Part shown: positions 1 through 32,000 of the stretch, piece by piece
Layout: the number at the start of each line of letters is the position of its first letter
Position numbering within the stretch: position 1 is the stretch's first letter
Assembly: GCA_052437885.1 (NCBI GenBank)
Contig: JBQVPB010000011.1
Coordinates: forward strand, 13,793 to 45,792
Origin: Methylophilus sp.
GTDB lineage: Bacteria > Pseudomonadota > Gammaproteobacteria > Burkholderiales > Methylophilaceae
Length of the DNA: 32,000 bases
Reading direction: 5' to 3'
The notes under the pieces: generated by a model
The model's database searches: none
Seen by the model: only the letters and a program-made list of their open reading frames with translations
What the model was told of the DNA's origin: nothing
Translations under genes and position numbers: made by a program

Positions 1-184
1 TGATCAGCAGCAATGCATACCATCCGAGTTGCTCTTCAGTGAGTGGTGGTTGCAAGTATCTCTTTATCCTGCTATCAGGTGGCAGGGATTTTAATAGACG
101 ATGCGCTAGCAAGGTCAAAGCGATAACGATGAGCAGTCCTGCAGTTTCCAAGGCCAGCATGCCCATAGACTGATAGCGCAGCAT
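1..184 (-). CDS. hypothetical protein, partial (C-terminal part lies outside the window)
   Basis: ATG at 184-182, then open to the window edge (MLRYQSMGMLALETAGLLIVIALTLLAH...). One hydrophobic helix. Absent from the ORF track because no stop lies in the window. No family recognised. Confidence 0.2.
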   Translation of the reverse strand, partial: MLRYQSMGMLALETAGLLIVIALTLLAHRLLKSLPPDSRIKRYLQPPLTEEQLGWYALLLI

Positions 185-322
185 AAAACACCTCAAGTAA
201 AGAAAGTTGTATCTTAAAGGGGTAGCCAAGGGTTGCCTGTGGCGTCAGCTTGAGACCGTCATGGGAAGCTGCTTCGCGAGCCTTAAAACTATGGATATCG
301 CCACGAAAGTCTGTGGTGAATG

Positions 323-919
323 CTAGGGTGCGGGTAGCTCCTCAAGGCATTCATTCGAAACACTGACCAGCTTCCCGCTTTTTAAACGAAAAGTCTCTAC
401 ATCAGCGCAAGCTTTAGAGCCGGTCATGTAGGTTTGTCTATAGACTTCCTGATACTGCTTTCCATTCCAGGACCAAACTGATTTATAGCCATGTCCAGCT
501 GTGCCACCAAACTCTTTGAGCTGATGATAGCCGTTAGTTTTTGCAGGCATTATTTCTAAATTCCCGGTAGCGGGTGTACTCCAGATGCGCCTGGCTTGAG
601 TACCCTGCATTTGATAAAGCCAGACAGGGCAATAGTAAACGCCGCACAGACAAAAGTTGGTCGGTTTAAGCAGATAGGCGCTTAAGGACTGGCTTAACTT
701 GACCATCTGGGCTTCATATCTGGTATCTGGTCGCACATCTTCACAGTGTTTGATATCCTCCCCCATTTCTGCATTCAGGCGAGATTGGATGGCGGCAGGA
801 ATCTTGACCGGATGCGTAAAGCTTTCCTCTATGCTGAAACGCTCTGCAAAGGCTGTGATCGAAGTGAGAAATACGATTGCGGCTGTAATAAGTAAATGCA
901 TGATCAGTGTATTTTTCAT
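323..919 (-). CDS. hypothetical secreted protein
   Basis: 198-aa ORF. N-terminus MKNTLIMHLLITAAIVFLTSITAFA/ERF looks like a Sec signal peptide. Several Cys. No family recognised. Confidence 0.5.
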   Translation of the reverse strand: MKNTLIMHLLITAAIVFLTSITAFAERFSIEESFTHPVKIPAAIQSRLNAEMGEDIKHCEDVRPDTRYEAQMVKLSQSLSAYLLKPTNFCLCGVYYCPVWLYQMQGTQARRIWSTPATGNLEIMPAKTNGYHQLKEFGGTAGHGYKSVWSWNGKQYQEVYRQTYMTGSKACADVETFRLKSGKLVSVSNECLEELPAP

Positions 920-954
920 CCTACCTGCAGGTCTTCTGATTAACGTTAACGTGA

Positions 955-1347
955 CTATTTATTCGACCTGATACCTGATTCGAGCCTTGGCTGTTCTACA
1001 CGCTGGTTCAGGGTTTTACTCACCCACCAGCCAGCCACGCCTGATAGCGCGCCTAAAGTCACCATCAATACGTATAGAGGAGGGGAAGGCAGCAGTGATG
1101 GAATAAAAATGAGTAACAGACCGGCAGCGATGATAAATAATTTGCCATTGCTCTTACGCTTGAGCAGTAGCCTGATCGCTGCAATATATAGACTCAGGCT
1201 GCCGATTATCCAGAATAGAAATGGCAACACGGCAATGGCACCAGTACTCGAGAGTATGTAAATGATGCGCGCGCATTGCAGAGTGAGTCCAAATTGAATC
1301 AGGATAAACAAAAGAACTACATTTTTGATGGTATCGATTTTCATCAT
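955..1347 (-). CDS. hypothetical integral membrane protein
   Basis: 130-aa ORF that is almost entirely hydrophobic helices (LLFILIQFGLTL, AVLPFLFWIIGSLSLYIAAI, LFIIAAGLLLIFIPSLL, LYVLMVTLGALSGVAGWWV). Confidence 0.5.
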   Translation of the reverse strand: MMKIDTIKNVVLLFILIQFGLTLQCARIIYILSSTGAIAVLPFLFWIIGSLSLYIAAIRLLLKRKSNGKLFIIAAGLLLIFIPSLLPSPPLYVLMVTLGALSGVAGWWVSKTLNQRVEQPRLESGIRSNK

Positions 1348-1576
1348 TTTTTTTATTGTGATTTATTAGGAGATCGCTGATGAAAAGGATTCTACTATGC
1401 CGGCAGAGTTAAAGTATAGCCAGGCCATTGTTTGCTGGATGCTCAAACACTAGCTGATCACAACTGAATAACAAGTAGCGATCGCTTGCGCTTTTCACGA
1501 CCTGTTAAGTGCTGATTTAATCCGGCTATGGGCAGAGATCATTGGGGAGGGCAGGGGTATGCCTCTAGCTAACAGT

Positions 1577-1601
1577 AAAAAACACCCGGATGGGTGTTTT
1601 T
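1577..1601 (-). terminator. rho-independent terminator downstream of comEA
   Basis: Stem ACACCC / GGGTGT (1582-1587 / 1592-1597) with loop GGAT. An A-run on the + strand gives a T-run on the - strand. Confidence 0.5.
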
Positions 1602-1647
1602 GTATGGGGATTCTTGATTTAAGCTGCATGCCGTTGCAAGCAAAGCA

Positions 1648-1956
1648 TCAAGGTTTCTTTTTTTCTGTTGTATTTTTCACAGTGTCTGCCGGCGCTGCTT
1701 TTTTGCCACCCACGCTAATATCTTTCTTCAGGCTGCTGAGGGTCGCCTGGCCTATCCCGGGTACCTGATCCAGCGCTTCCACTGTTTTAAAATCGCCATT
1801 CTTTTTTCTGTAGTCAATAATGGCCTGTGCTTTTGCCGGGCCTATGCCTTTCAGGGTCTCCAGTTCTGCCTGGCTGGCGGTATTGATATCTACGACAGCA
1901 AATGCTGCTGGCGATAAAAGCAAGAATATTAAATAAACTAAAAATGCGTGTCTCAT
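1648..1956 (-). CDS. comEA: ComEA-family helix-hairpin-helix DNA-binding protein (periplasmic)
   Basis: 102 aa. Signal peptide [20 protein letters not shown], then [52 protein letters not shown], which is the typical ComEA HhH core. Confidence 0.75.
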
Positions 1957-1978
1957 GGTTTCTCCTCATCATTGAATG

Positions 1979-2010
1979 AAAAAAGCAGGCTGACTGTTCA
2001 GCCTGCTTTT
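1979..2010 (-). terminator. rho-independent terminator downstream of pyrF
   Basis: Perfect 9-bp stem GCAGGCTGA / TCAGCCTGC (1985-1993 / 1998-2006), loop CTGT, T6 on the minus strand (1979-1984). Confidence 0.6.
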
Positions 2011-2068
2011 ATTCTAACGAGCAGTAAGCAGCTGTCACCGACAGCCACTTTTATTTTATTAATAAATG

Positions 2069-2764
2069 TTAAATATTTTTAATAATTGTGTTTAAAGCAA
2101 CAATCGGGTCTGCTGCCTGCGTTATCGGACGGCCTATCACCAGGTAGTGGGAGCCAAGCGCGATGGCATCCTTAGGTGTCACAATGCGGGTCTGGTCATC
2201 CTGGCTGGCATCCGCCGGACGGATGCCCGGGGTGACCAGACAGAAGGCCTGGCCCAGCGCCTGTTTCAGCATGGCGGCTTCTTGTGCGGAACAGACGACG
2301 CCGTGTAAGCCGGCTTGTTGAGTCAGGCTGGCCAGCGCCAGTACATGGTCGCTTAAAGAGCGCTGTATACCCAGACTATTCAGCGTGGGCTCATCCATAC
2401 TGGTCAGAACAGTCACTGCGATCAGCAGGGGGGCTTGGGCACCAAAAGCTTTATCCAGGCCTTCACGCGCAGCTTGCATCATGGGCAGACCGCCGCTGGC
2501 GTGCACATTCAGCATCCAGACGCCCAGGTTTGCCGCCGCCTGGCATGCCTTGGCCACGGTGTTGGGAATATCATGGAATTTCAGGTCTAGAAAAACATCG
2601 TATTGCTGTTTGACCAGCGATTCGACAAATGCCGGCCCGGCTGCGGTAAACAGCTCTTTGCCGACTTTTAATTTGCACAGCGCTGGGTCCAGCCTGGCAA
2701 CCAGTGCTTGTGCAGAGGCAGCGTCGGCGTAGTCCAGGGCAACAATAATTTTGCTATCAGTCAT
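2069..2764 (-). CDS. pyrF: orotidine 5'-phosphate decarboxylase
   Basis: 231 aa. IVALDY...KVGKELF...[15 protein letters not shown] is the OMP decarboxylase signature. Confidence 0.95.
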
Positions 2765-2796
2765 GGGTGATGGGTACAGAAAAAATAAACGAACGG

Positions 2797-4026
2797 TTAT
2801 TTGCGTTTAAGCAATTTGATATCACGGATAGTCGCTTCAGTCGGCTCGGCCGGCAGTGACTCCCAGGCATTGCAGGCCGGGCATTGCCAATGGTATTGCT
2901 TGGCGCGGAAACCGCACTGGTCGCAATAATAGGCGGCACGGTCACCGATGGCATTGCGCACGGTCTGCTGCATGAGCTGTAAATCATGCTGTTCGTCTTC
3001 AAGCATGGCGCGCGCTTGCAGCAACTGGTCCAGCGATTTTAAGCTGGGTTTGCGTATCAGCTCATTACGCGCCAGCTTGGCGGCTGTCTCTGCGCCTTCT
3101 GCTTGCAAAGTGGCTTCGTATAACACCGACATCATGCTGCTTAACTGGTAGGATTCCAGGTATTGGCTCAACTGGTCCAAGCCTTCTTTCAGGCCTTTGG
3201 ACTGATTGCCCACAGTCAGCGCATCACCTGCATGCAAAGCGGCATAGCTTTTGAGCATTTTCTGGGCTACCAGGCCCAGATACTCCGGGTCCTGCATTTC
3301 TATCCTTTTCCAGAATGCGATGGCTGCGGTATGGTCTTCCTGCTGCGCTGCCATGTCCCCCAAAAGCACATTGGCACGCACACAGTTCTTGTTGGCATCC
3401 AGGGCCTGGGCCAGGTGGCCTTTGGCGTTGTGCCAGTCTTGCTGAATAATGGCGTTGACGGCCAGTTCACAGTAATACTGGGCGACTTCCTTGCGGTAAG
3501 AAATGCCGGACGAGCCTTCCAGCTCAATAGCAATGGCGATCGCTTGCGACCATTCGCGCTCTTTCACATATATTTCAAGCAAATGGCGTAGCGCGGCTTG
3601 TTCATAGCGTGTGTGACGCAATGCCAGGAACAGTTCTTCTGCGCGGTCATACAAACCGGCTTTAAAGTAATCTTGCGCCAGCTCGACTTTGATCGAAGTT
3701 GATTGTTGTTCTGTCAGCTCGTAGTTTTCCAACAGGTTCATGTGCAGGTGGATAGCGCGGTCGGTTTCACCAGTGCGACGGAACAGGCTGCCCAATACAA
3801 AATGCAGTTCCAGGGAGTCTTTATTCAGATAGAGCGCTTCACTGAATGCATCTACCGCCTTGTGGTACTGGTCGGCGATCAGCAGGTTCAGGCCTTTAAA
3901 ATAGGTGGCGGGTAGGGAGGTCGATTCTGCAATCAACTGTTTGATATCCACACGGGCGGCGATCCAGCCCAGCGTGAAAAACAGTGGCAGGATCAACAGC
4001 CACCAATATTCAAATTCAACCAGCAT
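2797..4026 (-). CDS. lapB: lipopolysaccharide assembly protein LapB (YciM): N-terminal TM helix, TPR repeats, C-terminal rubredoxin-like zinc finger
   Basis: 409 aa. N-terminal helix [20 protein letters not shown]-like repeats, and a C-terminal CDQCGF...WQCPACNAW (CxxC...CxxC). Position upstream of pyrF matches enterobacterial synteny. Confidence 0.85.
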
Positions 4027-4145
4027 ACAAGGTCTCTTTTTTAGATAGCGCCTATTTTACCTTAAGCGCCTGTGGCATTGTCATGAATATAATAGCGCCA
4101 TGCAGATAGTGGTGTCATGACCATGTATTCTGGCCAGGCAGGGCG

Positions 4146-4179
4146 AAAAAAAACGGCATCTCAATGAGATGCCGTTTTT
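4146..4179 (-). terminator. rho-independent terminator downstream of ihfB
   Basis: Perfect 9-bp stem CGGCATCTC / GAGATGCCG (4154-4162 / 4166-4174), loop AAT, T8 on the minus strand (4146-4153). Confidence 0.75.
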
Positions 4180-4195
4180 GTCAGCAAAGGCTGAT

Positions 4196-4480
4196 TTACT
4201 CCATAGCGTCTACGCGGTCGCGCAGTTCTTTACCTGCCTTGAAATGGGGCACATACTTGGCCGGCACCTGTACTTTGGTACCAGTTTTAGGATTGCGTCC
4301 CAAACGGGGCGGGCGGTAATTCAAACTGAAACTACCAAAACCGCGGATCTCGATACGCTCGCCAGTCGCCAGGTTTTCTGTCATCGCATCGAGGATGGTT
4401 TTAACAGATAACTCGGCATCTTTCAGCACTAATTGCGGAAAGCGCTGCGCAAGTAAATCAATGAGTTCAGATCTAGTCAT
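4196..4480 (-). CDS. ihfB: integration host factor subunit beta
   Basis: 94 aa. MTRSELI...[26 protein letters not shown] is the HU/IHF fold signature. Position directly after rpsA is the classic synteny. Confidence 0.95.
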
Positions 4481-4495
4481 GACCTAAAGCCTTTA

Positions 4496-5962
4496 TTATT
4501 TTTTGCTGTCCAATTTAGCTTTCAACAAAGCACCCAGGTTAGTGGTACCTGCTGAGGCTTCATCGATAAGGACATCATCAGTTTTTGCTTTTTTGGCTTT
4601 TGGTTTGCCGCCTTTGTCGTCACCGATAGGCGCACTGTTGCCACTTGGATCTTCAGTCAGCTGTTTCACGCCCAGAGAAATACGCTCTTTCTCAACATCA
4701 ATCGCCAGAATAACGGCTTGCAGCTCGTCACCTTTTTTGAAGTTGCGGATCGCTTCTTCGCCAGACTGTGTCCATGACAGGTCAGACAAGTGAACCAGGC
4801 CATCAATACCGCCTGGCAGACCAATAAACACGCCAAAGTCAGTGATAGACTTGATTTGGCCTGATACTTTGTCGCCTTTAGCGTGGGTAGCAGCGAAATC
4901 ATCCCATGGGTTTGGTTTGCACTGTTTCATACCCAGTGACAAACGACGACGGTCTTCGTCGATTTCCAGGATCATGACTTCAACTTCGTCGCCCAGTTGA
5001 GCGATTTTGCCCGGATGAATGTTCTTGTTAGTCCAATCCATTTCAGACACGTGTACCAGACCTTCAATGCCCGGTTCTACTTCAACGAACGCACCGTAGT
5101 CAGTCAGGTTAGACACTTTACCGAACAGGCGTGTGCCTACTGGGTAACGGCGGCTCAATGCTACCCATGGGTCGTCGCCCAATTGCTTGATGCCCAGGGA
5201 AACACGGTTTTTCTCTTGATCGAATTTCAGGATCTTGGCTTCAACTTCTTCACCAACGGTCAGCACTTCTGATGGGTGCTTCACGCGGCGCCATGCCAGA
5301 TCAGTGATGTGCAACAGGCCATCGATACCACCCAGATCCACGAACGCGCCGTAGTCAGTGATGTTTTTAACGATACCTTTGATCACAGCACCTTCAGTCA
5401 GGCTACCCAGCAAGGCTTCACGGTCAGCACCCAGGGTGTCTTCCATGACTGCGCGGCGGGAAACCACGATGTTGTTACGCTTGCGATCCAGTTTGATGAC
5501 TTTAAAGTCCCACTCTTTGTTTTCGTAAGGAGTGGTGTCTTTTACCGGGCGGATATCTACCAGTGAGCCAGGCAAGAATGCCATGATGCCGCTGACAGAA
5601 ACGCGCAGACCACCTTTAACACGGCTGCTGACAAAGCCTTTAACTACGCGGCCTTCGTTCATGGCTTCTTCCAGATCCAGCCATGCTTGCATTTTCTTCG
5701 CTTTTTCGCGAGAGAGTTGTGTAGAACCAAAACCGTCTTCCAGTTTTTCAATCGCTACTTTAACGAAGTCGCCAACTGCAACTTCAAGCTCGCCTTGAGC
5801 ATTTTTGAATTCACCAGCGTTGATCACGCTTTCAGATTTCAGGCCAGCGTTCACGATAACGAAATCATTATCTACAGAAACCACTTCGGCGGTGATCACT
5901 TCACCTGCACGCATTTCCTGGCGGGCCAGGCTTTCTTCGAAGAGCGCTGCAAAAGATTCCAT
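4496..5962 (-). CDS. rpsA: 30S ribosomal protein S1 (five S1 repeats plus a Lys-rich tail)
   Basis: The ORF track starts at 6007, but the conserved S1 N-terminus [12 protein letters not shown] begins at the ATG at 5962-5960. Five repeats of the S1 motif are visible (e.g. [80 protein letters not shown]). Confidence 0.9.
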
Positions 5963-6181
5963 GGAGGAGGATGTATTAGAAATAGAAGCCATTAAAAAAT
6001 TGTCCAAGTTTTACTCGCCAAACAGCCCATGCTGCCAAACGAGCCATTGCTACCTAAAGAAAGCAGTCAATGGATAAAGTTAAAAGTTGCCATATCCGGC
6101 TGGCGCCAAATATAACGCGAATCTGGAACTATACACAAAAAATTTATTGGCTTCAATGACTTAAAGCGTTTTTTATCTGAT

Positions 6182-6850
6182 TTAGACCGTCTTTTTAAAG
6201 GCTGCAATAATCATGGCGACGGCTTGGTCGATATTCATTTCCGTGGTATCCACCAGCATGGCATCCGGCAGTTGCAGCAATGGCGCGGAAGAACGTTGTG
6301 TGTCACGCAGATCGCGTTGCTTTAAATCTTGCAGAATCGTGTCGTAATTGGCAGTTTCACCGCGATTGATCAGCTGGTCATAACGACGCTGGGCACGGGT
6401 TTCCACAGCCGCAGTCAGAAACACTTTCAACACTGCGTCAGGAAAGATGACCGAGCCTATATCGCGGCCATCACCGACCAGGCCGGGCGCTTTCCTGAAG
6501 TTCCTTTGCGTCTGCAGCAGCGCTGTACGTACTTCAGGATGCACCGCGACCTCGGAAGCGCCTTTGCCCATTTGTTCGGTGCGGATATAAGCGCTGACAT
6601 GCTCGCCATTTAAAAATGCTTCACCGCCCTCAAACCTGATCTCCATAGAAGAGACAGTCTCTGCCAGTTTTGTTGCATCTGACCATGAGACTGATCGCGT
6701 GTGCGCTGCATAAGCCAGCAAGCGGTAGAGGGCACCTGAATCCAGGTAATGAAAGCCAAAAGCCTGGGCGACGCGTTCTGCGACGCTGCCTTTGCCGGAA
6801 GCGGATGGGCCATCAATGGCGATCACTGGCCATAAAGTCTGTTCGGTCAT
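6182..6850 (-). CDS. cmk: cytidylate kinase
   Basis: 222 aa. IAIDGPSASGKGSVAERVA P-loop and YLDSGALYR motif. cmk-rpsA synteny. Confidence 0.95.
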   Translation of the reverse strand: MTEQTLWPVIAIDGPSASGKGSVAERVAQAFGFHYLDSGALYRLLAYAAHTRSVSWSDATKLAETVSSMEIRFEGGEAFLNGEHVSAYIRTEQMGKGASEVAVHPEVRTALLQTQRNFRKAPGLVGDGRDIGSVIFPDAVLKVFLTAAVETRAQRRYDQLINRGETANYDTILQDLKQRDLRDTQRSSAPLLQLPDAMLVDTTEMNIDQAVAMIIAAFKKTV

Positions 6851-6939
6851 AAATTTTGCTTATCAGATACTTAAAAACAATGAATTGGATTAAATCGTCA
6901 GCGGTTTATATGATGTGCCTAACGATTAAGGAGCACAGC

Positions 6940-7158
6940 ATGATCAAAACATTTTCTTTCGCTATCCTGCATTTCAGTGTGGCTTTCAGCATCGCTTATC
7001 TGCTCACCGGCAGCATACTGATCGGTGGCCTGATGGCGCTGATAGAGCCAGCCATTAATACTGTAGTGTTTTATTTTCATGAGCGGGCGTGGAACCATCA
7101 CCATGCACATGCTGCCACCGCGGAAGCCGATGAACACGAATGGGCTTATGCCGCCTGA
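6940..7158 (+). CDS. DUF2061-family small membrane protein
   Basis: The track ORF starts at 6856. I prefer the ATG at 6940, preceded by AAGGAG at 6927-6932. MIKTFSFAILHFSVAFSIAYLLTGS...ALIEPAINTVVFYFHERAWN matches my recollection of the DUF2061 pattern. Confidence 0.65.
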   Translation: MIKTFSFAILHFSVAFSIAYLLTGSILIGGLMALIEPAINTVVFYFHERAWNHHHAHAATAEADEHEWAYAA

Positions 7159-8439
7159 TCAACGCGCAATGCTGGCAAACACCTTAAAGTATTCAGGAAA
7201 GGTTTTAGCGACGCACTTGGGGTCATTAATGGTGATGGGCACACCCGCCAGGCTGATTAATGAAAAGCACATGGCCATGCGGTGGTCGTCATAAGTATCG
7301 ATCACCGCATTTTCAATCAGCTGCGCAGGTGGCGTGATCTGGATCGCGTCTTCTGCCTCTATCACGCTGGCGCCCACTTTGCGTAACTCTGTGGCCATGG
7401 CAGCAATGCGGTCAGTTTCTTTCACGCGCCAGCTGGCGATATTGCGCAGGGTAGTCGTCCCTTGCGCAAACAGCGCCATCACCGCCAGCGTCATCGCCGC
7501 ATCGGGGATATGGTTGCAATCAAGGTCTATCGCTTTTAGCGCGCCGGTTTTTTCTGCGCGCACATGGTTGTCGCCATAGCTGATACGGCCACCCATCAGT
7601 TTGGCTGCTTCAGCAAACAGAATATCGCCCTGAATACTGTGCTGGCCCACGCCGTGCACGGTGACATCGCCTGCCACAATACCTGCCGCAATAAAGTAAG
7701 AAGCGCTGGAGGCATCGCCTTCAACGTAAATCTCGCCTGGCGATTGATAACGGGCGGCAGCCGGAATGTGAAATCTTTGCCAGCCGTCCCGCTCTACATT
7801 GACGCCAAAACGCTGCATCAGGTTAAGTGTGATCTCAATATAGGGCTTTGAAATCAACTCACCGACCACTTCAATACTGGCTGCCTGGCAAGTCAGCGGT
7901 AACGCCATCAGCAAAGCGGTCAGAAACTGGCTGGAAACATCGCCGCGGATCTGGATAGGCTGGCTGACATCCAGTGTAGACGGGGAGATCTGCAGGGGCG
8001 GGTAGCCCTCATTAGCCAGGCAAGCCACCTTGGCACCTGCCTGTCGTAAGGCGGTGACCAAGTCAGCGATGGGGCGCTCGTGCATGCGCGGCACACCATG
8101 CAAATGGTAATCGCCGTTTGAGAAAGCCAAAGCTGCTGTCAACGGGCGAAAGGCAGTGCCGGCATTGCCTAAAAACAAATCCGCCTGTTTGTTGGGGAAA
8201 TTTCCGCCACAGCCAGTCACGCGCCAGGCATGCTCAGCGATGTTTTCCAGTTTCACGCCCAGTGATTGCAGCGCCTCCAGCATGCGGGCCGTGTCATCCG
8301 AATCCAGCAGGTCGCGTATCACTGTCACCCCGTCAGAAAGCGCCGCCAGCAACAGGGTGCGATTAGAAATGCTTTTTGAGCCTGGTAGAGTGATCGCCCC
8401 TGTTGCTTGTGCAGCGGCAGCTAAATGCAGTTGTTCCAT
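7159..8439 (-). CDS. aroA: 3-phosphoshikimate 1-carboxyvinyltransferase (EPSP synthase)
   Basis: 426 aa. [18 protein letters not shown] and [19 protein letters not shown] are EPSP synthase signatures. Confidence 0.95.
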
Positions 8440-8453
8440 ATATATTGAGTCTA

Positions 8454-9323
8454 CTATTGAATTTTGGATTTCGCCCAGGCATTGCGGGCTTGGCTGGCGT
8501 GTTCAAATAACGCAAACAAACCTTCAGCGTCATTACTTTCAAGCAATGCCGTCATTTCACTCACCGCTCGTTGATAGGAGCTGAGCTCTTGTAATAAGGC
8601 CTGTTTATTTGCCAACGCAATATCGCGCCACATTTCAGGGTGGCTACCAGCAATACGGGTAAAGTCACGGAAGCCACTGGCGGCAAATTTAAACAGTAAT
8701 TCTGCATTTCCACGCTTGGCTAAATCCTCAACCAGGGCGAATGCCAATAAATGCGGCAAATGACTGACTGCGGCGAATACACTGTCATGTTCTTCCGGAG
8801 GCATATTGGACACCAGCGCACCGCAGTTTTGCCACAGCGTAGTCACTTTTTGTACAGCCGCAGTGCTAGTCACAGTCGCTGGTGTAAGAATGACGTTTTT
8901 GCCTATGTATAAATCAGCCATGGCCGCTCCGGGGCCGCTTTTTTCAGCACCGGCGATAGGGTGGCCACCGACAAACTGGCTGAATTGATCTCCCAGTTCA
9001 GCCTGGGCATACGCCATGACGTCAGATTTGGTACTACCGGCATCGGTGACCACTGTTTGTGCGGCAAGGTGAGGGCGGATAGTACGTAAGATGGCAGGCG
9101 TTTGCGCGACCGGGGCTGCGATCAAGACTAGATCTGCATTTTCTAATGCGCTTGCAATGTCGGTCACGGCCTGGTCTATCAGCCCTAAACTCAATGCTTC
9201 CTGCAGGCTGTGATCTGAACGGCCTACGCCTATGATCTGTGGTGGATTGGGTAATTTTTTCAGCGCCAGGGCGACTGAGCCGCCTATCAATCCTACGCCG
9301 AAGATCACGATTTTATTGAACAT
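8454..9323 (-). CDS. tyrA: prephenate (or arogenate) dehydrogenase
   Basis: 289 aa. Rossmann motif [29 protein letters not shown] and a C-terminal PDH domain. tyrA-aroA-cmk synteny. Confidence 0.85.
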
Positions 9324-9361
9324 TCAGGAATTGTATCATGTCATACAACTGCGCCTGAAGT

Positions 9362-9390
9362 TTGGCTAGTATGGGTTTCAGGCGTATACT
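9362..9390 (+). promoter_or_regulatory. candidate sigma70 promoter of ssrA
   Basis: TTGGCT (9362-9367), 17-nt spacer, TATACT (9385-9390). Lies 14 nt upstream of the mature tmRNA 5' end. Confidence 0.4.
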
Positions 9391-9404
9391 TGCCAGCTTG
9401 CATT

Positions 9405-9770
9405 GGGGCTGACCAGGTTTCGACGTGGGTTGCAAAGCAGTGCAGGGCATACCGAGGATTCAGGTTCCCTCGTAAATCCATCTGAAAAAGTATAGTCGCA
9501 AACGACGAAACTTACGCTTTAGCCGCTTAATCCCGGCTGAACGCTGCCCCGAAGAGTCTCTCGGTCGGGCCGGGTAACCGGCAGCAGCGTCATTTAGAGA
9601 GAATCGTGCGTGGTTGGGTTGCTTAATCACGCATTAAATCCAAGGCAACTCGCTTTGCACTTGCTTGCTCGTTGGTGAGTGTACGGTTAAATATAAACAA
9701 CACAGCTAAGTATGTAGAACTGTCTGTGGAGGGCTTGCGGACGGGGGTTCGATTCCCCCCAGCTCCACCA
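9405..9770 (+). ncRNA. ssrA: tmRNA (SsrA), one-piece
   Basis: 5' GGGGCTGACCAGGTTTCGACG and 3' GGACGGGGGTTCGATTCCCCCCAGCTCCACCA form the tRNA-Ala-like domain. Tag reading frame is 9498-9530: GCA AAC GAC GAA ACT TAC GCT TTA GCC GCT TAA, giving ANDETYALAA*. Confidence 0.95.
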
Positions 9771-9804
9771 ATTACCAAAATCAAGAAGTACCAAAACACC
9801 TCAC

Positions 9805-9829
9805 AAACCCGCTTATATGCGGGTTTTTT
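9805..9829 (+). terminator. rho-independent terminator of ssrA
   Basis: Stem CCCGC / GCGGG (9808-9812 / 9819-9823), loop TTATAT, T6 (9824-9829). Confidence 0.7.
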
Positions 9830-9845
9830 GTTATTCAAGCAGGTA

Positions 9846-10259
9846 TCAATGCATATCAAGCCGTTGATTCAATGCACGATATTGTATTTTCATGCGCGTA
9901 CAAAACCTGCGTTTTGCCACCACCCTGAGTTGATCAAAGATCAATTGTTTCCATACGAACTGTGCCTTGATGACCTGCTCGTTGGTGTCTGCGATCTGAT
10001 GCTGTTTGCGTCGCTTTCGTTGTGGCGTTCTCAAGGCGGCATAGGCATGCTGCTTGATGCTATCCAGTTTGTCAGCCGGGGCCGCCAATGAGCCTGATAT
10101 CCAGCGGTGAAATATGGCCGGCTTCACATTCGCCACTTTGATAGCCTGATGCAGATTTAAAGTCCCCAGATAGGCGCCGATTTTCAAGCTCCATTCAAGG
10201 GAATATTGCGTCTGCAGCTTTTCAATTCTGCTTTTATTTTGCATGGTTTTATTGTGCAT
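9846..10259 (-). CDS. hypothetical basic protein with a possible HTH-like segment
   Basis: 137-aa ORF in an AT-rich islet. The segment LHQAIKVANVKPAIFHRWISGSLAAPADKLDSI resembles phage-type HTH ('..RW.sG...P') motifs. It is followed by a basic stretch, RTPQRKRRKQHQ. No confident family. Confidence 0.45.
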   Translation of the reverse strand: MHNKTMQNKSRIEKLQTQYSLEWSLKIGAYLGTLNLHQAIKVANVKPAIFHRWISGSLAAPADKLDSIKQHAYAALRTPQRKRRKQHQIADTNEQVIKAQFVWKQLIFDQLRVVAKRRFCTRMKIQYRALNQRLDMH

Positions 10260-10496
10260 ATGATTTCCCTTTTTTTATAAATGTAATATTCATAAATTAG
10301 ATTTATAAATATAAATAAACTATTTAAATCAATTGGTTATACAATAATATTCATGTGTTACCACTCTATCAGTCATCCGACATTTCTACCAATAAAAATG
10401 TTGGAAAATTGCGTGCAGGAAATTTTTTGCAAACTAAATGCGTTATAAATCTGTCACAAAAGGGAAACCAAGCAACCTGATAGCCTTTGAAATAAC

Positions 10497-11420
10497 ATGA
10501 CCATTACGCATACCACTGAAACCAAACTCATCCAGGACGTAGAAAATTTACGCATTCAATTCCCGCAGGCAAAAGACCTATACAGAGAAGTCTGTCGTGT
10601 GATGTTCTTTCGATACGGCATTCAGCCAACAGCAAACAAGCTTTACCAGCTGGTGCGTAAAGGCACCATGACGATACCGGCGCAGGCGGTCAGTAATTTC
10701 TGGTCCGAACTCAGACTTAAAAACCGGGTAGATATCGAGCAATCTGGCTTGCCAGACAGCTTGCGCGAATTTGCAGGCGAAGCCCTCAGTACCTTATGGA
10801 AATCTGCGCTGGAAGTCGCCAGACAAAATGTGAAAGAAAAACAGTCTGCCACCAATGTCCTTGAAAATGCTTACAGGCTTGAGCTGGAAAGTTGCAAGGC
10901 TCAACTCCGTAAACTTGAAACTGTGAATGCAGAGCAGTCTTCGGAACTGATGACGCTGAGAAAGCAGTTGCAGGAGAGCGACAAAAGATTCCTCATTGAT
11001 CATCAGGTATCAGCCACCCACAAAGAATCCGTCAAAACGCTGCAATACGAAAAATCGGCGCTGGAAGGGTCACTAAAGAGCATCAATAACGAGTTTGATA
11101 CCGAACTGAATAAACTGCATGCCGCCTTGAAGTTGTCAGAAGACCGCTTTAGAAAACTGGAGTCAAAATCATTTACCGATGTAGACAGAGAGAGACAGCG
11201 CACATACAAGCTGGAGTCTGAAATCGCGGAGTTGAAAAAAACCATACTCAAAGAACATGCAGTCAACAAAACCCAGTCAGCCAAAAATCAAAAGCTGGTG
11301 AATGAGCTGCGGGAAAATGTCGGCCTGATCAAAGGTCAGTTAAAAGAATCACAACGCCAGCAACTGGTAGCGTCTAACAAGTTAAAGCAGATAGAGAGAA
11401 AAAAGCCATTGTTGAAATGA
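10497..11420 (+). CDS. KfrA_N-like DNA-binding protein with a long coiled-coil
   Basis: 307 aa. The N-terminus (PTANKLYQLVRKGTMTIPAQAVSNFWSELR) resembles the KfrA N-terminal DNA-binding domain pattern. The remaining ~200 aa are heptad-rich, charged coiled-coil (LRKLETVNAEQSSELMTLRKQLQESDKRF...). Confidence 0.5.
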   Translation: MTITHTTETKLIQDVENLRIQFPQAKDLYREVCRVMFFRYGIQPTANKLYQLVRKGTMTIPAQAVSNFWSELRLKNRVDIEQSGLPDSLREFAGEALSTLWKSALEVARQNVKEKQSATNVLENAYRLELESCKAQLRKLETVNAEQSSELMTLRKQLQESDKRFLIDHQVSATHKESVKTLQYEKSALEGSLKSINNEFDTELNKLHAALKLSEDRFRKLESKSFTDVDRERQRTYKLESEIAELKKTILKEHAVNKTQSAKNQKLVNELRENVGLIKGQLKESQRQQLVASNKLKQIERKKPLLK

Positions 11421-11448
11421 AAAACTCTGGGCCCAAGTCTAACCATCT

Positions 11449-11760
11449 TTAATTTCGCATAATGTATAGCAAGTCGTAAATAACGGGGTTTGATGCCAGT
11501 ATTACAGCCCCTGAGAGCATGGCTGTCACTGCCATCAGTGACATTTTTGCATATCCACCTTGCATTAATTCCAAGGCCCTTCTAGCTTCTACATCTCCAA
11601 GAATCATAAGTTTTAATACTGTCTCACCGTCTGGTTTAGACAATCCCTGTTTCCAATTAGAAACCGTTCCTCTCGTTTTTCCTAAAGCCTGAGCTAGCTT
11701 GTAATCGCTCTCAATGTTTTTGTTCTTCTTAACTTCTTCTACTAAGTCATAGCCTGACAT
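11449..11760 (-). CDS. phage A HTH (Cro/CI-type) regulator with a hydrophobic C-terminal segment
   Basis: 103 aa. HTH is DYKLAQALGKTRGTVSNWKQGLSKPDGETVLKL. C-terminal hydrophobic stretch is MSLMAVTAMLSGAVILASNPVIY. AAGGAG lies 7 nt upstream of the ATG. Divergent from the structural operon. Homolog of 22723-23028. Confidence 0.7.
   Translation of the reverse strand: MSGYDLVEEVKKNKNIESDYKLAQALGKTRGTVSNWKQGLSKPDGETVLKLMILGDVEARRALELMQGGYAKMSLMAVTAMLSGAVILASNPVIYDLLYIMRN
11452..11479 (+). other. hybrid dif-like site (attL of prophage A): consensus XerC arm plus central region plus degenerate XerD arm
   Basis: ATTTCGCATAA-TGTATA-GCAAGTCGTAA compared with E. coli dif GGTGCGCATAA-TGTATA-TTATGTTAAAT. 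The left arm and spacer match; the right arm does not. Confidence 0.7.
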
Positions 11761-11812
11761 ACGTCACTCCTTACTTATTAATTAATGGATGCATTTTATT
11801 AGTATCTATCTA

Positions 11813-11860
11813 TTGACACAACGTCCCTAAATAAATACTATGTCCCTAAATTCATACTAT
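11813..11860 (+). promoter_or_regulatory. candidate early promoter of phage A with a tandem 19-bp operator-like repeat
   Basis: TTGACA (11813-11818), 17 nt, TACTAT (11836-11841). Repeat copies are GTCCCTAAATAAATACTAT (11823-11841) and GTCCCTAAATTCATACTAT (11842-11860), 17/19 identical and directly abutting. Confidence 0.45.
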
Positions 11861-11925
11861 GTAGACAACGAACCTGCCCCCGTTGTTCTGCAAATTCAAT
11901 TAGGGGCTATATAAGGGAATCAAAA

Positions 11926-12207
11926 ATGCAAATGAACCTACAAGTCCTTTCCATAGGCGCAATCGAATCAGGCACTAGTCAAGCAACCCGCAGACCATGG
12001 CACCGCCGCACATTCCAATGCTTTGATTTAGATGATCAGATAGTCGGTTCTATTACCCTGTACGCGCCAGAAGACGAATTAAAGGCTTATACGCAAAACG
12101 GCAAATATGTAGCGACTGTTACTAAGTCACAGGGCGATGGCGGCACGTTTGAGTTTCGCATCACTGCATTGCAGTTGATGACTGCACCACAAAAGGCTGC
12201 AGCTTAG
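11926..12207 (+). CDS. small phage protein, possibly the ssDNA-binding (gpV-like) protein
   Basis: 93 aa. First gene of the rightward operon. Homolog of 22290-22553 (shared QVLSIG..ESG.SQ....WHRRTFQ, GKY.A.V). The function is assigned only from size and position, so the call is tentative. Confidence 0.5.
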   Translation: MQMNLQVLSIGAIESGTSQATRRPWHRRTFQCFDLDDQIVGSITLYAPEDELKAYTQNGKYVATVTKSQGDGGTFEFRITALQLMTAPQKAAA

Positions 12208-12214
12208 AGATAAC

Positions 12215-12249
12215 AAAAAAGCCAACTGACTCGAATCAATTGGCTTTTT
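12215..12249 (+). terminator. conserved hairpin (attenuator or terminator) between the small gene and rep
   Basis: A6, then GCCAACTGA / TCAATTGGC (9-bp stem with one mismatch), loop CTCGAA, then T5. Almost the same sequence occurs in phage B at 22247-22280. Confidence 0.45.
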
Positions 12250-12279
12250 CTAATTTTAACGACTCGGAATCGCTAAAAC

Positions 12280-13239
12280 ATGGAACTAAGTATAGACCAA
12301 AGTTTTGACCATATCAATGATGCAGCGCTAGATGTTAGAGGCAATACAGGCATTGAAAAACCCTTTGAATACAGATTAAAAACACGAACATTTTTAAATA
12401 ATACGGTTGAGTTTGTCATGTCACGCATAAAGCATCGAATACCGAAGCTCCACAGCGACCCTATCTACGGGGAAATGACCTCATACACCAAAACCCTAAC
12501 CGATGAAGAAAGGGCGGCAAAAGATGCAGAAAACCTCAGTCGCGCAGTCAGGCGTGCAAAACAGGCTGTTTACTTCTCTGTCATGCAAATATCAGCAGAT
12601 CATCTGCTTACCCTTACAACTCGTGAAAACATCCAAGACCGTGAAAAATTCTTTACGGTTTTTACTAAATTTATCCGGCTCGTTAGAACCAAGATCCTTG
12701 TGGACGGCCGCCTTGTATCGACCCCGCGTCGCCCGTTCCATTACGTTGCTGTACCTGAGCTCCAAGACCGTGGTGCATATCATATGCACTGTGCAGTTGC
12801 TGGCTTTCAGGACGTTAAGCTGCTTCGTGCTTGTTGGTATGTTGCGCTTGGTGGCTCTGTTGGTGATTCTTCCGATACTGCGCTTGGTGCTATTAATGTC
12901 AGGTACAAACAAAGGCGGCTCGGTGGTCAATCAGAAACCTTTAAAACCTTTCAACTTGTCGGTTACCTCACGAAATACATTGATAAGGATTTCGCGGCAG
13001 ATAAGGCACTTCGCCTACACCGCTACCGTAAATCAAAAGACGTTCCTAAGCCAATCGAGTTCGACCAAGTCCTCATGGCCTGTAACTACCATGGAAACGA
13101 TTTTCTTGACGCGATCATTGAGGTTAACAGTATTGCCGCCTTTGTCACAGGGCAAAACACTGCAGGCATGATTCAGTGGAACAGGGGGCAAGATGTATAT
13201 GTATTACGTTCGGTCTTTCATGAAGAGCTGGAAGACTAA
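12280..13239 (+). CDS. rolling-circle replication initiator (HUH endonuclease, gpII-like)
   Basis: 319 aa. HUH motif is RGAYHMHCAV. Candidate catalytic Tyr region is LVGYLTKYIDKDF. Homolog of 21269-22216. Confidence 0.8.
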   Translation: MELSIDQSFDHINDAALDVRGNTGIEKPFEYRLKTRTFLNNTVEFVMSRIKHRIPKLHSDPIYGEMTSYTKTLTDEERAAKDAENLSRAVRRAKQAVYFSVMQISADHLLTLTTRENIQDREKFFTVFTKFIRLVRTKILVDGRLVSTPRRPFHYVAVPELQDRGAYHMHCAVAGFQDVKLLRACWYVALGGSVGDSSDTALGAINVRYKQRRLGGQSETFKTFQLVGYLTKYIDKDFAADKALRLHRYRKSKDVPKPIEFDQVLMACNYHGNDFLDAIIEVNSIAAFVTGQNTAGMIQWNRGQDVYVLRSVFHEELED

Positions 13240-13309
13240 AGCAACAGAATTTGCCTTTCTGGCAAGTGTGGTCGCAGTCACTTTACTGCGTTTTTATTGA
13301 GGATGAATC

Positions 13310-13501
13310 ATGAAATTGATTAACAAAGTAGTAGCAGGTGTAACTGGTCTCTTGGTCGTTGGTCTTGCACATGCAGAAGTTCCGGCAACAGTTACCGCCG
13401 CCTTCTCAGAAGCAAATACCGATATCGCTACCGTAGCATGGGGCCTGGCTGTTGTAGCCTTCATTGGTACAACAATCCGCATCATTCGTAACCGCGCATA
13501 A
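13310..13501 (+). CDS. major coat protein (gpVIII-like)
   Basis: 63 aa. Signal peptide MKLINKVVAGVTGLLVVGLAHA, acidic N-terminal region, hydrophobic core WGLAVVAFIGTTI, and a basic C-terminus RIIRNRA. This is the canonical inovirus coat layout. Confidence 0.7.
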   Translation: MKLINKVVAGVTGLLVVGLAHAEVPATVTAAFSEANTDIATVAWGLAVVAFIGTTIRIIRNRA

Positions 13502-13511
13502 TGCAAGGGTA

Positions 13512-13538
13512 GGGCGGCATAAAAAAGTCGCCCTTTTT
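13512..13538 (+). terminator. candidate terminator or attenuator after the coat gene
   Basis: GGGCG / CGCCC stem (13512-13516 / 13529-13533) followed by T5 (13534-13538). The loop is long at 12 nt. Confidence 0.35.
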
Positions 13539-13540
13539 CC

Positions 13541-13876
13541 ATGGGATTCCAATTAAAAGATATTTGTTACCCTGATCAACAAACTGCAGTTGATGCGTTT
13601 TTCTTGTCACAGCAAATGCACCTACAGTCAACACCTGACGATACGAGTATTTTCTATTTTCAGAAGTACCAGAACCAGTGGTCTATATGTAGGCAAAACA
13701 CAAACACGAACACTCCCTCAACGTGTTCAACCATAGAAAACCCCGTTCTCTCAGAGTGCGTATACGCAAGTGACCCTGTATCAAATTTCATGACTGGTTT
13801 AGAGCTGGGTGGCTATGTGGCCGCTGTTATTGCAATCGCAGCAATTGGCAAAGTCATCAGAGAAAAGGCTATATAA
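13541..13876 (+). CDS. phage A protein with a C-terminal TM anchor (minor virion or assembly protein)
   Basis: 111 aa. MGFQLKDICYPDQQTAVDAF... aligns with MGYQLKDVCYSTETMAQDAY... of 20609-20941. C-terminal helix is LGGYVAAVIAIAAIG. Confidence 0.55.
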   Translation: MGFQLKDICYPDQQTAVDAFFLSQQMHLQSTPDDTSIFYFQKYQNQWSICRQNTNTNTPSTCSTIENPVLSECVYASDPVSNFMTGLELGGYVAAVIAIAAIGKVIREKAI

Positions 13877-13950
13877 ATGAGCGAATTAGGCAACCTCTAT
13901 ATGTGGGCAGGTTTTCTTTGTGCAGTCTTACCGGCATACGTCCTAGCATC

Positions 13951-15309
13951 ATGAATCCATCGAATAGTTTTTATGAGTGGTGCGTGGGCGCTACCCACTG
14001 GATATGCGGACGCGGACCGCTCATTATGTTACTCCTCCTGCTGACCCCAGTAATCTCTAATTCAGCAGAGGAATACGCAAAACCACGATTCTACTTATCA
14101 AACTTTGCTGACATTTATTACGATACACAAGAAGCTGCTTGTTCTGCAGGTGCACCCCGTCAAGTAGCCAATAGCGGTACTCTAACAAGTGCTATCGTTG
14201 CTTATTCCAACGGAAACCGCAACATGCTAGGAACCTGCTGGATTAAGTCCACGCCATTTAATCAGGTAGGCACCTCTGTTTCAAACCTCAATGTACTAGC
14301 GCAACATAGCTGCCCTGCAGGCTATACACTTGGCCCAGCTAACCAAACAAACATCTACCAGCGCCTCTGCACAATTGCAAGTTGCCCATCAGGCACCACG
14401 CTAAATACGGCCACAAATAAATGCGATGACAACTGCTTACCCATTAAAGGCCAGCTAGCTTCTTTTGGCTTGAACTGTTCCTCAGAAACCTCCCAAGCTA
14501 TGCCAGTATGTATGCCTAATAATTGCGCGGCTAACGTTATAGATACAGCAAGTGTAAGGCTCGGAAACTGTTGGTATGGTTCAAATACAGCTAGATACAC
14601 CGGCGAACGTTGTAATGGTCAACGGTCGTCAAGTTCATTCTCAAACCCCTCAAACGAAAATCCGCCGCCAGCAGACAAGCCTGAAACAGACTGCATCAAA
14701 CAGGGGAAAAGTTTTGGCTATGTGAACGGTGTACCAGTATGCGTGCCTAAAGGTTCTGCAAGCGCAACACCTATTACACAAACAAACCAAAACACCACTA
14801 CAACTACAAACACCGATTCAGGCGGCAACACCACATCGAGCACAACAACAGAAACGAAAAATGCGACACAAGAAGGCGACCAAGTTACAAGCCAGATAAT
14901 AAAAACAAACCCTGACGGCACAAAAACCGAAGAAACAAAGACAGAGCCTGTCTATCAATTTTGCGCAACAAACCCCACTCACCCGATATGCAAGAAACCT
15001 GCAAGCGAGGAGGAGGAGGGTGTAGACCCCTGTGAGGACAGGCCAGACTTACCACAGTGTTATGACAGGGGTGAACCCACCGATACAGACACAATATCCA
15101 GTGTAAATAAGTCTTTCTCTTTTGCACCCCTTGCCATGGCATCAAGCGCAGGTTGCCCAGCAGACCGTGTATTTGTTCTTTCTGGCCGCTCATTTACAGT
15201 TCCTTTCGACAGGTTCTGCACGCTGGTCGCCTCTCTCAAACCTTTGATACTGGCATTTGCATACATGACTGCTGCCGGCATCATGTTTAATGGATGGAAA
15301 AATTCATGA
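13951..15309 (+). CDS. adsorption / minor coat protein (gpIII-like), Cys-rich with a Thr/Asn-rich linker
   Basis: The track ORF starts at GTG 13903. ATG 13951 or ATG 14026 (MLLLLLTPVISNSA/EEY) are more likely starts, so the start is ambiguous. There are many Cys, a linker TQTNQNTTTTTNTDSGGNTTSSTTTETKN, and a C-terminal TM helix LILAFAYMTAAGIMF. Position before pVI/pI. Homolog of 19237-20535. Confidence 0.6.
   Translation: MNPSNSFYEWCVGATHWICGRGPLIMLLLLLTPVISNSAEEYAKPRFYLSNFADIYYDTQEAACSAGAPRQVANSGTLTSAIVAYSNGNRNMLGTCWIKSTPFNQVGTSVSNLNVLAQHSCPAGYTLGPANQTNIYQRLCTIASCPSGTTLNTATNKCDDNCLPIKGQLASFGLNCSSETSQAMPVCMPNNCAANVIDTASVRLGNCWYGSNTARYTGERCNGQRSSSSFSNPSNENPPPADKPETDCIKQGKSFGYVNGVPVCVPKGSASATPITQTNQNTTTTTNTDSGGNTTSSTTTETKNATQEGDQVTSQIIKTNPDGTKTEETKTEPVYQFCATNPTHPICKKPASEEEEGVDPCEDRPDLPQCYDRGEPTDTDTISSVNKSFSFAPLAMASSAGCPADRVFVLSGRSFTVPFDRFCTLVASLKPLILAFAYMTAAGIMFNGWKNS
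14911..14963 (+). repeat. 53-bp block perfectly identical to the reverse complement of 19589-19641
   Basis: CCTGACGGCACAAAAACCGAAGAAACAAAGACAGAGCCTGTCTATCAATTTTG. Checked base by base against the reverse complement of 19589-19641. The flanking bases differ on both sides. Confidence 0.95.
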
Positions 15310-15575
15310 CTTGGTATACATGGGTTATTGCACTAGTCTCGCCTGTAGTAAAGAAGGTGCTTCTCGCCCTAGGTGTCGGAATAATCACATATACAGGCTT
15401 TGACTTGATGATCGGCCAGATACAGGGCTATATAAATAACCAAATGTCTGGCTTAGCTACAGAAGTCTTCCAGACCATTTCACTAATGGGCGTTCCTGAA
15501 TCCTTCGGCATCATCCTAGGTGCATACGCCTCTAGTGCAGCTTTGATGCAGGCTAAAAGGTTCGCACTACTATGA
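15306..15575 (+). CDS. gpVI-like minor coat / DUF2523-like membrane protein
   Basis: The track start is 15294. ATG 15306 aligns with the phage B homolog (MTWYTWVIALVSPVVKK versus MTWAAWVLALVAPIAKR) and gives an ATGA overlap with the pIII-like stop. There is also an ATGA overlap with the zot start (15572-15575). Confidence 0.6.
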   Translation: MTWYTWVIALVSPVVKKVLLALGVGIITYTGFDLMIGQIQGYINNQMSGLATEVFQTISLMGVPESFGIILGAYASSAALMQAKRFALL

Positions 15576-16801
15576 TCACTATAATTACTGGAACGCCTGG
15601 ACAAGGTAAGACAGCCTTATTAGTAAAAATGCTACTCGACAATGACAGGCTAATGGAATCTGCAAGACCAGTCTTTGCCTGTAACATTCCAGATCTCAAA
15701 ATCCCGCACGTCAAAGCGCCCCCTGTAAAAGAGTGGACTGTATTAAAACCACTCGAACTAGAGCCAGAAAAAGACAGGGCTGAATACGCATTCCCGCCTA
15801 ATTCACTACTGATTGTTGACGAGGCTCAGCTATATTTTGAGGCACAGTCATCCGGCTCAAGGAAGCCACCCCACATCCAAGCCCTGCAGACACATCGTCA
15901 TACCGGCCTTGATATAATCCTCATTAGCCAAAAACCCATGCTCATGCATGCAGATGTTCGTGCACTCTGCGGCCGCCACATACACTTAAGGAAGTCTTTC
16001 CTGCAGAGAAAACTTTACGAATGGCCGGAGTACTCAGATGTAAACAGTAAGGCGGCACTAAAAGAAGCCATCAGGAGGCCATACAAACCACCTAGAGAGG
16101 CCTTCAAATACTACACATCATCACAGCTACACACGAAGCAACAAGCCAGAACTAACCCCTTAATATTCGCGCTGCCTCTCTTAGCAATAATGCTTGCAGG
16201 CCTTTCCTACCGTTATTACACGACGCATCCACAATTATTCAATAAAGAGGCAAAAAATGAAGTTGGCCAAAACCTCAAAGTGGTCGAGAAGGGCGCGGAA
16301 ACTAATAATGCAGGACAGGCTCTTTCACAAGCTATACAGCACAGTCTCCCCATCGGGGTACACCCTAACCCAGATGCACCGGAAACCACTCAGGACGTAC
16401 ACGGTGATCCGGCCTTCAATGTCTCGAATGAGGTACACCCTTATTCTGGATTTACGTTTGTTCTCGTTGGCGTGGTGAAGTCAAAAGCAAACGAGCTTAG
16501 TTATTACAGGCTTTCAAATGGTGAGTATGGATTCACAGCAACCAGCACTGATCTAAAAGAACTAGGCTACTCCATCAAGGTAGCAAACAGGTGCACAGCA
16601 TACTTGGTGTACGAGAAGGCCAAGATAGTAGCTATTTGCGGCCTCCCAGAAGCCCCTAAAGCGCCTCAAACTGCCCGCAGTGACACAGAAGACCCAAAGG
16701 GGGATATTAGGGGGCGACAGCCCCTTGATGCAGACAGTATCGATATAACTCCGAAGAGCTGGGAAACTTATCATGCACCGTCGCCCCTTACGAAGTACTA
16801 G
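15572..16801 (+). CDS. Zot-family assembly ATPase (gpI-like)
   Basis: 409 aa. Walker A is ITGTPGQGKT and Walker B is LLIVDEAQ. A central TM helix LIFALPLLAIMLAGL precedes a C-terminal periplasmic domain. Homolog of 17781-18974. Confidence 0.9.
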   Translation: MITIITGTPGQGKTALLVKMLLDNDRLMESARPVFACNIPDLKIPHVKAPPVKEWTVLKPLELEPEKDRAEYAFPPNSLLIVDEAQLYFEAQSSGSRKPPHIQALQTHRHTGLDIILISQKPMLMHADVRALCGRHIHLRKSFLQRKLYEWPEYSDVNSKAALKEAIRRPYKPPREAFKYYTSSQLHTKQQARTNPLIFALPLLAIMLAGLSYRYYTTHPQLFNKEAKNEVGQNLKVVEKGAETNNAGQALSQAIQHSLPIGVHPNPDAPETTQDVHGDPAFNVSNEVHPYSGFTFVLVGVVKSKANELSYYRLSNGEYGFTATSTDLKELGYSIKVANRCTAYLVYEKAKIVAICGLPEAPKAPQTARSDTEDPKGDIRGRQPLDADSIDITPKSWETYHAPSPLTKY

Positions 16802-16820
16802 GCCCCCTGCTAAACAAATA

Positions 16821-16844
16821 AAAGCCACTTATGTGGCTTTTTTT
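16821..16844 (+). terminator. rho-independent terminator after zot (phage A)
   Basis: AAAGCCAC / GTGGCTTT stem (16821-16828 / 16833-16840), loop TTAT, T-run to 16844. Confidence 0.65.
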
Positions 16845-16900
16845 ACACCTTCGCTTAACTGCAGGAACACTACAATTCTTAACAATTGCTGCAAATTACA

Positions 16901-16963
16901 CGCGCCGCTAGGCGCGCCGTACTAAATTTATATTACGGACGTTTTACAACAGAATAATAAAAA
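16901..16963 (+). promoter_or_regulatory. phage A intergenic element: GC hairpin plus a highly conserved 42-nt block (candidate origin or packaging signal)
   Basis: Hairpin CGCGCC-GCTA-GGCGCG (16901-16916). The block at 16922-16963 is 40/42 identical to the reverse complement of 17580-17621, far above the surrounding similarity. Confidence 0.4.
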
Positions 16964-16966
16964 AGC

Positions 16967-17248
16967 ATGGGTTTTGATCAATCAAAATATATTGAGTTGC
17001 CGAAATGGTCGGACGAGTTGCGGCATCTGTATTGGATGATTAGATTTGAACGCCGGAATGTAGCGACGCGTAGAAGGTATTACAGGAAGGTAGAACGCGA
17101 GAAATTGCGTTTAGCTGAACTTGGTATCAATCAAACAAAAATAGCGGCTGTATGCCGCTATTTATCAAACTTCAAGAATGCAGAAACTTTAAGCCGGATA
17201 TTGGCCGAGATTGAGGCCCAAATGACGATAGATTTTAGAACGGTATGA
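16967..17248 (+). CDS. conserved small basic phage protein of unknown function (att-proximal)
   Basis: 93 aa. Alignable over most of its length with 17290-17577 (SKY.ELP.WS..LRHLYW.IR...YYRKVE.EKLRLAE.GI.Q.KIAAVCRYL.NFKNA.TL). No family recognised. Confidence 0.6.
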   Translation: MGFDQSKYIELPKWSDELRHLYWMIRFERRNVATRRRYYRKVEREKLRLAELGINQTKIAAVCRYLSNFKNAETLSRILAEIEAQMTIDFRTV

Positions 17249-17272
17249 AGGCCTCTTATTCTCTGACCTCCT

Positions 17273-17300
17273 ATTTCGTATAATGTATATTATGTTAAAT
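17273..17300 (+). other. dif: complete dif-like XerC/XerD recombination site at the junction of the two prophages
   Basis: ATTTCGTATAA-TGTATA-TTATGTTAAAT. The central region and XerD arm are identical to E. coli dif (GGTGCGCATAA-TGTATA-TTATGTTAAAT). The XerC arm matches at 7 of 11 positions. Confidence 0.8.
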
Positions 17301-17577
17301 CGCAGAAGAAAGCTAAGGCCAACTGATAATCTGGTTCTGCCAGCGTCTTTCGCAATGTACTAGCGTTTTTGAAGTTACAAAGATAGCGGCAAACAGCCGC
17401 TATTTTTATTTGTGCTATCCCAGCTTCGGCCAACCGCAATTTCTCTTTCTCGACCTTCCTGTAATACTTCCTACGTTTCGACTCGATACGTCCTTCTACT
17501 CGAATAATCCAATACAGGTGCCGGAGACTTTCCGACCAGTCTGGAAGCTCTACATATTTGCTGCCGTCAAATGCCAT
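17290..17577 (-). CDS. conserved small basic phage protein of unknown function (att-proximal), phage B
   Basis: The track ORF starts at GTG 17631. The ATG at 17577-17575 (MAFDGSKYVELP) aligns with the start of the phage A homolog (MGFDQSKYIELP). The last codons and the stop lie inside the XerD arm of the dif site. Confidence 0.6.
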   Translation of the reverse strand: MAFDGSKYVELPDWSESLRHLYWIIRVEGRIESKRRKYYRKVEKEKLRLAEAGIAQIKIAAVCRYLCNFKNASTLRKTLAEPDYQLALAFFCDLT

Positions 17578-17579
17578 GG

Positions 17580-17639
17580 TTTTTATTGTTCTGTTGTAAA
17601 ACGTCCGTAATATAAATCTAGTGGCGGCCACAGCCGCCA
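17580..17639 (-). promoter_or_regulatory. phage B intergenic element: conserved 42-nt block plus a GC hairpin
   Basis: 17580-17621 is the counterpart of 16922-16963 (40/42). Hairpin TGGCGGC-CACA-GCCGCCA at 17622-17639 occupies the same relative position as the phage A hairpin but has an unrelated stem sequence. Confidence 0.4.
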
Positions 17640-17741
17640 GACGTTGCGCCCAGCCGTCCGCGGTGCCCGCTGCCAGCTTGTCGCACTAGGAAACGACAGA
17701 ATGTTAATTAGTGTAATCATTGGTTTAAGATAAAGAGTTGT

Positions 17742-17766
17742 AAAAAAAGCACCTAAAAGGTGCTTT
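17742..17766 (-). terminator. rho-independent terminator after zot (phage B)
   Basis: AGCACCT / AGGTGCT stem with loop AAA. A7 on the + strand gives T7 on the - strand. Confidence 0.6.
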
Positions 17767-17780
17767 GTTCGGCAAGGGGG

Positions 17781-18974
17781 TCAGTACTTTGTAGCTGGCG
17801 ACGGTGCGTGATACGTATCCCAGCTTCTCGAATCCAGATTGATGTTGTCTGCATCAGGGGGCTGTCGCCCCCTAATATCCCCCAAGGTATCCTTGGCCTT
17901 AGCTTCGATGGTTTGGGGCTTTTGTGGGTCCTGTGGCAGGGCGCAGATAGCTACTATCTTGGCCTTTTCGTATATCAGATATGAGGTGCAGTTGTTTGCT
18001 ACCTTAACCGAGTAGCCCAGCTCTTGCAGCTCATCACTTGTGGCCGTGAATCCATACTCACCATTGAAAAGCCTATAGTAGCTAATTTCCTTTCTAGCGC
18101 CCTTCACTGACCCCACCAGAACGAAAGTAAAGCCAGAGTATGGATGAATGTCATTTGAGACGTTAAAAGCTGGGTCTGGTCCTGAGTACTCTTGCGCCCC
18201 CGGGGATTCGTGCAATTCACCATCGATTAGATCCCGACGAGGTTTTTTTGAATCTGTGCCGGCTTTGCTGGGTGCGCTGGAAGCCGCTTCCTGTATAGGT
18301 TTATCACTCATGCGGCCAGAAATACTTGTAAAAGCTCGATAGCCCATATAACCCATAAAAACGACAGCTAGAGCAAGATATATCCAGACCTGATGAAAGC
18401 GCCGAGGTTGCTTTGTATGCATCTCGCTGGACTTGTAGTATTTGAAGGATTCTTTAGGCGGTTTAAATGCCCTCTTCGCCGCTGCATCTAAGTTTGCCTT
18501 ATTGTCCGTGTCGTTATATTCCGGCCATTCGTAAAGCTTGCGGCCGAGGATAGTATCTCTGATGTGGATATGGCGGCCGCAGAGGTGACGAACATTGACG
18601 TCTACAAGGTTAGGCTTTTGCGTAAGCAGGATTATATCTAAGCCCGTATGGCGGTGCGTTTCAAGTGCAGCAACGTATGGCGGTACTTTGGTTCCTGCAG
18701 AGCGTGGGCGGTAGACCCTCTGAGCTTCATCCAGTATCAGGTATGAGTTAGGAGGAAAGGTAAAGTAATCAAGCATTAATGACGGGTCATCAGGGTCTGG
18801 CCGCTTCTCTGTCCACTCTTCTACAGGTGGCGCCTTTACATGCTCGATTCTTAAGTCAGGTATGCCCATAACAAAAACAGGCCTCGCATTTGAGGCCTTG
18901 TCGTTTGCTAGGAGCATTTGAACGAGTAACGCAGTTTTGCCCATGCCAGGCACGCCAGTGATTATTGTAATCAT
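17781..18974 (-). CDS. Zot-family assembly ATPase (gpI-like), phage B
   Basis: 397 aa. ITGVPGMGKT (Walker A), LILDEAQ (Walker B), TM helix VWIYLALAVVFMGYMGY. The C-terminal domain is shared with phage A (DPAFNVSN..HPYSGFTFVLVG, YEKAKIVAIC, GDIRGRQP). Confidence 0.9.
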   Translation of the reverse strand: MITIITGVPGMGKTALLVQMLLANDKASNARPVFVMGIPDLRIEHVKAPPVEEWTEKRPDPDDPSLMLDYFTFPPNSYLILDEAQRVYRPRSAGTKVPPYVAALETHRHTGLDIILLTQKPNLVDVNVRHLCGRHIHIRDTILGRKLYEWPEYNDTDNKANLDAAAKRAFKPPKESFKYYKSSEMHTKQPRRFHQVWIYLALAVVFMGYMGYRAFTSISGRMSDKPIQEAASSAPSKAGTDSKKPRRDLIDGELHESPGAQEYSGPDPAFNVSNDIHPYSGFTFVLVGSVKGARKEISYYRLFNGEYGFTATSDELQELGYSVKVANNCTSYLIYEKAKIVAICALPQDPQKPQTIEAKAKDTLGDIRGRQPPDADNINLDSRSWDTYHAPSPATKY

Positions 18975-19240
18975 AGGATACCCAGCCTTTTAACGACCAT
19001 GAGAGAAGCCGCAGAGGTAATGCCGCCAAGCATTATTCCTATCGATTCAGGAATACCCATCATTGTGGCTATACCGAGTATGTCAGATGTAGTGCCACCA
19101 ATCGATTGATTAATCATTGTGGTTAACTGACCTATTGCCATATCGAAGCCAGTAACCGTAATAATGCCTATGCCTAGTGCGACCATAACCCTTTTTGCGA
19201 TTGGTGCGACTAGTGCGAGAACCCAAGCAGCCCAAGTCAT
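18971..19240 (-). CDS. gpVI-like minor coat / DUF2523-like membrane protein, phage B
   Basis: 89 aa. ATGA overlaps with both neighbours. Homolog of 15306-15575. Confidence 0.6.
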   Translation of the reverse strand: MTWAAWVLALVAPIAKRVMVALGIGIITVTGFDMAIGQLTTMINQSIGGTTSDILGIATMMGIPESIGIMLGGITSAASLMVVKRLGIL

Positions 19241-20535
19241 GAATTAGCCCCTCTCAAACCCATAAATAAGAACATGGCCGCAGACAGATAAGCGAATGCA
19301 AGCATGAACGGTTTAAACATGGATGCGTAATTACAAAGCCATGTATAACTGAATGTGATTGACTTGCCAGCTATAGATACTGACTTGTCGGCAGGGCATG
19401 AACCGCCTGAGGTAATGGTTACAGGTGAAAAGTTGATTGTTCGTGCGTCTGTAGTGAGATTATCGCCCTCCTCAGCTTCACCAACCTTCATGCATCTAGG
19501 CAGGTCTGGGTTGTCCTCGCAGGAATCTTCGCCCTCCTCATCCTCACTGGCAGGTTTCTTACATATCGGGTGCGTAGGGTTTGATGCACAAAATTGATAG
19601 ACAGGCTCTGTCTTTGTTTCTTCGGTTTTTGTGCCGTCAGGATTCGTTTTTATAGTCTGGCTTGTTACTTGATCGCCATCCTGTGTGGCGTTCTTTGTTT
19701 CAGTGGAGGTATTAGAAGTACTGTTTCCGGCTGAATCTGTGTTAGTCGTCGTTGTGGTACTTTGGTTTGTTTGGGTAACGGGCGCAGCACTAGCTGAGCC
19801 TTTAGGTACGCAAACTGGAACACCGTTTACATAACCGAAACTTTGCCCTTTTCGTACGCAATCAGTTTCTGGCTTATCGGTAGGGTCTGGGGCGTTTGTA
19901 GGGTTTGAAAAGGAAGCCGCAGAAGGTTGTCCGCTACAACCCTCTCCCGAATATCTGGCTGTATTAATACCATAATAACAACTGGTGACAAATACGCTTG
20001 TAGTGTCAACGATGACGGCCGCACAGTTATTTGGCATACAAACGCCCTGACCTGATGAAGTTCCAGCTGAGCAATTCAAACCGAAAGAGCCCATCTTGCC
20101 TTTCATTGGTAGGCAGTTGTCCTCGCATTGGTTTGTAGCTGTATTCAGCGTGGTGCCAGTGGGGCAAGCTGCTATTGTGCATGTGCGCTGATAGATGTTT
20201 GTTTGGTTTGCTGCACCAAGTAGATAACCAGCCGGGCAAGAATGCTGGGCTAATACATTCAGGTTTGAAACGGAGGTGCCTGTCGAATTGTATGGGGTAG
20301 ACTTAATCCAACATGTACCTAGCAGATTGCGTCCACCGGGGTATGAAACAATCGCACTAATTAATGTTCCATTGTTTGCAACCTGTCGAGGTGCACCAGA
20401 TGAACATGCAGCTTCCTGAGTATCGTAAAAGTTATCAGGAAAGCCTGACAGGTAAAAACGAGGCTTAGCGTATTCCTGAGCTGAGAAACAGGAGCTAGAA
20501 ACCAATAAGAGGAAAAGAAGAGATAGCAGCTTCAT
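19237..20535 (-). CDS. adsorption / minor coat protein (gpIII-like), phage B
   Basis: The track ORF starts at 20583. The ATG at 20535 gives a clean signal peptide MKLLSLLFLLLVSSSCFSA/QEY. It has the same Cys pattern, Thr/Asn linker and C-terminal TM helix as phage A. Confidence 0.65.
   Translation of the reverse strand: MKLLSLLFLLLVSSSCFSAQEYAKPRFYLSGFPDNFYDTQEAACSSGAPRQVANNGTLISAIVSYPGGRNLLGTCWIKSTPYNSTGTSVSNLNVLAQHSCPAGYLLGAANQTNIYQRTCTIAACPTGTTLNTATNQCEDNCLPMKGKMGSFGLNCSAGTSSGQGVCMPNNCAAVIVDTTSVFVTSCYYGINTARYSGEGCSGQPSAASFSNPTNAPDPTDKPETDCVRKGQSFGYVNGVPVCVPKGSASAAPVTQTNQSTTTTTNTDSAGNSTSNTSTETKNATQDGDQVTSQTIKTNPDGTKTEETKTEPVYQFCASNPTHPICKKPASEDEEGEDSCEDNPDLPRCMKVGEAEEGDNLTTDARTINFSPVTITSGGSCPADKSVSIAGKSITFSYTWLCNYASMFKPFMLAFAYLSAAMFLFMGLRGANS
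19589..19641 (-). repeat. 53-bp block, perfect inverted copy of 14911-14963
   Basis: The reverse complement equals 14911-14963 exactly. Lies inside the gpIII-like gene. Confidence 0.95.
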
Positions 20536-20608
20536 TTTGTGAGAGTGATAACAGGTAAAACCACAATAAGGAAGCCAGCCCAAAGATAAATGTTTGCAAG
20601 TTCATCCA

Positions 20609-20941
20609 TTAGAACCTCACTCTTAAAAAGCGCCACAGAAAAGCCACTATGATCGCGCCAGCTACAGCAGCACCGAGTTCAGTACCAGCTATAAATTGGG
20701 CGGTTGGGTCGCTATGGTCTGTACATGTTGAAAACGCCGGAAAGTTGATGTCAGGGCATTGAGTAAGGCCACCAGTAGACAAACTGTGAGCGCCCATGCA
20801 CCAAGCACCAGAGACTTTTTCAGGGTAGAAAAAAACGCTTGTTGAATCGTTAACAACGAATGCAGGCTGCATAGATTGTGCATATGCATCTTGTGCCATA
20901 GTCTCAGTTGAATAACAAACATCTTTTAGTTGATAACCCAT
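20609..20941 (-). CDS. phage B protein with a C-terminal TM anchor (minor virion or assembly protein)
   Basis: The ATG at 20941 (MGYQLKDVCY) aligns with the phage A homolog start. C-terminal helix is LGAAVAGAIIVAFLW. Confidence 0.55.
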   Translation of the reverse strand: MGYQLKDVCYSTETMAQDAYAQSMQPAFVVNDSTSVFFYPEKVSGAWCMGAHSLSTGGLTQCPDINFPAFSTCTDHSDPTAQFIAGTELGAAVAGAIIVAFLWRFLRVRF

Positions 20942-21001
20942 GATTTTGTCCAAAAAATGGCGAGGTGATGAACCCCGCCAAACTCGAAGGAAGCAAGCTT
21001 A

Positions 21002-21193
21002 TTAACCAGCCTTGCGCTTCAACCAGAACAGAACACCAACGGTTACAGCCATGCCCAAAAACAGGCCACCAAGTGTTACACCGTCAGCTTCGGCAGTTGC
21101 AATCGCGTCAGCTACACCAGCTGGCAGAGCAGCCATTGCAGAAGTTGCCAGACCAGTTAAACCCAAACCTAATGCATAAGAGATACGTTTCAT
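21002..21193 (-). CDS. major coat protein (gpVIII-like), phage B
   Basis: 63 aa. Signal peptide MKRISYALGLGLTGLATSAMA, an acidic segment, hydrophobic core LGGLFLGMAVTVGVLFW, and a basic tail LKRKAG. Confidence 0.7.
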   Translation of the reverse strand: MKRISYALGLGLTGLATSAMAALPAGVADAIATAEADGVTLGGLFLGMAVTVGVLFWLKRKAG

Positions 21194-21268
21194 GATTACA
21201 CCCTTTAAAAAAATCGACAGTAGACGACTGTCAGCGTAGTGGCCAGAAAGGCCAATTCGATAATTCGG

Positions 21269-22216
21269 TTAATCCACATAAGCAGAACGGAGGATGTAAA
21301 TATCCTCCCCCCTATTCCAGGGAATCATTTGTGTAGGATGTTGCCCTGTGACAAATTGGGCTATTTGTGACACCTCGATTAGGGCGTCAATGAAGTCTTT
21401 ACCGCCTGCATTACAGGCCATAAGCACTTGGTTAAACTCGATAGGTTTAGGAATATCACGCGCTTTTAGATAGCGGTGTTGCCCCAACTCCGAAGTGTGT
21501 GCGAAGTCCTTATCAATGTATTTTGTAAGGTAACGAACAAGGGAAAAAGTCTTATGTGTTTCTGATTGATTACCCCAGCGTTTCTGGCGGTATTGCACAT
21601 CAACTTGACCAAGCGCAGTATCGCCAGCATCAGAGATATTGCCACCCAGCGCGACATACCAACAGGCACGTAGGAAACGAATGTCCTGACGACCAACCAC
21701 AGCGCAGTGAAGATGATATGCACCACGGTCCTGTAGTTCAGGGACAGCCACGTAAGCATAGGATTTACGCGGTACTGTAATGAGGCGACCATTGACCAGA
21801 ATCTTTGTGCGGACAAGTCTAATAAAGCGCTGGAAAATTTCGAAGTATTTAGCGCGCTCTGTAATGTTTTCACGGGTCGTGAGTGTGAGCAGATGATCAG
21901 CGCCGATTTGACGGATTGCATAGTGAACAGATTTTTTTGCACGTCTTACCGCCCTTTCTAAGTTTTCTGCATCTTTAGCAGCCTTCTCTTCATCTGTCAG
22001 TGTGCGAGCGTACGTAGTTAACTCGCCGTATGTCGGCTCTTGAGTTAGCTTTGGAATTGTATGCTTAATGCGCGTCATGATGAAGTCGATAGTGTTATTT
22101 GCAAAGGTCACAGTCTTAAGTTTGTATTCGTGTACGCTTTCAATGCTTCTATGGTTCTTTGGGTCAAGGTAGTCATCGTTGACAACTGAATCAAAGGTAT
22201 TTAAAGTTAAGTCCAT
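21269..22216 (-). CDS. rolling-circle replication initiator (HUH endonuclease, gpII-like), phage B
   Basis: 315 aa. RGAYHLHCAV (HUH) and LVRYLTKYIDKDF. Long identical runs with phage A Rep (DHLLTLTTRENI, FIRLVRTKILV, YVAVPELQDRGAYH, LRACWYVALGG). Confidence 0.8.
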   Translation of the reverse strand: MDLTLNTFDSVVNDDYLDPKNHRSIESVHEYKLKTVTFANNTIDFIMTRIKHTIPKLTQEPTYGELTTYARTLTDEEKAAKDAENLERAVRRAKKSVHYAIRQIGADHLLTLTTRENITERAKYFEIFQRFIRLVRTKILVNGRLITVPRKSYAYVAVPELQDRGAYHLHCAVVGRQDIRFLRACWYVALGGNISDAGDTALGQVDVQYRQKRWGNQSETHKTFSLVRYLTKYIDKDFAHTSELGQHRYLKARDIPKPIEFNQVLMACNAGGKDFIDALIEVSQIAQFVTGQHPTQMIPWNRGEDIYILRSAYVD

Positions 22217-22246
22217 GTTTAAGCCATTCCGAGTGGTTTAAATTAG

Positions 22247-22280
22247 AAAAAGCCAATTGATTACAGTCAGTTGGCTTTTT
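22247..22280 (-). terminator. conserved hairpin between the small gene and rep, phage B
   Basis: Counterpart of 12215-12249. It is the AGCCAA...TTGGCT stem flanked by A and T runs. Confidence 0.45.
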
Positions 22281-22289
22281 CGTTGTCTA

Positions 22290-22553
22290 TCACGCTGGTT
22301 TTACTGGTAAGAGGTCAACAATAGACGGTACTAAGCGCCCGTTATCCCCTGCCCTGTTACGAACCACGGCTGTATATTTGCCGCCTTCTTTGTACGAATT
22401 CAATTTGTCCAAATCGCCGTAAACAGGGATATTGCCTGCTACTTTGGCTTCTATGTCATAAACTTGGAATGTGCGGCGGTGCCACTCTGTACCGCGCTGG
22501 GATTTGCCGGATTCTGTTTCGCCGATAGATAAAACTTGAATTTGAATTGACAT
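22290..22553 (-). CDS. small phage protein, possibly ssDNA-binding (gpV-like), phage B
   Basis: 87 aa. Homolog of 11926-12207. The function is tentative. Confidence 0.5.
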   Translation of the reverse strand: MSIQIQVLSIGETESGKSQRGTEWHRRTFQVYDIEAKVAGNIPVYGDLDKLNSYKEGGKYTAVVRNRAGDNGRLVPSIVDLLPVKPA

Positions 22554-22622
22554 GATTTAAGCCCTTATATAGCCCCTTGTGTGTGTAAATCGGAACTATG
22601 GGGGCAGGTTCATAGTCCGTGT

Positions 22623-22666
22623 TAAAGTTAGGACGTATGTTAATCCTAAGTTTATGACGTTGTCAA
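22623..22666 (-). promoter_or_regulatory. candidate early promoter of phage B with two operator-like repeats
   Basis: On the minus strand: TTGACA (22666-22661), 18 nt, TAACAT. Repeats ACGTCATAAACTTA (22660-22647) and ACGTCCTAACTTTA (22636-22623) match at 11 of 14 positions. Confidence 0.35.
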
Positions 22667-22722
22667 TACTTTAGAACGGTATAAAATACTGACTATTGAA
22701 ATAAAGCTGATAGGAGCTATAA

Positions 22723-23028
22723 ATGGCCGGATACGGACTGATTGAAGCAATCAAAGAAAATACAGATTTGAAAAGCGATTATGCGATCGCAAAGGAAATC
22801 GGCGTAGGCAGGCAGAATATAAGCACCTGGAAGAACACGGGAACGATGCCAGACGCGATAACGGTATTGAAGTTAGCAGAACTAGCCAAGCTGACACCAT
22901 CACAAGCCCTAGCGAAGCTGCAAGGCGGCTATGCAAGTGTGTCACTGATGGTAGTGACAGCAACCCTTTCTATCGCCCTGCTTTCAAGCCATTTCCCAGC
23001 TAACCCACTGTATATTATGTTAAATTAA
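22723..23028 (+). CDS. phage B HTH (Cro/CI-type) regulator with a hydrophobic C-terminal segment
   Basis: 101 aa. HTH is DYAIAKEIGVGRQNISTWKNTGTMPDAITVLKL. Hydrophobic stretch is VSLMVVTATLSIALLSS. TAGGAG lies upstream of the ATG. The 3' end overlaps the hybrid dif site. Confidence 0.7.
   Translation: MAGYGLIEAIKENTDLKSDYAIAKEIGVGRQNISTWKNTGTMPDAITVLKLAELAKLTPSQALAKLQGGYASVSLMVVTATLSIALLSSHFPANPLYIMLN
22998..23025 (+). other. hybrid dif-like site (outer att of prophage B): degenerate XerC arm plus central region plus perfect XerD arm
   Basis: AGCTAACCCAC-TGTATA-TTATGTTAAAT. The 17 nt TGTATATTATGTTAAAT are identical to 17284-17300. Confidence 0.7.
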
Positions 23029-23118
23029 AGATATGCGGCAATTCAGTGCCATAAACGCATTCCCCCTGTTGTGATTTGAGTTACTATCTGGACACATCCA
23101 TGCCACAAGGTGCTTAAG

Positions 23119-23511
23119 ATGAAAAATGTTTATGTTTGCATTGCCAGTTTGTTTATTGCAGCATGCACTACGCATCACAGTCACACCGTTGCACATCCGC
23201 AAGCCCCGTCCACTGTCACAAACCCTGTGCAGATCACCGGTAAAGTTGATCAGGCACTTAGGAGTGGGATCTTGGGAAAAAGCGTGACCAGCACTGTGTT
23301 CATTTATTTTGACGAGGTGCTGCATATCACCGGCAAACTGGATCGTACTGGCTTTGGCGAGCTGCCGGGGATCAGTTATCAGGACAAGCGGGTTTCCAGC
23401 ACTTGTAACTCCAGGCCTACCGGCCCTAAAACTGCCGAGTTAAGCTGTATGGTATTTATTGACAGTAAACCTGCGACCACCCTGGTCATGGAAACCAAGC
23501 GCAACAGATAG
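23119..23511 (+). CDS. hypothetical lipoprotein
   Basis: The track ORF starts at GTG 23110. ATG 23119 gives MKNVYVCIASLFIAAC with a lipobox-like FIAAC. No family recognised. Confidence 0.55.
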   Translation: MKNVYVCIASLFIAACTTHHSHTVAHPQAPSTVTNPVQITGKVDQALRSGILGKSVTSTVFIYFDEVLHITGKLDRTGFGELPGISYQDKRVSSTCNSRPTGPKTAELSCMVFIDSKPATTLVMETKRNR

Positions 23512-23565
23512 CGCCGATATCAGCGCCCTATTTTTCATTGTTCGCTTTTATAGAGGCAGTCATGC

Positions 23566-24642
23566 TTATTCAGGCAAGTCTGCATGTTCTTCGAATATCT
23601 CTCTGAAGCGTTCGGCCAGCCTGGCAAAGGTGCTGAGTATCATGGGGTCGAAATGTTCAGGGCGTGTACGGCCATCGCCTTTCAAAATGATCTGCATGGC
23701 ACGCTCATGGGTAAAAGCCGTTTTATACGGACGTTTGCTGCGTAGCGCGTCATATACGTCGCTGATCACCATGATACGCGCAGATAACGGGATTGCCTCT
23801 CCTTTCAGGCCATTCGGGTAGCCGGTGCCGTTCCAGCGCTCATGGTGGTTGAGTGCGATCTCAGCGCCCATCATGGTGAACGGCGAGGTGCTTTTGCCGT
23901 GACCCAGTATGCTGTGACCCAGGGCAGCGTGGGTTTTCATGATTTCCCATTCATCGGCACTATGCGCGCCTGGTTTGAGTAAAATATGGTCGGGGATGCC
24001 TATTTTTCCTACATCATGCAAGGGGCTGGCATGGTAGATGGTGTCTATGAAATCCGCGCTCATGCCCAGGTCAGCCGACAGTTCCTTACAGAAAAAAGCG
24101 ATGCGATGGATATGGTCGCCGGTTTCCTTATCGCGGAATTCGGCCGCGCGCAGTATGCTGAACATGGAGTCGAAATAACTGGTCAGCAATTGCTCTGTGC
24201 GTTCTTCAACCTGCACTTCCAGCGTACGGCTATAGTTGCTCAAAAAGTCGTTATATTCCTTGAGGCGTAGCAGGTTGCGCACCCGTATCCAGAGCTCGGC
24301 CCGGTCTACCGGCTTGGTGACAAACTCCTCTACCCCGCATTGCAGGGCGCGCATTTTTGAGTTTCTGTCTATCAGCGCGGTGATCATGATGATGGGGATG
24401 ACTTTGGTCGCCTCATTACTTTTCAGCTGTGCGGCCAGTTCAAAGCCATTGAGTACCGGCATCATGGCGTCGAGCAGAATAAGGTCGGGCTGATGTTGCG
24501 CGATCAGGTCCAGTGCCATTTTGCCATCATAGGCTTGCAAGGTGGCGTAGCCTTCTGAGGTCAGCAGCGTATCCAGATAGGTACGGTTATGCTCTTCATC
24601 ATCGACGATGAGTATGGTCTTGCGTGTGACTTTCATGTCCAT
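23566..24642 (-). CDS. response regulator with an HD-GYP domain (probable c-di-GMP phosphodiesterase, RpfG-like)
   Basis: 358 aa. Receiver is ILIVDDEEHNR...DLILLDAMMP. HD-GYP motifs are LHDVGKIGIP and HHERWNGTGYPNGL. Confidence 0.9.
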   Translation of the reverse strand: MDMKVTRKTILIVDDEEHNRTYLDTLLTSEGYATLQAYDGKMALDLIAQHQPDLILLDAMMPVLNGFELAAQLKSNEATKVIPIIMITALIDRNSKMRALQCGVEEFVTKPVDRAELWIRVRNLLRLKEYNDFLSNYSRTLEVQVEERTEQLLTSYFDSMFSILRAAEFRDKETGDHIHRIAFFCKELSADLGMSADFIDTIYHASPLHDVGKIGIPDHILLKPGAHSADEWEIMKTHAALGHSILGHGKSTSPFTMMGAEIALNHHERWNGTGYPNGLKGEAIPLSARIMVISDVYDALRSKRPYKTAFTHERAMQIILKGDGRTRPEHFDPMILSTFARLAERFREIFEEHADLPE

Positions 24643-24707
24643 GGTTTCAACCCTCTCGCCAGCATTTTTTTATGCGCAGATCTGCTTTAAAGTGGAATTC
24701 TGGTGTT

Positions 24708-25070
24708 TTAAAGCAAGGCATCAACGGTTTCCAGAAACTCTTTATAACGGATAGGCTTGGCTATATAGCCATCGCACCCTGCCTGACGCATTTTTTCTTC
24801 GTCGCCTTTCATGGCAAATGCGGTGAGTGCGATTATCTTGATATGACTGGTGATGCTCTCCTGTTTCAGCATGCGCGTGGCGGTCAGGCCGTCCATGCCC
24901 GGTAGCTGGATATCCATCAGTATCACTGCCGGCAAATCCTTGCGTGCGATGTCTATGCCGTCCAGCGCGTTGACTGCCTGCAACACATCATGCCCTGAAG
25001 TCTCCAATAGCAAATGCGCCAGCTTCATATTGGTAGGGTTGTCTTCGATCACCAGGACTTTTGCCATCAT
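24708..25070 (-). CDS. single-domain CheY-like response regulator
   Basis: 120 aa. VLVIEDNPTNMKL...VILMDIQLPGMDG...ALTAFAMKGD...YIAKP. The start overlaps the kinase stop (ATGA at 25067-25070). Confidence 0.9.
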   Translation of the reverse strand: MMAKVLVIEDNPTNMKLAHLLLETSGHDVLQAVNALDGIDIARKDLPAVILMDIQLPGMDGLTATRMLKQESITSHIKIIALTAFAMKGDEEKMRQAGCDGYIAKPIRYKEFLETVDALL

Positions 25071-28000
25071 TGCCTCTGCGAATTTGCCTTGCTGGTGCGC
25101 TTTTTCTTGGCGGACAAGGCGCGGTGGACTTCGGTGATAAAGTTGCCATGATTGAATTCGGATTTTTCCAGCACAGCCAGCACATGGCCTTTCAGGACTT
25201 GATGCTCCTGTGGTGTGAGAAATTTGGAGGTCACGATAATGATAGGGATCTTTGCCGTGCGTTTATCCTGCTTTAAATCCTCAACCACCTCAAAGCCATT
25301 GATCTCCGGCATCATCAGATCCAGCACAATCAGGTCAGGTAATTGCATTTTGGCGATATTGGTAGCTTCATTGCCGCCATAGGCGCGCAGCACGGTGTGT
25401 TTGGCGTGCTCAAGATAAGAAGAAATGATTTCGACCGCTTTGGGGTCGTCATCAACCACCAGTACCTTGGCACCGGGCAGGTTATGCCCGGGTTTGCTAA
25501 AGCCCAGCGTGCTTAAAGCAGTTTGCAGATCGTCGGCCGAGACCGGTTTTTGCAATACCTGTGCTGCGCCCAGTGACAAGCCGCGGTTGCTATCTGCGAT
25601 GATAGAAAGAATGACCACTGGGATATGGGCGAGTTTGGCATCTGTTTTCAGTTTGGTTAAAAATTCCCAGCCGTCCATGCCAGGCAACAAGATATCCAGC
25701 GTGATCAGATCTGGCGGATTGCCGCCAGCCAGGATAGCCAGAGCGATTTCAGCAGTAGCCGCACGCGTCACCCGGCAATTGTCTGCTTCCAGTTGCAGCC
25801 TGATCAGGTCGGCCGCCCTGTCATCATCTTCCAGCACCAGCACATGCGGTGTATCGGTATGCACGAATGGGCGTAGACTCTCTCCGGGCTGTACGCTGGC
25901 TACCGTGCTGTCGCCGAGGTTGCTGTTATGTTGCAGCCAGACCGTGAAGGTGCTGCCTGCCCCCGGCGTACTAGTAACGGCCACCGCCCCGCTATGCAGT
26001 TCAGCCAGTTTTCGCACCAGAGCCAGGCCCAGGCCGGTGCCCTCGAAACGCCGTGAAAGTGTGCTTTCAACCTGCACAAATGGCTGGAAAAGACGGTTGA
26101 TATCCTGTGGCTCTATGCCTATGCCAGTATCGGTGATGGAGATCTGGATAAACTGGCTGGCATTCCCTATAGGTGAATAATGGTTTTTCGGGATATCCCT
26201 GGTTTGCTCCAGCACATGGTCGCGCTCAACCAGGCTTGCCTGCAAGGTGACCTGCCCGCCTTCAGGCGTGAACTTCACCGCATTGGACAACAGGTTATAA
26301 ACGATCTGTTTCACTTTGCGTGAATCCAGCCAGGCATGGCCTAAAGCGTCTGGCAGGTCAGAGAGCAGTTTGATATGCTGGCTGGCGGCTTTTTCCTTGA
26401 TGATGGAAAGGCTGTTCTGCAGCAGGCCCTGCACGTCTATCATCTCGCCTTCAAGCTCCATGCGGCCAGCTTCGATTTTTGACAGGTCGAGTACATCATT
26501 GATCAGCGACAGCAGGTGCTGCCCGCTCTCAAAAATATCATTGACGTAGATTTTCTGTTTATCCGCCAATTCACCGATCAAGCCATCGCGCAGTATCTCC
26601 GAAAAACCGATAATGGCATTGAGCGGCGTGCGCAGTTCATGCGACATGGTGGCGAGAAACTCGGACTTCATCTTGTCTGCTTCCAGCAACTGCTCGTTTT
26701 TGAGCCCTATTTCTTCACTGCGCAGATGCAGTTGCTCGGCCAGCAGCTTGAGGTCGCCATATTGCTGGATATTATGCAACGCCACCCCAAGCTGGGCCGA
26801 CAGGCGCTCAATAAAGGTTTGGTCGCGGTCAGTCACGGCATGGCTTGCCGCCAGCACCAGCACGGCCAGGCGTTTTTCCTGGTAAGTGACAGGACAGATG
26901 ATAATGCCGGCCGGCTTAATTGAGAGCAGCCCGGTCTCTATGGTCAGGCTGGGAAACTCCTCCACATCACGCAGTATCAGGGTCTGGTTCTTGTGTACCG
27001 CCTCGCCTATGATGCCGTGGCCGAGCTTGAATTCAGTGAGGATATCGCTGGGTGCCGCATGTGAGCTTTCCAGATTGTAAAAACCGCCCCATTCGTCATA
27101 GCCATACACCGCGGAAACCGGGAAAGCGTGATTCCTGGCCAGGATCTCCAGCATATTGGGCAGGATATGTGTGCGGTCGTAATTGGCGTTGAACAGCCTT
27201 AATACTTCACTATGCGTCTGGTCATAAAGCGCGGCATTTTTCAGGTCGTATTCTATCTGCTTGAAATCGCTGACATCGCGGGCCACCGTGGATAAGTGCG
27301 TGGGCACGCCGCTGGCATCCTTATGTACCACCACGACCTGGGAAACCGGGATGTCTATGCCGGTGCGGCTGATAAAGGCAGTTTCACCGCTCCATACTCC
27401 GGTACTCAGTGCGGCGGGAATGGCCTTGTTATGTATGAGTTCAGTCGCCCAGTCCGGGCGCATGCGCGAGATGGCTTGTGCGGCGATATCTTCGTTTTCA
27501 CCTATGCCCAGCAGATTGCGCCCTCCTCTGTTCAGATAAAAATACTCGCCCTGCAGGTTGGCATTGGCGATCAGGTCGGGTGAGGCATCCAGAATATCCG
27601 TGAGCCTTCTTTGTTCAGCCGAGGCTTGCTTGCGTATCCTGAGATCACGCCGGATACGCCATATCAGCAGCGGGAAAAAGATCAGGATAGCGACCGACAT
27701 AAAGGTGAACAGGGTCAGCAAGTCTTTGGCATGGTCTTGTTCCAGCTTGGTACGGTCGGCCAGCAGGTTCTGCTCTTCCAGCGACATGGCACTGAATACG
27801 CCGCGGATCTCCAGCATATCCTCGCGACGGATGGAGTCTTGGCGCAGGATATCCCGCATTTTGGCGATGGGGACCTGGTGTGCGGAATCAACGAGCTGAT
27901 TAAAGTAGATCAGTCGCCTGTCTATCAGCCGTCTTAACAGCGTGATCTGCTTCTGCTGGAAGCTGTTGTCTTTGGTCAGCACCGCCAGCTCGGTAATATC

Positions 28001-28285
28001 CTTTTGCAGGTCAGCCAAAGCGATATCGCGACGATTGATAGAGCTGTCGTCACCTGTGAGCAAAAAGCCGCGTTGCGACACTTCCAGCTGGTTGAAGAGC
28101 GAAAGGCCTCTATCCAGTTTTGAAATGACTTCGTTGGTATGTGTGATCCAGCGGTTGGTCTCGGAAAAACGTTGCAGGTAAAAAATGCTGGTGATGCCCA
28201 GGACAACCAGCAGCGCAAAAAAACTGATGAACCCATAGATAATGATGGATTCAAGCGCCCAGCGCTCTGTGCGTGGTGAACTCAT
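25067..28285 (-). CDS. hybrid sensor histidine kinase (CHASE3, TM, PAS, GAF, HisKA, HATPase_c, two receiver domains)
   Basis: 1072 aa. CHASE3-like segment is WITHTNEVISKL...EVSQRGFLLTGDDS. H-box is SEFLATMSHELRTPLNAIIGFSE. G-boxes are DTGIGI and GTGLGLALV. Receivers are VLVLEDDDRAADL...LDILLPGMDG and VLVVDDDPKAVEI...LDLMMPEING. Confidence 0.9.
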   Translation of the reverse strand: MSSPRTERWALESIIIYGFISFFALLVVLGITSIFYLQRFSETNRWITHTNEVISKLDRGLSLFNQLEVSQRGFLLTGDDSSINRRDIALADLQKDITELAVLTKDNSFQQKQITLLRRLIDRRLIYFNQLVDSAHQVPIAKMRDILRQDSIRREDMLEIRGVFSAMSLEEQNLLADRTKLEQDHAKDLLTLFTFMSVAILIFFPLLIWRIRRDLRIRKQASAEQRRLTDILDASPDLIANANLQGEYFYLNRGGRNLLGIGENEDIAAQAISRMRPDWATELIHNKAIPAALSTGVWSGETAFISRTGIDIPVSQVVVVHKDASGVPTHLSTVARDVSDFKQIEYDLKNAALYDQTHSEVLRLFNANYDRTHILPNMLEILARNHAFPVSAVYGYDEWGGFYNLESSHAAPSDILTEFKLGHGIIGEAVHKNQTLILRDVEEFPSLTIETGLLSIKPAGIIICPVTYQEKRLAVLVLAASHAVTDRDQTFIERLSAQLGVALHNIQQYGDLKLLAEQLHLRSEEIGLKNEQLLEADKMKSEFLATMSHELRTPLNAIIGFSEILRDGLIGELADKQKIYVNDIFESGQHLLSLINDVLDLSKIEAGRMELEGEMIDVQGLLQNSLSIIKEKAASQHIKLLSDLPDALGHAWLDSRKVKQIVYNLLSNAVKFTPEGGQVTLQASLVERDHVLEQTRDIPKNHYSPIGNASQFIQISITDTGIGIEPQDINRLFQPFVQVESTLSRRFEGTGLGLALVRKLAELHSGAVAVTSTPGAGSTFTVWLQHNSNLGDSTVASVQPGESLRPFVHTDTPHVLVLEDDDRAADLIRLQLEADNCRVTRAATAEIALAILAGGNPPDLITLDILLPGMDGWEFLTKLKTDAKLAHIPVVILSIIADSNRGLSLGAAQVLQKPVSADDLQTALSTLGFSKPGHNLPGAKVLVVDDDPKAVEIISSYLEHAKHTVLRAYGGNEATNIAKMQLPDLIVLDLMMPEINGFEVVEDLKQDKRTAKIPIIIVTSKFLTPQEHQVLKGHVLAVLEKSEFNHGNFITEVHRALSAKKKRTSKANSQRQ

Positions 28286-28643
28286 ACCGATATAAACCTG
28301 CTAGCCAGCATTTGTGATTCCCATCTTGTTATTCACATCAAGGATTAATCAGTACAGTGCTTACACCGATTTGAGATTGCGTTGTGCTAAACGTTCAACT
28401 GCCGCTAAATATTCATAAGGCTTTGATATGAAACGCCTTGAGAGAGCACATTCAACTGCAGCCAAGGCCATTTGTTTCAGGGTGGGAGCGAGATACATGT
28501 ATGCTAATTTATTCGCCCCTCATTAACCTGTCAATTCTAATTTTTACTTAAATTAAATATTTATCCGTATAAATATTCAGCTGTGCTGCAGGCAGTGGCG
28601 ATGAGATTGGCGAGCAGGCTGCCATTGCAGCCTGCAGCGCTTT

Positions 28644-30440
28644 TTATTTTGCCAGTTTGAATGTCAGGATACGGTCACCCTGTTTAAAGCCGAACAGCGA
28701 GTTGCCACCACTCACCACCGCGATGTATTGCTCTCCCGCGATCTGGTAAGTGATGGGCGGCGCATTGACGCCATATTCGGACTGGTAATGCCATAACGCT
28801 TTGCCATTGTCGCTGGCATAAGCGGTCAGGCGACCGTTGCCTTCGCCGCAAAACAGCAGGCCGCCGGCGGTAGACAGCACACCACCCACCAGTGGCTGCT
28901 CGGTTTTATGCTGCCAGGCGATCTTGCCGCTCTGGCTATCTATCGCACTCAGCAAGCCCCAGCGCGCATCTTCAGTCGGCTCGCTCGCGGCATAGCGCAT
29001 GGGTTTCTGTGCGTTGCCGGCATCGGTTTCGTGCACGGTATATTTGATCGGGCTATGCATGGCGGCCACGAATATCCTGTGCTGGCGCTCATCTACACTC
29101 ACAGGTGACCAGTTGGCACCACCGAGGATACCGGGATAGATCACGGTGCCCTCAGTACCAGGTTTTTTAAACAGGTTCAGCTGTGGCACAAAGGCTTCGG
29201 ATTTAGCCAGAAACTGCCCGCTAGCGCGGTCGTGTATATAGAACCAGCCGGTTTTACTGGCTTGCCCGACTGCCGCGATAGCTTTTCCCTGATGCTGGTA
29301 CTGAAACAGCACTGGCGGGCTGGCCAGATCATAGCCCCACAAGTCGTGCGGCACTTGCTGGTAATGCCATTTGTAGCGCCCGGTCTCGGTATCCAGCGCC
29401 ACCAGTGACACGGTATACAGATTGTCACCCGGCCTGGAAACATCGTTCATTTGCGGTGACGGGTTACCCGTACCAAAGTAAAGTGTATCGGTGTTGCTAT
29501 CTATCGCCGGTGTGCTCCAGGCTGAACCGCCGCCAAACCTGGCCGCATCCGGGTAGTCTTTAAGGGCGTTTTTCTCGGCCGCGATATCACGTTCAAACAC
29601 ACTGCCATCCGCTGTTCTGGTAGTAAAGCCCCCCTCCCAGGCTTTTGCCGGGATAGTATCAAACTGCCACAGCTGGTGGCCGTCATTCACATCGAAGGCA
29701 GCCAGAAAACCCGGGCGCCCATAACGACCTGTCACCCCTATCACCGCGCCCAAAGGCGCATCGCTGGTCGGGTTGTCTATATGTAATCCATAGCCTACGC
29801 CGGTGATGCCGATAATGACCTTATGTTTGTAGACCACAGGTGCCATGGCAATGCCGACGCCGGTGCCGCCGGTGACTTTCCTGGTTTTATTCGGGTCACT
29901 GCTATTCAGCGTATTTTGTTGCTCGGTATTCACCTGATTGGCAGCGACATCGATATCCCAGAGTTTTTTACCGCTGGCGGCATCCAGCGCGATCAGACGC
30001 GCATCCACCGTGCCTATGAATACTTTGCCCTCAGACACGGCAACGCCGCGGTTGGCAGGCCCGCAACACATAGGCCAGTCGGCTTTGCGGTCATGCGTGT
30101 ATTTCCACAATTGCCTGCCGGTCGCGGCATCCAGTGCCAGCACATGGTTGAACGGCAGGCTGACATACATGACGCCATTGACGACGATAGGCGTCGCCTG
30201 GAAAGTGGCTTTGACGCCGGTGTTGACGGTCCAGGCAGATGCCAGCTGGCCGACAGTCTGCTGGTTGATCTGCGACAAAGGCGAAAAACGTTGCGCTTGC
30301 AGATTCAGACCGTAACTGGGCCAGTCTGTATTCCGTGCCGCAGGCGAGCCCGGCCTTGAGACCTGGGAACAAGCCAGCAACAGCGATACTGACGCCAGCC
30401 CTAGATAAGTTGATAACTGCCGCATGAGAGGTTTATTCAT
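28644..30440 (-). CDS. PQQ-dependent dehydrogenase (methanol/ethanol family), predicted lipoprotein
   Basis: The track start is 30560. The ATG at 30440 gives MNKPLMRQLSTYLGLASVSLLLAC (lipobox LLAC). Other marks are WPSYGLNLQAQRFSPLSQIN, ATPIVVNGVMYV, the vicinal Cys pair WPMCCGPANRG, and repeated W-motif beta-propeller blades. Confidence 0.8.
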   Translation of the reverse strand: MNKPLMRQLSTYLGLASVSLLLACSQVSRPGSPAARNTDWPSYGLNLQAQRFSPLSQINQQTVGQLASAWTVNTGVKATFQATPIVVNGVMYVSLPFNHVLALDAATGRQLWKYTHDRKADWPMCCGPANRGVAVSEGKVFIGTVDARLIALDAASGKKLWDIDVAANQVNTEQQNTLNSSDPNKTRKVTGGTGVGIAMAPVVYKHKVIIGITGVGYGLHIDNPTSDAPLGAVIGVTGRYGRPGFLAAFDVNDGHQLWQFDTIPAKAWEGGFTTRTADGSVFERDIAAEKNALKDYPDAARFGGGSAWSTPAIDSNTDTLYFGTGNPSPQMNDVSRPGDNLYTVSLVALDTETGRYKWHYQQVPHDLWGYDLASPPVLFQYQHQGKAIAAVGQASKTGWFYIHDRASGQFLAKSEAFVPQLNLFKKPGTEGTVIYPGILGGANWSPVSVDERQHRIFVAAMHSPIKYTVHETDAGNAQKPMRYAASEPTEDARWGLLSAIDSQSGKIAWQHKTEQPLVGGVLSTAGGLLFCGEGNGRLTAYASDNGKALWHYQSEYGVNAPPITYQIAGEQYIAVVSGGNSLFGFKQGDRILTFKLAK

Positions 30441-30613
30441 AGCTATATATCCAATGACTATACAGGTGAGTATACATGCGAAATGCGTCTGAAAAGGATT
30501 TTTGCGTGCACAGGCTATTTGCGTGACCACCATGCAAAATAAATATTTATCACATTGCAACTAAAGCCGGTTTATGATGGACATAAATAATATTAGTTAA
30601 TGCGATAATAGTT

Positions 30614-31657
30614 ATGAGCCTGCCCACTTCCTTTGCCCTCAAACTTGCCGAAAAAGGCTTATTACCAGATCTACTCATACGCAAAGGCATACAGAGACTC
30701 TGCCAGGCCCGATTGGAAGAGATAGAGGACAACGATTGTGAGAGCGCACAAGCAGCCCTGATCCAGTTTTTCGAGCAGATGCAAACCGCAGACATTGCGC
30801 CACTACCTGAAAAAGCCAACGCGCAACACTACGAGGTCGCGGCAGATTTTTATCAATATTGCCTGGGCGCGCAACGTAAATATAGCAGTTGTTACTGGTC
30901 AGACGAGACGGAAACACTGGATGAGGCCGAAAACCTGGCGCTGTCTAAAACCTGTGCCCATGCCTTGATCCAGGACGGTCAGCAGATACTGGAACTCGGT
31001 TGCGGCTGGGGTGCGCTGACATTGTGGATGGCCAGGCATTATCCGAATGCCAGCATCACCGGCGTCTCCAATTCTGCTTCGCAACGCGAATATATCCTGC
31101 AGCAGGCCAGCCTGCTCGGCCTGGCCAATCTCAATATCATTACTGCAGATATGAATGTATTCGATACCGAGCAGCGCTTTGACCGTATCGTATCGGTAGA
31201 GATGTTCGAGCACATGCGCAACTATCAGGTGTTATATGCCAAAGTGGCGCGCTGGCTGAAACCCAACGGGCTGTTTTTTAAACATATTTTCGTGCATAGG
31301 CATGCGCCGTACACCTTTGACGTCAAGTCCGACGATGACTGGATGAGTCAGTATTTCTTTAGTGGCGGCATGATGCCTAGTGATGATCTGCCGCTTTATT
31401 TTCAGGATGATCTCAAGATCATAGATAAATGGCGCTGGAACGGCAGCCATTATGAAAAGACCGCCAATGCCTGGCTGGATAATATGGACCAGAATCGCGC
31501 CGCGCTGACACCAGTTTTGCAAGCCATTTATGGTGAGGCGGATGCCGAGCTCTGGCGCCAGCGCTGGCGCATTTTTTTCATGGCATGTGCCGAACTGTTT
31601 GCATACCAGCATGGGCAGACCTGGTGGGTCAGCCACTATCTGTTTGCAAAGAAGTAA
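30614..31657 (+). CDS. cyclopropane-fatty-acyl-phospholipid synthase family SAM-dependent methyltransferase
   Basis: 347 aa. HYEVAADFYQ...ILELGCGWGALTLWMARHY (SAM motif I)...IVSVEMFEHM is the CMAS-family pattern. Confidence 0.85.
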   Translation: MSLPTSFALKLAEKGLLPDLLIRKGIQRLCQARLEEIEDNDCESAQAALIQFFEQMQTADIAPLPEKANAQHYEVAADFYQYCLGAQRKYSSCYWSDETETLDEAENLALSKTCAHALIQDGQQILELGCGWGALTLWMARHYPNASITGVSNSASQREYILQQASLLGLANLNIITADMNVFDTEQRFDRIVSVEMFEHMRNYQVLYAKVARWLKPNGLFFKHIFVHRHAPYTFDVKSDDDWMSQYFFSGGMMPSDDLPLYFQDDLKIIDKWRWNGSHYEKTANAWLDNMDQNRAALTPVLQAIYGEADAELWRQRWRIFFMACAELFAYQHGQTWWVSHYLFAKK

Positions 31658-31672
31658 AGTTTGATATCAGAT

Positions 31673-32000
31673 ATGCGTTCTAACAATCTGATTATATTTA
31701 ATTTTATATCTTTCCAGCTGCTGTGGTGGGCATGCGTGCTTTCCGCCGGAGCGGGTTTGGCGTGGCAGGTACTCATACTGGTTGTGCTATACACTGCCGC
31801 TCATCTGCAATGGGTAGAAAGCTGGCAGCAGGCTTTACCTTTATTGGTCACCGCAGCAGTGGGCAGTCTGTTCGACCAGATCGGTTACAGCATGGGCTGG
31901 ATCAGTTTTAACGACCACCACAGCTGGATCAGCCATATTCCATTATGGATGATCGCCTTATGGCTGGCCTTTGCCTGTACCCTGAATGTGAGTATGCGCT
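31673..32000 (+). CDS. DUF2878-like membrane protein, partial (continues beyond the window)
   Basis: ATG at 31673, open to the window end: MRSNNLIIFNFISFQLLWWACVLSAGAGLAWQVLILVVLYTAAHL... Absent from the ORF track because there is no stop. Small membrane genes of this type commonly follow cfa-like genes. The family call is from memory of the pattern. Confidence 0.45.
   Translation, partial: MRSNNLIIFNFISFQLLWWACVLSAGAGLAWQVLILVVLYTAAHLQWVESWQQALPLLVTAAVGSLFDQIGYSMGWISFNDHHSWISHIPLWMIALWLAFACTLNVSMR

Follow-up and report, generated by a model that had tools for sequence, protein, structure and literature searches.

How do two complete inoviruses, neither with an integrase of its own, come to face each other across a single dif, the site at which chromosome dimers are resolved? 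The question is raised by a 32,000-nt stretch of a Methylophilus chromosome (hereafter "the window"), in which two diverged prophages, P1 and P2, form a tail-to-tail mirror around dif.

Two diverged inoviruses in mirror arrangement

Open reading frame listing combined with Pfam and PHROG scans recovered the same gene string on the plus strand (11449–17248) and, mirrored, on the minus strand (17290–23028). It runs in the order HTH repressor, ssb-like protein, HUH Rep (REP_ORF2-G2P), coat B, transmembrane (TM) protein, pIII-like protein, DUF2523/pVI-like protein, Zot and an ORF of 93–95 aa, hereafter orf93. The features of the locus are:

about 11469–17289, plus strand: P1 prophage, predicted circle 5821 nt
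11452–11479, plus strand: attL of P1, XerC arm and overlap (17 nt exact), then a degenerate arm
11449–11760, minus strand: P1 HTH repressor, 103 aa (Pfam HTH_3; PHROG transcriptional regulator)
11926–12207, plus strand: P1 ssDNA-binding-like protein, 93 aa (PHROG 2866, E = 9e-8)
12280–13239, plus strand: P1 rolling-circle Rep, 319 aa (Pfam REP_ORF2-G2P; PHROG 3419, E = 5e-51)
13310–13501, plus strand: P1 major coat protein, 63 aa (PHROG 7106; Pfam Phage_Coat_B, E = 8.2e-5, 23.0 bits, slightly under the curated cut-off of 23.5 bits)
13541–13876, plus strand: P1 small TM protein, 111 aa (PHROG 12382)
13903–15309, plus strand: P1 pIII-like adsorption protein, 468 aa (PHROG 4352; NCBIfam TspB C-terminal domain)
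15294–15575, plus strand: P1 pVI-like minor coat protein, DUF2523 (Pfam and PHROG scans)
15572–16801, plus strand: P1 Zot/pI assembly ATPase, 409 aa (Pfam Zot; PHROG 197, E = 4e-58)
16921–16963, plus strand: conserved 43-nt non-coding element, P1 copy, directly 5' of orf93
16967–17248, plus strand: P1 orf93, terminal gene beside the good attP arm (PHROG 27692, function unknown)
17273–17300, plus strand: middle dif, ATTTCGTATAA TGTATA TTATGTTAAAT
about 17290–23008, minus strand: P2 prophage, predicted circle 5725 nt
17290–17577, minus strand: P2 orf93 homologue, 95 aa from ATG
17580–17622, minus strand: conserved 43-nt element, P2 copy
17781–18974, minus strand: P2 Zot/pI, 397 aa (domain scan)
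18971–19240, minus strand: P2 pVI-like protein, DUF2523 (domain scan)
19237–20583, minus strand: P2 pIII-like protein, 448 aa (66% identity to the P1 homologue)
20609–20953, minus strand: P2 small TM protein, 114 aa (comparison with P1)
21002–21193, minus strand: P2 major coat protein (Pfam Phage_Coat_B)
21269–22216, minus strand: P2 Rep, 315 aa (Pfam REP_ORF2-G2P)
22290–22553, minus strand: P2 ssb-like protein, 87 aa (44% identity to the P1 homologue)
22723–23028, plus strand: P2 HTH repressor, 101 aa (domain scan and read-through analysis)
22998–23025, plus strand: attR of P2, degenerate arm, then overlap and XerD arm (17 nt exact)

Both prophages encode the Rep, ssDNA-binding, coat B, pIII-like, pVI-like and Zot/pI proteins that define Inoviridae, in canonical order and within ~6 kb. 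Their nearest GenBank records are Inoviridae sp. MW202882 and MW202693, the former being the nearest relative and carrying neither a dif-like site nor a repressor. Across gene pairs, pairwise amino acid identity spans 35–66% (repressor 45.5%, ssb-like 43.7%, Rep 63.2%, coat 37.5%, TM 34.9%, pIII 66.1%, pVI 49.4%, Zot 55.7%, orf93 64.5%). At the DNA level the two can be aligned in blocks only, with 64–74% identity plus one 43-nt block at 86%; the 43-nt element 5' of orf93, distinct from this block, is 95% identical between them. Domain scans and pairwise identities thus uphold the initial sequence-only reading of two diverged inoviruses carrying the same gene string in mirror image, and the pair is no assembly duplication.

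That reading had also reported no integrase, transposase or secretin in either copy, and searching the P1 and P2 ORFs against Pfam, PHROG and NCBIfam likewise detected none of these domains. No recombinase was identified by Pfam in the left flank (ten ORFs at 323–10259 and a KfrA-like ORF at 10497–11420), nor, for the right flank, among the precomputed Pfam matches of a 100% identical contig (L001), and an Rfam scan of 11000–23500 gave no match. Looking up the KfrA-like protein by its exact sequence returned no record. A profile search of genome contigs with the Rep alignment, using strict patterns, returned a single locus, in a Methylophilus MAG (L013).

Since dif is established to lie in the replication terminus region, the locus may mark the terminus. 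Within the 32 kb, GC skew changes sign at about 17 kb, tracking the mirrored coding strands, and is flat in the flanks. The KOPS motif GGGNAGGG was found 5 times vs 2.7 expected, which is not significant (16 of 100 shuffles reach 5); three copies are on the plus strand to the left of the prophages, and the right flank has none.

Composition of the att sites and states of the locus

Three dif-like 28-mers had been proposed as the boundaries of the two prophages. All three coordinates do correspond to att sites, sharing the plus orientation, but the middle one is the sole complete dif, with one mismatch to the composite (0 expected by chance), and the outer two are half-sites. In attL, the chromosomal XerC arm ATTTCGCATAA (11452–11462), identical to the empty-site dif arm in L019, and the overlap TGTATA (11463–11468) are followed by a phage-derived XerD-side arm, GCAAGTCGTAA (11469–11479), which matches the XerD arm at 4 of 11 positions. 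In attR, a phage-derived XerC-side arm, AGCTAACCCAC (22998–23008; 4/11 match to the XerC arm), precedes the overlap TGTATA (23009–23014) and the chromosomal XerD arm TTATGTTAAAT (23015–23025). Judged by this composition, the outer sites read as hybrid attL/attR half-sites, as integration predicts, and the middle dif is predicted to be live. The XerC arm of the latter is the T variant ATTTCGTATAA, which can only derive from P1, and its XerD arm, identical in P2 and the chromosome, may come from either. With the C variant in attL and the T variant in the middle, the sites fit the integration model base by base. No further dif-like half-site was detected elsewhere in the window at 2–3 mismatches or fewer. 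A CTX-like hairpin attP was considered and rejected, as there is a single site only and no second dif-like half-site in the window.

Both repressor ORFs run through an att site. In the P1 repressor, the overlap supplies the last codons (..LYIMRN) and stop together with the chromosomal XerC arm and flank, and the protein is predicted to be 26 aa longer in the excised circle, while the P2 repressor runs through attR and ends (..LYIMLN, stop) in the chromosomal XerD arm and flank. The last residues and stop of P2 orf93 (..DLT, stop) are encoded by the XerD arm.

The empty site predicted from the two outer flanks exists: the exact composite 28-mer was found in six metagenome contigs from a close Methylophilus relative (L019–L024), in the order KfrA, ...CCTAACCATCTTTT ATTTCGCATAATGTATATTATGTTAAAT TGATGG..., lipoprotein gene. 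Alignments of L019 to window positions 9646–11468 and 23009–32000 overlap by the 6-nt TGTATA, and Methylophilus flavus (L018) and a Methylophilus MAG (L017) have this dif between those same genes. At the syntenic locus, L015/L016 and L004 have just one prophage, of the XerD-arm type and in the P2 orientation, with a half-site at the repressor end beside the lipoprotein/HD-GYP flank and a full dif at the orf93 tail (in L015, exactly ATTTCGCATAATGTATATTATGTTAAAT). Free forms are also present, since a circular GenBank genome (L003, MW202693) and an IMG/VR contig (L008) each carry one dif-like site, an intact XerD-arm attP flanked by the 3' ends of the orf93 and repressor genes, with no second such site in L008. 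An exact search of IMG/VR for the P1 attP gave 0 matches, and the P1 and P2 junctions are known from one assembly, L001 ending at 23204, about 180 nt short of attR. Overall, direct comparative evidence supports the capture of two integrase-less inoviruses at the chromosomal dif in opposite orientations, with a putatively live dif between them.

Attachment-site polarity and prophage orientation

In the circular phages, orf93 would be followed by attP and then by the 3' end of the convergent HTH repressor, a lysogeny module common to P1 and P2. Each attP would consist of a good arm beside orf93, an overlap matching dif at every position (6/6) and a degenerate arm inside the repressor ORF. The good arm of P1 mimics the XerC arm (ATTTCGTATAA TGTATA followed by GCAAGTCGTAA), and that of P2, read from orf93, the XerD arm (ATTTAACATAA TATACA followed by GTGGGTTAGCT); because dif is quasi-palindromic, the two attP 17-mers are only 5 substitutions apart. 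As arm identity and overlap set the alignment of sites during Xer recombination, P1 would insert on the XerC side of dif and P2, reversed, on the XerD side, each rebuilding a live dif at its tail. Whichever phage integrated first, the outcome would be attL (C, overlap, degenerate D), P1, dif (C from P1, overlap, D), inverted P2 and attR (degenerate C, overlap, D). The prophages would thus lie tail-to-tail because P1 copies the XerC half of dif and P2 the XerD half, and their opposite orientation would follow from the mirrored attP polarity, making a special capture event unnecessary. As the good arm abuts orf93 in both, each phage would enter from its own side and the live dif would stay between them. 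Integration may also be reversible, since an identical overlap permits both strand exchanges. We consider it very probable that P1 and P2 are heteroimmune inoviruses of one family which act as IMEXs (integrative mobile elements exploiting Xer) at the Methylophilus dif, presumably with host XerC/XerD catalysing the exchange.

The same architecture recurs elsewhere. Among 34 distinct classified site sequences from IMG/VR and metagenomes (loci with identical site strings collapsed; 14 matches without a recognised site), the arm abutting orf93 was XerD-type in 28 and XerC-type in 6, as classified with a strict XerC-arm rule; a permissive pattern gave false calls. Two other tail-to-tail pairs (L060 and L064), in unrelated hosts, flank one full dif of different sequence. 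On the right in L064 lies a complete inovirus whose far end has an XerC arm and the overlap, followed by a degenerate XerD arm, within the 3' end of its repressor gene.

Three other explanations were weighed. Each attP has one degenerate arm and the window covers only 32 kb of the genome, which leaves room for a recombinase other than XerCD, either an integrase acting in trans from elsewhere in the genome or an activity of Rep. We regard this as very unlikely, since the att core is the host dif itself, exact over the 17 nt of arm and overlap, and the crossover falls within the overlap and inner arm and regenerates a live dif, features that are hallmarks of characterised IMEXs (PMC4246890, PMC6744903); moreover, neither the elements nor the scanned flanking ORFs of the window encode an integrase. 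Still less probable is an ordinary direct tandem in which one copy was later inverted by homologous or Xer-mediated recombination between sites. Direct tandems are the commonly described IMEX arrays (PMC7307601; bioRxiv 10.64898/2026.06.12.731946), and P1 and P2 share DNA blocks about 70% identical. However, inversion of P2 would have brought inverted sites along, and all three att sites are in plus orientation. The P2 outer junction is that of the single P2-like prophages in L004 and L015, in the same orientation to the same flank, L003 (circular) and L008 natively carry the XerD-arm attP, and L060 and L064 are also convergent.

The least credible of the three is an assembly artefact, in which two prophage-ended contigs were mis-joined at their common dif-like sequence. 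All junctions do come from one assembly, and the same-strain draft contig L001 ends near the locus. Its end is not at an att site, however, and the sites share only 17 nt in phages about 70% identical, such that no long repeat could have caused a mis-join. In L019 both outer flanks adjoin as the halves of a single empty locus, the T and C arm variants agree with genuine double integration, and the convergent pairs in L060 and L064 are independent.

The orf93 module and relation to known systems

The orf93 family comprises 59 clusters and 178 representatives. No Pfam, NCBIfam or fold match was obtained for orf93: none of 48 diverse family members matched Pfam, and Foldseek searches of BFVD and PDB with the AlphaFold2 model of orf93 (pLDDT 78.5) yielded nothing at E ≤ 0.001, leaving a MarR/MepR winged-HTH match at E = 0.02 as the only functional hint. 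Similarity to the XafT/DUF3653 Xer activators was not detectable (hhalign probability of 0.3% for the orf93 profile vs a DUF3653 protein), and DUF3653 had no match in P1 or P2 with the same tools that detect it in L006, L017 and L056. The adjacent 43-nt element is kept at 95–100% in L002, L004, L014, L015 and L031–L034. DJR prophages occur at the same Methylophilus dif (L014, L017), in L014 with an orf93 homologue directly beside the prophage. orf93 may have an accessory role. More speculatively, and with considerable doubt, orf93, attP and repressor might form a new portable Xer-hijacking module, with orf93, a small basic protein, serving as a novel type of Xer accessory or activation factor for either attP polarity. 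The dominant XerD-arm form might then integrate by an undescribed route in which XerD, working on two perfect arms of its own type, starts the exchange and XerC acts on a non-consensus arm. It might also stay integrated without the degenerate XerD arm that is believed to shield IMEXs from FtsK-driven excision.

To our knowledge, almost all that is understood of IMEX biology comes from Vibrio cholerae, where every element described rebuilds dif on the right-hand (XerD) side, with one-way stacking. While IMEXs are already known, the mirror pair, the polarity switch of roughly 5 substitutions and the uncharacterised orf93 module are new. Given that both polarities occur in one phage family, about five substitutions apart, IMEX arrays can grow on both sides of dif. 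Prophage orientation becomes readable from the dif half copied by attP, and prophage-border tools should seek half-dif sites in either orientation to the left and right of dif. That the XerD-arm form is the commoner one for the orf93 module raises the question of which recombinase starts the exchange, and its perfect XerD arms on both flanking sites that of how FtsK-driven excision is avoided. The orf93 family is a candidate accessory factor, and the range of IMEX inoviruses and DJR phages now extends to methylotrophic Betaproteobacteria.

In common with IMEXs, P1 and P2 encode no integrase or transposase, have dif-like boundaries including one regenerated complete dif (11452–11479, 17273–17300, 22998–23025), and target a chromosomal dif with a single-dif empty allele (L019–L024). 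TLCphi has no integrase, and its attP combines a good XerC arm with a poorly binding XerD arm (PMC6744903, PMC9226527, bioRxiv 10.64898/2026.06.12.731946). The P1 attP has the same layout (canonical XerC arm, non-canonical XerD arm at 4/11), whereas the P2 attP is its mirror image, with a good XerD arm and a degenerate XerC arm. The overlap of TLCphi of Vibrio cholerae is compatible with full crossover and, as for P1, its live dif re-forms XerD-side of the element; a small gene, accessory in TLCphi and putatively so in P1 and P2, lies beside attP in all three. In contrast, P1 and P2 are complete inoviruses rather than satellites and have no XafT-like DUF3653 factor beside attP. The gonococcal genetic island (GGI) resembles them in having a live dif at one end and a defective dif-like site at the other; in GGI and TLC, the XerD-arm defect is thought to block FtsK-driven excision (PMC6744903), whereas P2-type prophages have perfect XerD arms at both flanking sites.

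VGJphi and CTXphi, too, are filamentous phages that lack an integrase, occupy dif, encode an HTH repressor and Zot, and form arrays. VGJ-type attPs are double-stranded and have both arms and an overlap homologous to dif on the XerC side only, and the VGJ and CTX overlaps permit XerC exchange only; the P1 and P2 overlaps match dif at all positions (6/6), alongside one degenerate arm. The CTX-type attP is a folded ssDNA hairpin of two inverted dif-like sites, unlike the one double-stranded site here. Arrays in V. cholerae gain each new dif on their right-hand side without exception; that of P2 arises on the opposite side. XacF1 of Xanthomonas citri belongs to a different phage family, and the available text of PMC5666396 places its attP in the coding region of a putative regulator that is split on integration at dif, reminiscent of the read-through repressors of P1 and P2.

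The available sections of PMC12715192 contain no mirror-image pairs around a live dif, and the word "orientation" is absent from the main text. They describe a lysogeny module of repressor, small regulator and attP common to Vibrio inoviruses and DJR phages, which uses XafT/P15, whereas the terminal gene here belongs to an unrelated family. According to the same sections, Vibrio DJR (PM2-like) phages and CTX-I inoviruses carry 17-bp left-armed or right-armed dif-like attPs, and P1 and P2 resemble these dif-type phages in having half-site attPs of either arm, in a betaproteobacterial methylotroph rather than in Vibrio hosts.

Two inovirus prophages around a complete dif

Two complete inovirus genomes lie in the window as mirror images, P1 on the + strand (~11469-17289) and P2 on the - strand (~17290-23008). 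Their boundaries are three sites in the same orientation, related to dif, the chromosome-dimer resolution site composed of a XerC arm, a 6-nt overlap and a XerD arm:

11452-11479, +: left site (attL), exact in its XerC arm and overlap, ATTTCGCATAA TGTATA (11452-11468), then GCAAGTCGTAA, matching the XerD arm at 4/11 positions
17273-17300, +: middle dif, ATTTCGTATAA TGTATA TTATGTTAAAT, the sole complete dif of the three sites
22998-23025, +: right site (attR), AGCTAACCCAC, matching the XerC arm at 4/11 positions, then the exact overlap and XerD arm, TGTATA TTATGTTAAAT (23009-23025)

[quoted passage not shown] Of the three dif-like 28-mers that it had placed at the boundaries, the middle one is a complete dif, whereas the outer two each have one degenerate arm.

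An HTH repressor, transcribed divergently, opens the gene order common to P1 and P2. It is followed by an ssDNA-binding-like protein, a Rep of the rolling-circle type (REP_ORF2-G2P), coat B and a small membrane protein, then by a pIII-like adsorption protein whose C-terminus is TspB-type, a DUF2523/pVI-like protein and a Zot/pI ATPase; the last gene is a 93-95 aa ORF (orf93). Because paired proteins are only 35-66% identical and the DNA can be aligned only as blocks (of 64-74% identity, with a single 43-nt block reaching 86%), the comparison indicates that these are distinct phages and excludes a duplication. Different immunities would fit the 45% identity between the two repressors. No integrase, transposase or secretin was detected in P1 or P2, in the ten left-flank ORFs (323-10259) and the KfrA-like ORF, or, based on the precomputed Pfam hits of an identical contig (L001), in the right flank. 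Besides the KfrA-like gene, the left flank includes the housekeeping genes rpsA, cmk, aroA and prephenate dehydrogenase, and the right flank encodes a lipoprotein, an HD-GYP protein, response regulators, a CHASE3 histidine kinase and a PQQ dehydrogenase. Assembly GCA_052437015.1 matches this right flank at 100% identity.

The lipoprotein adjoining attR has homologues in Methylophilus sp. and Methylophilus flavus, which places the host in Methylophilus (Betaproteobacteria). Exact-sequence look-ups of homologues of this protein retrieved six metagenome contigs (L019-L024) in which the KfrA-like and lipoprotein genes lie 161 nt apart with one site between them, ATTTCGCATAATGTATATTATGTTAAAT. This site is the exact composite of the left XerC arm, the overlap and the right XerD arm of the window, i.e. 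the empty-site allele that the sequence-only reading had predicted. One of these contigs (L019) aligns to the window in two parts, 9646-11468 (86% identity) and 23009-32000 (90%), which have the 6-base TGTATA in common. The integration site of both phages is thereby identified as the chromosomal dif. The same dif adjoins the same lipoprotein/HD-GYP flank, in the same orientation, in a 3.1 Mb Methylophilus MAG contig (L017) and in M. flavus (L018), the latter with a XerC arm variant, TATTCGCATAA.

The M. flavus locus also holds a ~0.6 kb remnant of a P2-like tail between dif and the lipoprotein gene (L018 8909-9550), consisting of an orf93 fragment and the intergenic region before it, which match window 17401-17764 at 75-77% identity; its present XerD arm may thus be phage-derived. 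Several Methylophilus relatives (L015 10438-12605, L018 6596-8776, L004 7001-7498) have a cluster of CheX, response regulator and ~255-aa genes separating dif from the KfrA-like gene, which the window and the six empty-site contigs lack. In this strain, the chromosomal flanks lengthen the palindrome of the composite dif (window 11445-11469 and 23008-23032; ATCTTTAAT ... ATTAAAGAT), and the empty-site relatives have other bases at these positions (TTTT / TGATGG). One GGGNAGGG motif per prophage, at 13507-13514 (+) and 22347-22354 (-), points at the central dif, a pattern indistinguishable from chance. Across the 32 kb, GC skew and KOPS motifs gave no signal bearing on the replication terminus that the sequence-only reading had placed here.

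Mirrored attP polarity

Circular junctions were reconstructed from the prophage ends and are read from orf93 to the repressor. The resulting P1 phage site (attP), ATTTCGTATAA TGTATA GCAAGTCGTAA, predicted in context as ...CTGACCTCCT ATTTCGTATAA TGTATA GCAAGTCGTAAATAACGG..., has a good XerC arm, a dif-identical overlap and a degenerate XerD arm. The P2 attP, ATTTAACATAA TATACA GTGGGTTAGCT, predicted on the window + strand as ...CCAGCTAACCCAC TGTATA TTATGTTAAAT CGCAGAAGAAAG..., reads in reverse complement as a site whose XerC arm is degenerate, whose overlap equals that of dif and whose XerD arm is perfect. Both attPs occupy the same map position, with the good arm abutting orf93 and the degenerate arm within the 3' end of the repressor ORF. 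Because dif is quasi-palindromic, the good 17-mers differ at five positions only, and 5 substitutions convert ATTTAACATAATATACA into ATTTCGTATAATGTATA.

In attP x dif recombination, like arm would have to pair with like arm, so that P1 would enter on the XerC side, its own XerC arm becoming part of the live dif. This would account for the middle site carrying the T variant and for the displacement of the chromosomal C variant to 11452. P2 would enter on the XerD side with its genes reversed relative to P1, so that both phage tails would face the regenerated dif, and either order of integration could yield the observed structure. We thus interpret the mirror orientation of the prophages as explained by the mirrored polarity of their attPs.

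Both repressor ORFs (11449-11760, -; 22723-23028, +) read through the att site, and the prophage versions end in ..LYIMRN* (P1) and ..LYIMLN* (P2), drawn from the chromosomal arm and flank, which also supplies both TAA stops. In the reconstructed circles, the repressors are predicted to gain 26 (P1) and 20 (P2) basic residues at the C-terminus, and integration would hence alter the repressor protein, for which ORF12 of XacF1 offers a comparison case. Both repressors have a hydrophobic C-terminal segment.

Recurrence at other loci and the orf93 module

Syntenic loci (L015/L016 and L004, the latter with a DNA identity to P2 of up to 86%) each contain a single P2-like prophage oriented as P2, with a half-site at the repressor end beside the lipoprotein flank and a full dif at the orf93 tail; in L015, this dif is exactly the ancestral 28-mer. 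A circular GenBank genome with another Rep backbone (MW202693, L003) carries an intact XerD-arm attP flanked by the 3' ends of orf93 and of the repressor gene, and an IMG/VR contig (L008) shows the same half-site arrangement with no second dif-like site.

Three rival explanations were considered. Inversion of one copy of a tandem array is contradicted by the single orientation of all three sites, by the presence of P2's junctions in single P2-like prophages, and by XerD-arm attPs being native to L003 and L008. Mis-assembly is unlikely: while the junctions are known from one assembly, the identical draft contig L001 stopping at 23204, no long repeat is present, the two flanks belong to a single empty locus, and the arm variants are consistent with a genuine double integration. 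A recombinase other than Xer appears disfavoured, the att core being dif itself.

The survey of orf93 homologues covered 9 loci from IMG/VR and 45 from metagenomes, and loci that had the same site string were counted once. Next to orf93, 28 distinct site sequences have a XerD-type arm and six a XerC-type arm (window P1, L006, L056, L060, L064 and L068); no site was recognised for 14 hits. Two loci, L060 and L064, from hosts with another dif, each have two convergent orf93 genes around one full dif (ATTGCGTATAA TTTGTA TTATGTTAAAT in L064). In L064, the element on the XerC side is a complete inovirus (RstA-like Rep, RstB, Zot, HTH repressor) whose far end is P1-like, with a XerC arm, overlap and degenerate XerD arm in the repressor 3' end. 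Taken together, the single P2-like prophages, native XerD-arm attPs, survey counts and convergent pairs indicate that the tail-to-tail layout is a recurrent, predictable outcome and no one-off.

In L056 (36-2038), an orf93-like tail and XerC-arm half-site are followed by a convergent inovirus with DUF3653 as terminal gene; gene orientation relative to attP polarity is reversed there, in a different module, and orientation is therefore a property of the module. A freshwater metagenome contig (L006 1-1570) includes a 1.57-kb mini element between XerC-arm half-sites, adjoining a XerC-arm inovirus, which encodes an HTH + DUF3653 (XafT-like) protein (794-1234, -) and looks like a TLC-like satellite IMEX. 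P1's closest relative in GenBank (MW202882, L002; circular, 5531 nt; Rep 66% identical) keeps orf93 without a repressor or dif-like site, and may be a non-integrating or deleted variant. PM2-like double-jelly-roll (DJR) prophages (P2_N/P2_C capsid) also occupy this Methylophilus dif, in L017 (171-9726) on the XerC side with a DUF3653 gene beside the full dif, and in L014 (10277-20276) directly behind an orf93 homologue and XerD-arm half-site. This is consistent with lysogeny modules common to inoviruses and DJR phages outside Vibrio.

The orf93 gene, repressor and attP travel together across three inovirus Rep backbones, and in close relatives the terminal orf93 stop codon overlaps the good arm or lies <= ~30 nt from it. 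With 59 clusters at 90% identity and 178 representatives at E <= 1e-3, the orf93 family is a small one, and it has no Pfam or NCBIfam model. An AlphaFold2 model (four helices, pLDDT 78.5) found no Foldseek match in BFVD or PDB, and the sole hint is a MarR-like winged-HTH match (E = 0.02). Judged by its position, orf93 may serve as a Xer accessory factor or lysogeny regulator.

Directly upstream of orf93, preceded by a GC hairpin and Zot terminator, lies a 43-nt non-coding element (16921-16963, +; 17580-17622, -) whose P1 and P2 copies are 95% identical and which is 95-100% conserved in L002, L004, L014, L015 and L031-L034, whereas coding DNA is only ~65-75% identical. The element, which has no Rfam match, could be a promoter/operator, packaging signal or Xer accessory sequence. 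A perfect 10-bp-stem hairpin within orf93 (17139-17163, +; P2 copy 17379-17407) covers invariant IAAVCRY codons, with ssDNA folding z-scores of -4.7 (P1), -3.0 (P2) and -4.2 (L015). Absent from distant family members (L008, L064), it may reflect dual coding and structural constraint, e.g. a packaging signal or minus-strand origin.

Relation to known Xer-exploiting elements

P1 and P2 are IMEXs. Of the four defining features, three were observed: the phages carry no integrase, their borders are dif-like and include a regenerated dif, and the empty site is dif itself; the fourth, dependence on host Xer, is presumed. In site anatomy, P1 resembles TLCphi, its XerC arm being good, its XerD arm poor and its overlap compatible with complete crossover, and the rebuilt dif lies on its XerD side. 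TLC-like IMEXs, however, are defined by the XafT/DUF3653 activator, which P1 and P2 lack; DUF3653 was not found in either, although the same tools find it in neighbouring elements (L006, L017, L056). A VGJ-type assignment is ruled out by the fully homologous overlap and one degenerate arm, and a CTX-type one by the lack of a second inverted site.

[quoted passage not shown] In the literature searched, we found no account of a polarity switch inside one lysogeny module, of a resulting mirror-image pair around a live dif, or of the orf93 family.

Unlike V. cholerae arrays, in which the new dif is always on the right-hand side, P2 and most orf93-linked elements show the opposite. Stable maintenance of IMEXs and the GGI has been ascribed to a defective XerD arm blocking FtsK-activated excision (PMC6744903), yet P2-type prophages have perfect XerD arms at both flanking sites, and their retention would imply either that the degenerate XerC arm takes over this role or that another safeguard exists.

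Follow-up and report, generated by a model that had tools for sequence, protein, structure and literature searches.

Does a filamentous phage that carries its attachment site inside a regulator gene possess a sensor of its own integration state, or is the altered end of the protein a by-product of a compact layout? This question is raised by the chromosomal dif site of a Methylophilus sp., located in the 32,000-nucleotide stretch analyzed here (the window), which is occupied by two related filamentous prophages of about 5.8 kb, A and B, in mutually inverted orientation. An initial annotation had observed that the HTH regulator gene of each prophage runs through the recombination core, and had proposed that the resulting pair of isoforms reports whether the phage is episomal or integrated. 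Our analysis upholds the architecture and gives no support to the sensor. The features of the locus are collected in Table 1.

Table 1. Features of the dif locus and its two prophages. Positions are those of the window.
Feature	Position	Strand	Description
attL of prophage A	11452-11479	+	ATTTCGCATAA-TGTATA-gcaagtcgtaa; hybrid junction
attL A, host XerC arm	11452-11462		ATTTCGCATAA
attL A, spacer	11463-11468		TGTATA
attL A, degenerate phage arm	11469-11479		GCAAGTCGTAA
Full dif between the prophages	17273-17300	+	ATTTCGTATAA-TGTATA-TTATGTTAAAT; regenerated
attR of prophage B	22998-23025	+	agctaacccac-TGTATA-TTATGTTAAAT; followed by host TAA
attR B, degenerate phage arm	22998-23008		AGCTAACCCAC
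attR B, spacer	23009-23014		TGTATA
attR B, host XerD arm	23015-23025		TTATGTTAAAT
Host-derived TAA stop, prophage-form regulator A	11449-11451	-	present in uninterrupted M. luteus site
Host-derived TAA stop, prophage-form regulator B	23026-23028	+	present in uninterrupted M. luteus site
HTH (XRE/CI-type) regulator gene, prophage A	11449-11760	-	prophage form 103 aa, ends ...YDLLYIMRN and stop
HTH regulator gene, prophage B	22723-23028	+	prophage form 101 aa, ends ...ANPLYIMLN and stop
Promoter-like site by regulator B	22660-22687	+	promoter scan
RF-only extension, regulator A	17189-17272	-	27 codons and TAA 17189-17191; antisense to 3' end of small ORF 16967-17248
RF-only extension, regulator B	17301-17363	+	20 codons and TAG 17361-17363; antisense to 3' end of small ORF 17290-17577
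Terminator-like hairpin, regulator A direction	17139-17163	-	ATAGCGGC-N5-GCCGCTAT and T-run; 25 nt past RF stop
Terminator-like hairpin, regulator B direction	17379-17407	+	15 nt past RF stop
Prophage A, ~5.8 kb inovirus	11469-17283	+	ORF list, Pfam and PHROG scans, similarity to MW202882
A, ssb-like	11926-12207		
A, rolling-circle Rep	12280-13239		
A, coat	13310-13501		
A, ORF	13541-13876		
A, attachment-like	13903-15309		
A, pVI-like	15294-15575		
A, Zot	15572-16801		
A, small ORF	16967-17248	+	
Prophage B, mirror image of A	17290-23008	-	ORF list, Pfam and PHROG scans, similarity search
B, small ORF	17290-17577	-	
B, Zot	17781-18974		
B, pVI-like	18971-19240		
B, attachment-like	19237-20583		
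B, ORF	20609-20953		
B, coat	21002-21193		
B, Rep	21269-22216		
B, ssb-like	22290-22553		

Two inverted inovirus prophages bracket a regenerated dif site

We delimited the insertion by scanning GTDB genomes for an empty site. Methylophilus luteus CCUG 58412 carries an uninterrupted one (...CCATCTTTAATTTCGCATAATGTATATTATGTTAAATTAAAGGTG...) flanked by the same genes as in the window, a KfrA-like gene and the gene downstream. Because this site is uninterrupted, the 11.5 kb between the outer spacers of the window is an insertion, and because the outer arms and both TAA stops are present in the empty site, these are host DNA, in agreement with the earlier proposal that the last codons and the stop of each regulator come from the host. 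The middle site between the prophages is a full dif, with one mismatch to the composite and no matches in 100 shuffles of the window. Its XerC arm ATTTCGTATAA stems from phage A and its XerD arm TTATGTTAAAT from phage B; the host XerC arm ATTTCGCATAA has C, not T, at position 7. The TGTATA spacer and the XerD arm presumably agree with E. coli dif. At the left end, 4 of 11 positions of the degenerate phage arm GCAAGTCGTAA agree with the XerD consensus.

The reconstructed attP of phage A combines a good XerC arm and a dif spacer with a degenerate second arm, and in that of phage B it is the first arm that is degenerate, with the spacer and a good XerD arm following. Each of these attP types leaves a good dif on the inner side, and the inverted pair therefore brackets the middle dif. 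Two other arrangements were considered and rejected. A CTX-type attP of folded single-stranded DNA is ruled out, since dif-like sites number only three in the 11.5 kb insert and neither phage has an inverted pair of them. Origin of the pair by one inverted duplication is ruled out by the 46% identity of the regulators, the different att arms and the existence of single-copy relatives at the same locus: metagenomic contig L018 holds a single B-type prophage there, and metagenomic contig L026 has an A-type junction adjoining the KfrA-like gene.

Both phages show the rolling-circle Rep, small coat, pVI-like protein, Zot/pI-like ATPase, conserved gene order and 5-8 kb size of Inoviridae, and at the DNA level they share 72-74% identity with MW202882, a circular Inoviridae virome genome. 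Each encodes an ssb-like protein (PHROG 2866), a Rep (PF23343 and PHROG 3419), a Zot (PF05707), a coat protein of 63 aa and an att-proximal small ORF of 93-95 aa (PHROG 27692), with matches overall to REP_ORF2-G2P and Zot in Pfam and to PHROG 3419, 197 and 2866; a comparison of the small ORF with the PDB found nothing. No integrase was found in either phage among all ORFs of at least 60 aa, the large ones being Rep, attachment-like and Zot. Inserted at dif, with a dif-like attP and without an integrase of their own, A and B are predicted IMEXs, and the pair is best explained as two putatively heteroimmune, Xer-dependent filamentous prophages.

The regulator gene reads through the attachment core into host DNA

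Both HTH ORFs cross the recombination core with translations that proved accurate to the base, and both are open as far as the host TAA, which rules out a true stop upstream of the att core. In regulator A, which is identical to a protein annotated in a Methylophilus sp. metagenome-assembled genome, the last 4 codons and the stop are host-encoded. Its residues 1-67 form a CI/Cro-type HTH domain (Pfam HTH_3 and Phage_CI_repr; PHROG 4441/638). The AlphaFold model has a five-helix HTH domain at 3-67 (pLDDT about 80) and further helices at 71-102; Foldseek ranks the DNA-binding domains of the P22 c2, TP901-1 CI and 434 repressors highest. Residues from about 71 to 90 make up a hydrophobic helix whose 19-residue Kyte-Doolittle mean of 1.7-1.8 (1.71 in A) lies above the usual transmembrane threshold of 1.6; the att-encoded residues come after it. 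The gene is divergent to the replication/structural operon, with promoter-like sites adjacent. We also asked whether a hairpin inside the regulator gene generally terminates the convergent operon, but dropped the idea, as the T-run is present in phage A only.

The same protein could be linked to recombination itself and tied in cis to the att site: it might assist or activate Xer, or act as a tether to the membrane or the septum. The gene/att overlap would then be a means of inheriting factor and site together as a module, and the tail changes would be irrelevant. Two observations on the module fit this idea: regulator and attP are both missing from the circular relative L001, which keeps the small-ORF tail motif LAE..QLxFxF, and the same regulator/attP module is found on two different replication backbones. 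A membrane location could follow from the predicted hydrophobic helix, and XacF1 ORF12 promotes integration. Both attP types lack one good arm, a situation in which TLCphi needs the activator XafT, composed of an XRE HTH and DUF3653 (PMC6744903, PMC4246890). The HTH domain, however, resembles those of classical phage repressors, and a gene divergent to the replication/structural operon, beside promoter-like sites, is in the usual position of a repressor. Domain searches were negative as well for membership in either DUF3693 or DUF3653: DUF3693 had no match in the window proteins (E<=0.1) or in 10 family representatives (E<=1), DUF3653 had none in the regulators or small ORFs, and no alignment was obtained between the small-ORF profile and XacF1 ORF11. 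We consider a dedicated recombination factor improbable.

Overlap of regulator and attachment core is a family trait

We surveyed relatives of the regulator for the same overlap. All 14 close homologues (14/14) end in dif-encoded peptides, which occur in three frames: LYIM(L/R)N, CILC followed by a stop, and VYYVK. Of 110 distant representatives of at most 160 aa, found in a set of 1.8 billion clustered proteins, 85 have a dif-encoded motif after residue 75, and some distant representatives have XerC-arm versions of the peptide (LYTLCE, IHYAK). At the DNA level, a search of IMG/VR with a pattern of spacer plus XerD arm gave 122 dif-like sites, 31 of them crossed by an ORF of the regulator family; scanning GTDB genomes with a protein pattern from the family alignment found no loci. 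The overlap is thus seen with both arm types and in three frames, and we read its occurrence in the window as not due to chance.

The initial annotation had ascribed the conserved LYIM peptide to constraint on the DNA, and the relatives that read the same core as LYIMLN, CILC or VYYVK bear this out. The LYIM-type peptide is conserved because its DNA is constrained as a Xer spacer and arm, and these alternative frames show that the peptide itself is not the apparent target of selection. The core TGTATATTATGTT encodes mostly hydrophobic residues in all three frames, which may be why the hydrophobic C-terminus tolerates the overlap.

Replicative forms carry longer tails of unrelated sequence

Rejoining the prophage ends as in a circular replicative form (RF) gave the longer tails exactly as first noted. 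Regulator A then ends ...LYIIRNRRSENKRPSYRSKIYRHLGLNLGQYPA (130 aa in the RF versus 103 in the prophage) and regulator B ...LYIMLNRRRKLRPTDNLVLPASFAMY (121 versus 101 aa). Both extensions begin with basic residues and run antisense to the small ORFs, also as described, and the basic start arises because the Phe-rich end of the small ORF is encoded on the opposite strand. In phage B the stop of the small ORF lies inside the XerD arm. The terminator-like hairpin beyond the RF stop of regulator A sits in the small-ORF codons IAAVCRY.

For comparison, RF junctions were rebuilt for six single prophages (L003, L013, L018-L021), and two circles, MW202693 (L002) and L017, were read directly; L017 is a natural circle with a 27-nt terminal overlap, present in 10 samples. 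Prophage forms in the close family measure 99-104 aa. The corresponding RF forms are 121, 120, 121, 121, 121, 121, 118, 118 and 130 aa; 8 of the 10, read in three frames, measure 118-121 aa. In L017 a TAA within the phage's own arm ends the ORF and leaves a 99-aa protein whether the genome is circular or integrated. L017 alone has an RF stop in the same place as in the prophage, which for this phage is an outcome that the initial annotation had listed as refuting. In IMG/VR, four more circular contigs have a regulator of this family running across attP, and these are open for 55, 45, 41 and 18 codons from the spacer, giving a range of 18-55 codons for the natural circles L002, L036, L064, L108 and L116. 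Counted from the end of the arm, 5 of 6 natural circular relatives read on for 14-51 codons, with unrelated tail sequences. A long RF form appears to be the rule, with L017 as the one clear exception.

The tail frame may be kept open, but the tail sequence is not conserved

If the isoform change served as an integration-state switch, the long RF form and the short prophage form would differ in activity, and repression would be effective only after integration. The basic tail might block membrane insertion or oligomerization of the hydrophobic C-terminus, or might destabilize the protein, as an IMEX counterpart of the integration-dependent immunity of mycobacteriophages. We therefore weighed the properties of the tails against this possibility.

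Several properties agree with a switch. The overlap is conserved in the family and in XacF1, the RF forms are of similar length across three frames, and each RF stop in the window is followed by a terminator-like hairpin. Of 14 RF tails, 13 carry a net positive charge; the mean is +3.8 in the regulator frame versus +1.7 in the other frames, and prophage tails past the hydrophobic segment have a net charge of 0. In the frame-0 phages (L002, L020, L021, L116), the arm variant TTATGTTCAAT replaces the in-arm TAA by TCA and so deletes the in-frame stop. From outside the family come the influence of XacF1 ORF12 on integration kinetics and prophage stability and a proven precedent in BPs gp33 (103 versus 136 aa). 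Openness of the frame points in the same direction: in 9 of 10 close-family junctions, reconstructed or natural, no stop occurs for 23-33 codons counted from the spacer, and in six of these the open stretch is exactly 26 codons despite the use of all three frames through dif, and the other two frames reach at least 23 codons in only 4 of 20 cases. When the small ORF was resampled with synonymous codons, however, the regulator frame stayed open to the observed length in 20-67% of trials per phage, so that open frames are expected fairly often. Multiplied over about 6 lineages these probabilities give roughly 0.002, a value that is uncorrected and stands beside one counter-example. Preservation of the open frame is at most a weak signal.

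The tail sequence argues the other way. We compared codon positions in five phages with the same tail frame and found 60, 35 and 92 differences in the overlap at small-ORF positions 1, 2 and 3, respectively. Because small-ORF position 3 pairs with tail position 2, the most variable positions of the tail are those that a coding sequence should hold most constant, and its wobble positions vary least. On DNA that is 63% identical, mean amino acid identity is 63% for the small ORF versus 30% for the tail; mean column identity of the small ORF is 79%. No ssrA-type tag was found in the tail ends (YPA, AMY, LMY, DLL, YQT, YKT, TGQ), none of which is of the Ala-Ala type, and a degradation tag was dropped as an explanation, the tail ends being neither recognizable as such nor conserved. 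Signs of selection on the tail sequence are clearly absent, and the tail is most likely not a sequence-specific domain.

Two relatives carry tails past the arm that do not look phage-derived. The 121-aa protein of L028 (P0006) has a 21-residue tail past the arm, and the downstream DNA is without the small-ORF/hairpin signature of the phages; P0007 has an 8-residue tail that is not phage-like either. Both tails are probably read from the host flank, and L028 is probably a prophage form, in which case a short tail would not be required of the integrated state.

Homologues maintain the extension ORF only in part: nearly all junctions are open, but the sequence they encode is only 30% identical and L017 stops within its arm. 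The sensor proposal is not supported, as it meets a tail much less conserved than the small ORF opposite, a circular phage without any tail, natural tails of widely differing length and unrelated sequence, the lack of ssrA-like ends, and the L028 tail. The tail might serve regulation, but the data do not indicate this, and we regard an integration-state switch as rather unlikely. A still broader proposal would make integrase-free, integration-dependent immunity general in Xer-dependent inoviruses: a tail-anchored membrane HTH repressor would bear an episomal basic extension that blocks its insertion, oligomerization or stability, XerCD at dif would trim it to the active form, and the host dif flank would supply the stop. 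This we think unlikely.

A probable compact lysogeny module with a tolerated read-through

With moderate confidence, we favor a conserved compact lysogeny module whose attP lies in the overlap of the convergent regulator and small ORF, the RF-only tail being tolerated read-through. In both phages the attP core occupies the last codons of a divergently transcribed CI/Cro-type regulator with a C-terminal hydrophobic helix. In the circular RF, the regulator ORF would cross attP and continue for 20-27 further codons antisense to the conserved convergent small ORF, stopping 15-25 nt ahead of a terminator-like hairpin. Integration, by putative XerCD exchange at the spacer, swaps the good arm and everything beyond it for host DNA, and the sequence shows that the protein encoded in the integrated state ends in arm-encoded residues and a host TAA, shortened from 130 to 103 aa in A and from 121 to 101 aa in B. 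Two isoforms would be the unavoidable result of packing attP into the overlap of convergent genes, and the core-encoded residues, in any frame, would merely prolong the hydrophobic C-terminus.

Should the isoform change prove functional, filamentous phages would have an integrase-independent way of sensing the episomal versus the integrated state, and integration-dependent immunity would extend from actinobacteriophages to IMEXs. Among the filamentous phages are the kin of CTXphi and TLCphi and of the Xanthomonas phages that have been considered as biocontrol agents. If the overlap is no more than a by-product, it still helps annotation: attP can be located exactly from the 3' end of a regulator gene of this family, the dif core and the frame in which it is read can be told from the C-terminal peptide (LYIMLN, CILC or VYYVK), and the length of the regulator separates prophage-derived from episome-derived sequences. 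That homologous modules carry either a XerC-arm or a XerD-arm attP also explains inverted prophage pairs bracketing dif. Although the layout itself has been published already, the family-wide survey makes the clean experiment obvious.

Comparison with known systems

In XacF1, attP lies inside the regulator ORF12 (Ahmad et al. 2014, PMC4076744; 2017, PMC5666396), and its authors pointed out that the putative regulator is split on integration, with a possible change of function (PMC4076744). Deletion of the 5' part of ORF12 delayed integration and made the prophage unstable, which ties the regulator to the integration state (PMC5666396). Like A and B, XacF1/Cf1c is a XerCD-dependent inovirus at dif. 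Its attP TATACATTATGCGAA consists of a XerC arm and spacer, as in phage A, and is located in the 3' part of the HTH regulator. As translated here, ORF12 has an HTH domain, a hydrophobic segment, the sequence ...HPLYIMRS and a 24-aa RF-only tail, and it reads the core in the same frame as phage A; its HTH domain is related to those of the present family (hhalign probability 96% over 55 columns). XacF1 differs in that ORF12 has a C-terminal Pfam DUF3693 (4e-14), for which the present family has no match, and in that its tail consists of another hydrophobic stretch and then basic residues. Downstream of attP, XacF1 has the co-oriented DUF3653 (XafT-like) ORF11, whereas A and B have the convergent small ORF of PHROG 27692.

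TLCphi (Midonet et al. 2014, 2019; PMC6744903, PMC4246890) resembles phage A in its good XerC arm, dif-identical spacer and degenerate XerD arm, and its integration likewise regenerates a functional dif. It is, however, a satellite that encodes XafT (DUF3653), and no DUF3653 protein is detectable in A or B; its attP has an ORF-free XerD-side flank, whereas here attP lies inside a gene. A related module of RstR/P16, XafT/P15 and a dif-like attP, in which repressor and attP are exchangeable, is described for Vibrio CTX-I inoviruses and PM2-like double jelly-roll phages in the available part of PMC12715192. The 17-bp 'left-armed' attP reported there, with XerD arm and spacer, is of the phage B type, and one junction of those elements regenerates dif, as here. 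In the elements covered by that part, attP is located between two genes, and an ORF/att overlap is not among the subjects discussed in it.

The mycobacteriophage BPs shows integration-dependent immunity with attP in repressor gene 33 (Broussard et al. 2013; Villanueva et al. 2015, PMC4557955). Activity resides in the 103-aa prophage form of gp33; the 136-aa viral form, shown to be inactive, is broken down via an ssrA-like tag (PMC4557955). The likeness lies in the attP within the repressor gene and the shorter prophage protein, with lengths of 103 versus 136 aa there and of 103/130 and 101/121 aa here. BPs, in contrast, belongs to the tailed dsDNA phages, encodes a tyrosine integrase and has its attB in a tRNA gene; the present phages have no integrase, no tag-like end and an unconserved tail. 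The att-in-regulator layout is already described, in XacF1, and the idea of a switch has been raised for XacF1 ORF12 and demonstrated in BPs. To the arrangement described for XacF1, the present pair appears to add a new case, in which the tail swap is a hypothetical switch.

Half-sites at dif and overlap of the ORF with dif-like sites

The two Xer-dependent filamentous prophages, phages A and B, lie in inverted orientation around a full, regenerated dif. Their homologous HTH regulator modules carry opposite half-sites, namely the XerC arm plus spacer in phage A and the spacer plus XerD arm in phage B. As a consequence, the two integrate on opposite sides of dif. On the host side, dif is adjoined by a gene whose coiled-coil product (307 aa) contains KfrA_N, a domain that is usually plasmid-associated. 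This position next to dif is conserved in M. luteus and in the related loci L018 and L026.

ORFs matching the family profile also cross dif-like sites at nine IMG/VR loci (L043, L046, L054, L066, L074, L101, L121, L129 and L131). The upstream arm at these loci, AGTGCGCATTA, is a near-consensus XerC-type arm with 3 mismatches to the Methylophilus host arm. Judged by these arm sequences, both arms of the nine sites are probably good, so that the overlap of ORF and site would extend beyond half-site attPs.

Hairpins within and beyond the regulator gene

A hairpin within the regulator gene (Table) is followed by a T-run in phage A only. Across 13 relatives, its Thr codon is ACA in every case, and the Ser residue, present in 10 of the 13, is always encoded by TCA. 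A paired change (TGTTA/TAACA) occurs in the L021 hairpin. Together, codon use and the paired change suggest constraint at the nucleic acid level.

Two terminator-like hairpins lie beyond the regulator's replicative-form stop, within the convergent att-proximal small ORF (PHROG 27692), whose invariant IAAVCRY motif is encoded by exactly this hairpin DNA; the conserved object may be either the peptide or the hairpin. Among the phage proteins, the Arg-rich small ORF product shows the strongest conservation (79% column identity), and for it we found no similarity to Pfam, PDB or XafT, the DUF3653 Xer activation factor of TLCphi.

Table. Positions of features in the window and in related inovirus loci (L-numbers)
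Feature	Position	Strand	Remark
Terminator-like hairpin, ATAGCGGC-N5-GCCGCTAT + T-run	17139-17163	(-)	Oriented as regulator A
Terminator-like hairpin, ATAGCGGC-N5-GCCGCTAT + T-run	17379-17407	(+)	Oriented as regulator B
Regulator-gene hairpin, TGTCAC-N6-8-GTGACA	11524-11543 (A); about 22940-22959 (B)		Codes for SLMAVT; also in relatives L002-L028
KfrA_N host gene	10497-11420	(+)	Adjoins dif
Prophage pair	11452-23025		Inverted orientation
Regenerated dif	17273-17300		Full site
Small ORF, phage A	16967-17248	(+)	PHROG 27692
Small ORF, phage B	17290-17577	(-)	Stop codon within phage XerD arm
52-aa ORF	L001 402-560		Between promoter region and ssb-like gene
Extra ~108-aa ORF	L013 6272-6604; L018 7678-8004; L019 7934-8263; L024 913-1236		Directly upstream of regulator gene, co-oriented

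Module content and inferred exchange among relatives

L001 (MW202882, circular, 5531 nt), a relative of phage B, lacks both the regulator gene and attP (region 1-600) and could represent a derivative that is virulent or does not integrate; the terminator-like hairpin is retained though the regulator gene is gone. Four close relatives carry an extra ORF without Pfam annotation that is missing from both window phages. When L017, L020 and L002 were compared with the window phages, L013, L018, L019 and L021, two replication modules, Rep_trans (PF02486) and REP_ORF2-G2P (PF23343), were found joined to the same regulator-attP module. This arrangement of sequences indicates modular exchange, plausibly by Xer recombination between co-resident elements.

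Follow-up and report, generated by a model that had tools for sequence, protein, structure and literature searches.

Two integrase-less filamentous prophages with mirror-image half-dif attP sites at a probable chromosomal dif locus of Methylophilus sp.

How can two filamentous phages that carry no integrase come to lie head to head at one chromosomal site? The question is raised by a stretch of 32,000 nucleotides from Methylophilus sp., called here the window, in which two related phage genomes meet at a dif-like sequence and read in opposite directions. An earlier note on this DNA had pointed to three dif-like sites and had proposed that one phage supplies a XerC-type arm and the other a XerD-type arm. 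The window is very probably the chromosomal dif locus of Methylophilus sp. with two integrated, integrase-less filamentous phages, A and B, whose half-dif attP sites mirror each other. The coordinates of the sites and genes are collected in Table 1.

Table 1. Sites and genes of the two prophages; fractions in brackets count matches to the dif arm.
Feature	Position	Strand	Remarks
L, attL of phage A	11452-11479	+	ATTTCGCATAA-TGTATA-GCAAGTCGTAA; host XerC arm, spacer, degenerate XerD arm of phage A (4/11)
M, middle site	17273-17300	+	ATTTCGTATAA-TGTATA-TTATGTTAAAT; XerC arm from phage A (C7T), XerD arm from phage B
R, attR of phage B	22998-23025	+	AGCTAACCCAC-TGTATA-TTATGTTAAAT; degenerate XerC arm of phage B (4/11), spacer, host XerD arm (11/11)
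Phage A HTH repressor, 103 aa	11449-11760	-	3' end runs through L (..LLYIMRN*), stop from host flank
Phage A ssDNA-binding-like protein	11926-12207	+	phrog_2866
Phage A rolling-circle replication initiator	12280-13239	+	PF23343
Phage A major coat protein	13310-13501	+	Inovirus Coat B
Phage A small structural-module protein	13541-13876	+	phrog_12382
Phage A attachment (pIII-like) protein	13903-15309	+	
Phage A pVI-like minor coat protein	15294-15575	+	DUF2523
Phage A Zot/pI assembly ATPase	15572-16801	+	
Phage A terminal gene, 93 aa, 'last' family	16967-17248	+	phrog_27692
Phage B 'last'-family gene, 93 aa	17290-17571	-	stop codon inside XerD arm of M
Phage B Zot/pI assembly ATPase	17781-18974	-	
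Phage B pVI-like protein	18971-19240	-	
Phage B attachment (pIII-like) protein	19237-20583	-	
Phage B small structural-module protein	20609-20953	-	
Phage B major coat protein	21002-21193	-	
Phage B replication initiator	21269-22216	-	64% identical to that of phage A
Phage B ssDNA-binding-like protein	22290-22553	-	
Phage B HTH repressor, 101 aa	22723-23028	+	runs through R (..PLYIMLN*), stop from host flank

All three 28-mers given by the earlier note, with their shared TGTATA, are present exactly on the + strand. The repeats among them are not due to chance: TGTATATTATGTTAAAT and ATTTCGYATAATGTATA each have two exact occurrences in the window, against 0.00 and 0.02 expected from shuffled sequences. 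When the 32 kb were scanned with both dif halves, no position other than L, M and R matched at 13/17 or more. M is the sole full dif of the window, and it agrees at 23 of 28 positions with the dif of E. coli, which we take to be GGTGCGCATAATGTATATTATGTTAAAT. As had been proposed, it is built from one arm of each phage, the XerC arm bearing the C7T variant of A, at its fifth innermost base, and the XerD arm being that of B.

The three sites stand in direct orientation, and the asymmetric spacer is intact in each. The palindrome of the host dif continues for 7 nt beyond the 28-mer on each side, as ATCTTTA-dif-TAAAGAT (11445-11451 and 23026-23032), and this extension provides an immediate TAA stop for both prophage repressors. 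The KOPS-like motif GGGNAGGG has 5 matches in the window against 2.7 expected, and its polarity is not informative. The GC skew of the window is dominated by the mirrored phages.

Phage A occupies positions 11480-17272 (5.8 kb, genes on the + strand) and phage B positions 17301-22997 (5.7 kb, genes on the - strand). They have collinear inovirus gene sets in mirror orientation. The order in both is an HTH repressor on the opposite strand, an ssDNA-binding-like protein, a rolling-circle Rep (PF23343), Coat B, a small protein, a pIII-like protein, a DUF2523 pVI-like protein, Zot/pI and a terminal gene of 93 codons. As in Inoviridae/Tubulavirales, Rep, Coat B, the pIII-like and pVI-like proteins and Zot/pI form one module of 5-8 kb, and the closest GenBank records are the Inoviridae sp. 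genomes MW202882.1 and MW202693.1. Searches of Pfam and PHROGs with the nine collinear genes of A and the 'last' gene of B returned only inovirus functions and an HTH repressor, and no integrase or recombinase. The remaining genes of B were assigned by homology to those of A. For the 'last' gene of B, the mechanical open reading frame extends to 17631 (GTG), and homologues point to the ATG that gives 93 aa.

Aligned DNA segments of A and B are 64-75% identical, save for one segment of 43 nt (86-95%), and their proteins are 34-68% identical. The region from A to B is one long imperfect inverted repeat with its centre at M. The 43-nt element lies just upstream of the terminal gene in each phage (16921-16963; 17580-17622), in surroundings of about 70% identity, and may serve as promoter/operator, origin or packaging signal.

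Such long inverted homology could in principle support homologous recombination, by which a tandem pair in the same orientation would have become a mirrored one when one phage was inverted. An inversion of B in place would, however, also have inverted the half-sites that flank it, and L, M and R are all direct with the spacer intact. Single B-type prophages and circular B-type genomes, moreover, show the XerD-arm layout without any partner. An origin of the array by inversion is therefore barely credible.

The host flank on the XerC side consists of cmk-aroA-tyrA and a KfrA_N gene, and the one on the XerD side of an HD-GYP regulator, a hybrid kinase, a PQQ dehydrogenase and CMAS. The order cmk-aroA-tyrA, dif, PQQ dehydrogenase-CMAS is common to the related contigs L030 and L032, and other Methylophilaceae contigs have prophages at the same locus. 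Neither xerC nor xerD lies within the 32-kb window. The gene that adjoins dif on the XerC side (10497-11420) encodes a 307-aa coiled-coil protein with the KfrA_N domain, a plasmid-type DNA-binding domain, and is kept at this position in relatives. In relative L013, the stretch of 2.3 kb that separates dif from the KfrA_N homologue was considered as a possible extra element, and turned out to hold ordinary host chemotaxis/response-regulator genes.

If crossover takes place in the spacer, the outer arm of each junction should be that of the host and the inner arm that of the phage. The ancestral host dif that the earlier note had predicted is found exactly in L013 (JAESFR010000032.1), a syntenic contig with about 76% nucleotide identity in the host flanks and a single B-type prophage. 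Its full dif reads ATTTCGCATAA-TGTATA-TTATGTTAAAT, with the host-type C at position 7.

The attP predicted for phage B, with no XerC arm, TGTATA and a XerD arm, has its counterpart in circular relatives. L016 and L017 are the same 5953-nt sequence from two samples/runs in two rotations, with 30-nt overlaps of their ends, and thus represent a circular molecule. Their attP, AGCCTAGACGC-TGTATA-TTATGTTAAAT (2/11 - 6/6 - 11/11), lies within a repressor gene (121 aa) that is convergent with the terminal gene. Over the aligned segments, the circle and phage B share 73-82% identity, and the circle is a relative of B rather than B itself. MW202693.1, a deposited circular Inoviridae genome, has only the repressor and terminal-gene region in common with these phages, and its attP, TGTTAAAACAC-TGTATA-TTATGTTCAAT (4/11 - 6/6 - 10/11), is in the same place. 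The variant arm TTATGTTCAAT of this circular genome recurs in prophage L030, where it stands in the regenerated dif and is presumably phage-borne; the repressor end of L030 holds the host-type TTATGTTAAAT. This is the placement of arms that a crossover in the spacer predicts.

The attP of phage A, as reconstructed from the junctions, is ATTTCGTATAA (10/11) - TGTATA (6/6) - GCAAGTCGTAA (4/11). It rests on these junctions, as a circular form of phage A or of an A-type relative was sought and none was recovered. The site had been likened to the TLCphi type, and in its anatomy the likeness stands, consistently with the relatives; in gene content it does not, as phage A encodes no XafT/DUF3653 protein. 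A-type relatives L026-L029 have ATTTCGCATAA-TGTATA-ACAAGTCGTTA abutting the same KfrA_N host gene as phage A. The degenerate arm of L036 is identical to that of A.

The same sites bear on the CTXphi route, in which ssDNA with two inverted dif-like sites folds to a hairpin attP, XerC exchanges one pair of strands and the prophage is locked in. A and B are Zot-encoding inoviruses with an RstA-like replication module, as would suit this route. Each phage and each circular relative, however, has one dif-like site without an inverted partner. In addition, the spacer is identical to that of dif at 6/6 positions, whereas CTX-type central regions are non-homologous (PMC4246890; bioRxiv 10.64898/2026.06.12.731946), and a double-stranded half-site by itself explains both junctions. 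Integration of A and B by the CTXphi route is very unlikely.

The earlier note had suggested that homologous phages be surveyed for the arm type behind the repressor gene. A scan of species-representative genomes gave one relative, and the survey was made on metagenome, viral and Logan contigs. It contains 13 distinct B-type elements, all with the repressor on the strand of the site, and 5 distinct A-type elements, all with the repressor on the opposite strand. The full dif adjoins the terminal gene in every surveyed element. The rule that arm type sets orientation thus holds for 18/18 distinct elements, with zero exceptions. Repressor C-termini, in 20 protein clusters, are B-type in 17 and A-type in 3. 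The XerD-arm layout is the majority type in this phage group, and single B-type lysogens occur at the same locus in relatives L013, L030, L031 and L037.

The existence of such single lysogens allows for another origin of the array, in which two strains with one prophage each were joined at the shared dif by the metagenome assembler. The window contig belongs to a MAG, so that the co-residence of A and B rests on one contig, and in related phages the att site is often the very point where contigs break. The single-lysogen configurations, however, have just 21 nt in common at M (ATAATG through the XerD arm), which is below the usual final assembly k-mers and makes a chimera unlikely. M also joins the T variant of A directly to the end of B, and the same pair of proteins is found on one 119-kb contig. 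Even in a chimera, both attP layouts and the orientation rule would stand.

Several other elements were seen in the course of the survey. MW202882.1 (L001), a circular genome of 5531 nt that is closely related to phage B, has the terminal gene and neither a repressor nor a dif-like site. In L032 (CALRJH020000003.1, 10001-20276), a PM2-like double jelly-roll prophage (P2_N/P2_C capsid, Phage_GPA Rep) occupies the same Methylophilaceae dif locus. The prophage terminates in the XerD-arm half-site TAATTGAAGTC-TGTATA-TTATGTTAAAT, after which come an orphan gene of the terminal family and then the host PQQ dehydrogenase. The idea that this 'last' gene is part of the PM2-like phage was dropped on host synteny; an orphan remnant left by an older inovirus is the likelier reading. 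In L033-L035 (about 10001-20255), a truncated terminal-family gene lies beside a full dif, and an island follows on the XerC side with an AAA_15/AAA_21 ATPase, a DnaB_C-like protein, AlpA and a 1660-aa type ISP restriction enzyme. This island may be another dif-associated element.

In both prophages, the open reading frame of the repressor spans the entire 28-bp site and takes its TAA stop from the host flank. The consensus arm therefore sits inside the coding sequence, and not just beyond it as had been stated. Since the gene spans the whole site, integration shortens the protein. The reconstructed circular forms encode repressors of 130 aa (A) and 121 aa (B) with a basic tail, and the former would be reduced to 103 aa once integrated. 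The prediction for B agrees with the 121-aa repressor of the circular relative.

Other relatives translate the site in the remaining two frames, as VYYVK and CILC. Sites in the CILC frame are located at 275-302 in L002, 92-119 in L005, 3655-3682 in L008 and 4361-4388 in L030. The attP copies that continue past the site in this frame (MW202693.1; L005/L008) have a one-base variant of the XerD arm, TTATGTTCAAT or TTATGTAAAAT. This substitution abolishes the TAA that the canonical arm has in frame, and the host arm restores the stop after integration.

On the coding strand of the repressor, the two 17-mers, TATACATTATACGAAAT and TGTATATTATGTTAAAT, differ at 5/17 positions. It had been proposed that substitutions at 3 arm bases would flip the polarity of integration; five are needed, because the asymmetric spacer must flip too. 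The 6/6 match of the spacer in both phages is itself evidence of selection for function. The nearest relatives of the repressor of phage A include both A-type and B-type proteins, at an equal 69% identity, and the repressors are homologous right up to the spacer. Together, these observations indicate that the arm type switches between close relatives at that point.

The 93-aa terminal gene is found in all A-type and B-type relatives examined, L006 included. In the circular relatives it faces the repressor across attP, and this makes it the obvious candidate for an integration accessory factor, by position. The 'last' protein has no match in Pfam, PDB or BFVD. Its AlphaFold model (pLDDT 80.7) has four helices, for which Foldseek found no match in BFVD below E = 1, and the best hit of a PDB sequence search, MarR at E = 0.077, is not significant.

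A known Xer activation factor was also looked for. Pfam searches detected no DUF3653 in the nine proteins of phage A (E up to 0.01) or in either 'last' protein (E up to 5), and tblastn of a bona fide DUF3653 protein from L006 against the window gave noise only. The terminal protein was considered as a hidden relative of XafT/XafV as well. This found no support: hhalign against the XafT-like protein of L006 gave a probability of 0.5%, and there was no fold match in BFVD.

The L006 contig (IMGVR_UViG_3300024967_000026) starts and ends with the same 17-mer, GTTTCGTATAATGTATA. Its positions 1-1570 form a mini-element of 1.57 kb, which encodes a protein of XafT architecture (HTH+DUF3653), is bounded by XerC-arm (A-type) half-sites and adjoins an A-type phage. 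The mini-element may be a TLC-like satellite. With a real HTH+DUF3653 gene beside an A-type phage, supply of a Xer activation factor in trans is conceivable.

The terminal gene also contains a perfect hairpin, ATAGCGGC-N5-GCCGCTAT, within the codons for its invariant IAAVCRY motif (17141-17163; 17377-17400). The hairpin is present in L001, L002, L004, L013 and L030-L033 as well. In the close clade not even its synonymous positions differ; the distant clade has lost it. As it is followed by a T-run on the repressor strand, it could terminate repressor transcripts in the circular form.

From the arrangement of arms and genes, we infer that integration proceeds through the host XerC/XerD recombinases. 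In this reading, both phages carry their half-dif attP where the repressor gene ends, opposite the 3' end of the terminal gene. In attP(A) it is a XerC arm with the full 6-bp spacer and no XerD arm, and in attP(B) the full spacer with a perfect XerD arm and no XerC arm. Since the spacer is asymmetric and matches at 6/6 positions in both, each phage should align with dif in one way only. Since the half-sites are opposite relative to the phage genes, the insertions of A and B would fall on the XerC and the XerD side, respectively, in mirrored orientation. Each integration would leave a rebuilt full dif at the prophage end opposite the repressor, so that the working dif comes to consist of the XerC arm of A and the XerD arm of B.

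The reaction would probably be a full two-step strand exchange, which spacer identity at 6/6 positions permits, as in TLCphi and unlike in CTXphi/VGJphi. The recombinase for the degenerate arm may be recruited through its partner, and a phage factor may assist, for which the position of the terminal 93-aa protein suggests it as a candidate. In the case of phage B, XerD would be well bound on both partners and, after activation, could carry out the first exchange; cooperativity would then bring in XerC to resolve the junction.

It is possible, if doubtful, that the XerD-arm-only attP uses an uncharacterised Xer pathway that mirrors the one of TLCphi, with XerD well bound and XerC recruited to a non-site, and that the terminal 93-aa protein represents a new class of Xer activation/accessory factor for either polarity. 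If so, A and B would be a natural matched system for learning what sets the order of strand exchange.

To our knowledge, mechanistic work on Xer-exploiting elements has dealt with three layouts only, those of CTX, VGJ and TLC. The arrays studied in Vibrio cholerae have elements that pile up on one side of dif. The present lineage differs in that the XerD-arm-only layout is the commoner one, the arm type switches between close relatives at one position of the repressor gene, and prophages lie on both sides of a dif made up entirely of phage-borne arms. As a matched pair, A and B could be used to ask which recombinase starts when the XerC arm is missing, and whether prophages resist FtsK-driven excision despite perfect XerD arms at both flanking sites. 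For annotation, a one-sided search of dif or a scan for XerC arms only would miss most of these phages.

The lack of an integrase of their own, insertion at a chromosomal dif, dif-like borders and a full dif regenerated at one junction mark A and B as probable IMEX (integrative mobile elements exploiting Xer). CTXphi and VGJphi have central regions that block the second strand exchange (bioRxiv 10.64898/2026.06.12.731946). CTXphi uses two inverted sites with a non-homologous centre, whereas A and B have one site each with a spacer that equals dif at 6/6 positions. In VGJphi both arms are recognisable and the 7-bp centre is unlike dif, whereas in A and B one arm matches at 4/11 positions and the 6-bp centre is that of dif.

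TLCphi (PMC6744903, PMC9226527) resembles phage A in its good XerC arm, dif-identical centre and non-canonical XerD arm, and in having a functional dif restored at its XerD side. Two positions of the XerD arm are important for XafT-driven recombination (PMC9226527); at one of them, the fifth innermost, the degenerate arm of phage A keeps a G. Unlike TLCphi, phage A lacks XafT (HTH+DUF3653) and is a full inovirus rather than a satellite. The layout of phage B is the mirror image of that of TLCphi. XafT-like DUF3653 proteins are also found in dif-integrated phages of Xanthomonadales (PMC6744903), in contrast to A and B, where no DUF3653 was found. The orientation of the DUF3653 gene relative to dif varies by subclass (PMC6744903).

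An example of the XerC-arm layout outside TLCphi is the group of XacF1, Cf1c and phiLf in Xanthomonas, whose attP consists of the XerC arm and spacer of dif, TATACATTATGCGAA, and in XacF1 lies within a regulator gene (ORF12) that is split/shortened by integration (PMC5666396). Phage A is alike in that its XerC-arm attP is in a regulator coding sequence, with a predicted shortening from 130 to 103 aa. The hosts belong to different classes.

The XerD-arm-only layout of phage B had seemed impossible to place in the CTX, VGJ or TLC classes. It is in fact known from phiRSS0 (PMC3816273) and from the 'left-armed' sites of PM2-like phages (PMC12715192). The attP of phiRSS0, a Restivirus of Ralstonia, matches dif along 19 nt (XerD arm and spacer only) and is found at the 3' terminus of ORF13, the repressor/immunity gene (PMC3816273). 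In the deposited sequence (JQ408219), the site reads CAGGTCAACGA-TTTATC-TTATGTAAAAT. Both phiRSS0 and phage B are integrase-less inoviruses at dif, with XerD-arm attP sites at the 3' ends of their repressor genes. phiRSS0 differs from A and B in its replication and structural modules and in having no 'last'-family gene, and its repressor has weak HTH similarity to those of the A/B group (27% over 48 aa). Its variant phiRSS1, a non-integrating form with neither repressor nor attP, is paralleled here by MW202882.1. The phiRSS0 paper does not term the site XerD-arm-only and does not discuss orientation (PMC3816273).

A 2025 survey of dif-targeting double jelly-roll (PM2-like) phages distinguishes full, 'left-armed' (17-bp, XerD arm and spacer) and 'right-armed' attP sites, PM2 itself having ATTTAACATAATATAAA (PMC12715192). 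According to the same survey, PM2-like phages and Vibrio inoviruses have a common lysogeny module of repressor, regulator and attP (PMC12715192). As described there, the attP of PM2-like phages lies between the repressor and a small regulator gene, which form the prophage termini, and one junction regenerates dif, as in A and B. The Vibrio module is described with a regulator that is a homologue of XafT and forms one operon with the repressor, whereas the terminal gene of A and B, with no detectable relation to it in sequence or fold, is convergent with the repressor. The available text of the survey does not describe an array of sibling inoviruses whose arms are opposite (PMC12715192).

As both layouts have been described before, the locus is a clean natural example rather than a new kind of system. 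The window extends both layouts to a new host family, and adds a case of sibling phages whose opposite arms occupy one and the same position, as well as a head-to-head array in which a working dif is made from the arms of two phages.
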